From a virus, in UHGV virus genome UHGV-0122784: a stretch of DNA of 37,810 nucleotides; one strand, given 5' to 3'. This document shows positions 1 to 37,810 of this stretch, one piece after another. Numbering within the stretch: position 1 is the stretch's first letter; each line of letters opens with the position of its first letter. The notes under the pieces were generated by a model. It made no database searches and was not told the DNA's origin. It was given only the letters and a program-made list of their open reading frames with translations. The position numbers and the translations under genes are program-made.

Positions 1-43
1 CCTTACCCAGACCTGGACGTGAAGGTGATTGCAATACGTTCAT
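1..43 (-). CDS. 5' end (first ~14 codons) of the next gene of the host ABC-transporter operon (permease, ydcU-like), partial at window edge
   Basis: Minus-strand ATG at 43-41 preceded by an AGGAGAGG-type SD, immediately after the stop of the ATPase gene; only 14 codons are visible. Confidence 0.4.
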   Translation of the reverse strand, partial: MNVLQSPSRPGLGK

Positions 44-49
44 CGCCAT

Positions 50-1063
50 TCACCTCTCCTCAACCAGCGCCACCATCACATCACGCGACCAGGAAACCAT
101 CACCTGTTGTCCGGGCGTGAGCGTGGCAGGCAGTTCTTCGCCTGTCATATTGGCCTGACTCACCAGCAGTTTTTCACCGCCGCTCAGTGTCAGTTCAAAA
201 CGAGTTGCCGCGCCCTGATACTGCACCGCCTGGATCGTGCCATTAGCCTGCATTTCGCCAGGGGTGTTGAGGCGGATATGTTCCGGTCGTAGTGCGAAGC
301 TTCCCGTCATGCCACAAAGTTTCTCTGCCATCAGTCCATCAAAAACATTCGATGTCCCAACGAATCCCGCAACAAACGGCGTGCGCGGGCGCATATAGAG
401 ATCACGCGGGGAATCGACCTGTTCAATGCGTCCATTATTGAAAACCGCCACCCGATCGGACATCGATAACGCTTCGCCCTGATCGTGGGTAACGAAGATA
501 AAAGTGATACCGAGAGACTGTTGCAGCTTTTTCAGCTCAAGCTGCATTTGCTCTCGCAATTTGAGATCCAGCGCGCCGAGCGGTTCATCCAGCAACAACA
601 CACGCGGTTCGTTCACCAGTGCTCTGGCGATGGCAACCCGCTGGCGCTGACCACCAGAAAGTTGTGACGGTTTACGTTGCTGTACAAACCCCAACGCCAC
701 TTTCTCAAGCGCCTCTTGCGCCATTGCATGCCGCTGCTTTTTATTCACGCCTTTGACCATCAGCCCGTAGGCTACGTTGTCAAGAATCGACATATGCGGA
801 AATAGCGCGTAGTCCTGGAAGACAGTATTCACGTCCCGCTCCCACGGTGGCAGATTGCTGGCGGGCGTACCAAAAATAGAGATAGCCCCGCCGGAAAGCT
901 GTTCGAATCCAGCAATCAGGCGCAGGCAAGTGGTTTTGCCGGAGCCGGACGGCCCCAGCATAGAGAAGAACTCACCATCTTTTATCGCAATACTGACGCC
1001 ATCTACTGCGCGCACGTCACCGTACAACCGTGAGACGTTGTCAAACTCCACTGCGTACGTCAT
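50..1063 (-). CDS. ydcT: ABC transporter ATP-binding protein, PotA/PotG family (polyamine-type importer ATPase)
   Basis: 337-aa ORF with Walker A GPSGSGKTT, ABC signature LSGGQRQRV, Walker B LLLDEP and a C-terminal TOBE-like domain; the sequence matches my recollection of E. coli YdcT. Confidence 0.85.
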   Translation of the reverse strand: MTYAVEFDNVSRLYGDVRAVDGVSIAIKDGEFFSMLGPSGSGKTTCLRLIAGFEQLSGGAISIFGTPASNLPPWERDVNTVFQDYALFPHMSILDNVAYGLMVKGVNKKQRHAMAQEALEKVALGFVQQRKPSQLSGGQRQRVAIARALVNEPRVLLLDEPLGALDLKLREQMQLELKKLQQSLGITFIFVTHDQGEALSMSDRVAVFNNGRIEQVDSPRDLYMRPRTPFVAGFVGTSNVFDGLMAEKLCGMTGSFALRPEHIRLNTPGEMQANGTIQAVQYQGAATRFELTLSGGEKLLVSQANMTGEELPATLTPGQQVMVSWSRDVMVALVEER

Positions 1064-1080
1064 AAAACACCCCAGCGAAG

Positions 1081-1315
1081 TTAGCGACCGCCCATAATGG
1101 CAATGTAATCCTGCGTCCAGCGACTGTAGGGAACAAACTTGCCCCCTTCTGCTATAGGCGTTTTCCAGAAGGCGATTTTATCGAAATAGTTAAAACCGTT
1201 TGTTTCACAACCTTTCTCGCCTAATAACGGACTGGCTTTACACCCTTGCGGCACTACTGGTAACGAGCCAAACCAGGCCGCCACATCGCCCTGCACTTTT
1301 GGGGTTAATGACCAG
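1081..1315 (-). pseudogene. 3' remnant (~78 codons) of a periplasmic substrate-binding protein gene (ydcS-like), truncated by the prophage left end
   Basis: Minus-strand frame ending at 1081 (stop) runs uninterrupted up to the Mu left end at 1316; it sits immediately upstream of the ydcT-like gene as in a potD/potA-type operon. Confidence 0.55.
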
Positions 1316-1490
1316 TGTATTGATTCACTTGAAGTACGAAAAAAAACCGGGAGGACATTGGATTATTCGGGATCTGATGGGATTAGATTTGGTGGGGCTT
1401 GCAAGCCTGTAGCGCAAATTTTAGTCGTTAATCAATGAAACGCGAAAGATAGTAAAAAATTGCTTTTGTTTCATTGAAAATACGAAAAAC
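1316..1490 (+). repeat. attL with three transposase end-binding sites L1 (~1320-1342), L2 (~1425-1449), L3 (~1466-1490)
   Basis: Three copies of the ~22-bp MuA end-site motif (TTCAcTtGAAgtaCGAAA, AATCAATGAAACGCGAAAG, TTTCATTGAAAATACGAAAA) in the spacing known for Mu attL. Confidence 0.85.
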
Positions 1491-1654
1491 AAAAACACTG
1501 CAAATCATTTCAATAACAGCTTCAAAAAACGTTCAAAACCGATAACAACCAGGCTGTAACCAAATGACTCATATCACAAATCAGCTCATGCCGTTTAGGT
1601 ATGTTACATGTGTGATTATGTGAGGTGAAGTATGTTTTAGCTGGTTCATGGTTG

Positions 1655-2173
1655 TTATACGGCTTTTTTTACATCTTGTGGTTCTTGCGAAGGAGCTACA
1701 AGACCTTCCTGTTCATGAATACCATGCTCTGACAAAATCTCTTTGCGCTCTTCTGCTGGTAAAGTTTCTAGCATTTGGGCGAGTTGTATGCACTCACGCG
1801 ATACGCCGTGCAGAGATTGGATTTGAGTCTGATCAAAGATACTTGGCATTAGTGCACTAAGTCCACCTTTACTAAGTAGCTTTAATGCCCTCTGGATTTC
1901 CTCTGGTTCTAACTCTGCAACCAAAGCCATTAACACAGAAGCTAACTTATAAGCTGACTTATCGTTATCTAATAACTGCGCCCCTCCTAATTCTGCCTGA
2001 GTGGCATCAGGTAATGAGCTGATATGGTATTCATAAGCAACACCCTTTACTCCTTTGATCTGTCTCTTTTTCCATCCCTCATTAGTTGCTTTGCGGCTAA
2101 TACTACTTGCTGAAGACGGAAGACCAGCAACCCCTTGTAGCTCTTTAGCTGAAAACCATTCTTGTGTCATCAC
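1655..2173 (-). CDS. c: Immunity repressor c (D108-type, 172 aa), leftward transcribed
   Basis: Position and orientation of Mu c. N-terminal ~60 aa are homologous to the N-terminus of the transposase ORF (shared operator-binding domain); C-terminal part resembles the Mu repressor (LSKGGL..LMP, EILS.HGIHEQE..VPSQEPQ.VKKAV). Length is shorter than the 196-aa Mu Repc. Confidence 0.9.
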
Positions 2174-2361
2174 AAACCTCGCTTTAAATACACGATGTAT
2201 TCAAAGAAATGAAAAATATATTCACTTTAAAATCATCGAGATAGATGAATTTCAAACAAAACATTTGAATACACTATTGCATTGACAATGTATTCACACT
2301 AGCATTGCTGCATACCTTATCAGCTACCTTGCGGCGTAGCTGATGGCGTAGCTTGTGAGGA
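2174..2361. promoter_or_regulatory. Operator / divergent promoter region (Pc leftward, Pe rightward) = transpositional enhancer (IAS)
   Basis: Intergenic between divergent c and ner; contains three copies of TGTATTCA (2196-2203, 2289-2296, inverted at 2267-2274) and the Ner operator dyad; corresponds to Mu coordinates ~0.86-1.05 kb where O1-O3 lie. Confidence 0.75.
2319..2344. promoter_or_regulatory. Putative Ner operator: perfect 9-bp inverted repeat ATCAGCTAC-N8-GTAGCTGAT
   Basis: Dyad directly upstream of the ner start; GGCGTAGCT is also repeated directly at 2331-2339 and 2345-2353. Confidence 0.6.
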
Positions 2362-2370
2362 TTGCATTTT

Positions 2371-2589
2371 ATGGCGATAAAGAAAAGTAAATGTGAAGAC
2401 AAAAGTAGATACGACATTGTTGCTGATCTGCGCAAAAGAGGAAAAAGCCTAGCAGCTCTTGGTCGTGAGAACGGTCTCTCTATCTCTACGGTAAAAAATG
2501 CCTTGGATAAACCTTACCCTCGGGGGGAAAGAATCATTGCCGATGCATTGGGAGTTGAGCCACGAGACATCTGGCCTTCGAGGTATTGA
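2371..2589 (+). CDS. ner: Ner-family early transcriptional regulator (D108-type), ~72 aa
   Basis: Small HTH protein ending ...IWPSRY, as in Mu/D108 Ner; GAGG SD before ATG 2371 (the ORF track starts at an upstream TTG at 2362). Confidence 0.85.
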
Positions 2590-2591
2590 AA

Positions 2592-4592
2592 ATGCAACCA
2601 CAATGTAATGATTGGTTTTCTGCAAAGAAATTAGAAGGGCTGATAGGTCTTCCAAAATCCTCTAGCGCGATCTCTCGTAAAGCAAGGTTAGAACAGTGGG
2701 TGTTTCGACAGATACACGGGGTAAGAGGAGTAGCCTATGAGTTTCATATCTCATCTTTACCAAAGGAAACGCAAGCTGCGTTGTTGCTTAGACAAGGAGA
2801 GATCGAAACAAGCCAGGGCCGTTTTGAAATCGCCCGCCCCACGCTGGAAGCCCATGATTATGATCGTGAGGCACTGTGGAGCAAATGGGATAACGCCAGC
2901 GATTCCCAGCGCAGACTTGTTGAAAAATGGTTGCCTGCGGTTCAGGCCGCAGACGAAATGCTGAACCAGGGGATTTCAACAAAAACGGCTTTTGCGACCG
3001 TTGCAGGGCATTACCAGGTCAGCGCATCCACTTTGCGGGACAAGTATTACCAGGTACAGAAGTTTGCGAAGCCTGACTGGGCGGCTGCGCTTGTTGATGG
3101 ACGTGGTGCATCCCGTCGCAACGTTCACAAAAGTGAATTTGACGAGGATGCCTGGCAGTTTCTGATTGCAGATTATCTGCGACCGGAAAAGCCCGCCTTC
3201 CGCAAATGTTATGAGCGTCTGGAACTGGCAGCCCGCGAGCATGGCTGGAGTATTCCCTCCCGTGCCACGGCCTTTCGCCGGATTCAGCAACTGGACGAGG
3301 CAATGGTTGTTGCCTGTCGTGAAGGTGAACATGCACTGATGCATCTGATACCGGCACAGCAGCGAACTGTGGAACACCTGGACGCCATGCAGTGGATCAA
3401 CGGCGACGGTTATCTGCATAACGTCTTTGTACGCTGGTTTAACGGTGATGTGATCCGCCCGAAAACATGGTTCTGGCAGGATGTGAAAACCCGAAAAATT
3501 CTGGGCTGGCGCTGCGATGTAAGCGAGAACATCGACTCAATTCGCCTCTCGTTTATGGATGTGGTGACACGCTACGGCATCCCGGAGGATTTTCACATCA
3601 CCATTGATAACACCCGTGGTGCAGCGAATAAATGGCTGACGGGGGGCGCGCCCAATCGTTACCGCTTTAAGGTAAAAGAGGACGATCCAAAGGGACTGTT
3701 TTTACTGATGGGCGCGAAAATGCACTGGACAAGCGTTGTTGCCGGTAAAGGCTGGGGCCAGGCAAAACCTGTTGAACGTGCTTTCGGTGTTGGTGGGCTT
3801 GAGGAATACGTTGATAAGCATCCGGCACTGGCTGGCGCATATACGGGGCCAAATCCGCAGGCAAAACCTGATAACTATGGCGACCGCGCTGTTGATGCAG
3901 AGCTGTTTCTGAAAACCCTTGCCGAAGGTGTGGCGATGTTCAATGCCAGAACAGGCCGTGAAACAGAAATGTGCGGAGGCAAACTTTCGTTTGATGACGT
4001 TTTTGAGCGTGAATACGCCAGAACGATTGTGCGTAAGCCTACCGAAGAGCAAAAACGGATGCTGTTACTGCCTGCCGAGGCGGTGAACGTTTCACGTAAA
4101 GGCGAGTTCGCGCTTAAAGTTGGCGGCTCCCTTAAAGGTGCGAAAAACGTTTATTACAACATGGCGTTAATGAATGCCGGAGTGAAAAAAGTTGTGGTCA
4201 GATTTGATCCACAGCAGTTACACAGCACGGTTTATTGCTACACCCTGGACGGTCGGTTTATCTGTGAAGCGGAATGTCTGGCACCTGTTGCGTTTAATGA
4301 TGCTGCGGCAGGCCGTGAATATCGCCGCCGCCAGAAACAACTGAAATCTGCGACGAAAGCAGCGATTAAGGCACAAAAACAAATGGATGCACTGGAAGTG
4401 GCAGAGCTGCTGCCGCAGATAGCCGAACCTGAAGCACCAGAATCACGAATTGTCGGCATTTTCCGGCCTTCCGGTAATACGGAACGGGTGAAGAATCAGG
4501 AGCGTGATGATGAATACGAAACTGAGCGTGATGAATATCTGAATCATTCGCTTGATATTCTGGAACAGAACAGACGTAAAAAAGCCATTTAA
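2592..4592 (+). CDS. A: DDE transposase A (MuA); N-terminal enhancer/operator-binding domain is D108-type
   Basis: From ~residue 65 ([13 protein letters not shown]...) to the C-terminus the protein matches MuA as I recall it; the first ~65 aa differ from Mu and parallel the c repressor N-terminus. Confidence 0.95.
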
Positions 4593-4630
4593 TTAACGTT
4601 TAAACAAAATTTAATTACGAGGTTATTCAG

Positions 4631-5569
4631 ATGAATATTTCCGATATTCGCGCAGGACTGCGCACGCTTGTAGAAAATGAAGAAACCACCTTTAAACAAA
4701 TTGCTCTTGAGAGCGGACTTTCTACCGGAACTATCAGTAGTTTTATCAATGATAAGTACAACGGGGATAACGAGCGTGTTTCACAAATGCTGCAACGCTG
4801 GCTGGAAAAATATCATGCAGTTGCAGAACTACCTGAACCGCCCCGCTTTGTGGAAACGCAGACGGTAAAACAAATCTGGACAAGTATGCGTTTTGCCAGC
4901 CTGACTGAAAGTATTGCTGTTGTATGTGGCAATCCTGGTGTGGGCAAAACCGAAGCGGCCCGTGAATATCGCCGCACCAATAACAATGTCTGGATGATCA
5001 CCATTACGCCATCCTGTGCCAGCGTTCTGGAATGTCTTACTGAACTGGCGTTTGAGCTGGGAATGAATGACGCACCACGCCGTAAAGGGCCGCTCTCCCG
5101 CGCCCTGCGACGTCGCCTTGAAGGTACACAGGGGCTGGTTATCATCGACGAAGCTGATCATCTTGGTGCCGAAGTTCTGGAAGAACTCCGCCTGTTACAG
5201 GAATCAACCCGCACTGGCCTTGTGCTGATGGGAAATCACCGGGTTTATTCAAATATGACGGGGGGTAACAGAACGGTTGAATTTGCCCGTCTGTTTTCCC
5301 GTATTGCAAAGCGCACTGCAATTAATAAAACCAAAAAAGCCGATGTAAAAGCTATTGCGGATGCCTGGCAGATTAACGGCGAAAATGAACTGGAGTTATT
5401 ACAGCAGATTGCGCAGAAACCAGGTGCGCTTCGCATTCTGAATCATTCACTTCGCCTTGCCGCCATGACGGCTCACGGTAAAGGTGAGCGTGTTAACGAA
5501 GATTATCTGCGTCAGGCTTTCCGTGAATTAGACCTGGACGTTGATATTTCAACGCTGCTGCGTAATTAA
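4631..5569 (+). CDS. B: Transposition target-capture ATPase B (MuB, AAA+)
   Basis: 312 aa, Walker A GNPGVGKT, Walker B VIIDEADH; immediately downstream of A. Confidence 0.95.
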   Translation: MNISDIRAGLRTLVENEETTFKQIALESGLSTGTISSFINDKYNGDNERVSQMLQRWLEKYHAVAELPEPPRFVETQTVKQIWTSMRFASLTESIAVVCGNPGVGKTEAAREYRRTNNNVWMITITPSCASVLECLTELAFELGMNDAPRRKGPLSRALRRRLEGTQGLVIIDEADHLGAEVLEELRLLQESTRTGLVLMGNHRVYSNMTGGNRTVEFARLFSRIAKRTAINKTKKADVKAIADAWQINGENELELLQQIAQKPGALRILNHSLRLAAMTAHGKGERVNEDYLRQAFRELDLDVDISTLLRN

Positions 5570-5584
5570 GAAGGAGAAGAAATT

Positions 5585-5812
5585 ATGATGGCCCGAAATA
5601 TAAAAATGGCAACGGATGCGCAGAACTGGTTACAGGCGCGCGGGAGTCATGTAAATGAATCATATCTCGGCGTGGCGCGCCCGATTCTTGAAATCACTTA
5701 CCCACCGGTGGAACTGGTAAATAACGCGGTCAGGATTATGGAGCATAAGTCCGGGGTGGCCCGTTCTGTATGGACGGCCCGTCTTAATGGTTGTCAGATA
5801 ATCTGGAGGTAG
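5585..5812 (+). CDS. kil: Small early protein at the position of Mu kil (host-killing/cell-division inhibition)
   Basis: First ORF after B with strong SD AAGGAGAAG; ~74 aa as for Mu Kil. The name is by synteny only. Confidence 0.6.
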
Positions 5813-5819
5813 CATTTAA

Positions 5820-6032
5820 ATGATGGTGATAAACATTCACGATAATCTGGGAATCAGTAAGTTAATCAACCTTGATAATATCAATGTAATGGAAACGACT
5901 GTTGAGGGCGGTGTTGCTTTTGAATTTGTTGGTGGTCACAGGCTGGTCGTTCATGTCGGCAACCATCATCACGCAGAAAATGTGCTTTGTGAACTTAACA
6001 AAATCACAAATGCAACGCCCGTTAATCAATAA
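5820..6032 (+). CDS. Early-region hypothetical protein (70 aa)
   Basis: GGAGG SD; tightly packed in the Pe operon. Confidence 0.6.
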   Translation: MMVINIHDNLGISKLINLDNINVMETTVEGGVAFEFVGGHRLVVHVGNHHHAENVLCELNKITNATPVNQ

Positions 6033-6043
6033 GGAGAAACAAA

Positions 6044-6307
6044 ATGGCAAAAGTAATTATTGAAATTAAAAATACAGTATATGGAATTAAAGGACGGAAT
6101 TTGCGCACCAGCATTGCGGTGGACGGTAGTGCGGAACTGGACGGTGATGAGGGTACACTTGCTGGCATGGTGGCGTTACTGGTGCTTAACAAAAGCCAGA
6201 AAATAATTAATGAGTCAGCTCATGAAGCCATTGAGATTTTGAAAAACGATGGTGTCATCACAGGTGGCAGTGTCACTGAAATGGCTGTTGAAAAAACATG
6301 TCACTGA
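6044..6307 (+). CDS. Early-region hypothetical protein (87 aa)
   Basis: AAGGAGAAA SD before the ATG; Mu semi-essential region. Confidence 0.65.
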   Translation: MAKVIIEIKNTVYGIKGRNLRTSIAVDGSAELDGDEGTLAGMVALLVLNKSQKIINESAHEAIEILKNDGVITGGSVTEMAVEKTCH

Positions 6308-6741
6308 AAGGAACGCTGACAATGAACGTCAAAATCCGAAATGAAATTCAGGCATTAATCCGCATTCAGGAACGCAATAACAACGGTGGTGAATTACGCG
6401 AGTTTATTTGCGCCCGGAAAGTTGATGGTTATGGTGAAAAAACTTACCTGATTGCTTTCGACCATTACAGCATCTGTGCGCGTTATTGCGGCGAAAGTAT
6501 ATCCCGCGCCATTGCATTTGGCGGTGCGTTCAACGTGGATTTATGGGAATACGTCATGGACCGGGAATACATCTGTGTATCAGACCCGAAAGCACGTGAA
6601 ACGTGGCAGCGTATCTGGCGCGATTACCGGTTAATGGCAAAAGGCTGGGCGCGCTGCTGTTATTCCTCGCTTGCCCTGAAAGCGGTTCAGTTATCGCTGC
6701 GACATATTCCGGCATCACTGCGCGAGCCTCTGCTGTACTGA
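6298..6741 (+). CDS. Early-region hypothetical protein (147 aa, Cys-rich); start may be the internal ATG at 6322
   Basis: ORF overlaps the preceding stop; coding by synteny. Confidence 0.6.
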   Translation: MSLKGTLTMNVKIRNEIQALIRIQERNNNGGELREFICARKVDGYGEKTYLIAFDHYSICARYCGESISRAIAFGGAFNVDLWEYVMDREYICVSDPKARETWQRIWRDYRLMAKGWARCCYSSLALKAVQLSLRHIPASLREPLLY

Positions 6742-7041
6742 ATGGTGGCTGACATGAAGTGTAATCGTAAGCACTGGTCACGCGAAGACCGGGAATTTAT
6801 TGAAGCCAACGTTGGAAAAATGACCGTTGAAGAAATGGCGGAAAAACTGAACGTCGCCACAACCGCCCTCCGGGCACATGCCAGAAGACACGGGATATCG
6901 TTGTGTGCATATCGAATCAGTGAACACGACAAATATTTATGTCGTGAACTTTATAAAGAAGGACTGGATATTCATGTCATTGCCCGAAAGATGGAATTAA
7001 GCAATCGAGCTGTATCCAGCATTGTATACAGCGGATATTAA
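6742..7041 (+). CDS. Early-region hypothetical protein (99 aa), possible HTH
   Basis: ORF abutting the previous stop; start may be ATG 6754. Confidence 0.55.
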   Translation: MVADMKCNRKHWSREDREFIEANVGKMTVEEMAEKLNVATTALRAHARRHGISLCAYRISEHDKYLCRELYKEGLDIHVIARKMELSNRAVSSIVYSGY

Positions 7042-7060
7042 TTAACAGGAGCTTTAATTT

Positions 7061-7585
7061 ATGGCTAAACCAGCAAAACGTATCAAAAGTGCTGCAGCGG
7101 CTTATGTGCCACAAAACCGCGATGCGGTGATTACCGATATTAAACGCATCGGGGATTTACAGCGCGAAGCATCACGTCTGGAAACGGAAATGAATGATGC
7201 CATCGCGGAAATTACGGAGAAATTTGCAGCCCGGATTGCACCGATTAAAACCGATATTGAAACCCTTTCAAAAGGCGTTCAGGGATGGTGTGAAGCGAAC
7301 CGCGACGAACTGACGAACGGCGGAAAAGTGAAGACGGCGAATCTTATCACCGGTGATGTATCGTGGCGGGTCCGTCCACCATCAGTAAGTATTCGTGGTA
7401 TGGATGCAGTGATGGAAACGCTGGAGCGCCTTGGCCTGCAACGCTTTATTCGCACGAAGCAGGAAATCAACAAGGAGGCGATTTTACTGGAACCAAAAGC
7501 CGTCGCAGGTGTTGCCGGAATTACGGTTAAATCGGGAATTGAAGATTTTTCCATTATTCCATTTGAACAGGAAGCCGGTATTTAA
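7061..7585 (+). CDS. gam: Host-nuclease inhibitor Gam (Ku-like DNA end-binding protein)
   Basis: 174-aa protein recognised as Mu Gam (MAKPAKRIKSAAAAYVPQNRDAVITDIKRIGDLQRE...); AGGAG SD. Confidence 0.9.
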   Translation: MAKPAKRIKSAAAAYVPQNRDAVITDIKRIGDLQREASRLETEMNDAIAEITEKFAARIAPIKTDIETLSKGVQGWCEANRDELTNGGKVKTANLITGDVSWRVRPPSVSIRGMDAVMETLERLGLQRFIRTKQEINKEAILLEPKAVAGVAGITVKSGIEDFSIIPFEQEAGI

Positions 7586-7683
7586 TACCACCATTAATAT
7601 TTAATTAATTCACATTCTTTTAATTATGGCGCGATGCGTCAGGGGATTGCTCGCGCCTGAAACAGATTACTGAGGAATAAAAC

Positions 7684-8214
7684 ATGGTTGATGCAAAAAT
7701 TCTGAATGGTGTCAGCACATTATTACGGGCTTACGGACGCCTGACCTGCGGAGTTCTGGCTGAAAAAATGAAGATGCCTCCCTCATCAATGGTGTATTTC
7801 CTGCGTGATGCGGTTGATGCCGGCGTTCTCACCGAATGCAACGGATTTTATGACGTTCCGCGCCCACGTCCGACGCCGCCTGTAAGACGAAGCGCAACTG
7901 AACAGCCTGCTGTTGATGATGCGGTGTGGTGCAACTGGCGTCGCTCATTACCCTGGGTGGAAGGTAATACCATCCCCGCACTGGCAAAAGAGTTTGCGAC
8001 GGGCGTGCTGACCTGTGAGTCAGTCCACATTGTTGCTGAGGTGGATAACAGAATGTGCGAACAGGGAATGCCCCGTTTTGTGATGGCTTATATCGATATC
8101 CGGCTGGGGCGGTTTATTTGCAGTTCAAGCGCCTGGAATATCACCGACCATGTACTGCGTTATCTCATTCTTGATTGTTCTCCGGCTCCCGTAGCGGTGC
8201 AGGAGGTGGCGTGA
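7684..8214 (+). CDS. Early-region hypothetical protein (176 aa)
   Basis: ORF with GAGGAATAAAAC upstream; stop overlaps the next start (GTGATG). Confidence 0.65.
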   Translation: MVDAKILNGVSTLLRAYGRLTCGVLAEKMKMPPSSMVYFLRDAVDAGVLTECNGFYDVPRPRPTPPVRRSATEQPAVDDAVWCNWRRSLPWVEGNTIPALAKEFATGVLTCESVHIVAEVDNRMCEQGMPRFVMAYIDIRLGRFICSSSAWNITDHVLRYLILDCSPAPVAVQEVA

Positions 8215-8744
8215 TGTTTTTTAAAACGTCAAATCCCGCAGCACTGCTGGCATGGGACCAGTTTATGGCGGACTGCCTGAAACTACGCGAAGAAGCCCGC
8301 CATCTTGATAAGGTTCTGGGTTGTGGTTGCCGGTCAGTATTCAGCACAGGTATTGGTGGGCGTCATTTTCATGGCGTGAATTTTCCGGCGAATGAGCGAC
8401 CTTTCTCGCCGGAGTTGTGGACTGTACAACGCTCCGCATCAGGTAACAGTTGCAGGCCAAGAACATCGCGCATTCCTGCACATCTGCGGGAGCAGTCAAA
8501 AGAGCTGGCGAAAATATGGCAGGAGAATATTCCGGTCACTTATGCCCGTACTGACGCTCTCTTACCCGCACTGGGACTGGATTTCAGCGCAACAATATTC
8601 GGCCCGCTCCGGTGGTTCCGTGTTGGTGATGTGATTTACGTCATGACAGGGATGACTCCCGCACAGGGCCGCATGACTGAAATCCTTTCTGACGAATTTA
8701 TCCGGGCGCAAAAACAGGCGGAGGTAAACAATGGAAAACAATGA
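8214..8744 (+). CDS. Early-region hypothetical protein (176 aa)
   Basis: ATG at 8214 preceded by GGAGGTGG; the ORF track's upstream extension from 8175 is rejected. Confidence 0.65.
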   Translation: MFFKTSNPAALLAWDQFMADCLKLREEARHLDKVLGCGCRSVFSTGIGGRHFHGVNFPANERPFSPELWTVQRSASGNSCRPRTSRIPAHLREQSKELAKIWQENIPVTYARTDALLPALGLDFSATIFGPLRWFRVGDVIYVMTGMTPAQGRMTEILSDEFIRAQKQAEVNNGKQ

Positions 8745-8913
8745 AACATCGTATTCGTGGCTGGGGAAATTTACCACGGTGAAACAGGAATGCCCGACCT
8801 GCGGTAATGAATCCCCTGAATATCTGAAAGAGTGCCCTCATTGTGGCGGGCAGAAATGCAACCACTGCGATATGGGCGATGACACGGCGTGCATGAATTG
8901 TGAAGGTGAATAA
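8731..8913 (+). CDS. Small Cys4 zinc-ribbon protein (60 aa)
   Basis: Four CxxC motifs (CPTC, CPHC, CNHC, CMNC); GGAGGT SD. Confidence 0.6.
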   Translation: MENNETSYSWLGKFTTVKQECPTCGNESPEYLKECPHCGGQKCNHCDMGDDTACMNCEGE

Positions 8914-8914
8914 T

Positions 8915-9205
8915 ATGAATAATGAAACTAAATTTACGCCTAAAGACCTGGATGAAGAACTGGTGAAAGCTAAGATGCTTGAGCGTATGCGCGATGTTAT
9001 TGAGACTGCAATCAGTAAAGGCTTTTCTGCGAGAGAGGCCCTTGAAATTATGACACGGGAAATTCATCTCATACGCGACGAAGTTTTGTTGCATAACAAA
9101 AAAGCCCACAACAATATTGTTTGTCGTGAGCTTGGCGTTGATGATTCAGCGGTTATTCCACAGCGTCAGTATCTGTGTGCTCTGATGAGAGGTTCCCGGC
9201 ATTAA
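8915..9205 (+). CDS. Early-region hypothetical protein (~96 aa)
   Basis: ATG 8915 with AAGGTGA SD (the ORF track starts at an upstream GTG at 8900); its 3' end overlaps the convergent minus-strand gene by ~50 bp. Confidence 0.55.
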   Translation: MNNETKFTPKDLDEELVKAKMLERMRDVIETAISKGFSAREALEIMTREIHLIRDEVLLHNKKAHNNIVCRELGVDDSAVIPQRQYLCALMRGSRH

Positions 9206-9512
9206 CAATATCCTGCCTTGAAGCCCAGAGCTTATTGAGCAGCAGATCAACATACTCATCGGCCTCAAAATCCAGTTCTTCGAACGTTTTTCGGTTCTTA
9301 TAGCTGGCCTGTGTATTTCTGATGATGTCATAAGCATCGTGCATGTTGATAACACCGTTTTCAATCAGCTTAATCATCAGATTACCGACCAGCATAAAAC
9401 CGGTTATACCAAAGAATTTATCCTGGTTATTAACAGGGGTGTCTTTCTGGTTTGTTTCGAAATCTGGGTTTTGTTCATCATCCGACACCGTATGTTGTTC
9501 TTGTTCAGCCAT
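9153..9512 (-). CDS. Acidic hypothetical protein (119 aa) encoded antisense to the early operon
   Basis: Minus-strand ORF with its own SD (AAGGAAA, 6-7 nt before the ATG at 9512-9510); fills a stretch (9206-9581) with no plus-strand ORF; locally AT-richer than flanking genes by eye. Confidence 0.6.
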   Translation of the reverse strand: MAEQEQHTVSDDEQNPDFETNQKDTPVNNQDKFFGITGFMLVGNLMIKLIENGVINMHDAYDIIRNTQASYKNRKTFEELDFEADEYVDLLLNKLWASRQDIVNAGNLSSEHTDTDAVE

Positions 9513-9581
9513 AATATTTCCTTTTATGTTATTACTGAATATGGCGGTGTTGCAGCACCGCCTCTTTCCGGAGGTACGATC

Positions 9582-10133
9582 ATGAGTCGCACATCCCTGA
9601 TTAAATTAATCCATGTCGCCCGTCGGGAGCTACAACTCGACGACGACACTTACCGCGCTTTTCTGATGCAGAAAACGGGCAAAATCAGTTGCCGCGAGCT
9701 TACGGTTACGCAACTGGAACAGGTGCTCGATGCCATGAAAGAACGCGGCTTTAAGAAGCTGAATAAATACCCCCGTCGCCGCTTTAAGGAACATGTCACA
9801 CCCCGCGAGAAGGTGTATAAAATCTGGCAGCAGATGGCAGAAGACGGTTTTATTACCGATGGCGGTGATGTGGCGCTGGATAAATATGTTCAGCGCCTGA
9901 CCGCGAAACGCAACGGCGGACAGGGTGTTTCCACGCTGGCGTGGTGTCACGGAGAATCGTTGCAGGTTGTGCTTGAAACCCTGAAACAGTGGCACATCCG
10001 CTGTATTCGTGAAGCCTTTTCCCGCCACGGGTTTCCGTTGCCGGTCAGTCCGTCCGGGCGTGAACTGCGCGGCTATGATGCCATGACGGCGGCTTATGCC
10101 CGTGCAAGAAAAACACGGAGACTGGCACAATGA
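9582..10133 (+). CDS. gemA: GemA (early protein affecting host gene expression/supercoiling)
   Basis: GGAGGT SD + ATG at 9582; the ORF directly precedes mor with an ATGA overlap. The ORF track's upstream extension from 9339 is hydrophobic junk. Confidence 0.8.
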   Translation: MSRTSLIKLIHVARRELQLDDDTYRAFLMQKTGKISCRELTVTQLEQVLDAMKERGFKKLNKYPRRRFKEHVTPREKVYKIWQQMAEDGFITDGGDVALDKYVQRLTAKRNGGQGVSTLAWCHGESLQVVLETLKQWHIRCIREAFSRHGFPLPVSPSGRELRGYDAMTAAYARARKTRRLAQ

Positions 10134-10519
10134 CGCAGGATTTGTTTGGTGACTTTCAGGATGACAGTATCCTGGCTCATCTTGACAATGAATCCGGGGA
10201 TACGTCACGATTTCCGGCACTGCTGGCGGAACTGAACGATGTGCTGCGTCAGGAACTGTCCCGGCTGGGCGTTGAACCGGCGCACTCTCTGGAGATTGTT
10301 GTGGCTATCTGTAAGCATCTGGGCGGCGGTCAGGTCTATATTCCTCGTGGGCAGGTGCTGGATTCACTGGTTCGGGATTTACGAATCTGGAATGATTTTA
10401 ACGGGCGCAATGTTCACGAACTGGCAATTCGTTATGGTGTGACGTTTAACACTGTCTATAAAGCCATCCGACGAATGCGGCGTATAAAATATCGTCAGTA
10501 TCAACCCCCTCTGTTTTAA
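10130..10519 (+). CDS. mor: Middle operon regulator Mor (activator of Pm)
   Basis: 129 aa, last gene before the early terminator; paralogous to C (shared YIP.G, FNGRN, C-terminal HTH). Confidence 0.9.
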   Translation: MTQDLFGDFQDDSILAHLDNESGDTSRFPALLAELNDVLRQELSRLGVEPAHSLEIVVAICKHLGGGQVYIPRGQVLDSLVRDLRIWNDFNGRNVHELAIRYGVTFNTVYKAIRRMRRIKYRQYQPPLF

Positions 10520-10524
10520 ACAGT

Positions 10525-10549
10525 AAAGCCGGTTAATCCGGCTTTTTTT
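10525..10549 (+). terminator. Rho-independent terminator ending the early transcript (Mu t9.2 equivalent)
   Basis: AAAGCCGG-ttaat-CCGGCTTT hairpin followed by a T-run, directly after the mor stop; about 9.2 kb from the Mu left end. Confidence 0.8.
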
Positions 10550-10601
10550 ACGCCCTCAATATTCTGTTGTGACGATAAAACGTTCATGACAGGAGGGCAA
10601 C
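10550..10601 (+). promoter_or_regulatory. Probable middle promoter Pm (Mor-dependent)
   Basis: Located between the early terminator and the first middle-operon ORF; exact Mor site and -10 element not identified by me. Confidence 0.4.
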
Positions 10602-11162
10602 ATGCCTGAGTTTTCCCCTGCATTCCTTCATTCGCTGAATTTCGTTATACGCCCTGATGTTGAAGGTGGCTATGTTAATGATCCTGCCGACCGTGGCGGC
10701 GAAACGAAATACGGTATTTCTGACCGTCGCGACGGTGTTATTGATGGCAAAACCGATGTTAACGGTGACGGAAAACCTGATACCCGCATTAAGGATTTAA
10801 CCCGCGAGCAGGCGGCGCAGATCTACTGGCGTGATTACTGGCTGGCGGCAAAGTGTAACGAATGGCCTGATGGCGTTTCCTTATTCGTTTTTGATGCTGC
10901 CGTTCAGCACGGTGTTAAACGCGCGATTCAGATCCTCCAGGCGGCAGCAGGTGTTGATGATGATGGCATCGTCGGTAAAAACACACGCGCAGCCGTTCTG
11001 CGTGCCGATACTGACTGGCTGCTGTTGCAGTGCTTCCTGCGTCGTTCCCGCTATTACGCAGGGATTATCAAATCCAGTACCTCGCAGGGGAAATATCTGA
11101 ATGGCTGGTTTAACCGTCTGGATCTGCTCGCCAGCGCCTGTCGGGAGGTTCTGCATGGGTAA
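10602..11162 (+). CDS. GH108-like muramidase with C-terminal peptidoglycan-binding domain (predicted)
   Basis: N-terminal motif VEGGYVNDPADRGGETKYGIS is typical of the glycoside hydrolase 108 family; AGGAGGG SD; first ORF of the middle operon. Confidence 0.6.
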   Translation: MPEFSPAFLHSLNFVIRPDVEGGYVNDPADRGGETKYGISDRRDGVIDGKTDVNGDGKPDTRIKDLTREQAAQIYWRDYWLAAKCNEWPDGVSLFVFDAAVQHGVKRAIQILQAAAGVDDDGIVGKNTRAAVLRADTDWLLLQCFLRRSRYYAGIIKSSTSQGKYLNGWFNRLDLLASACREVLHG

Positions 11163-11385
11163 AGGGTGGGATGCGTCCTTTCAGTTCGGCAGGCGTGAAC
11201 GTTTACGACAGGAGGTATTACATCGGGAGGCCGGAGGCCCGCCACCAAAGCCAATGGATTACACAGGGCACGATGGCACCCACGGAAGTTATTACATGAA
11301 AGGCTGGCAGTCCGTTGATATGCCAGAAATTATCCACCATTGCCGGCGCTACAGAGAAAAATACCATGTACAGAAAATTCAGTGA
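11155..11385 (+). CDS. Middle-operon hypothetical protein (~76 aa)
   Basis: ATG 11155 with GGGAGG SD, overlapping the preceding stop (CTGCATGGGTAA). Confidence 0.5.
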   Translation: MGKGWDASFQFGRRERLRQEVLHREAGGPPPKPMDYTGHDGTHGSYYMKGWQSVDMPEIIHHCRRYREKYHVQKIQ

Positions 11386-11497
11386 TGAATGTTTCGGGCC
11401 GTCCACGCTGATTAGTGCGATAAAAGTGATTGCCCTTGTGGTTCTGATAACCATCAGTGCCGTGGTGTATCTTTCTGTCTGTTAACCGGGGGAAAAT

Positions 11498-11920
11498 ATG
11501 CAGCATGATTTATTTGAACACGATCCGGCAATTCGCCAGTTAATCGGACATATTGATAACATTCCGGCCCCGGAACTGGAATCACGCTGGCCCCGTTCGG
11601 TGGTTGATCTGATTGATGTTCTGGAAAACGAACTGAAACGCCAGAACGTCAGCAATCCCCGTGAGCTTGCCCGTAAACAGGCCGTTGCCCTGTCCTGTTT
11701 TCTGGGCGGGCGGCAGTTTTACATCCCCTGCGGCGATACGATCCTGACCGCGTTACGCGACGATTTGCTTTACTGCCAGTTCAATGGTCGTAACATGGAA
11801 GAACTGCGTCGCCAGTATCGCCTGTCCCAGCCGCAGATCTACCAGATTATTGCCCGCCAGAGAAAGCTGCATACACGACGTCATCAGCCTGATCTGTTCT
11901 CACCTGAAAGCCAGAAATAA
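11498..11920 (+). CDS. C: Late transcription activator C
   Basis: 140 aa; recognised as Mu C; paralogue of Mor. Confidence 0.92.
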   Translation: MQHDLFEHDPAIRQLIGHIDNIPAPELESRWPRSVVDLIDVLENELKRQNVSNPRELARKQAVALSCFLGGRQFYIPCGDTILTALRDDLLYCQFNGRNMEELRRQYRLSQPQIYQIIARQRKLHTRRHQPDLFSPESQK

Positions 11921-11943
11921 CCGGCATCCTGCCGGTTATTTCC
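11919..11943 (+). terminator. Possible terminator of the middle transcript
   Basis: AACCGGCA-tcc-TGCCGGTT hairpin right after the C stop, followed by a weak T tract (ATTTCC). Confidence 0.4.
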
Positions 11944-12014
11944 TGTCACCATAATCCCGCACCTGCCATCTGATTTTTTAGACTGCCATCAGAGCATTTT
12001 TTCAGGGAAGCATG

Positions 12015-12530
12015 ATGGCGGGGATACCAAAAAAACTGAAAGCCGCACTGCTGGCGGCAACGATTGCCGGTGGCGGTGTGGGTGGTTATCAGGAAATGAC
12101 CCGTCAGTCTCTGATCCATCTGGAAAATATCGCTTATATGCCTTACCGCGATATTGCCGGTGTGCTTACGGTCTGTGTGGGACATACCGGGCCGGATATC
12201 GAAATGCGCCGTTACAGCCATGCGGAGTGTATGGCTCTTCTCGACAGTGATTTAAAACCGGTTTATGCGGCAATCGATCGTCTTGTCAGGGTGCCGCTGA
12301 CGCCATATCAGAAAACGGCGCTGGCAACGTTTATTTTCAACACCGGTGTTACCGCATTCAGTAAATCAACGCTGCTGAAAAAACTCAATGCCGGTGATTA
12401 CGCCGGAGCGCGTGACCAGATGGCCCGCTGGGTGTTTGCCGCAGGCCATAAATGGAAAGGACTGATGAACCGTCGCGAAGTGGAAATGGCTATCTGGAAT
12501 ATCAGGGGGGCGGATGACCTTCGCCAGTAA
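12015..12530 (+). CDS. lys: SAR endolysin Lys (lysozyme-type muramidase with N-terminal signal-anchor-release domain)
   Basis: N-terminus MAGIPKKLKAALLAATIAGGGVGGY (Lys-Lys at positions 6-7, then a weakly hydrophobic Gly/Ala-rich TMD); start taken as the second ATG. Confidence 0.9.
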   Translation: MAGIPKKLKAALLAATIAGGGVGGYQEMTRQSLIHLENIAYMPYRDIAGVLTVCVGHTGPDIEMRRYSHAECMALLDSDLKPVYAAIDRLVRVPLTPYQKTALATFIFNTGVTAFSKSTLLKKLNAGDYAGARDQMARWVFAAGHKWKGLMNRREVEMAIWNIRGADDLRQ

Positions 12531-12900
12531 AAGTTTACTTCTGGCAGCCGTGTTTGCCGCCGTTCTGTCCGGGGTGTTGTGGCACAGGCTGGACAGCACC
12601 CGCCACGATAACCAGACGCTGCGCCGTAAATTACAGACGGAGCAACAGGCCCGCCACACTGCTGAATGGTTGTTACACAGTCAGGAACAGACGATGCAGG
12701 TATTTTCCGCTATCCGTGCCGCAAATCGTGCCGCACGGCTGGCAGATGAGACAGAACATCATGATGCAAAAGAAAAAATTACAACCGCCATTACCGGTGA
12801 CAATTGCAGCACTCGTCCTGTGCCTGCCGTTGCTGCTGACAGGTTGCGGGAACTCGAAAAACGCACCCGTGCCATCGGTGGTGATCCTGCCCGAAACTGA
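12514..12900 (+). CDS. Inner-membrane spanin subunit (i-spanin, Rz-like)
   Basis: N-terminal TMD (SLLLAAVFAAVLSGVLW) followed by a charged coiled-coil-like periplasmic domain; directly after lys. Confidence 0.8.
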   Translation: MTFASKSLLLAAVFAAVLSGVLWHRLDSTRHDNQTLRRKLQTEQQARHTAEWLLHSQEQTMQVFSAIRAANRAARLADETEHHDAKEKITTAITGDNCSTRPVPAVAADRLRELEKRTRAIGGDPARN

Positions 12901-13102
12901 TGCAGAACTGACGGAAGCAACGCCCGTTCCGCCCATGCCACAGCCCCTGACGTGGGGAGCATCCCTGCTCTGGAATGCTGACCTGCTGATGGCGCTCGGG
13001 CAGTGCAACCGCGACAAGGCATCAGTCCGGGAACAGGAGACCCGGAGGAAAGAAATTTATGAACGAAGACCAGAACCGGGCGGTGGCGCTGCTGCTCGCT
13101 GA
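12761..13102 (+). CDS. Outer-membrane lipoprotein spanin subunit (o-spanin, Rz1-like), overlapping the i-spanin gene in the +1 frame
   Basis: Internal ATG-ATG start giving MMQKKKLQPPLPVTIAALVLCLPLLLTGC: lipoprotein signal with LLTGC lipobox, followed by a Pro-rich mature region. Confidence 0.7.
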   Translation: MMQKKKLQPPLPVTIAALVLCLPLLLTGCGNSKNAPVPSVVILPETDAELTEATPVPPMPQPLTWGASLLWNADLLMALGQCNRDKASVREQETRRKEIYERRPEPGGGAAAR

Positions 13103-13253
13103 ACTCTGGCAGGGGAATACCCGTGATATTCCCCGTCCGGCGGCGTATGACCCGCCTGTATTGTGCGCCGGTTGCGGTCGTGAGCTGCGGCCTGATGTGC
13201 TGAGACAGCAGCCGATGGCGAACTACTGCCACTGGTGCCGTGGAGCAGAATAA
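13059..13253 (+). CDS. Small hypothetical protein with CxxC...CxxC motif (64 aa)
   Basis: GGAGGAAAG SD; zinc-finger-like CAGC / CHWC pair; stop overlaps the next start (TAATG). Confidence 0.6.
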   Translation: MNEDQNRAVALLLAELWQGNTRDIPRPAAYDPPVLCAGCGRELRPDVLRQQPMANYCHWCRGAE

Positions 13254-13555
13254 TGGATTCAGTTTTAGCGTTATGGCCTTACCTGTTGTACCTGTTGCCT
13301 GTCGCCGCCGGTGGGGCCGTCTGGGCGATGCGTCGTAGTTTTGCCAGCACCGAGCGTGTGGAGCGTCTTGAAAACCGGATGACCGAAATGGAAACCCGCT
13401 ACGCCAGCATCCCTGGCACAGAAGATGTACACGAAATGCGCCTGCGAATTGCAGAGCTGTCCGGCGATATCCGGGTGCTGTCCCAGCGGGTGCAGTCATT
13501 TTCCCATCAACTGGAGCTGCTGCTTGAAAATGCAGTAAACCGGAGTAATTCATGA
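13253..13555 (+). CDS. Membrane-tethered releasin-like protein (Mu gp25 equivalent)
   Basis: 100 aa; N-terminal TMD (VLALWPYLLYLLPVAAGGAVWA) followed by a charged cytoplasmic domain; positioned last in the lysis cluster. Confidence 0.65.
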   Translation: MDSVLALWPYLLYLLPVAAGGAVWAMRRSFASTERVERLENRMTEMETRYASIPGTEDVHEMRLRIAELSGDIRVLSQRVQSFSHQLELLLENAVNRSNS

Positions 13556-13842
13556 TTAACGATATTCTGACCGAAGACCGTCGTCTGGTCATCCTGCGTT
13601 CCCTGATGGACTGCAATAACGAAGCCAACGAATCCATCCTTCAGGACTGTCTGGATGCATACGGACACAACGTTTCCCGTGATGTGGTTCGCGGCCAGAT
13701 TGACTGGCTGGCAGAGCAGCAACTGGTCACCGTGGAAAACCTGCGCGGCTTTTATGTCGTAACGCTGACCTCCCGTGGTCAGGATGTGGCGGAAGGCCGT
13801 GCCCGCATTGCCGGTGTCAAGCGTCCGCGTCCCCGTGCATGA
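13552..13842 (+). CDS. Late hypothetical protein (96 aa)
   Basis: ORF with ATGA overlap to the previous gene. Confidence 0.6.
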   Translation: MINDILTEDRRLVILRSLMDCNNEANESILQDCLDAYGHNVSRDVVRGQIDWLAEQQLVTVENLRGFYVVTLTSRGQDVAEGRARIAGVKRPRPRA

Positions 13843-13853
13843 CAGGAGGCGTG

Positions 13854-14429
13854 ATGGACAGGAAAACACGGGGACGGGCTTCAAAAGTGGATTTACTGCC
13901 GGAAAACGTACGTAAAACGCTGCATGAAATGCTGCGTGATAAGGCGATCCCACAGGCCCGTATTCTTGAAGAAATTAACGCACTGATTGAAGACGCTGGC
14001 CTGCCGGATGAGATGAAACTCTCCCGTTCCGGTCTGAACCGTTACGCGACGAACGTCGAGCAGGTAGGCCATAACCTGCGACAGATGCGTGAAATGACGT
14101 CAGCACTGACCGCAGAACTTGGCGACAAGCCAATGGGAGAAACCACAAAGCTGATTCTGGAAATGGCCCGCAGCCAGCTTTTTAAGGCCATGATGCGGCA
14201 AATCGAAAACCCGGAATCTGACGTGGATATTGACCTGCTGAAAAATGCCATGCTGGCGGCACAGCGTCTGGAATCCACGGCAATGTCCAGCCACCGGCGC
14301 GAGAAAGAAATCCGCCAGGCATTCGCAGAAGAAGCGGCAAACGCCGTCAGTGAAGAACTGCGCGGGCAGGATGGCATCAGCGAAGAGCTGGAGCAGCGTA
14401 TCCGTGATGTGCTGCTGGGTAAGGCATGA
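13854..14429 (+). CDS. Probable terminase small subunit
   Basis: ORF immediately upstream of the terminase large subunit; AGGAGG SD before ATG 13854 (the ORF track starts at 13839). Confidence 0.6.
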   Translation: MDRKTRGRASKVDLLPENVRKTLHEMLRDKAIPQARILEEINALIEDAGLPDEMKLSRSGLNRYATNVEQVGHNLRQMREMTSALTAELGDKPMGETTKLILEMARSQLFKAMMRQIENPESDVDIDLLKNAMLAAQRLESTAMSSHRREKEIRQAFAEEAANAVSEELRGQDGISEELEQRIRDVLLGKA

Positions 14430-14436
14430 GAGGGTT

Positions 14437-16092
14437 ATGAACACCAGAGAAAACAACCTTAAAGCCCTTCATGCGCCCCGCAAAATCAACCTGCGTGAGG
14501 AAGCCGAACTGCTCGGCGTGAATATCGTGACCGATATCGGTGAAGCACAGCCCCGCAATGAACCGGTTTTCCTGGGTTATCAGCGCCGCTGGTTTGAGGA
14601 TGAAAGCCAGATTTGCATCGCTGAAAAATCCCGTCGTACCGGTCTGACATGGGCCGAAGCGGGCCGCAATGTCATGACGGCAGCAAAGCCGCGTCGCCGT
14701 GGCGGTCGCAACGTTTTTTATGTGGGTTCCCGTCAGGAAATGGCGCTGGAATATATCGCCGCCTGTGCCCTGTTTGCCCGCGCCTTTAACCAGCTGGCAA
14801 AGGCTGACGTATGGGAGCAGACCTTCTGGGACAGCGACAAAAAAGAAGAAATCCTCACTTATATGATCCGTTTCCCTAACAGCGGATTTAAGGTGCAGGC
14901 GCTGTCAAGCCGTCCGTCTAACCTGCGTGGTTTGCAGGGGGACGTGGTGATTGATGAGGCGGCATTTCATGAAGCCCTGGACGAACTCCTGAAAGCGGCC
15001 TTTGCGCTCACCATGTGGGGTGCCCGCGTGCGGATCATATCGACACATAACGGCGTCGATAACCTGTTTAACCAGTACATTCAGGATGCGCGCGAGGGGC
15101 GCAAGGATTACAGCGTTCACCGCATCACGCTGGATGATGCCATCGCTGACGGGTTGTACCGACGTATCTGTTACGTCACGAATCAGCCGTGGTCGCCGGA
15201 AGCGGAAAAAGCCTGGCGTGATGGCCTGTACCGGAATGCGCCGAATAAAGAGAGTGCCGACGAGGAATACGGCTGCATTCCCAAAAAATCCGGGGGCGCT
15301 TATCTGTCACGCGTGCTGATTGAAGCCGCCATGACGCCAGTGCGGGATATCCCGATTCTGCGTTTTGAAGCCCCGGACGATTTTGAATCGCTGACACCAC
15401 AAATGCGCCACGGCATCGTTCAGGACTGGTGTGAACAGGAGCTGCTCCCGTTGCTCGATGCGCTGTCGCCGCTCAATAAACACGTACTGGGCGAAGACTT
15501 TGCACGCCGTGGCGACCTGACGGTGTTTGTGCCGCTTGCCATCACGCCTGACTTACGCAAACGCGAATGTTTCCGCGTGGAGCTGCGTAATGTGACCTAT
15601 GACCAGCAGCGACAAATCCTTTTATTCATTCTGTCCCGTTTGCCCCGTTTTACCGGCGCTGCATTTGATGCCACCGGTAACGGCGGTTATCTGGCAGAAG
15701 CCGCCCGTCTGATTTATGGCCCGGAGATGATCGACTGTGTGAATCTGACCGCATCCTGGTATCAGGAGTGGATGCCAAAACTGAAAGGCGAGTTTGAAGC
15801 GCAGAACATCACGATTGCCCGGCACCAGACCACACTTGATGACCTGCTCCACATCAAGGTGGACAAAGGTATTCCGCAGATTGATAAGGGGCGCACAAAA
15901 GATGAAGGCGGTAAAGGCCGACGACATGGCGACTTTGCCGTGGCGCTCTGTATGGCTGTCAGGGCGTCTTATATGAATGGTTTTGTTATCGACGAGGACA
16001 GCATACAGGCGCTGCCACCACGCCACCGTGGTGATGATGTTGATAACGATGATTTTGATGATTATCACCAGTTTGAACGAGGGGGCTGGTAA
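14437..16092 (+). CDS. Terminase large subunit
   Basis: 551-aa protein starting MNTRENNLKAL at ATG 14437 (GAGAGGG SD); the ORF track's upstream extension from 14245 is rejected; followed by portal. Confidence 0.85.
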   Translation: MNTRENNLKALHAPRKINLREEAELLGVNIVTDIGEAQPRNEPVFLGYQRRWFEDESQICIAEKSRRTGLTWAEAGRNVMTAAKPRRRGGRNVFYVGSRQEMALEYIAACALFARAFNQLAKADVWEQTFWDSDKKEEILTYMIRFPNSGFKVQALSSRPSNLRGLQGDVVIDEAAFHEALDELLKAAFALTMWGARVRIISTHNGVDNLFNQYIQDAREGRKDYSVHRITLDDAIADGLYRRICYVTNQPWSPEAEKAWRDGLYRNAPNKESADEEYGCIPKKSGGAYLSRVLIEAAMTPVRDIPILRFEAPDDFESLTPQMRHGIVQDWCEQELLPLLDALSPLNKHVLGEDFARRGDLTVFVPLAITPDLRKRECFRVELRNVTYDQQRQILLFILSRLPRFTGAAFDATGNGGYLAEAARLIYGPEMIDCVNLTASWYQEWMPKLKGEFEAQNITIARHQTTLDDLLHIKVDKGIPQIDKGRTKDEGGKGRRHGDFAVALCMAVRASYMNGFVIDEDSIQALPPRHRGDDVDNDDFDDYHQFERGGW

Positions 16093-17630
16093 TGGGCCGT
16101 ATTCTGGATATTTCCGGGCAGCCGTTTGATTTTGACGATGAAATGCAGACCCGCAGCGATGAGCTGGCAATGGTCATGAAGCGCACGCAGGAGCATCCTT
16201 CCAGTGGTGTGACGCCGAACCGGGCCGCGCAGATGCTGCGTGATGCCGAACGCGGTGATCTGACAGCACAGGCTGACCTGGCCTTTGATATGGAAGAAAA
16301 GGACACCCACCTTTTTTCCGAACTGAGCAAACGCCGCCTTGCCATTCAGGCGCTGGAATGGCGCATCGCTCCGGCACGTGATGCCAGCGCACAGGAGAAA
16401 AAAGACGCTGACATGCTGAATGAATATCTGCATGATGCGGCGTGGTTTGAAGATGCCCTGTTTGATGCCGGTGATGCCATTCTCAAGGGCTATTCCATGC
16501 AGGAGATTGAATGGGGCTGGCTGGGGAAAATGCGCGTGCCGGTGGCGCTGCATCATCGCGATCCGGCGCTGTTCTGCGCGAACCCCGACAATCTGAACGA
16601 ATTACGCCTGCGTGATGCGTCTTATCACGGGCTGGAGCTGCAACCGTTCGGCTGGTTTATGCACCGGGCCAAATCCCGCACCGGGTATGTCGGCACCAAT
16701 GGCCTTGTGCGCACGCTTATCTGGCCTTTTATTTTTAAAAACTATTCCGTGCGTGATTTTGCAGAGTTTCTGGAAATTTACGGACTCCCCATGCGCGTCG
16801 GTAAATATCCGACCGGCTCAACGAACCGCGAGAAAGCCACGCTGATGCAGGCCGTGATGGATATCGGGCGACGTGCCGGTGGCATTATTCCGATGGGGAT
16901 GACGCTGGATTTTCAGAGCGCCGCAGATGGTCAGTCAGACCCTTTTATGGCGATGATTGGCTGGGCAGAAAAAGCGATTTCAAAAGCCATTCTGGGCGGC
17001 ACCCTGACCACAGAGGCTGGCGATAAAGGTGCGCGGTCGCTGGGTGAAGTGCATGATGAGGTTCGCCGGGAAATCCGTAACGCGGATGTGGGCCAGCTTG
17101 CCCGCAGTATTAACCGTGACCTGATTTATCCCCTGCTGGCACTGAACAGTGACAGCACCATTGATATTAACCGCCTGCCGGGCATTGTATTTGATACCAG
17201 TGAAGCGGGTGATATTACGGCACTGTCTGACGCCATTCCGAAACTGGCGGCGGGAATGCGTATTCCGGTCTCCTGGATACAGGAAAAACTTCATATTCCA
17301 CAGCCGGTCGGTGATGAAGCCGTGTTTACTGCTCAACCGGTCGTCATGGATAACGGTCCGCAGAAAGAGGCCGCATTATCCGCTGAAGATATCCCGCTGG
17401 AGGATGATATCGACCGGATGGGCGTCTCACCGGAAGACTGGCAGCGTTCGGTTGATCCCCTGCTGAAACCCGTCATTTTTTCGGTGCTGAAAGATGGCCC
17501 GGAAGCCGCCATGAACAAAGCCGCTTCATTATATCCGCAGATGGATGATGCAGAACTTATCGACATGCTGACCCGTGCCATTTTTGTTGCCGATATATGG
17601 GGGCGTCTGGATGCCGCAGCAGACCATTGA
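16092..17630 (+). CDS. H: Portal protein
   Basis: 512 aa, Mu gpH position; TAATG overlap with the terminase stop. Confidence 0.85.
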   Translation: MGRILDISGQPFDFDDEMQTRSDELAMVMKRTQEHPSSGVTPNRAAQMLRDAERGDLTAQADLAFDMEEKDTHLFSELSKRRLAIQALEWRIAPARDASAQEKKDADMLNEYLHDAAWFEDALFDAGDAILKGYSMQEIEWGWLGKMRVPVALHHRDPALFCANPDNLNELRLRDASYHGLELQPFGWFMHRAKSRTGYVGTNGLVRTLIWPFIFKNYSVRDFAEFLEIYGLPMRVGKYPTGSTNREKATLMQAVMDIGRRAGGIIPMGMTLDFQSAADGQSDPFMAMIGWAEKAISKAILGGTLTTEAGDKGARSLGEVHDEVRREIRNADVGQLARSINRDLIYPLLALNSDSTIDINRLPGIVFDTSEAGDITALSDAIPKLAAGMRIPVSWIQEKLHIPQPVGDEAVFTAQPVVMDNGPQKEAALSAEDIPLEDDIDRMGVSPEDWQRSVDPLLKPVIFSVLKDGPEAAMNKAASLYPQMDDAELIDMLTRAIFVADIWGRLDAAADH

Positions 17631-18930
17631 TCTGGCGTATGCCGCACGCCTCCCGCCAAAGGAGGCTGTCGCGTATTTCCGCGCCAAAGGCTACAACATC
17701 ACCTGGAACTGGTACGAACAACTGGCAGATGCGCACGCCCGTGCCTTTACCGTTGCCAAAGCCACCCGGATGGATGTACTGACCACAATCCGTGAGGAAG
17801 TGGAGCGGGCTGTCAGTGAAGGCATCACCCGTGAGGAATTTACCCGCACACTGGCCCCCCGGCTGCAAAAACTCGGATGGTGGGGAAAACAAATCATCGT
17901 GGATGCAGACGGAAACGCGAAGGTAATCGAGCTGGGCAGTCCGCGTCGTCTGGCAACCATTTATAACGTCAATACCCGTACAGCGTACGGGGCGGGACGT
18001 TATGCACAGATGATGAATACCGCAGATTTGTATCCGTACTGGCAGTACGTTGCCGTTATGGATGGCAGAACACGCCCGGAACATGCGCGGCTGCACAATA
18101 TGGTTTTCAGGTATGACGACATTTTCTGGCAGACGCATTACCCGCCCAATGGCTGGAACTGCCGCTGTCGCGTCCGGGCGCTGTCTGCGGCCCGCATGAA
18201 AGAACTGGGGCTACAGGTCAGTTATGGTGCGTCATTCATGAATACCCGCGAAGTGGATGCCGGTACGGATGAAAGCACCGGAGAGATTTTCCGCACATCG
18301 TCAACCACGTTTGACAACGGTCGGGTAAAAATGACGCCGGATGTGGGCTGGTCATATAACCCGGGTTCGGCGGCATTTGGTACGGATCAGGCACTGGTTC
18401 GAAAACTGGTGGAAATTCACGACGCGCAGTTGCGTGAGCAGGTTGTTCAGACGCTGAATAACAGCCGGGAGCGTCAGCTTGCTTTTTCCCTCTGGCTTAA
18501 ACGTCTGGCGAAATCACGCCGGGCCGGACATGAGGTCCGTGCGCTGGGTTTTATGACAGGATCCGTGGCTGAAGCCGTATATCAGCGCACCGGGAATATG
18601 CCAGCCCGTCTGCTTGTGATGAACGGAAAAAGTCTGGCGACCACTGCTGATGCCGCCCTGAAACCGGAAGATTTACAGCGTCTGCCGTCGCTGATGGCAA
18701 AACCACAGGCGGTATTGTGGGACAGGGAGAATCACCAGTTGCTGTATGTTGTGGCAACCCGCGACGGCACTGCAAAAGTTGTGGTCAGAACATCGCAGCC
18801 TGTCAGCAAACAGAATGACCGGGCGGATGTGCTGGTCAGTATCAGCCGCGTATCTGCACAGTCGCTTGAAGCCGCGATTGCTGACGGGATGATTGACATA
18901 CTGGAGGGGCATGTGGAGGTGAATAAGTGA
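17611..18930 (+). CDS. F: Head morphogenesis protein F
   Basis: ~440 aa after the portal; start taken at ATG 17611. Confidence 0.8.
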   Translation: MPQQTIDLAYAARLPPKEAVAYFRAKGYNITWNWYEQLADAHARAFTVAKATRMDVLTTIREEVERAVSEGITREEFTRTLAPRLQKLGWWGKQIIVDADGNAKVIELGSPRRLATIYNVNTRTAYGAGRYAQMMNTADLYPYWQYVAVMDGRTRPEHARLHNMVFRYDDIFWQTHYPPNGWNCRCRVRALSAARMKELGLQVSYGASFMNTREVDAGTDESTGEIFRTSSTTFDNGRVKMTPDVGWSYNPGSAAFGTDQALVRKLVEIHDAQLREQVVQTLNNSRERQLAFSLWLKRLAKSRRAGHEVRALGFMTGSVAEAVYQRTGNMPARLLVMNGKSLATTADAALKPEDLQRLPSLMAKPQAVLWDRENHQLLYVVATRDGTAKVVVRTSQPVSKQNDRADVLVSISRVSAQSLEAAIADGMIDILEGHVEVNK

Positions 18931-18938
18931 GTCTTGAT

Positions 18939-19397
18939 ATGAACGTTGCCGTGGATGTGCGACGTATTCAGCTTGCACTGGATGAACTGGGAACCGTCAC
19001 ACGTGACCGCGCCATTCCCCGTGTGATGGCTGCGGCGCTGCTGTCATCCACGGAACAGGCATTTGAACGGCAGGCAGACCCGGATACAGGGAAAGGCTGG
19101 GAAGCGTGGAGCGATTCGTGGCAGGCATGGCGTCAGGATCATGGTTTTGTTCCGGGCAGTATTCTTACCCTGCATGGCGATCTGGCACGCAGCATTACCA
19201 CCGATTATGGACAGGATTATGCCCTGATTGGTTCGCCAAAAATTTATGCTGCCATTCATCAGTGGGGCGGTACACCCGATATGGCCCCCCGCCCGGCAGG
19301 CGTTCCTGCGCGTCCTTATATGGGGCTGGATAAGACCGGGGAACAGGAAATTTTTGATGCCATCAGAAAACGCGTCAGCGCCGCGCTGAGGCAATAA
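18939..19397 (+). CDS. G: Virion morphogenesis protein G
   Basis: Mu gpG position; may instead start at GTG 18927. Confidence 0.75.
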   Translation: MNVAVDVRRIQLALDELGTVTRDRAIPRVMAAALLSSTEQAFERQADPDTGKGWEAWSDSWQAWRQDHGFVPGSILTLHGDLARSITTDYGQDYALIGSPKIYAAIHQWGGTPDMAPRPAGVPARPYMGLDKTGEQEIFDAIRKRVSAALRQ

Positions 19398-19593
19398 ACG
19401 GGATCAGACATGAAATCAGCCGCACAGATTTTTTAAAACGCGCCACGGGATTTTTAAACCGGTATTTAACGGTGTATGAATCCCGTTTTATCTTCCTTCC
19501 ACTTTCTTTCTCCAGTACTCAAATAGCATAACCCCAGATTTTCCCGCACCTCCCGCAAACTGACTGCTCACAAACCATGATGAGCAGCAGGAC
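19398..19593. promoter_or_regulatory. Central G-I intergenic region: late promoter PI and expected location of the Mu strong gyrase site
   Basis: Only long (~200 bp) noncoding gap in the late region, ~18.1-18.3 kb from the left end; contains inverted repeat AAACGGGAT (19396-19404) / ATCCCGTTT (19480-19488) and a direct repeat of ACGGGAT. Confidence 0.5.
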
Positions 19594-20679
19594 ATGAAAA
19601 AACACGCGATTGGCATTGCCGCACTGAGTGCGCTGTCCATTGACGATGACGGCTGGTGCCAGCTATTGCCTGCCGGTCATTTCAGTGCCCGTGATGGTCG
19701 TCCGTTTGATGTGACAGGCGGTCAGGGGTGGTTCATCGACGGTGAGATTGCCGGGCGTCTGGTTGAAGGCGTTCGCGCGCTCAACCAGGACGTGCTGATT
19801 GATTACGAGCATAACCAGCTACGTAAGGACAAAGGATTACCCCCGGAACAACTCGTCGCGGCTGGCTGGTTTAACGCCGATGAAATGCAGTGGCGTGAAG
19901 GTGAAGGATTATTTATCCACCCACGCTGGACGGCGGCGGCACAGCAGCGCATCGATGACGGCGAATTTGGTTATCTCTCTGCGGTTTTTCCGTATGACAC
20001 CGCCACCGGTGCGGTGCTGCAAATCCGCCTTGCTGCGCTGACCAATGACCCCGGTGCCACCGGCATGAAAAAGCTGACCGCACTGGCGGCAGACCTTCCC
20101 GACATCCTTCAACAGGAGAACAAACCCATGAATGAAACGCTGCGCAAGCTGCTTGCGCGTCTTGGGGTGACGGTCCCCGAAAATGCAGACATCACCGATG
20201 AACAGGCCAGCGCGGCCCTGAGTGCGCTTGATGCGCTCGAAACAGATGCCGGAAAAGTGGCGTCGTTATCCGCCGAACTGGAAAAGGCACAGAAAGCCGC
20301 CGTTGACCTGACGAAATACGTCCCGGTGGAAAGCTACAACGCCCTGCGTGATGAACTGGCACAGGCGACTGCACAAAGCGCCACAGCCAGCCTGAGCGCC
20401 GTTCTGGACAAGGCGGAGCAGGAAGGCCGCATTTTCAAAAGCGAACGCACTTACCTGGAACAGCTTGGTGGTCAGATTGGCGTGGCGGCACTGTCGGCAC
20501 AGCTTGAGAAAAAACAGCCCATCGCTGCGTTATCTGCCATGCAGACCACAACGGTACAAAACCCGTCGCAGGAAAAAACGGCGGTGGCGGTGCTGTCTGC
20601 TGATGAACAGGCAGCAGTGAAGGCGCTCGGCATTACAGAGGCTGAGTATCTGAAAATGAAACAGGAACAAGAAAAATGA
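19594..20679 (+). CDS. I: Head protease/scaffold protein I
   Basis: 361 aa; N-terminal protease-like domain, C-terminal Ala/Glu/Gln-rich coiled-coil scaffold region. Confidence 0.85.
   Translation: MKKHAIGIAALSALSIDDDGWCQLLPAGHFSARDGRPFDVTGGQGWFIDGEIAGRLVEGVRALNQDVLIDYEHNQLRKDKGLPPEQLVAAGWFNADEMQWREGEGLFIHPRWTAAAQQRIDDGEFGYLSAVFPYDTATGAVLQIRLAALTNDPGATGMKKLTALAADLPDILQQENKPMNETLRKLLARLGVTVPENADITDEQASAALSALDALETDAGKVASLSAELEKAQKAAVDLTKYVPVESYNALRDELAQATAQSATASLSAVLDKAEQEGRIFKSERTYLEQLGGQIGVAALSAQLEKKQPIAALSAMQTTTVQNPSQEKTAVAVLSADEQAAVKALGITEAEYLKMKQEQEK
20128..20679 (+). CDS. Z: Scaffold protein Z, in-frame internal start within I
   Basis: Strong internal SD AGGAGA 8 nt before ATG 20128 (MNETLRKLL...), same frame and stop as I. 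Confidence 0.65.
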   Translation: MNETLRKLLARLGVTVPENADITDEQASAALSALDALETDAGKVASLSAELEKAQKAAVDLTKYVPVESYNALRDELAQATAQSATASLSAVLDKAEQEGRIFKSERTYLEQLGGQIGVAALSAQLEKKQPIAALSAMQTTTVQNPSQEKTAVAVLSADEQAAVKALGITEAEYLKMKQEQEK

Positions 20680-21593
20680 TTGTCACCCCGGCATCCATTA
20701 AAGCCCTGATGACCTCCTGGCGTAAGGATTTTCAGGGCGGTCTTGAAGACGCCCCGTCGCAGTACAGCAAAATTGCAATGGTGGTGAACTCTTCCACCCG
20801 CAGTAATACCTATGGCTGGCTGGGTAAATTCCCGACCCTGAAAGAATGGGTGGGTAAGCGAACCATTCAGCAAATGGAAGCGCATGGCTACTCCATCGCC
20901 AATAAAACGTTTGAAGGCACCGTGGGTATTTCCCGTGATGACTTCGAGGATGACAATCTGGGTATTTATGCGCCGATTTTTCAGGAGATGGGCCGTTCTG
21001 CGGCAGTTCAGCCGGATGAGCTGATTTTTAAACTTCTGAAAGATGGCTTTACCCAGCCCTGCTATGACGGTCAGAACTTCTTCGACAAGGAGCATCCGGT
21101 ATATCCGAATGTGGACGGCACGGGCGACGCAACGAATACCTCCAACATCGTTGAACAGGACAGCTTCAGCGGTCTGCCATTCTATCTGCTGGACTGCTCC
21201 CGCGCAGTCAAACCGCTGATTTTCCAGGAGCGCCGCAAACCCGAACTGGTCGCACGTACCCGTATCGATGACGACCACGTTTTTATGGATAACGAGTTCC
21301 TGTTTGGTGCCAGCGCCCGCCGTGCTGCCGGTTACGGCTTCTGGCAGATGGCTGTCGCGGTAAAAGGCGATCTGACGCTGGATAACCTCTGGAAGGGCTG
21401 GCAACTGATGCGTGCGTTTGAAGGTGATGGCGGTAAGAAACTGGGCCTGAAGCCGACGCATATCGTTGTACCGGTCGGGCTGGAAAAAGCCGCAGAGCAA
21501 CTGCTTAACCGTGAACTGTTCGCGGATGGCAATACCACCGTCTCCAACGAGATGAAGGGCAAGCTGCAACTGGTTGTCGCTGACTACCTGTAA
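20676..21593 (+). CDS. T: Major capsid protein T
   Basis: 305 aa; ATGA overlap with the I stop. Confidence 0.9.
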   Translation: MIVTPASIKALMTSWRKDFQGGLEDAPSQYSKIAMVVNSSTRSNTYGWLGKFPTLKEWVGKRTIQQMEAHGYSIANKTFEGTVGISRDDFEDDNLGIYAPIFQEMGRSAAVQPDELIFKLLKDGFTQPCYDGQNFFDKEHPVYPNVDGTGDATNTSNIVEQDSFSGLPFYLLDCSRAVKPLIFQERRKPELVARTRIDDDHVFMDNEFLFGASARRAAGYGFWQMAVAVKGDLTLDNLWKGWQLMRAFEGDGGKKLGLKPTHIVVPVGLEKAAEQLLNRELFADGNTTVSNEMKGKLQLVVADYL

Positions 21594-21601
21594 CCGTCAT
21601 T

Positions 21602-21625
21602 AAAAGGCGGTTCAGACCGCCTTTT
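21602..21625 (+). terminator. Rho-independent terminator/attenuator after the major capsid gene
   Basis: AAAAGGCGGT-tcag-ACCGCCTTTT perfect hairpin, T/A-flanked on both sides. Confidence 0.7.
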
Positions 21626-21659
21626 AACCTGATTTAAAGGAAAAGGAGGAGCATGTGTT

Positions 21660-22070
21660 ATGTCAGGCACTTCGCTTAATTCACAACGGCTGGACACTTC
21701 TCGCATCACTTGCACGGCGATTATTAAATGCCTTCGTCCGGTCTACCGCCGCGCCGGAATCGCCTTTACGCGTGGCGAAAACACCGTGGAAGTCACCGAA
21801 GAACAACTGGCGATCATTCGTGCCGACAGCGTGCTGTCTGTGGTATCTGCATCGTCAGCAGAAACGCTCGCTGAGGCTGGGGGGCTGGACGTTCTGGGTG
21901 TGGGCGATCTGAATACCCGTATCCGTGCGACCGTTGCCGGTCTGGATAAGGCAAACCCGGAGCACTTTACCGCAGGGGGAGAACCCAAAGTGAAAGCCGT
22001 CAGTGCGGCGCTGGGGGAACCGGTGAGCAGTGCGCAAATCAAAGCGGCGCTGGCTGAGGCGGATGCATGA
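21660..22070 (+). CDS. Head-associated hypothetical protein (Mu gp35 position)
   Basis: AGGAGGA SD before ATG 21660. Confidence 0.7.
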   Translation: MSGTSLNSQRLDTSRITCTAIIKCLRPVYRRAGIAFTRGENTVEVTEEQLAIIRADSVLSVVSASSAETLAEAGGLDVLGVGDLNTRIRATVAGLDKANPEHFTAGGEPKVKAVSAALGEPVSSAQIKAALAEADA

Positions 22071-22492
22071 ATTACGCGACGGTAAATGACCTGTGCGCCC
22101 GCTATACACGTACGCGGCTGGATATTCTCACCCGCCCTAAAACAGCGGACGGGCAGCCGGATGATGCCGTGGCAGAACAGGCACTGGCAGATGCTTCGGC
22201 CTTTATTGATGGCTATCTCGCCGCGCGCTTTGTCCTGCCGCTTACCGTCGTCCCCTCACTGCTGAAACGGCAGTGTTGCGTGGTGGCCTGGTTTTATCTG
22301 AATGAATCACAACCCACCGAGCAGATCACCGCTGCCTACAGGGACACAGTGCGCTGGCTGGAACAGGTGCGCGATGGCAAAACAGATCCCGGCGTGGAAA
22401 GCAGGACGGCAGCCTCGCCGGATGGTGAAAACCTTGTGCAGGTGCAGTCTGACGCGCCGGTCTTCTCACGAAAACAGAAGGGGTTTATCTGA
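22067..22492 (+). CDS. J: Head completion / neck protein J
   Basis: 141 aa, synteny with Mu J; ATGA overlap. Confidence 0.7.
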   Translation: MNYATVNDLCARYTRTRLDILTRPKTADGQPDDAVAEQALADASAFIDGYLAARFVLPLTVVPSLLKRQCCVVAWFYLNESQPTEQITAAYRDTVRWLEQVRDGKTDPGVESRTAASPDGENLVQVQSDAPVFSRKQKGFI

Positions 22493-23040
22493 TGCTGGAA
22501 GAAACCGAAGCCGCACTGCTGGCGCGCGTTCGTGAGTTGTTTGGGGCAACCCTGCGGCAGGTGGAACCCCTTACCGGCACATGGACTAACGAGGATGTGC
22601 ACCGTCTCTTTCTGGCCCCGCCATCGGTATTTCTGGCATGGATGGGCTGTGGTGAGGGGCGTACGCGTCGGGAAGTTGAAAGTCGCTGGGCATTTTTTGT
22701 CGTGGCGGAGTTGCTGAACGGGGAACCGGTAAACCGGCCCGGTATTTATCAGATTGTGGAGCGACTGATTGCCGGTGTTAACGGTCAGACGTTTGGCCCG
22801 ACCACAGGGATGAGACTGACGCAGGTCAGAAATCTTTGTGACGACAACCGTATCAATGCCGGTGTGGTGCTTTACGGCGTTCTGTTCAGTGGCACTACCC
22901 CGCTGCCGTCCGTGGTGGACATGGATTCGCTGGATGATTACGAGCGTCACTGGCAGACCTGGAAATTCCCGGACGAAACCCCGGAATTTGCCGCACATAT
23001 CAATGTGAATCAGGAAAAGGATCATGATGCTGAAAATTAA
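22492..23040 (+). CDS. K: Neck/tail-joining protein K
   Basis: 182 aa, synteny with Mu K. Confidence 0.7.
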   Translation: MLEETEAALLARVRELFGATLRQVEPLTGTWTNEDVHRLFLAPPSVFLAWMGCGEGRTRREVESRWAFFVVAELLNGEPVNRPGIYQIVERLIAGVNGQTFGPTTGMRLTQVRNLCDDNRINAGVVLYGVLFSGTTPLPSVVDMDSLDDYERHWQTWKFPDETPEFAAHINVNQEKDHDAEN

Positions 23041-23230
23041 ACCCGCAGCGGGAAAAGCCATCCGTGACCCGCTCACGATGAAATTACTGGCGTCTGAGGG
23101 GGAAGAAAAGCCCCGTAACAGTTTCTGGATACGTCGCCTTGCAGCCGGTGATGTGGTTGAAGTCGGGAGCACCGAAAACACGGCGGATGATACCGACACT
23201 GCGCCGAAAAAACGGAGTAAATCGAAATGA
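23024..23230 (+). CDS. Small hypothetical protein before the sheath gene (Mu gp38 position)
   Basis: 68 aa with a basic C-terminus. Confidence 0.6.
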
Positions 23231-24714
23231 GCGATATTTCATTTAACGCGATCCCGTCAGATGTTCGCGTTCCTCTGACGTATATCGAATTTGATAACAG
23301 TAATGCCGTCAGCGGAACACCGGCACCCCGTCAGCGCGTGCTGATGTTCGGGCAAAGCGGAAGTAAAGCCAGTGCGGCACCAAACGTGCCTGTCCGTATC
23401 CGTTCCGGCTCACAGGCCAGTGCGGCGTTTGGTCAGGGTTCCATGCTGGCACTGATGGCAGATGCATTCCTGAACGCTAACCGCGTGGCGGAGCTGTGGT
23501 GTATTCCGCAGGGGAACGGCACTGGTAATGCTGCTGTCGGTGAAATTTCACTGTCAGGAACGGCAGGCGAAAACGGCTCGCTTGTGACTTACATTGCCGG
23601 TCAGCGACTGGCGGTATCTGTCGCAGCAGGTGCAACGGGAGCGGCGCTGGCTGACCTGCTGGTTGCCCGAATCAAAGGCCAGCCTGATTTACCGGTGACG
23701 GCAGAAGTTCGCGCAGACAGCGGGGATGATGACACCCATGCAGATGTGGTTCTGAGTGCAAAATTTACGGGTGCATTATCTGCCGTGGATGTGCGCTGGA
23801 ACTATTACGCGGGTGAAACCACCCCTTACGGGATTATCACGGCATTCAAAGCCGCCTCCGGGAAAAATGGCAACCCGGATATCAGCGCAGGTATCGCGGG
23901 AATGGGCGATCTGCAATACAAATATATTGTGATGCCCTATACCGATGAACCAAACCTGAATCTGTTACGCACTGAATTGCAGGAACGCTGGGGACCGGTC
24001 AATCAGGCTGATGGCTTTGCCGTGACAGTGCTGTCCGGCACGTATGGGGATATTTCCACGTTTGGTGTCAGTCGTAATGATCATCTGATCTCCTGTATGG
24101 GGATTGCCGGTGCACCGGAACCGTCATATCTGTACGCCGCCACACTGTGTGCCGTTGCCAGCCAGGCGCTTTCCATCGACCCGGCGCGTCCTCTCCAGAC
24201 GCTGACGTTGCCCGGAAGAATGCCGCCTGCGGTGGGGGATCGTTTCACCTGGTCAGAACGTAATGCGCTGCTGTTTGACGGCATCTCCACGTTTAACGTG
24301 AATGATGGTGGTGAAATGCAGATTGAACGCATGATCACGATGTACCGCACAAACAAGTACGGTGACAGTGATCCGTCTTATCTGAACGTGAATACCATCG
24401 CCACGCTGAGTTATCTGCGTTATTCACTGCGAACCCGCATCACGCAGAAATTCCCGAACTACAAGCTGGCAAGTGATGGCACCCGCTTTGCCACCGGTCA
24501 GGCCGTGGTGACGCCATCCGTGATCAAAACGGAGCTGCTGGCACTGTTTGAAGAATGGGAAAACGCCGGACTGGTCGAGGATTTCGACACGTTCAAAGAG
24601 GAGCTGTATGTGGCACGTAACAAGGACGACAAAGACCGCCTTGATGTGCTGTGCGGCCCGAATCTGATTAACCAGTTCCGCATTTTCGCGGCACAAGTTC
24701 AGTTCATTCTGTAA
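23227..24714 (+). CDS. L: Contractile tail sheath protein L
   Basis: 495 aa; position and size of Mu L. Confidence 0.9.
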
Positions 24715-24723
24715 GGAGCATTT

Positions 24724-25080
24724 ATGGCTGGAAATCAGCGTCAGGGGGTGGCGTTCATCCGTGTCAATGGCATGGAGCTTGAAACGATGGAAGGCGCCTC
24801 CTTCACGCCTTCCGGCATCACCCGTGAAGAAGTGACCGGCTCGCGGGTTTATGGCTGGAAAGGTAAACCTCGTGCCGCAAAGCTGGAATGCAAAATTCCG
24901 GGCGGTGGTGATATCGGTCTGGATGAAATCATCGGTTGGGAAAACATCACGGCAGAGTTTCAGGCAGACACCGGTGAAACCTGGATGATGGCGAATGCCT
25001 GGCAGGCAGATGAACCGAAAAACGACGGCGGCGAAATTTCGCTGGTACTGATGGCAAAACAAAGCAAACGCATTGCATAA
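24724..25080 (+). CDS. M: Tail tube protein M
   Basis: 118 aa, immediately after the sheath gene. Confidence 0.85.
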   Translation: MAGNQRQGVAFIRVNGMELETMEGASFTPSGITREEVTGSRVYGWKGKPRAAKLECKIPGGGDIGLDEIIGWENITAEFQADTGETWMMANAWQADEPKNDGGEISLVLMAKQSKRIA

Positions 25081-25089
25081 GGGGAAACA

Positions 25090-25524
25090 ATGGACGAAAT
25101 GAATTTAAGTCCTGAAGCACAGGAACTGCGTGACAGTATTGTAGCTGAGCTTCAGTCCGGTGGTCTGAAACTGAAAGACGGCCTGCCGTTCGGCACCGGT
25201 GACGAGACTGAAATGCAGTATGACGTGACACTGCGTGAACTGACCGCAGGCGATCTGATTGATGCCCAGGCGGCTGCTGAAAAGCTGGTAATGAGCAAGG
25301 AAGGCCCGGTGCTGGTCAGTTCCCCGTCCCGGATGGGACTGGAAATGCTGCGTCGACAGATTGCCAGCGTGGGTTGCATCAAAGGCCCGTTATCGCTGGC
25401 GCTGATGCGCAAGCTGTCTGTTGATGACTTCCAGCGTCTGTCGCTGGCTACAGAGATGCACGACATGGCTGTGGCGGCATCGCTGACGCAAGAACGGGGG
25501 CGAGTGGCTGCGGTGCCGGAATGA
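25090..25524 (+). CDS. Tail assembly chaperone (Mu gp41 position)
   Basis: 144-aa acidic protein between the tube and tape-measure genes. Confidence 0.7.
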   Translation: MDEMNLSPEAQELRDSIVAELQSGGLKLKDGLPFGTGDETEMQYDVTLRELTAGDLIDAQAAAEKLVMSKEGPVLVSSPSRMGLEMLRRQIASVGCIKGPLSLALMRKLSVDDFQRLSLATEMHDMAVAASLTQERGRVAAVPE

Positions 25525-25668
25525 TATTGAGAAAGCGGCGACAGCGATTGGCGTTATTCTGAAAAGTGGCCCGGAATGGGCCTTATCCCTCCCGCTGTCC
25601 CGCTTTTTCCGGCACTGCCAGCAGGCTAAAACCCTCTCTCAATATCACCGTTAAATCAGGAAATCTCT

Positions 25669-27741
25669 ATGACCGGGAAACGCTTAAAGGCGTCTGTCAT
25701 TATTGATCTTAATGGCAATCTTTCCCGGCGTTCCCGCCAGTATTCGAACCAGATAAACGCCCTGTCCCGTAGCGGGCAAAGTTCCCTTCGTGCCCTGCGT
25801 ATGGAGGTTGTGCGCGTTTCTGGTGCCATTGACAGAATGGGTTCACTGTCAACCCGTACATTCCGAATGCTGTCAGCCGGGGCGCTGGGTATCGCTGGCG
25901 TGGGTTACACCGCCAATAAACTGTTTATTGGTGCAGCCGCCCAGCGTGAGCAGCAGATCATCGCCATGAACTCGCTGTATCACGGCGATAAGGTCAGAGC
26001 GCAGGCCATGATGGCCTGGGCGAAGCAGAACGCGAAGGACACCACGTGGGGGCTGAGTGGTGTTCTGGATGAGATCCGTTCGTCGAAAGGCTTCGGCATG
26101 ACGGATGAACAGACGAAACAGTTCATCACCATGTTGCAGGATCAGGGGGCCATGCACGGCTGGGATTTACCCACTGCACAGGGTGCCTCACTGCAACTGA
26201 AACAGATGTTTGCCCGCCAGCAAATCACAGCGGCGGATGCCAACCTGCTGACCGGTTACGGTATCAACGTTTATCAGGCGCTGGCTGATGCAACGGGAAC
26301 GGACGTTAAAAAAATCCGTGATCTGGGTACAAAGGGCAAGCTGGGCATGAAATCCATTCTGACGGTATTCAGAACGCTGTCAGAACAGTCAAAAGGTGCA
26401 CAGGCCAGTGCGATGAACTCCTGGGACGGGATGTTCGCCCAGATGGAAGCCAACCTGCTTGAATTTCGCATAAAGGTGGCAAACAGCGGCCCCTTTGAAG
26501 AAATCAAGAACGAGATGCGCCGGGTGCTTAACTGGCACGACATGGCGGATAAATCCGGGGAACTTGACGCACTGGCAGAAAACATTGGTCAGAAATTTCT
26601 GACCACGTTCAGAACGGTAAAAATCGCGGCGCAGGAATTATGGCGCTGGCTGAAACCGGGTAAAGATGCGCTGGCATGGGTTGACCAGAATATTGTCAGC
26701 CTGAAAAAACTGGCTGCTGTTCTGGTGTCTGTCTGGCTTGCCAATAAAGCCCTGAGAGCAGGCTGGGCTGTGGCAAAACCCTCATGGCAGGTTGCCAGTT
26801 ATCCGTTTAAAACCGGGCGTCGTATGTGGCGCTGGATGCGAAACCGCAAACGTGGGCAGGCAGGTCTGCCGGTCCCGGATGCCATGACGTCTGAGACGCT
26901 GTTGCAGGGTATCGGCATTCAGCGTGTGTTTGTCATCAACTGGCCCCGTGGATTTGGTGGCTACGGGAGTGGCGGCGGTCGTCACGTACGGAGCGGCGGA
27001 AGAATGGCCCCGCTGTTACCCCGCCAGCCGTTATTGCTGTCCGGGCCACAGCCGCTGGCATTACCTGCACCACGCCCTGTACTGGCATTACCCCCACCCG
27101 GCGTACCGGTAACAGCACGGCCTGCACCATTACCTTTATCCGGTAAATCCGGTCTTCTGAGCAGGCTTGCAGGCAGTGCTGCCGGGCAACTGGTTACAGG
27201 AACGGTCGGAAAGCTGGCTGATGCCGGGCGTGCCGTTGGCGGGTGGTTTTCCGGTATCGGAAACAAACTTGCAGGCAGTGCGATCGGTCGGGTTGTGACA
27301 AAAGGTGCCGGGGCGCTGGGCTGGATGGGGAAAGGTGCCGGTCGTGCGTTGTCACGTCTGGGTGGCCCGGTAATGGGGGCACTCCAGCTTGCCCCCGTCC
27401 TGATGGATGAGCAGGCGTCAACCCATGAAAAAGCAGGCGCAATTGGCAGTACAGCCGGTGCATGGCTCGGCGGTGCCGTTGGCAGCCTTGCCGGACCGCT
27501 GGGTACGGTTGCCGGTGCCACGCTGGGCAGTGTCGCCGGGGAGTATCTGGGCGGTTTTGTAACCGACCTGTATCAGAAATGGACGGCCACGGATAAGGAA
27601 CCGCAGGAACAAAAAGTCAATGCGGAAGCCTCGCTGCGCGTCGAACTTGGCGAGGGGTTACGTCTGACCAGTTCCCGCGTCACCGAGGATGGTATGGGGC
27701 TGAATATTTACGCGGGCGATAACTACATTACGGGCTGGTAA
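25669..27741 (+). CDS. Y: Tail tape measure protein Y
   Basis: 690 aa, helical N-terminal part and Gly/Ala/Pro-rich low-complexity C-terminal part. Confidence 0.9.
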
Positions 27742-27745
27742 AACC

Positions 27746-29233
27746 ATGTTTGAAGATGCTTTAAATGCCGTTAATGCTGTCCGGGATAAAACCGGTGGAG
27801 GCAGGAAAACAACCGGCAAAGGCACGTTCCGTAACGTGCCGTTTCTCGTCATCGAGGAGCAAAAACAGGCTGGCGGACGTCGCCTGGTTAAACGCGAGTA
27901 CCCGTTACGTGATACCGGCGGCGTCAATGACCTGGGGAAAAAGCTTCGCTCCCGTACATTCAGCGCCTGCATTCTGAACAGCAACGCAGAAACAGCCAGA
28001 GATGAAGCGGGTGCGCTGATGGATGCTCTTGATGCTCCGGGTAGCGGTGAGCTGGTACATCCTGATTTCGGCACTGTGGACGTCATGGTGGATTCATGGG
28101 AATGCCGCACTAAAGCGGATGAACTGAATTATTACGCGTTCACCGTTACCGTTTATCCGTCGTTGCAGGATACTGCCCCGGACGCAGAAACAGACACCAG
28201 TGCAGCCGTACCGGCACAGGCCGTTGCTGTAACCGGTTCTCTGGGAGATACGCTGTCCTCTGTCTGGCAGACCGTAAAAGATGGCACTGCGGCGGCAACC
28301 GCCGTGATGGAAGCTGTAACCGGTGTCATCGATGATATCAGTGATGCGGTGGACAATCTGGGGGTTACGCAGACTGTCAGCGGTCTGATGGGATCGCTTT
28401 CTGCGATGAAAGGCTCTGTGACCAGCCTGATTAACCAGCCTGCCATGCTGGCCTCCTCGCTGATGGGGGCGCTGTCCGGCGTTTCATCGTTATGCGATAC
28501 CCGGACAGCATTTTCCACATGGAACCGTCTGGCGCAGCGATTCGAACGTCGCCATGCCGCCACCGCAGGCAGACAGGGGGCAATCACAACCTCGTACAAC
28601 AGTCCGGTTGCAGAAAAAAATATTGCCACACTGAACTACGTCATGCTGGCAGCGGCGCAGACATACCGGGCAGAAGCTGCCAGCCAGGCACTGACTGCGG
28701 CACTGGATTTCAGTCGCCGGATGGATAATGCCGCCCGTGCACCTGTACTGGATGCCCCGTCCACCACAACCGGCACAGCCAGCGGGGCCAGCAGCACATC
28801 TGCTACCGTCACACAGGGACAGTTACAGTTAACTGCCATAACCCCGGACGGCGGCTTTTCACAGGTATCCTTTTCAGACAGTGGTACAGCCACGCCCCCG
28901 GTATTTGAAAGTGTGTCCGATATCGGAAAAACAGCCGCCATGCTGGGGGCTGCACTGGATACCGTCATTCTGACGGCATCTGAGCAGGGCTTTTCGACAG
29001 ACAGCGTTCAGCTTACGCAACTGCGTCTGCTGGTTGTTGCCGACCTGGAAAAACGCGGGCTGCAACTGGCGGGCAGTGAAACGCATCGCCTGCCGGAGAC
29101 GATGCCTGCAATGGTGGCCCTGTACCGTTACACAGGAAACAGCCGGAACTGGCAACGGCTGGCCCGCAGGAACGGTATCAGCAACCCGTTGTTTGTTCCC
29201 GGTGGTGTCAGTATTGAGGTGATTAATGAGTAA
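27746..29233 (+). CDS. N: DNA circularisation protein N (tail/baseplate-associated)
   Basis: 495 aa, Mu N position. Confidence 0.8.
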
Positions 29234-30365
29234 TACCGTCACGCTGCGAACGGATGGCAGGCTTTTTACCGGCTGGACGTCAGTCTCTGTCACCCGCTCG
29301 ATTGAATCCGTAGCCGGATATTTTGAGCTGGGGGTGAACGTGCCACCGGGTACGGATTTATCCGGGCTGGCACCGGGGAAGGCGTTCACGCTGGAAATCG
29401 GGGGGCAGATTGTCTGCACCGGTTATATCGATTCACGGCGACGCCAGATGACCGCTGACAGTATGAAAATCACTGTCGCCGGACGTGACAAAACGGCTGA
29501 CCTGATTGACTGTGCTGCCGTTTACAGTGGCGGACAGTGGAAAAACCGCACACTGGAGCAGATTGCGCGTGACCTGTGCGCCCCTTATAGCGTTACCGTT
29601 CGCTGGGAGCTTTCCGATAAGGAAAGTTCGGCAGTTTTTCCCGGCTTCACGCTGGACCATTCAGAAACCGTTTATGAGGCGCTGGTGCGTGCCTCCCGCG
29701 CACGCGGTGTACTGATGACCAGCAATGCCGCCGGGGAGCTGGTATTCAGCCGGGCTGCCAGCACAGCCACTGATGAGCTGGTTCTCGGAGAAAATCTGCT
29801 GACACTGGATTTTGAGGAAGACTTCCGCGACCGGTTCAGCGAATACACCGTCAAGGGGTATGCCCGCGCAAATGGTGCTGAGGGTGATGATATTGATGCG
29901 AAAAGTATCGTCTCCCGGAAAGGGACCGCCACGGACAGTGATGTGACCCGTTACAGACCGATGATCATCATTGCTGACAGCAAAATTACGGTGAAGGATG
30001 CACAGGCCCGCGCCCTGCGTGAGCAACGCCGCAGACTGGCAAGATCCATCACCTTTGAGGCTGAAATTGACGGATGGACTCGCAAGGACGGGCAACTCTG
30101 GATGCCGAACCTGCTGGTCACTATTGATGCCTCGAAATATGCCATCAAAACCACGGAATTACTGGTCAGCAAAGTCACCCTGATACTGAATGACCAGGAC
30201 GGGCTGAAAACCCGCGTCAGCCTTGCACCACGCGAAGGCTTTCTGGTGCCGGTTGAAAGCGACCGTAAAAACAGGAAAGGCGGCGACAGTAACGGCGGTA
30301 TTGATGCGCTGGTTGAAGATTATTATCGCAGACACCCGGAGAAAACGCCGCCGTGGAAAGAGTAA
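29226..30365 (+). CDS. P: Baseplate hub protein P
   Basis: 379 aa, Mu P position. Confidence 0.8.
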
Positions 30366-30946
30366 ATGATTCCGCCCTGAACCGCCTGCTGACGCCGCTG
30401 ATGCGTCGTGTGCGCCTGATGCTTGCGCGTGCCGTTGTTAACGTGATTAACGACGGGCGAAAAGTTCAGAACCTGCAGGTCGGCCTGCTGGATGATGAGG
30501 AATCTGATGAAGTGGAGCGCCTGCAAAATTACGGGCATTTCAGCGTTCCCCTGCCGGGAGCAGAGGCGCTGATTGCCTGTGTGGGCGCACAACGTGATCA
30601 GGGGATTGCTGTTGTGGTGGAAGACCGCCGCTACCGCCCGACAAATCTTGAATCGGGTGATGCAGGCATTTACCACCATGAGGGGCATCGTATCAGGCTG
30701 ACAAAGGACGGACGCTGCATCATTACCTGTAAAACGGTCGAGGTTTACGCTGATGAAAGTATGACCGTTGACACACCCAGAACCACGTTTACCGGCGACG
30801 TTGAGATCCAGAAAGGTCTGGGCGTTAAAGGTAAAAGCCAGTTCGACAGCAATATTACTGCCCCGGATGCCATCATCAATGGCAAATCGACGGATAAGCA
30901 TATCCACCGTGGCGACAGCGGCGGAACCACGGGGCCAATGCAATGA
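30353..30946 (+). CDS. Q: Baseplate central spike protein Q (P2 gpV-like)
   Basis: 197 aa; GTG start overlapping the P stop. Confidence 0.75.
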   Translation: MERVNDSALNRLLTPLMRRVRLMLARAVVNVINDGRKVQNLQVGLLDDEESDEVERLQNYGHFSVPLPGAEALIACVGAQRDQGIAVVVEDRRYRPTNLESGDAGIYHHEGHRIRLTKDGRCIITCKTVEVYADESMTVDTPRTTFTGDVEIQKGLGVKGKSQFDSNITAPDAIINGKSTDKHIHRGDSGGTTGPMQ

Positions 30947-31380
30947 CCGATTTAGCCATTATCTGGACGAACGGACGCGGCGATATTGCACAGGATGGCA
31001 TTGATATGCTGACCGACGACAGCCTGACAACCGATGTGACAATCTCCCTGTTTACCGACCGGCGCGCGCTGGATTCTGACACGCTGCCGGATGGTTCAGA
31101 TGATCGCCGTGGATGGTGGGGTGACAGTTACCGCGACCGCCCCATCGGTTCGCGGTTGTGGCTGTTATCACGTGAAAAAGCCACACCGGATACGCTGGAA
31201 CGCGCCAGAGGGTATGCCGAAGAGGCGCTGGAATGGCTGAAAACAGCGGGCCGGGTAAGTGCGATTAACGTCAGAGCGGAACAGTTACATCAGGGCTGGT
31301 TATACCTCTACATTGCACTGACATTACCGGATGGTTCCGTTATTCCTTATGAGTTTAAAGCAGCATTTAACGGGGTTTAA
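30943..31380 (+). CDS. V: Baseplate wedge protein V (gp25/P2 W-like)
   Basis: 145 aa; ATGA overlap. Confidence 0.75.
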   Translation: MTDLAIIWTNGRGDIAQDGIDMLTDDSLTTDVTISLFTDRRALDSDTLPDGSDDRRGWWGDSYRDRPIGSRLWLLSREKATPDTLERARGYAEEALEWLKTAGRVSAINVRAEQLHQGWLYLYIALTLPDGSVIPYEFKAAFNGV

Positions 31381-32463
31381 ATGGCTTATTCACCACCGAC
31401 ATTATCATCGCTGATTGCCCGTACAGAACAGAATATTGAACAGCGCCTGCCGGGTAGCTGGCCTCAGGCCCGTGAAAAAACGCTGAGTGCCATTGCTTAT
31501 GCTCAGGCGGGCCTTGCTGCCGGTTGTCACGAGCATATTTCATGGGTTGGACGGCAGATTATCCCGTCGACAGCAGATGAAGATGAGTTGCTGGAGCACT
31601 GCCGGTTCTGGGGCGTGCGCCGCAAACAGGCGACAGCCGCCAGCGGCCCGCTGACTGTCACCACATCGGCAGCGACCACCATTCCTGCCGGTACACGCTG
31701 GCAGCGTGCTGATGGTGTGGTTTACAGCCTGGCTGATGCCATTGTGATTGACCGTGCAGGAACGACGGAAATTACCGTTACCGCACTGGCTGCCGGTGAA
31801 GCAGGAAATACCGGTGAGAATACCCTTTTAACGTTGATCACCCCGGTTGCCTGTGTTGTTTCCGATGCCATCACTGTAAAAGGGTTTTCCGGTGGAGCTG
31901 ATATTGAAAGTGCAGCGGAACTGCTGTCACGGCTGGAATATCGTGTCCAGTACCCTCCGTTCGGCGGTAATCAGTTTGATTACGTTCGCTGGGCACGTGA
32001 AGTCAGCGGCGTTACCCGTGCCTGGTGTTTTCCGACATGGAAAGGCGGTGGCACAGTCGGGGTGACGTTTGTTATGGATAACCGAAGCAATATTTTTCCA
32101 CAACCGGCAGACGTGGAACGCGTGGCGGATTATATCGCCGGTCATACTGACCCGATCACCGGCCTGATTGTCGGGCAGCCTGATGGTGTAAATGTCACGG
32201 TATTTGCGCCAAAGGCAAAGCCGGTAAATCCACGGATTTATATATCACCGAAGACAGCCGAACTGAAACAGGCTATTACCCACGCCATTAATACCATGTT
32301 TTTTAATGAGGTGACGCCGGGCGGCGCACTTGCCCCCTCCCGTATTATCCGTGCGGTGGCAGGTGTTACCGGTCTGGATGATTTTGAAGTGCGTTTCCCG
32401 ACAGAGATCCAGCGTTCGGAGAATACGGAACTGTTAACACCGGGGACAATTGAATGGCTGTAA
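31381..32463 (+). CDS. W: Baseplate wedge protein W (P2 J-like)
   Basis: 360 aa. Confidence 0.8.
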   Translation: MAYSPPTLSSLIARTEQNIEQRLPGSWPQAREKTLSAIAYAQAGLAAGCHEHISWVGRQIIPSTADEDELLEHCRFWGVRRKQATAASGPLTVTTSAATTIPAGTRWQRADGVVYSLADAIVIDRAGTTEITVTALAAGEAGNTGENTLLTLITPVACVVSDAITVKGFSGGADIESAAELLSRLEYRVQYPPFGGNQFDYVRWAREVSGVTRAWCFPTWKGGGTVGVTFVMDNRSNIFPQPADVERVADYIAGHTDPITGLIVGQPDGVNVTVFAPKAKPVNPRIYISPKTAELKQAITHAINTMFFNEVTPGGALAPSRIIRAVAGVTGLDDFEVRFPTEIQRSENTELLTPGTIEWL

Positions 32464-32996
32464 CACCCTATCAGACGGCCTTTCTGCAATTACTGCCGTC
32501 AGGGCTTGCCTGGAATAAAAGCCCCGACAGCAAATTATCTGCGCTGGCGCAGGCCATCAGCGACGTGATTGCCACTGCGGCGGATGATGCGCGGCAAATG
32601 CTGCGGGAGCGTTTCCCGTCCACATCCCGCTGGTATCTGGGGGAGTGGGAATCATTTCTGGGGTTGCCGGACTGTACAAGCGAAAACGGCACCCTGTCCG
32701 AACGCCAGCGGGCTGCCGCGAATAAAATGCGTATGACCGGCAATCTGAGTCGGCGCTTTTATGAATGGCTGGCTGCGCAGTACGGTTTTACCGTCAGGCT
32801 GACGGATTCCACAGAAGGCCAGTGGGTTACGCAGGTCAATATTTACGGTATTAAAAATTATCGCAACGCAACGGTGCTGGATAATGTTCTGACGCCGTTA
32901 CGTGTTTATGAATCGGGTGCGCTGGAATGTTTACTGGAGAAATATAAACCCGCGCATCAGATTTATAAATTTGTTTACCATGACGGAGATAACTAA
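32454..32996 (+). CDS. R: Baseplate protein R (P2 I-like)
   Basis: 180 aa. Confidence 0.75.
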   Translation: MAVTPYQTAFLQLLPSGLAWNKSPDSKLSALAQAISDVIATAADDARQMLRERFPSTSRWYLGEWESFLGLPDCTSENGTLSERQRAAANKMRMTGNLSRRFYEWLAAQYGFTVRLTDSTEGQWVTQVNIYGIKNYRNATVLDNVLTPLRVYESGALECLLEKYKPAHQIYKFVYHDGDN

Positions 32997-34378
32997 TGTT
33001 TTATATTGATAACGACAGCGGCGTAACCGTCATGCCGCCCGTATCCGCCCAGCGTAGTGCTATCGTTCGCTGGTTTTCAGAAGGTGACGGGAATAATGTT
33101 ATCACATGGCCCGGCATGGACTGGTTTAATATTGTGCAGGCGGAGTTATTAAACACGCTGGAAGAAGCCGGTATTCAACCGGATAAAACAAAATTAAACC
33201 AGCTTGCACTGTCCATTAAAGCCATCATGAACAAGAACGCGCTGCTGATAAAAAATAACCTCAGCGAAATTAAAACTGCCGGGGCATCAGCACAGCGTAC
33301 AGCACGTGAAAATCTGGATATCTGGGATGCCAGCCTGAACAAAAAAGGACTCGTTCAGCTAACCAGTGCCACTGACAGCCCCAGTGAAACGCTGGCAGCC
33401 ACCGCAAAAGCGGTGAAAATTGCGATGGATAATGCCAATGCCCGTCTGGCAAAAGACCGGAACGGAGCAGATATTCCCAATAAGCCGCTGTTTATCCAAA
33501 ACCTCGGTTTACAGGAAACGGTAAACAGGGCTAGTAACGCCGTGCAAAAAAATGGCGATACCTTGTCCGGTGGGCTTACTTTTGAAAATGACTCAATCCT
33601 TGCCTGGATTCGAAATACTGACTGGGCGAAGATTGGATTTAAAAATGATGCTGATGGTGACACTGATTCATACATGTGGTTTGAAACAGGCGACAACGGC
33701 AATGAATATTTCAAATGGAGAAGCCGCCAGAGCACCACAACAAAAGACCTGATGACGCTGAAATGGGATGCACTAAATATTCTGGTAAATGCCGTCATTA
33801 ATGGCAGTCTTGGAGTTGGTACGACGAATGCGTTAGGTGGTAGCTCTATTGTTCTTGGTGATAATGACACCGGATTCAAACAGAATGGTGATGGTATTCT
33901 GGATGTTTACGCTAATAGTCAGCGAGTATTCCGCTTTCAGAATGGAGTTGCTATTGCTTTTAAAAACATTCAGGCAGGTGATAGTAAAAAGTTCTCGCTA
34001 TCCAGCTCCAACACCTCCACAAAGAATGCAACGTTTAATTTATGGGGTGCTTCAACCCGTCCAGTAGTTGCAGAGTTAGGCGATGAGGCAGGATGGCATT
34101 TCTATAGCCAGCGAAATACAGATAACTCGGTAATATTTTCTGTTAACGGTCAGATACAGCCCAGCAACTGGGGGAATTTTGATTCACGCTATGTAAAAGA
34201 TGTTCGCCTGGGTACGCGTGTTGTTCAATTGATGGCGCGTGGTGGTCGTTATGAAAAAGCCGGACACGCAATTACCGGATTAAGAATCATTGGTGAAGTA
34301 GATGGCGATGATGAAGCCATCTTCAGACCAATACAAAAATACATCAATGGCACATGGTATAACGTCGCACAGGTGTAA
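32996..34378 (+). CDS. S: Tail fibre protein S (constant part Sc up to gixL, variable part Sv inside the G segment)
   Basis: 460 aa; gixL (IQNLGL codons) lies inside the ORF at ~33492-33517. Confidence 0.9.
   Translation: MFYIDNDSGVTVMPPVSAQRSAIVRWFSEGDGNNVITWPGMDWFNIVQAELLNTLEEAGIQPDKTKLNQLALSIKAIMNKNALLIKNNLSEIKTAGASAQRTARENLDIWDASLNKKGLVQLTSATDSPSETLAATAKAVKIAMDNANARLAKDRNGADIPNKPLFIQNLGLQETVNRASNAVQKNGDTLSGGLTFENDSILAWIRNTDWAKIGFKNDADGDTDSYMWFETGDNGNEYFKWRSRQSTTTKDLMTLKWDALNILVNAVINGSLGVGTTNALGGSSIVLGDNDTGFKQNGDGILDVYANSQRVFRFQNGVAIAFKNIQAGDSKKFSLSSSNTSTKNATFNLWGASTRPVVAELGDEAGWHFYSQRNTDNSVIFSVNGQIQPSNWGNFDSRYVKDVRLGTRVVQLMARGGRYEKAGHAITGLRIIGEVDGDDEAIFRPIQKYINGTWYNVAQV
33492..33517. repeat. 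gixL recombination site (left inverted repeat of the G segment)
   Basis: TTATCCAAAACCTCGGTTTAC, whose reverse complement recurs at 36175-36195. Confidence 0.9.
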
Positions 34379-34381
34379 ATT

Positions 34382-34909
34382 ATGCAGCATTTAAAAAATA
34401 TTAAGTCCGGAAATCCAAAAACAAAAGAACAATATCAGCTAACAAAGAATTTTGATGTTATCTGGTTATGGTCCGAAGACGGTAAAAACTGGTATGAGGA
34501 AGTAAATAACTTTCAGGACGACACCATAAAGATTGTATACGACGAAAATAATATTATTGTTGCCATAACCAAAGATGCCTCAACGCTTAATCCCGAAGGC
34601 TTTAGTGTCGTTGAGATTCCAGATATAACAGCCAATCGTCGTGCCGATGATTCAGGGAAGTGGATGTTTAAGGACGGAACTGTGGTTAAGCGGATTTATA
34701 CAGCAGACGAACAGCAACAACAGGCCGAATCACAAAAGGTCGCGTTGCTTTCTGAAGCTGAAAGCGTTATTCAGCCACTGGAACGCGCTGTCAGGCTGAA
34801 TATGGCGACGGATGAGGAACGCACACGACTGGAGTCATGGGAACGCTACAGCGTTCTGGTCAGCCGTGTGGATACAGCAAATCCCGAATGGCCACAAAAG
34901 CCTGAGTAA
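34382..34909 (+). CDS. U: Tail fibre assembly protein U
   Basis: 175 aa; paralogue of the minus-strand U' protein (shared [23 protein letters not shown]). Confidence 0.9.
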
Positions 34910-34914
34910 AAATT

Positions 34915-34934
34915 AAGGCCCAATATCGGGCCTT
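34915..34934. terminator. Bidirectional terminator between convergent U and U'
   Basis: AAGGCCC-aatatc-GGGCCTT hairpin between the two stops. Confidence 0.65.
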
Positions 34935-34937
34935 CTC

Positions 34938-35471
34938 TCATTCTGGTTGTTCGGGAAACGTTACTGGCAGGCTGGAGGTGTCTGTAGATTCGACTTTCTG
35001 CGCATAGAGCATCCACTCGGTTAATTTTTGTTTATTCTCGTCGGAAATGATGCCCAGCCGTAGCTGTGAGTCCCATAGCTGGGTTTTATCCCTGACAAGT
35101 TGCAACAGGCTTTGCTTTTCATTTTCCGCTTGTTGCCTCTGCTCTTCCTCGGTATAAGTTCGCTTTATCACTACGCCATCTTTGAACAACCATTTCCCCG
35201 AAATATCAGCCCGGCGATTTGCTGTAATATCAGGTAATTCAACGACGCTTGCGCCTTCCGGATTAATTGCTGAAACATCCTTTTCAATACAAATAATAAC
35301 GCCGTTATGGTCATAGACCATTTTCAAAGTGTCTGGCTGGAAATTCTTTTGTTCCTCATACCAGTTTTTTCCATCATCTGAATAAAGCCATTTGATGTTA
35401 AATTGCTTTGTTAGCTGGTATTGCTCTTTTGTTTTAGGGTTGCCAGCAGTAATGTTTTTTAAGTGCATCAT
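34938..35471 (-). CDS. Alternative tail fibre assembly protein U' (expressed in G(-) orientation)
   Basis: 177 aa, ~50% identical by eye to U; convergent to U. Confidence 0.9.
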   Translation of the reverse strand: MMHLKNITAGNPKTKEQYQLTKQFNIKWLYSDDGKNWYEEQKNFQPDTLKMVYDHNGVIICIEKDVSAINPEGASVVELPDITANRRADISGKWLFKDGVVIKRTYTEEEQRQQAENEKQSLLQLVRDKTQLWDSQLRLGIISDENKQKLTEWMLYAQKVESTDTSSLPVTFPEQPE

Positions 35472-35473
35472 CG

Positions 35474-36196
35474 TTAAATACTCCCCGCGTTATACCACGT
35501 CCCATTAATGCAATACTGAATTGGCCTTGCCTGTGTTGTATCAATTAATTCATCACGGTTTCCGTTAACTGAACCCGTAACGACATAACCTGACCTGTCA
35601 GACCAGCCGGGACCATTCCATGTCTGAACAGATGACAGACCGCCAAGGCGAATACCTGTAATAAACCTTGAGTTACATTCTGCCCGCGTATATGCACCAA
35701 CATCTCCCGCTGAAGGTTTTCGTGTCGTGGTATAGAAATCTGACCAACCTAATTCAAACCCATAACCATCACGAGCCGACCTGTAGGAAATGCCACCATT
35801 TTTATAATTCACACGGAATTGTACGGCAGGACAGCTACCAGCATTTATATTAAAGTGAAGAATTAATGCAGATGCACCACCAATCAGGGCGTTATATGCA
35901 CCACTATCCCAATTCCATCCAACGGATGTATCACCATTAACAGTATTACCTGTTTGTCGGAGTGCAAATGCATTGACATTTTTGGCACTAATTGAAATAT
36001 CGCTAGAACCATCAAAACCAACTCCAGCAATTTTTCGTGCTGTTTTCAGCTTTGTTGCAGTAGCGGCATTGCCGGACAGTTCCCCAGAAAGGCCACCGCT
36101 GAATGTTTGTCGATTGGTCCAGGTATTCGCTGTACTGAGTAACGGTATTTTCTCCCCGCTTGTGCCGAGTTCTCGTAAACCGAGGTTTTGGATAAT
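35474..36196 (-). CDS. Alternative tail-fibre variable segment S'v (needs G inversion to fuse with Sc; no own start)
   Basis: Minus-strand frame reading IIQNLGL across gixR, then a Gly/Ser/Asn-rich fibre sequence ending ...YCINGTWYNAGSI, parallel to the S C-terminus ...YINGTWYNVAQV. Confidence 0.8.
   Translation of the reverse strand: MIQNLGLRELGTSGEKIPLLSTANTWTNRQTFSGGLSGELSGNAATATKLKTARKIAGVGFDGSSDISISAKNVNAFALRQTGNTVNGDTSVGWNWDSGAYNALIGGASALILHFNINAGSCPAVQFRVNYKNGGISYRSARDGYGFELGWSDFYTTTRKPSAGDVGAYTRAECNSRFITGIRLGGLSSVQTWNGPGWSDRSGYVVTGSVNGNRDELIDTTQARPIQYCINGTWYNAGSI
36170..36195. repeat. gixR recombination site (right inverted repeat of the G segment)
   Basis: GTAAACCGAGGTTTTGGATAA, reverse complement of the gixL core. 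Confidence 0.9.
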
Positions 36197-36249
36197 GGTC
36201 GATTTTGGCACGCATGGCATGATTGGCGCTTTTAAACAGGAGATCCAGA

Positions 36250-36843
36250 GTGCTGATTGGCTATGTAAGGGTATCAACAAATGACCAGAATACAGACCTG
36301 CAACGAAACGCTCTTGTTTGTGCAGGATGTGAACAAATATTTGAAGATAAATTAGGCGGAACAAGGACAGACCGACCGGGATTAAAACGCGCTTTAAAGC
36401 GCCTTCAAAAAGGTGACACACTGGTTGTCTGGAAACTGGATCGCCTCGGGCGAAGCATGAAACATTTGATTTCTCTCGTAGGGGAATTACGAGAGCGAGG
36501 GATTAATTTTCGCAGTCTTACTGACAGTATTGATACGTCATCTCCAATGGGGCGTTTTTTCTTCCACGTTATGGGGGCCCTAGCTGAAATGGAACGAGAA
36601 CTAATTATCGAGCGAACGATGGCTGGACTTGCTGCCGCCAGAAATAAAGGCCGTATCGGTGGGCGACCACCTAAACTAACCAAAGCAGAGTGGGAGCAGG
36701 CCGGGCGTTTATTAGCACAAGGAATCCCCCGCAAGCAGGTCGCATTGATCTACGATGTGGCCCTCTCAACTCTGTATAAAAAACACCCTGCGAAACGAAC
36801 GCATATAGAAAACGACGATCGAATAAATCAAATCGATCGGTAA
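36250..36843 (+). CDS. gin: Serine DNA invertase Gin
   Basis: GTG start (AGGAGA SD) giving VLIGYVRVSTNDQNTDLQRNAL..., recognised as Gin; catalytic Ser in YVRVS; C-terminal HTH. The ORF track's 36223 start is an upstream extension. Confidence 0.93.
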   Translation: MLIGYVRVSTNDQNTDLQRNALVCAGCEQIFEDKLGGTRTDRPGLKRALKRLQKGDTLVVWKLDRLGRSMKHLISLVGELRERGINFRSLTDSIDTSSPMGRFFFHVMGALAEMERELIIERTMAGLAAARNKGRIGGRPPKLTKAEWEQAGRLLAQGIPRKQVALIYDVALSTLYKKHPAKRTHIENDDRINQIDR

Positions 36844-36851
36844 TACAGATC
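36817..36851. promoter_or_regulatory. Cluster of three Dam GATC sites upstream of Pmom (methylation-dependent mom control region)
   Basis: GATC at 36817-36820, 36835-36838 and 36848-36851, overlapping the 3' end of gin. Confidence 0.8.
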
Positions 36852-36855
36852 GATT

Positions 36856-36905
36856 ATGCCCTAATAACCACACTTAACCCACGATGTTTTTTAAGATAGT
36901 GGCGA
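36856..36905 (+). promoter_or_regulatory. Pmom late promoter (C-activated)
   Basis: Weak promoter with a T6 run (36887-36892) in the spacer and TAAGAT -10-like hexamer (36892-36897), ~30 bp upstream of com. Confidence 0.6.
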
Positions 36906-36925
36906 ATTGATGCAAAGGAGGTGAG

Positions 36926-37114
36926 ATGAAATCAATTCGCTGTAAAAACTGCAACAAACTGTTATTTAAGGCGGATTCCTTTGTTCACATTGAAATCAGG
37001 TGTCCGCGTTGCAAACGTCACATCATAATGCTGAATGCCTGCGAGCATCCCACGGAGAAACATTGTGGGAAAAGAGAAGAAATCACGCATTCTGACGAAA
37101 CCGTGCGTTATTGA
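36926..37114 (+). CDS. com: Com, zinc-finger translational activator of mom
   Basis: 62 aa with CxxC...CxxC (CKNC, CPRC); GGAGGTGAG SD; overlaps the mom start. Confidence 0.92.
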
Positions 37115-37760
37115 GTATGAAGGCCAGATTGTTGGCTATGGTTCAAAGGAGCTGCGCGTTGAAACCATATCCTGCTGGCTGGCCCGCACAATTATTCAGA
37201 CAAAGCACTATTCCCGCCGTTTTGTGAATAACTCTTACCTTCACCTGGGGGTATTCAGCGGACGCGATCTGGTTGGCGTTCTCCAGTGGGGATATGCCCT
37301 TAACCCCAACTCAGGTCGTCGTGTCGTGCTTGAAACGGATAACCGGGGCTATATGGAGTTGAACCGCATGTGGCTACACGACGACATGCCCCGCAACTCT
37401 GAATCACGGGCCATCAGCTACGCGCTGAAAGTTATCAGATTACTGTATCCGTCAGTGGAGTGGGTTCAGTCCTTTGCAGATGAACGCTGCGGACGCGCAG
37501 GCGTTGTGTATCAGGCGTCGAATTTTGATTTTATTGGCAGTCATGAAAGTACGTTCTACGAGCTGGATGGTGAGTGGTATCACGAGATAACGATGAACGC
37601 GATTAAGCGAGGTGGACAACGAGGCGTGTATTTACGGGCTAATAAAGAGCGTGCCGTGGTGCACAAATTTAATCAGTATCGCTACATCAGATTCCTGAAC
37701 AAACGAGCAAGGAAGCGGCTAAATACCAAACTATTCAAGGTTCAGCCATACCCTAAGTGA
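37035..37760 (+). CDS. mom: Mom DNA-modification (anti-restriction adenine modification) protein; the true start is probably the internal GTG at 37065
   Basis: ORF recognised as Mu Mom; GGAG lies 6-10 nt before GTG 37065, whereas ATG 37035 lacks an SD; the overlap with com fits Com-dependent translational control. Confidence 0.88.
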
Positions 37761-37779
37761 TCCCCATGTAATGAATAAA

Positions 37780-37810
37780 AAGCAGTAATTAATACATCTG
37801 TTTCATTTGA
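37780..37810. repeat. Beginning of the attR region (innermost right-end transposase site region), truncated by window end
   Basis: ...CTGTTTCATTTGA resembles the TTTCA-N-GAA core of Mu end sites; the remainder is outside the window. Confidence 0.3.

Follow-up and report, generated by a model that had tools for sequence, protein, structure and literature searches.

Organization of the Locus

The window, by which we mean the whole 37,810-nucleotide stretch of the virus genome UHGV-0122784 that was analyzed, has a rightward early operon of the Mu/D108 type, and an open reading frame on the opposite strand lies inside it, immediately upstream of gemA. The features of the region are listed below.

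8915..9205, plus strand: gp14-like early gene, 96 aa (PHROG match, phrog_6075; D108 annotation)
9092..9133, minus strand: predicted intrinsic terminator, a 13-bp stem running from 9133 to 9102 and then TTTTTGTTAT (terminator scan)
9153..9205, no strand: leftward gene and gp14 converge here, their 3' ends overlapping by 53 bp (coordinates)
9153..9512, minus strand: leftward protein-coding gene, 119 aa, ATG start (ORF list; full-length PHROG match)
9210..9428, minus strand: conserved helical core, residues 29-101 of the leftward protein (AlphaFold2, core pLDDT 65-81)
9339..10133, plus strand: ORF with a GTG start, an in-frame upstream extension of gemA, not conserved (ORF list)
9343..9585, plus strand: ORF of 80 aa, not conserved (ORF list)
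9429..9512, minus strand: N-terminal acidic extension, residues 1-28, predicted to be disordered (alignments; pLDDT <50)
9519..9523, minus strand: Shine-Dalgarno core AAGGA, 6 nt 5' of the ATG at 9512-9510 (sequence)
9543..9569, plus strand: hairpin GGCGGTG-N6-CACCGCC with a T-rich tail after it, located between the two ribosome sites (compensatory changes; fold)
9582..10133, plus strand: gemA, 183 aa, the divergent neighbor (Pfam GemA, E 3e-31; D108 annotation)

The initial annotation of this DNA had noted a 119-codon minus-strand ORF with the Shine-Dalgarno sequence AAGGAAA, which converges by about 50 bp on the plus-strand ORF upstream of it. Both observations were correct; the AAGGAAA is the complement of positions 9517-9523, and the converging gene is gp14. 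The annotation was mistaken, however, in placing the start region of the leftward gene over the gemA ribosome-binding region, because the two start codons are 69 bp apart and the GGAGG of gemA is at 9570-9574. An overlap with that region would be possible only for an upstream promoter or leader belonging to the leftward gene.

Positions 9206-9581 had also been described as free of any plus-strand ORF. In phage D108, which is 98% identical, gene 14 extends as far as 7905 and gemA begins at 8282, and this interval is indeed the sole sizeable unannotated stretch of the D108-like early operon; the description fails only in that two mechanical plus-strand ORFs, those at 9339 and 9343, are present.

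The leftward protein aligns over its whole length with phrog_38610 (E 8e-83) and also matches phrog_32893 (E 5e-7). An identical copy, WP_021526008.1, is encoded by E. coli JCKP02, and PGAP and RAST label it a hypothetical protein. These gene callers report the minus-strand ORF in JCKP02, Mu_3F6 and E. coli W.

Conservation of the Leftward Gene

The length of the leftward ORF means little by itself. There are 39 minus-strand ORFs of 100 aa or longer in the window, nearly all of which shadow plus-strand genes, and the length is at chance level and not significant. The ORF stands above chance because it is conserved and has a ribosome-binding site and a terminator.

A phmmer search with HMMER of 1.84 billion representative sequences recovered a small family whose proteins are 60-119 aa long, with E values from 1e-13 to 1e-5, and a profile search gave 16 clusters, all hypothetical, from Mu-like prophages of Klebsiella, Raoultella, Citrobacter, Salmonella and E. 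coli. One phmmer match, the 606-aa sushi-repeat protein P0003, was spurious and was discarded. The family members are 36-64% identical to the leftward protein. In all of the loci examined the order is the same, i.e., a gp14-like gene, the antisense leftward gene, gemA, and then mor or a Mor-family gene. The start codons of the leftward gene and gemA are 63-73 bp apart across these loci, and the overlap with the 3' end of the gp14-like gene is 50-70 bp in the related loci as well. An AAGGA or AAGGAG is located 5-8 nt 5' of the ATG in all of the listed loci of the D108/Klebsiella type, and Mu and SfMu have AGAGGA.

The GemA proteins of the examined loci are 42-100% identical, and homologues of the leftward gene occupy the same slot even where GemA is only 42-51% identical. 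The suggestion that the gene is a recent moron-like insertion peculiar to this phage therefore does not hold. Sequence comparison instead places the predicted protein in a narrow superfamily, phrog_38610/phrog_32893/phrog_8747, that is confined to enterobacterial Mu-like phages and whose members have in common the similarity of the core and the antisense position between a gp14-like gene and gemA.

The minus frame is uninterrupted in nine tabulated family loci plus Mu; the only broken one among the loci examined in detail has a premature stop at codon 44 (L024). Truncated or frameshifted, i.e., decayed, copies are frequent among the database clusters. Any selective benefit would be conditional, given how small the family is and how often its members have decayed.

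Two explanations would remove the leftward gene altogether. Under the first, the frame is open by chance within an AT-rich spacer and automatic annotation has spread it. The many other minus-strand ORFs in the window are in keeping with such an origin, as are the rarity of the exact sequence (one of 5426 complete E. coli genomes and three phage records), its omission from the manual annotation of D108 and the failure to find a promoter. However, the homologues keep the frame, the ATG, the ribosome site, the position and the terminator where GemA itself has diverged to 42-51% identity, 92% of the terminator pairs are kept, with compensatory changes, and dN/dS is 0.13-0.43. The dN/dS values do not discriminate between the strands, since the plus frame whose wobble positions coincide mimics the signal, and frame integrity was used instead. 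Synonymous sites are saturated between the subfamilies. Because the proteins are nevertheless 36-64% identical, with the ATG and the ribosome site retained, translation appears to be under selection. We consider a chance frame very improbable, and the leftward ORF is very probably a real gene.

The second explanation is that the region encodes a plus-strand protein, either an extended GemA starting at the GTG at 9339, the 80-aa product of 9343-9585, or an equivalent of Mu gp15. Mechanical plus-strand ORFs do exist here, the annotation of PhiR68_1 has a longer GemA, and the Mu reference annotates gp15 in the equivalent place, where relatives with 52-54% identity keep the frame open over 66-71 codons. 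However, in both the window and its closest diverged relative the plus frames are broken by 2-9 stops over the region, and the wobble-coincident plus frame has two stops in each of them. A plus-strand frame that the initial annotation could have missed was looked for and none is consistently open, the open length varying from 13 to 108 codons depending on the locus. The homology of GemA, with its GGAGG ribosome site, begins at 9582 in all of the loci. Together with the comparison of gp15 and the minus-strand ORF of Mu given below, these results make a plus-strand product the least probable of the explanations that we have weighed.

The Counterpart in Phages Mu and SfMu

The initial annotation left it as a query whether canonical Mu has a leftward gene at this position. 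It does; both Mu and SfMu have an 88-aa leftward homologue in the same slot. BLASTP finds no similarity between this ORF and the leftward protein of the window. However, an hhalign comparison of the D108/Klebsiella types with the Mu types gives a probability of 94.7% (E 6e-8) over a two-helix core, in which residues 29-69 of the window protein align with residues 3-43 of Mu, and phrog_32893 is matched by both groups. The Mu form resembles the D108 form in its slot, its orientation, the 69 bp between the start codons, a similar convergent overlap with the upstream gene and a similar downstream terminator (TransTermHP, 7839..7873 of the Mu record). It differs in that it does not have the 28-residue acidic N-terminal extension and in that its C-terminal half is different. 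The Mu type is also more common, being present in 27 of the 5426 complete E. coli genomes versus one for the type in the window. The 88-aa ORF has been given several names, including SfMu_16, WP_000431116.1 (E. coli W, a natural Mu lysogen), 'putative F-134' (M64097, from the 1990s) and phrog_8747.

A comparison with the reference annotations, which had been proposed as a check, was only partly informative: the D108 record leaves the slot blank, and the Mu record has the plus-strand gp15 and omits the minus-strand ORF. There is no homologue of Mu gp15 (Mup15/Mu_54) between gp14 and gemA in D108 or in the window, and the window segment cannot be aligned to Mu outside of the shared flanks. In the PHROG search nothing meaningful matches Mu gp15 (E 0.027), whereas the Mu minus-strand ORF is matched end to end, and PGAP annotates the minus-strand ORF in a Mu-identical prophage. 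As the gp15 frame stays open in relatives, Mu may encode both gp15 and the 88-aa ORF in this segment, at 7896-8162 of Mu.

Terminator, Promoter and the gemA Leader

The predicted terminator of the leftward gene is inside the gp14 coding sequence, 19 nt past the stop codon of the leftward gene, and its RNA fold has a z of -3.2. A hairpin and T-run occur 17-50 nt past the stop in all ten of the loci compared. Pairing is kept in 92% of the cells versus 29-54% in slid registers, and four pairs have changed on both sides.

The search for a promoter was less rewarding. A tool scan and a relaxed scan of our own found no sigma-70-like promoter with at least 8/12 matches within 300 nt upstream of the gene in ten loci, and no site at a conserved position; the scan also misses the Pe and Pc promoters of Mu. 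The Mu record has a 'semi-early promoter' feature for gemA. Two candidates picked by eye, CATATT after the hairpin and TAACAT, were dropped, as they are not conserved and do not have a -35 element.

The hairpin at 9543-9569 is also present in PhiR68_1 and vB_YpM_3, both of which are without the leftward gene. By this comparison, the hairpin belongs to the gemA leader, or the end of the early operon, and not to the leftward gene. The dyad at 9543-9562 was considered as an operator for the leftward protein and rejected, because the protein is acidic and the dyad is kept in phages that do not have the gene. Searches for known RNA families gave only sub-threshold noise.

The arrangement of the locus would also fit an explanation in which the peptide is secondary and the unit acts in cis or as an RNA. 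Leftward transcription would collide with the rightward transcription, and the RNA would pair with the distal part of the Pe transcript and gate read-through into gemA-mor, i.e., the switch to middle transcription, in the way that the lambda oop RNA acts on cII. In all of the loci the overlap of 50-70 bp and a terminator 17-50 nt further inside gp14 would provide about 100 nt of complementarity; the position directly upstream of gemA-mor is invariant, and the orientation is held even where the ORF in the slot is unrelated. However, the evidence for selected translation given above does not fit with a secondary peptide, and phages with an empty slot are viable and lysogenize. We regard a cis or RNA role as unlikely, though it is less easily dismissed than a chance frame.

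The lambda oop RNA/cII and the P22 sar/ant pairs are known examples of convergent antisense RNAs that are non-coding and have mapped promoters. As in these pairs, the predicted transcript here would be short and leftward, would share tens of nucleotides with the 3' end of a rightward gene of the regulatory region and would stop at an intrinsic terminator inside that gene; the difference is that the unit predicted here is protein coding and conserved.

A Variable Slot and the Comparison with Morons

Not all of the related phages have the gene. In the Yersinia phage vB_YpM_3 the gp14-like gene abuts the gemA leader and of the leftward ORF just the final 20 codons are left, and the slot is empty in the viable phages vB_YpM_3 and vB_YpM_23. 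The vB_YpM phages form plaques and lysogenize (Yersinia-phage paper). Judged from these genomes, the leftward gene is dispensable without loss of plaque formation or lysogeny. In 13 of 63 gemA-bearing viral contigs the slot has an unrelated leftward ORF, and in others it has none. Since the slot can be empty or otherwise filled, the leftward gene behaves as accessory, moron-like cargo in a cassette slot.

The composition of the region fits this picture in part. The GC content is 0.40-0.43 at the leftward gene versus 0.50-0.60 for gemA/mor and 0.52 for gp11-12, so the impression that the segment is AT-richer than its neighbors was right for these genes. It was not right for gp14, which is just as AT-rich (0.40-0.45) and is included in an AT-rich tract of about 8800-9500. 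The divergence from Mu extends from about codon 10 of gp14 as far as the hairpin. The alignments indicate that the exchanged AT-rich mosaic module is gp14 together with the leftward gene (about 8945-9540), and not the leftward gene alone.

A moron, in the sense of Hendrix and Juhala, consists of one ORF, equipped with a promoter and a terminator, that is inserted between genes that are adjacent in relatives (PMC4378225). Like the lambdoid morons, the leftward gene is a single ORF between genes that are adjacent in vB_YpM_3, has its own predicted terminator and is dispensable. It is AT-richer than the operon apart from gp14, and the scans of ten loci, which miss known Mu promoters too, identified no promoter for it. 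It differs from the morons in that its occupation of the slot is old, the alleles having diverged, and in that the compositionally odd module that is exchanged takes in the neighboring gp14. The proposal of a moron-like insertion thus stands as far as the accessory character, the variable slot and the terminator are concerned; what has to be given up is the recent insertion of a single gene.

Features of the Encoded Protein

The leftward protein is acidic, as had been noticed, with a pI of 4.28 and 24 D+E versus 9 K+R. The acidity is not a property common to the whole family, in which the pI varies from 4.3 to 6.2 and one member (P0007) has equal numbers of K+R and D+E; it is located chiefly in the N-terminal tail. 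The alignments limit the extension of residues 1-28 to the long form of the D108 type. Its substitutions relative to a 64%-identical relative are distributed 9/9/10 over the three codon positions, a pattern in which no constraint at the protein level is visible.

AlphaFold2 predicts core helices at residues 29-51, 57-73 and 84-97, and the invariant core residues are F39, L41, G43, N44, L49, E51, V54, I55, T67, A84, L91, L95 and W96. The models, two runs covering the long and short forms, are of low confidence (pLDDT 60-62, pTM 0.37-0.40). They describe a protein, which includes the peptide FFGITGFMLVGNLMIK, that is predicted to be small, soluble and mostly helical, with a three-helix core and disordered acidic tails. 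No transmembrane helix was found, as the Kyte-Doolittle mean over 19 residues peaks at 1.05-1.50 among the family members, below the usual cut-off of 1.6, and the hydrophobic stretch carries conserved G, N, K and E residues. On this basis the protein does not qualify as a small membrane exclusion protein.

Searches of Pfam, NCBIfam, PADLOC and PDB sequence profiles suggested no function, and fold searches with the low-confidence models gave nothing specific. None of the PADLOC-DB defense models matched the window protein, two relatives or the Mu type at E <= 1. The one lead is the SHOCT-like domain (Pfam PF22746). The family has a stretch, L-V-x-K-G-x-I-[TD]-x-x-[ED]-[AG], that is helix-turn-helix-like and resembles the SHOCT consensus, and 3 of 15 family members have sub-threshold matches to PF22746 (best E 0.003). 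However, the best member scores 16 bits versus a gathering cut-off of 27, and the window protein itself has no match. The resemblance, which is one of sequence, is a lead and not a classification.

The protein might also be thought of as an acidic DNA mimic that guards the incoming phage DNA against host defenses in the manner of Ocr or ArdA. It is small and acidic, its tails are rich in D and E, and it is encoded in the semi-essential early region adjoining gam, a protector of DNA ends. However, the gene is antisense to the only known early promoter and so is not in the early transcript, the acidity is not conserved, the acidic N-terminal tail is without codon-position constraint, and neither the database nor the fold searches have a match. 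An anti-defense mimic is consequently quite improbable, only slightly less so than a chance frame.

Proposed Role

The reading that we favor, with a probability of about 60%, is that the leftward gene forms a transcription unit of its own, directed leftward within the rightward early operon of a Mu/D108-type prophage, where it would serve as an accessory factor. Because the unit is antisense to the Pe transcript, it would need a promoter of its own, which would be located in the gemA leader or the 5' region of gemA. The unit would then be on a program separate from early lytic expression, and most plausibly it would be expressed weakly in the prophage. As to what the protein does, we can only suggest tentatively that it most likely binds another protein and is a conditionally useful accessory factor, for example in host modulation or phage exclusion. 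The convergent transcription and the roughly 100 nt of complementarity to the distal early mRNA would probably be a side effect, but they could dampen read-through into gemA-mor.

The transposable Pseudomonas phage Fc02, of Mu-like lifestyle, likewise has genes opposite to the lytic early operon, in its early/immunity region, where olg1/olg2 overlap gene 10 on the opposite strand. Some of the opposite-strand genes of Fc02 are expressed in the lysogen, as determined by strand-specific RNA-seq, and they confer superinfection exclusion (PMC9936078). The Fc02 genes, to which no kinship in sequence would be expected, differ in that they are next to the repressor and ner rather than gemA, and in that their expression and exclusion have been demonstrated, whereas the leftward gene is known from its sequence. 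The literature that we searched has no transcript, ribosome-profiling or proteomic evidence for the leftward gene, no papers that name the accessions of the protein and no strand-specific Mu transcriptome, and the ORF is not taken up in the papers on SfMu and the Yersinia phages.

A bolder interpretation is that the unit is a safety device of the lysogenic phase in Mu, D108 and their relatives. In the repressed prophage the unit would be transcribed from the region of the gemA leader, and its convergent transcription and antisense RNA would block leaky Pe read-through into gemA-mor. The SHOCT-like helical protein would additionally bind a partner from the phage or the host, which could be GemA, gp14, Mor or a protein of an incoming phage, so that lysogeny would be stabilized or superinfecting phages excluded. 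We consider this interpretation doubtful. In the classic description of Mu only the repressor gene and the invertible G segment are exempt from rightward transcription; if the interpretation were true, this rightward-only picture would be incomplete.

Significance

Mu is a textbook phage and its semi-essential early region is usually drawn as one rightward operon, the genes of which mostly have no known role. A leftward gene with a predicted terminator in front of gemA-mor is common to Mu, D108, SfMu and many enterobacterial Mu-like prophages. One consequence is a correction of the annotations, as the slot is blank in D108 and the plus-strand gp15 of the Mu record is of doubtful status. If the gene encodes merely an ordinary dispensable accessory protein, better annotation is all that is gained. 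There are reports of lysogenic conversion by the gem operon for this region, and by its sequence and position the leftward gene would be a candidate for a prophage-expressed or regulatory function there.

In conclusion, the sequence comparisons identify the leftward gene and its homologues as a conserved accessory gene family, and they show the junction of gp14 and gemA to be a hotspot for cassettes of leftward cargo. This should be useful in mining Mu-like prophages for accessory and defense genes.

The Prophage and Its Leftward Gene

The window consists of a Mu-type transposable prophage and an adjoining host gene. The prophage genes are in the order c repressor, then A, B, gam, gp11 to gp14, gemA, mor and C, and finally mom. 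The features needed here are the following.

50-1063, minus strand: host ABC-transporter ATPase gene
1655-2173, minus strand: c repressor
9153..9512, minus strand: ORF call for the leftward gene, 119 aa, ATG start
9582-10133: gemA
10130-10519: mor
11498-11920: C
37035-37760: mom

Around the leftward gene the window is 98.4% identical to D108 and 97% identical to Mu_3F6, and only the flanks match Mu, SfMu and the Yersinia vB_YpM phages.

The mor-C interval is occupied by gp18-gp20 in Mu, D108 and E. coli JCKP02, whereas the window encodes there a 186-aa protein that combines Glyco_hydro_108 and PG_binding_3 domains (10602-11162, plus strand); a second lysozyme-size gene follows C (12012-12530). 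Five Salmonella-type loci (L010-L014) have the same GH108 arrangement. One of them, L013 (a Salmonella contig, 738-5389), is a Mu-like prophage remnant that has kept the early region with the leftward gene and lost the late genes; it adjoins SPI-1-type effector genes (SptP-like, SLT and a HilA-like regulator) and a mom gene.

The initial annotation described a 119-codon minus-strand ORF with its own Shine-Dalgarno sequence, overlapping the upstream plus-strand ORF by about 50 bp and encoding an acidic protein. All of this agrees with our results: an AAGGA core lies six nt upstream of the ATG, the 3' ends of the leftward gene and gp14 overlap by 53 bp, and the predicted pI is 4.28. The segment was also said to be richer in AT than its neighbors, which is true relative to gemA and mor (GC of about 0.42 versus 0.50-0.60) but not to gp14, which is within the same AT-rich tract. 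The suggested overlap of the start region with the gemA ribosome-binding site has to be dropped, because 69 bp separate the leftward start codon from the gemA ATG.

On the minus strand the window contains 39 ORFs of 100 aa or more, and so ORF length alone is no evidence that the leftward frame is anything other than a chance ORF. The ORF is in part already annotated. PGAP annotates the ORF in E. coli JCKP02 as a hypothetical protein (WP_021526008.1), RAST calls it in Mu_3F6, and a phrog_38610 match spans the protein from end to end. The exact segment is rare, being present in one of 5426 complete E. coli genomes, three phage records and two IMG/VR contigs.

Family and Coding Strand

The homology search proposed in the initial annotation recovered a small family at a conserved position. 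When 1.84 billion representatives were searched exhaustively with phmmer, a handful of relatives of 60-91 aa with 38-53% identity were returned; one further match, a repeat protein, was judged to be spurious. A profile search returned 16 clusters, all annotated as "hypothetical", from Klebsiella/Raoultella, Citrobacter, Salmonella and E. coli, including one 119-aa form that is 64% identical to the leftward protein. All of the fetched loci have a gp14-like gene, the antisense leftward gene over its 3' end, an interval of 63-73 bp, gemA and a mor or Mor-family gene. Their GemA proteins are 42% to 100% identical to that of the window. The D108/Klebsiella-type members have AAGGA 5-8 nt before the ATG; Mu and SfMu have AGAGGA instead.

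The dN/dS of the leftward ORF is 0.13-0.43, a signal that a wobble-coincident plus frame mimics by geometry, and therefore frame integrity was used as evidence for the strand. In the tabulated set the minus frame is open from end to end in nine family loci and in Mu; L024 has a premature stop at codon 44. The open length of the plus frames varies from 13 to 108 codons. Between subfamilies, synonymous sites are saturated and the proteins are still 36-55% identical. The alternative that the region is coded on the plus strand has some basis, since the claim that the stretch lacks a plus-strand ORF stands only in part: manual D108 annotation leaves one blank, of 376 bp, between gene 14 and gemA at the leftward-gene position, but mechanical plus-strand ORFs exist (9339..10133 and 9343..9585). 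In the window and in the nearest of its diverged relatives the plus frames contain 2-9 stops, which speaks against a plus-strand protein in an overlooked frame.

The Counterpart in Mu and SfMu

Alignment with D108, Mu, SfMu and vB_YpM_3 indicates that the window and D108 diverge from Mu between about codon 10 of gp14 and a conserved hairpin before gemA. Comparison with the reference annotations, as the initial annotation had recommended, was informative: D108 is blank at this position, and Mu lists a plus-strand gene wholly antisense to a minus-strand ORF.

Mu 7896..8162, minus strand: 88-aa ORF with an AGAGGA site, 69 bp to gemA and a terminator at 7839..7873
Mu AF083977 7960..8127 (3521-3688 in the compared Mu locus, L002), plus strand: gp15 (Mu_54), 55 aa, in the current Mu reference annotation

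The 88-aa ORF has been noticed before. It is listed as 'putative F-134' in the old left-end record M64097 and called by PGAP in E. coli W, in a prophage identical to Mu; SfMu also has an 88-aa minus-strand ORF inside the replaced module (annotated as SfMu_16). The 119-aa protein and the 88-aa one do not match by BLASTP. However, both match phrog_32893, and among the surveyed viral contigs with gemA there were diverged members of the Mu type (52-54% identity) and a 79-aa intermediate; once these were included, profile-profile comparison gave, for window residues 29-69, a probability of 94.7% (E 6e-8). We therefore treat the D108 and Mu types as one superfamily. As for gp15, a PHROG search gave no real match, and its wobble-coincident frame is open for 66-71 codons in the relatives with 52-54% identity. 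The gene may be spurious, or the Mu locus may be dual-coding.

Terminator, Promoters and the Hairpin before gemA

Two hairpins flank the leftward gene.

9133->9102, minus strand: predicted terminator, a 13-bp hairpin followed by TTTTTGTTAT, 19 nt past the stop codon
9543-9569 (Mu AF083977 8193-8220), plus strand: GGCGGTG-N6-CACCGCC hairpin and T-rich tail, perfectly conserved

The terminator hairpin lies within the gp14 coding sequence. A hairpin and T-run occur 17-50 nt past the leftward stop in all 10 loci compared, including Mu, where it is the annotated TransTermHP terminator. In a nine-locus alignment 92% of the stem cells are paired, versus 29-54% when the 3' arm is slid by one to three columns, and four pairs have changes on both sides. 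Read on the plus strand, the hairpin follows an A-run and has no T-run after it, which implies that it serves the leftward gene only.

The second hairpin lies between the leftward and gemA ribosome sites, directly before the latter, and displays compensatory changes (GGCGGCT/AGCCGCC in locus L021; AGCGGTG/CACCGCT+TTTTT in PhiR68_1). Since phages from which the leftward gene is absent also have it, we assign it to the gemA leader or the early-operon end. In form it resembles a terminator or attenuator on the plus strand that closes the early operon. In the Mu GenBank record a 'semi-early promoter' is drawn across the equivalent 67 bp, on the same bases, and constitutive expression of the gem operon in lysogens has been reported, as cited in PMC3820752. 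A putative divergent promoter region between the leftward gene and gemA is plausible. No recognizable sigma-70-like promoter was found upstream of the leftward gene at any locus, by a type of scan that also misses Mu's own promoters. In window 1-13000 the scan missed the known Pe/Pc region, and sigma-70 consensus-like sites are strongly depleted (5 found versus 16.1 +/- 3.9 expected from shuffles).

A Variable Cassette Position

We inspected the opposite strand just upstream of gemA in 63 viral contigs. The slot holds a D108, Mu, diverged Mu, P0007 (named for one family protein) or 79-aa type, an unrelated ORF, or nothing. The unrelated ORF, present in 11 of the 63 (L039, L040, L043, L045, L046, L052, L053, L055, L057, L064 and L075), is also leftward, has 134-138 aa (phrog_585; weak DUF2513 match) and starts about 30 nt from the gemA ATG, where the pre-gemA hairpin is absent. 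These 11 together with L067 and L073 (only a 50-aa ORF, 144 nt from gemA) make up the 13 loci with no match to the family. There seems to be a preference for leftward cargo in the slot. One prophage subgroup has a second antisense ORF of 134-142 aa on the far side of gemA, convergent with it, at Mu's mor position (L026 and L027, 3964-4386; L008, 4950-5378; L009, 4981-5385); it has no Pfam match.

The leftward gene and gp14 covary independently of gemA. For example, L010 and the window are 81% identical in GemA, 38% in gp14 and 36% in the leftward ORF. Window 8945-9540 is an AT-rich module in which gp14 is 38% identical to Mu gp14, and its breakpoints against Mu, some ten codons inside gp14 and at the gemA hairpin, imply that gp14 and the leftward gene were swapped as one module. 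This joint exchange suggests that the two convergent genes may be linked in function.

In vB_YpM_3 (L006, about 1050-1160 compared with Mu) a clean deletion, apparently ending at short CTGAT/TGAT repeats, leaves the last 20 codons of the leftward ORF, with the gp14-like gene and gemA hairpin intact. The vB_YpM phages with this deletion retain plaque formation and lysogeny. Copies with truncations or frameshifts occur often, both in Salmonella and elsewhere. Given the variable slot content, the viable deletion and the decayed copies, the leftward gene is accessory, and it is dispensable for the basic life cycle.

What the Leftward Gene Might Do

AlphaFold2 and the family alignment predict three helices (residues 29-51, 57-73 and 84-97; core pLDDT 65-81, with low overall confidence for the model) between disordered tails (1-28 and 103-119). 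The protein has no convincing transmembrane segment. A few family members have sub-threshold SHOCT-like matches over an L-V-x-K-G-x-I-[TD]-x-x-[ED] turn, a resemblance we regard as a possible lead only. The protein would presumably act as a protein-binding accessory factor of conditional use, expressed independently of the early promoter Pe and possibly in the prophage. Its low pI would also suit an acidic anti-defence mimic, an unlikely reading; the acidic N-terminal extension occurs only in the D108-type long form, its substitutions have no codon-position bias (9/9/10), and in P0007 K+R equals D+E. The unit might instead have a primarily RNA or cis role, to which the conserved terminator and the convergent overlap with gp14 could be fitted; the maintained reading frame and protein identity favor a translated product. 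In addition to the accessory protein, or instead of it, the unit may act on the distal early transcript through convergent transcription or antisense pairing.

In conclusion, the leftward gene was already in the databases as a hypothetical protein, and accessory, moron-like prophage genes are a familiar kind. These comparisons show that it is a conserved, translatable and terminator-equipped gene in a variable cassette slot, and that it belongs to a small superfamily specific to Mu-like phages. The new elements are the recognition that the leftward unit is conserved and has a predicted terminator of its own, and the homology that links D108, Mu and SfMu with prophages of Klebsiella, Salmonella and Citrobacter. 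The Mu and D108 reference annotations would consequently need correction.

Follow-up and report, generated by a model that had tools for sequence, protein, structure and literature searches.

A predicted muramidase gene opens the middle operon of a Mu-type prophage

The window, the whole 37,810-nt stretch of viral DNA analysed here (UHGV virus genome UHGV-0122784), is a Mu-type prophage in which the left end of Mu maps to position 1316, after 1.3 kb of host DNA. Between the gene for the middle-operon activator Mor and the homologue of Mu gp18 lies an open reading frame of 186 amino acids, with an ATG start and a TAA stop, that carries the name 'glycoside hydrolase family 108 protein' (GH108) in PGAP annotation (Table 1). 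Its start lies 82 nt beyond the stop codon of mor, and its end overlaps the ATG of gp18 (cATGggTAA). Neither gp18 nor gp20 has a match in our local copy of Pfam or in NCBIfam, and the newer Pfam family PF26867 merely names gp18. No homologue of gp19, which SfMu also lacks, of TraR or of the 3TM-holin-like protein described below is encoded anywhere in the window.

Table 1. Features of the middle operon and the adjoining lysis region, in window coordinates
Feature	Position	Strand	Evidence and remarks
mor, middle-operon activator	10130..10519	+	Pfam Mor, E 3.9e-33; 87% amino acid identity to Mu Mor
Pm, 16-bp Mor-binding element AGTAAAGCCGGTTAAT	10522..10537	+	Identical to Mu; alignment to Mu 9163-9233
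Early-transcript terminator, hairpin and U-run	10525..10549	+	Overlaps the Mor site; RNA fold dG -12.2 kcal/mol, z -3.0
Pm -10 hexamer TATTCT	10560..10565	+	Mu/SfMu alignment; Mu has TATCCT, 1 nt different; function inferred from Mu
GH108 Shine-Dalgarno AGGAGG	10591..10596	+	5 nt ahead of the ATG; read from the sequence
GH108 and PG_binding_3 soluble N-acetylmuramidase gene	10602..11162	+	Pfam, PDB matches, AF2/Foldseek, dN/dS
gp18 homologue, 76 aa	11155..11385	+	83% identical to Mu gp18; PHROG 2121; PF26867 Phage_Mu_gp18
gp20 homologue, 39 aa	11366..11485	+	PHROG 19823, E 8e-30; one transmembrane segment (topology from Mu annotation)
C, late-gene activator, last middle-operon gene	11498..11920	+	Pfam Mor family, E 9e-34; 99% identical to Mu C
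gp22 SAR endolysin (T4-type lysozyme), first late lysis gene	12012..12530	+	Phage_lysozyme, E 1e-37; 99% identical to Mu gp22
Spanin gene gp23	12514..12900	+	97% identical to Mu Rz; coordinates transferred from Mu annotation
Embedded spanin gene gp23.1	~12761..13102	+	Coordinates transferred from Mu annotation
gp25 releasin (DUF2730)	13253..13555	+	96% identical to Mu gp25; PF10805 on identical locus L098

The terminator hairpin stands in the same place as an element annotated as a terminator in the Mu record AF083977. In Mu, the Mor-binding element is centred at −43.5 (PMC4390567), and transfer from Mu would put the Pm transcription start of the window at about 10573. We rejected the whole palindrome as the Mor site, given that the published arrangement of 5-bp repeats and a 6-bp GC-rich spacer at −43.5 leads to AGTAAAGCCGGTTAAT (PMC4390567). 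When aligned to Mu and SfMu, the window stays conserved to about the predicted Pm start, after which comes a 558-nt difference, with homology returning at the gp18 ATG; this difference is exactly the GH108 gene together with its own AGGAGG ribosome-binding site. Thirteen nucleotides of the Mu Pm leader that MAFFT places on GH108 codons 26–29 were considered as a deletion scar and left unused, being too short to set against chance.

A consensus terminator scan found no convincing plus-strand terminator within 10602–11498; the same scan overlooked the early terminator at 10525–10549, because its stem takes up part of the U-run, and that hairpin was confirmed by RNA folding. The GH108 gene is, by its position, the first cistron after the predicted Mor-dependent middle promoter, upstream of gp18, gp20 and C, and all four genes are probably carried on a single Mor-dependent transcript from Pm. 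A first-pass annotation had put the gene first in the middle operon, after the early terminator, and apart from the SAR endolysin, spanins and releasin. Both placements hold: the hairpin, the Mor element and the putative −10 hexamer lie upstream of the gene, and C stands between it and the lysis genes.

A predicted soluble two-domain muramidase with an intact triad

The Pfam family Glyco_hydro_108 (PF05838) covers amino acids 20–104 of the protein (E 9.5e-25; bit score 87.4, cutoff 21.2) and PG_binding_3 (PF09374) covers amino acids 107–173 in its C-terminal half (E 5.1e-14; bit score 52.6, cutoff 24.6). Both scores exceed the gathering thresholds, bearing out the initial assignment of a GH108 enzyme with a C-terminal peptidoglycan-binding module. 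The N-terminal GH108 signature on which that assignment had drawn, EGGYVNDPADRGGETKYGIS, is present and includes the predicted catalytic triad E21/D30/T35, which aligns with the triad of Sen1395 and with E17/D26/T31 of SagA (PMC8334348); in TtsA, the corresponding report names E14 and T28 (PMC6996933). The triad and the residues of an Asp/Gly-rich loop show no variation in 40 homologues. PHROG 315, 'endolysin', matches the protein with E 1e-51. The closest NCBIfam model, NF040573 'holin-associated N-acetylmuramidase', was rejected at 71 bits against a cutoff of 240.

Among proteins of the PDB, sequence matches were found to NMB1012 (E 5e-21), Brucella SagA (7DNP, E 1e-17) and PG_0293, and similarity to Sen1395/TtsA is weak (E 7e-4). 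An AlphaFold2 model (pLDDT 82.8, pTM 0.83) has the all-alpha two-domain fold of SagA, NMB1012 and TtsA, with Foldseek TM scores of 0.73/0.78 against SagA, and its significant PDB matches are confined to 7DNP, 2IKB/2IS5, 2NR7, 6V3Z and 6V40. SagA (7DNP), NMB1012 (2IKB/2IS5) and TtsA/Sen1395 (6V40/6V3Z) are solved GH108/PG_binding_3 muramidases, and the modelled window protein appears to match them in its fold and in its T4-lysozyme-like Glu/Asp/Thr triad, which is carried on a flexible loop. It differs from SagA and NMB1012 in a 14-aa Asp/Gly-rich insertion; the loop to which these residues belong, amino acids 41–60, is specific to the clade and may bind metal. Unlike SagA, the window protein has no C-terminal membrane anchor, and like TtsA it has no signal peptide.

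The search for hydrophobic segments in the protein was negative, with a maximum Kyte-Doolittle value over 19 aa of 0.93, in keeping with the earlier remark that no signal sequence was obvious. Its N-terminus, MPEFSPAFLHSLNFVIRPDVEGG, is not hydrophobic and thus offers no SAR domain, whereas gp22 of the same window does have one. Neither a signal peptide, a transmembrane segment nor a fusion to a structural domain was found in the protein, which, having no hydrophobic segment, would be soluble and cytoplasmic unless exported by something. Taken at the level of its sequence, the open reading frame is a full-length GH108/PG_binding_3 N-acetylmuramidase with an intact predicted triad.

The same gene follows mor in other Mu-like phages

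In a phage collection, just two members have this gene at this position, the Yersinia phages vB_YpM_5 and vB_YpM_6, where the protein is 99.5% identical and annotated as hypothetical. Both are plaque-forming phages, and the paper describing them does not mention the gene (PMC10434027). The next-best matches, in Klebsiella phage Kp4866-3 (72%), Shewanella phage MuM16-2 (43%) and a Vibrio phage set (42%), all belong to Mu-like phages and lie about 8–10 kb into the record, counted from its left end, and directly after mor wherever the neighbourhood is annotated. The wider set of Mu-like GH108 endolysins (Mannheimia vB_MhM_3927AP2, Shewanella vB_SspM_MuM16-2 p20, Vibrio 1.028.O gene 20, Klebsiella Kp4866-3 and the E. 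coli PSS-15 prophage) has the same two domains and the same position directly 3′ of mor, at identities of 42–76%. In the enterobacterial, Shewanella and Vibrio phages a gp18 homologue comes next, as in the window, and the enterobacterial loci share its upstream terminator hairpin. These phages differ from the window in that GH108 is their sole muralytic gene, with a 3TM-holin-like partner and no C; the window has no holin-like gene and has a complete SAR endolysin, releasin and spanin system downstream of C.

Mu itself shares the Mor site of Pm with the window, and its gp18, gp20, C, gp22, spanins and gp25 are 83–99% identical. It differs in having no GH108 gene, so that its Pm leader is joined directly to gp18, in the gp19 that the window lacks, and in a deep divergence of Mor and gp18 at synonymous sites.

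The index lists the exact GH108 protein in 696 assembly blocks, with identical neighbours at all sampled places, and among 5.8 billion proteins the cluster nearest to its clade is 73–74% identical. Of 5426 complete E. coli genomes, 8 contain the window clade of GH108, which lies beside a Mu-type C–lys region in 5 of them and in a prophage of the SE11 type in 3; it was found in hybrid contexts only. The Mu-type pair of C and SAR lysozyme occurs in 41 of the same 5426 genomes and the GH108 of the group called type A below in about 50. The window represents a minority lineage that retains GH108.

Three classes of locus

We surveyed loci anchored on gp18, 8 from species-representative genomes and 80 from IMG/VR (88 in all, with phage records added), and classed them by tblastn against reference proteins. 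Three gene orders follow GemA, in numbers that are biased by the gp18 anchoring and by ranking on similarity. In type A (about 60 loci) the order is Mor, GH108, gp18, in some a gp19-like gene, a protein of about 200 aa, TraR, in some DUF2730, gp26 and gp27; in the Mu type (13 loci) it is Mor, gp18, in some gp19, gp20, C, T4-type lysozyme, Rz, gp24 and DUF2730. The third class is a hybrid of the two (10 loci), with Mor, GH108, gp18, in some gp19, gp20, C, T4-type lysozyme and onwards, and it additionally takes in the window, YpM_5, YpM_6, E. coli elppa5 and SE11. The gp20/C/lysozyme/Rz/gp24 set and the holin-like/TraR set do not co-occur in any surveyed locus.

Type-A hosts include many Enterobacterales (Klebsiella, Citrobacter, Serratia and E. 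coli) as well as Shewanella, Vibrio and Enterovibrio. Five loci of this type, four from Shewanella/Vibrio and one enterobacterial, gave no GH108 match by tblastn. Type-A loci have neither C nor a T4-type lysozyme, which leaves GH108 as their sole muralytic gene and therefore as their endolysin. Their protein of about 200 aa has C-terminal transmembrane segments and matches the Pfam family GTA_holin_3TM below threshold in 5 of 7 members (best E 7.6e-4); we call it only holin-like, and regard it as a plausible holin. The gp18 homologue also follows GH108 in Shewanella MuM16-2, Vibrio 1.028.O and Enterovibrio, the Shewanella and Vibrio homologues being 36–38% identical with conserved motifs. The PHROG 2121 profile covers both gp18 and the holin-like protein, which hints at a functional link between the two.

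The junctions are equally regular. In enterobacterial type-A loci, the hairpin GCCGGT[T/A]AATCCGGC with its T-run lies about 75–85 nt upstream of GH108, as in the window; these loci keep the hairpin only, without the Mor half-sites. From the hairpin to the gp18 ATG the distance is 627 nt in every hybrid and 657–675 nt in type A, and it is 69 nt, with one identical junction, in 15/15 GH108-less loci. Mu, D108 and SfMu are GH108-less and have this junction in common.

The first-pass annotation had considered a second peptidoglycan hydrolase in this position to be unexplained by the standard lysis pathway. That judgement does not survive the survey, in which about 60 Mu-like loci encode GH108 at this very position as their only muralytic gene, accompanied by a holin-like partner, nor does it fit the literature: in the Mannheimia Mu-like phage vB_MhM_3927AP2, the GH108 gene after mor had already been named 'lys' (PMC4553209), in the only paper on GH108 in Mu-type phages that our literature search returned. 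The recurrence of the gene at this place argues that its presence in the window reflects ancestry and mosaicism, with no new replication-phase function. Judged by this comparison, the gene belongs to an endolysin type already known from Mu-like phages, here in a hybrid setting that is uncommon.

A divergent module under purifying selection in a Mu-like backbone

Against Mu, the window has a synonymous divergence (dS) of 0.83 in mor and a saturated one in gp18, compared with 0.19 in gemA, 0 in gp20, 0.08 in C and 0.04 in lys. From these values, Mor–GH108–gp18 is evidently a divergent module recombined into an otherwise Mu-like backbone. The SE11-type prophage holds the same module (Mor 100%, GH108 98% identical), with an adjoining C that is only 75% identical and a very different lysis region. 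Relative to type A, amino acid identity of the window is 72–73% for GH108, 60–62% for Mor and 69% for gp18, and the GC content of GH108 is that of the neighbouring genes. A recent acquisition of GH108 is disfavoured by this flank-like divergence from type A, by the matching GC content and by a nearest cluster at 73–74% identity.

Between the window and SE11, the GH108 genes differ by 24 synonymous and 3 non-synonymous changes (dN/dS 0.03), and between the window and elppa5 by 14 and 1. Among hybrid prophages dN/dS is 0.02–0.03 across dS values of 0.1–0.2, and the reading frame is intact in 18/18 hybrid loci examined, the window and phage records included. These substitution patterns indicate that GH108 is maintained in the hybrids under strong purifying selection.

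The order Mor, hairpin, GH108 and gp18 is widespread and is also that of the outgroups, with Mu, D108 and SfMu as the exceptions. The simplest account of the three classes would start from a Mor-driven holin–endolysin cassette as the ancestral state. In the Mu lineage, the holin-like/TraR segment would have been swapped for gp20, C, the SAR endolysin and the spanins, and GH108 would then have been lost once, in the line of Mu, D108 and SfMu. The argument for this direction, with a loss in Mu as opposed to a gain by the hybrids, is one of parsimony and of comparable divergence in the flanking genes. The comparison suggests that the small middle genes of Mu derive from an older lysis cassette.

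An auxiliary endolysin and its alternatives

Mu has no holin and lyses its host through the SAR endolysin gp22, the releasin gp25 and the spanins gp23/23.1; its middle genes gp19 and gp20 are dispensable and do not behave like holins (PMC9239132). These components are retained in the window. We think it probable, though by no means assured, that GH108, which represents the endolysin type of a large sister group, serves as a cytoplasmic auxiliary endolysin in a mosaic prophage that carries two muramidases. Mor would activate Pm, and GH108, gp18, gp20 and C would be made from one middle transcript. The muramidase would fold and build up in the cytoplasm harmlessly, like other soluble endolysins, since it lacks an export signal and the prophage encodes no holin to go with it, leaving the murein out of reach. 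Contact with the murein would come only once lysis, begun by gp22, gp25 and the spanins, opens the inner membrane; GH108 would then act as a second, auxiliary endolysin and not as a replication-phase wall remodeller.

The classical relatives of such an enzyme are phage endolysins. Coliphage N4 gp61 is the founding GH108 muramidase. It and the Acinetobacter phage endolysins (ElyA1; PMC7188820) belong to the same CAZy family as the window protein and are soluble and holin-dependent; unlike the window protein, they are encoded in canonical late lysis cassettes, as the sole endolysin of each phage. The Acinetobacter phage GH108-PG3 endolysins in our comparison, a set without ElyA1 itself, are 39–42% identical to it. 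The window protein thus resembles a canonical holin-dependent endolysin in being soluble and without a signal, and departs from one in that its lysis cassette has no holin; its type-A relatives, unlike the window, encode a holin-like gene with GH108.

What the auxiliary role explains poorly is the strength of selection, since an enzyme released only as the cell bursts should add little and a purely late helper would hardly be so well conserved. The purifying selection would be more readily understood if GH108 were a co-primary endolysin, and in some relatives the primary one, that reached the periplasm before the burst without a holin, by way of the DUF2730 protein gp25, gp20 or, where present, gp19. 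Many Mu-like phages with soluble endolysins also have DUF2730 proteins, whose role may thus reach beyond SAR release (PMC9239132), type-A loci also contain DUF2730, and the signal-less GH108 enzyme TtsA reaches the cell wall without an identified holin (PMC13284979). In the SE11-type prophage, moreover, the T4-type lysozyme carries Ala where the catalytic Glu should be, its C-terminal third is missing and no spanins lie nearby, while GH108 is intact, although this prophage may simply be defective. Such early access is nevertheless rather unlikely in our estimation: Mu gp19, gp20 and gp25, singly or together, produced no holin-like lethality on triggering with DNP (PMC9239132), and gp19, one of the proposed routes, is absent from the window. 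A bolder form of the idea, in which Mu genes 18–20 are the fossil of a Mor-driven lysis cassette (GH108, gp18, gp19 and a 3TM holin) and the hybrids are living intermediates whose GH108 is delivered or unleashed by the DUF2730 releasin, gp20 or both, we hold to be unlikely.

The mosaic origin of the Mor–GH108–gp18 module invites an opposite view, that GH108 is an orphaned endolysin carried as a functionless passenger with no access to the wall and no effect on fitness. Its cognate holin-like gene is indeed missing from the window, Mu, D108 and SfMu thrive without it, and Mu genes 18–20 are dispensable (PMC9239132). The selection data nonetheless speak against a passenger and make it distinctly improbable: the frame is intact in every hybrid locus examined, the low dN/dS was obtained within hybrid contexts only, and neither the triad nor the residues of the clade-specific loop vary. 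A strong Shine-Dalgarno sequence and translational coupling to gp18 weigh on the same side. A role outside lysis is, in our judgement, very improbable. The first-pass annotation had raised cell-wall remodelling, superinfection and a virion component, none of which found support, and one may add an entry lysin carried on the virion or help to secretion of the type 10 (T10SS) kind. Expression in the middle phase, as deduced here, would speak for such a role; the bacterial GH108 enzymes TtsA and SagA serve secretion systems (PMC6996933, PMC8334348); and GH108 domains occur inside phage proteins of 550–900 aa that are possibly structural. The window protein, however, has no signal peptide, transmembrane segment or structural fusion, and the proteins most closely related to it all stand alone and occupy the endolysin position. 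PADLOC returned no defence-system match for GH108, gp18 or gp20, and GH108 should be silent in lysogens because Pm is Mor-dependent. SagA and TtsA are helpers of bacterial secretion systems under bacterial regulation, whereas the window protein is phage-encoded and presumably under Mor control; its gene sits between mor and C with no cargo gene adjacent, unlike that of a type 10 secretion muramidase.

Implications for Mu-like phages

We continue to favour the auxiliary endolysin. Among well-studied tailed phages, Mu alone is reported to be holin-less, and the effect of a soluble endolysin in such a phage could be examined in naturally occurring material, namely the hybrid prophages and the plaque-forming vB_YpM_5 and vB_YpM_6. 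They could show whether DUF2730 proteins serve soluble endolysins; if the DUF2730 releasin did deliver or unleash GH108 in the hybrids, the action of releasins would extend from SAR endolysins to soluble ones. For practical purposes, the protein adds a candidate to the Gram-negative GH108 endolysins. The GH108–gp18 pair behind mor is widespread, and together with the replacement of the 3TM-holin-like gene in Mu-type genomes it would provide a concrete evolutionary route to the lysis system of Mu and to its three-tier transcription cascade.

Mosaic divergence of the window from Mu

The first 1,315 nt of the window are host DNA that precedes the left end of Mu; Mu position 1 corresponds to window position 1316. 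Beyond this flank, divergence from Mu is, as judged from synonymous substitutions, sharply mosaic. In the region 10130–11385, dS between the window and Mu reaches 0.83 for mor and is saturated for gp18, whereas the flanking genes give values of only 0.19 (gemA), 0 (gp20), 0.08 (C) and 0.04 (lys). This sharp contrast implies that recombination breakpoints lie close to the gemA/mor junction and inside the gp18/gp20 overlap.

Features of the window and of related Mu-like loci
Feature	Sequence	Position	Strand	Context
337-aa ORF	window	50–1063	-	within host DNA flank
119-aa ORF	window	9153–9512	-	between semi-essential early genes and gemA
Asp/Gly-rich insertion, 14 aa	window	10722–10781	+	aa 41–60 of GH108 protein
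gp18	window	11155–11385		
GH108 homologue	L004, Shewanella Mu-like phage	3950–4534		
GH108 homologue	L005, Vibrio Mu-like phage	3956–4516		
110-aa membrane protein, PHROG 36430 (extra gene)	L006, Klebsiella phage Kp4866-3	3553–3885		
T4-type lysozyme, 142 aa	L008, E. coli SE11 Mu-like prophage	5373–5801		downstream of C

In identical assemblies (L098), the gene calls include the minus-strand ORF before gemA. The annotations of SfMu and vB_YpM_5 show a minus-strand gene of only 88 aa at the matching position, and in SE11 a DUF2513 protein takes its place. The ORF may be a moron, that is, an accessory gene with independent expression.

Kp4866-3 carries its extra membrane-protein gene between mor and the terminator hairpin upstream of GH108; the window and Mu have no counterpart.

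gp18 lies immediately 3′ of the GH108 gene in enterobacterial type-A loci (Mu-like loci without C and the T4-type lysozyme) and in several Shewanella, Vibrio and Enterovibrio loci. Of the 284 positions of the PHROG 2121 profile, 3–75 correspond to gp18 and 88–272 to the 3TM-holin-like protein of about 200 aa, suggesting that the two are fused or tightly coupled in some phages. Pfam PF26867 provides a name for gp18, with no function given.

The Asp/Gly-rich loop and catalytic residues of GH108

The insertion in the window GH108 protein comprises D41, R43, D44, G45, D48, G49, D52, G55, D56, P59 and D60, includes the motif DVNGDGKPD, and in sequence resembles a Ca2+ loop of the dockerin/EF-hand type. 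Across 40 enterobacterial homologues its key residues do not vary. The insertion is missing from SagA, NMB1012 and the Shewanella and Vibrio proteins; PG_0293 (2NR7) carries a canonical DKDGDGDID at this position.

In the alignment, the GH108 homologues of L004 and L005 have Asp where the EGGY motif would carry its catalytic Glu (DG...GYVNDP). They are nevertheless apparently the sole endolysin candidates of their phages.

The SE11 prophage (L008) encodes a T4-type lysozyme that has Ala at the catalytic Glu position, lacks the C-terminal third and carries a lipobox-like LAAC within its N-terminal hydrophobic segment. Spanin and gp24 genes were not detected in the SE11 prophage. GH108 may be the sole working muramidase of this prophage type, which is represented by 3 complete E. 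coli genomes.
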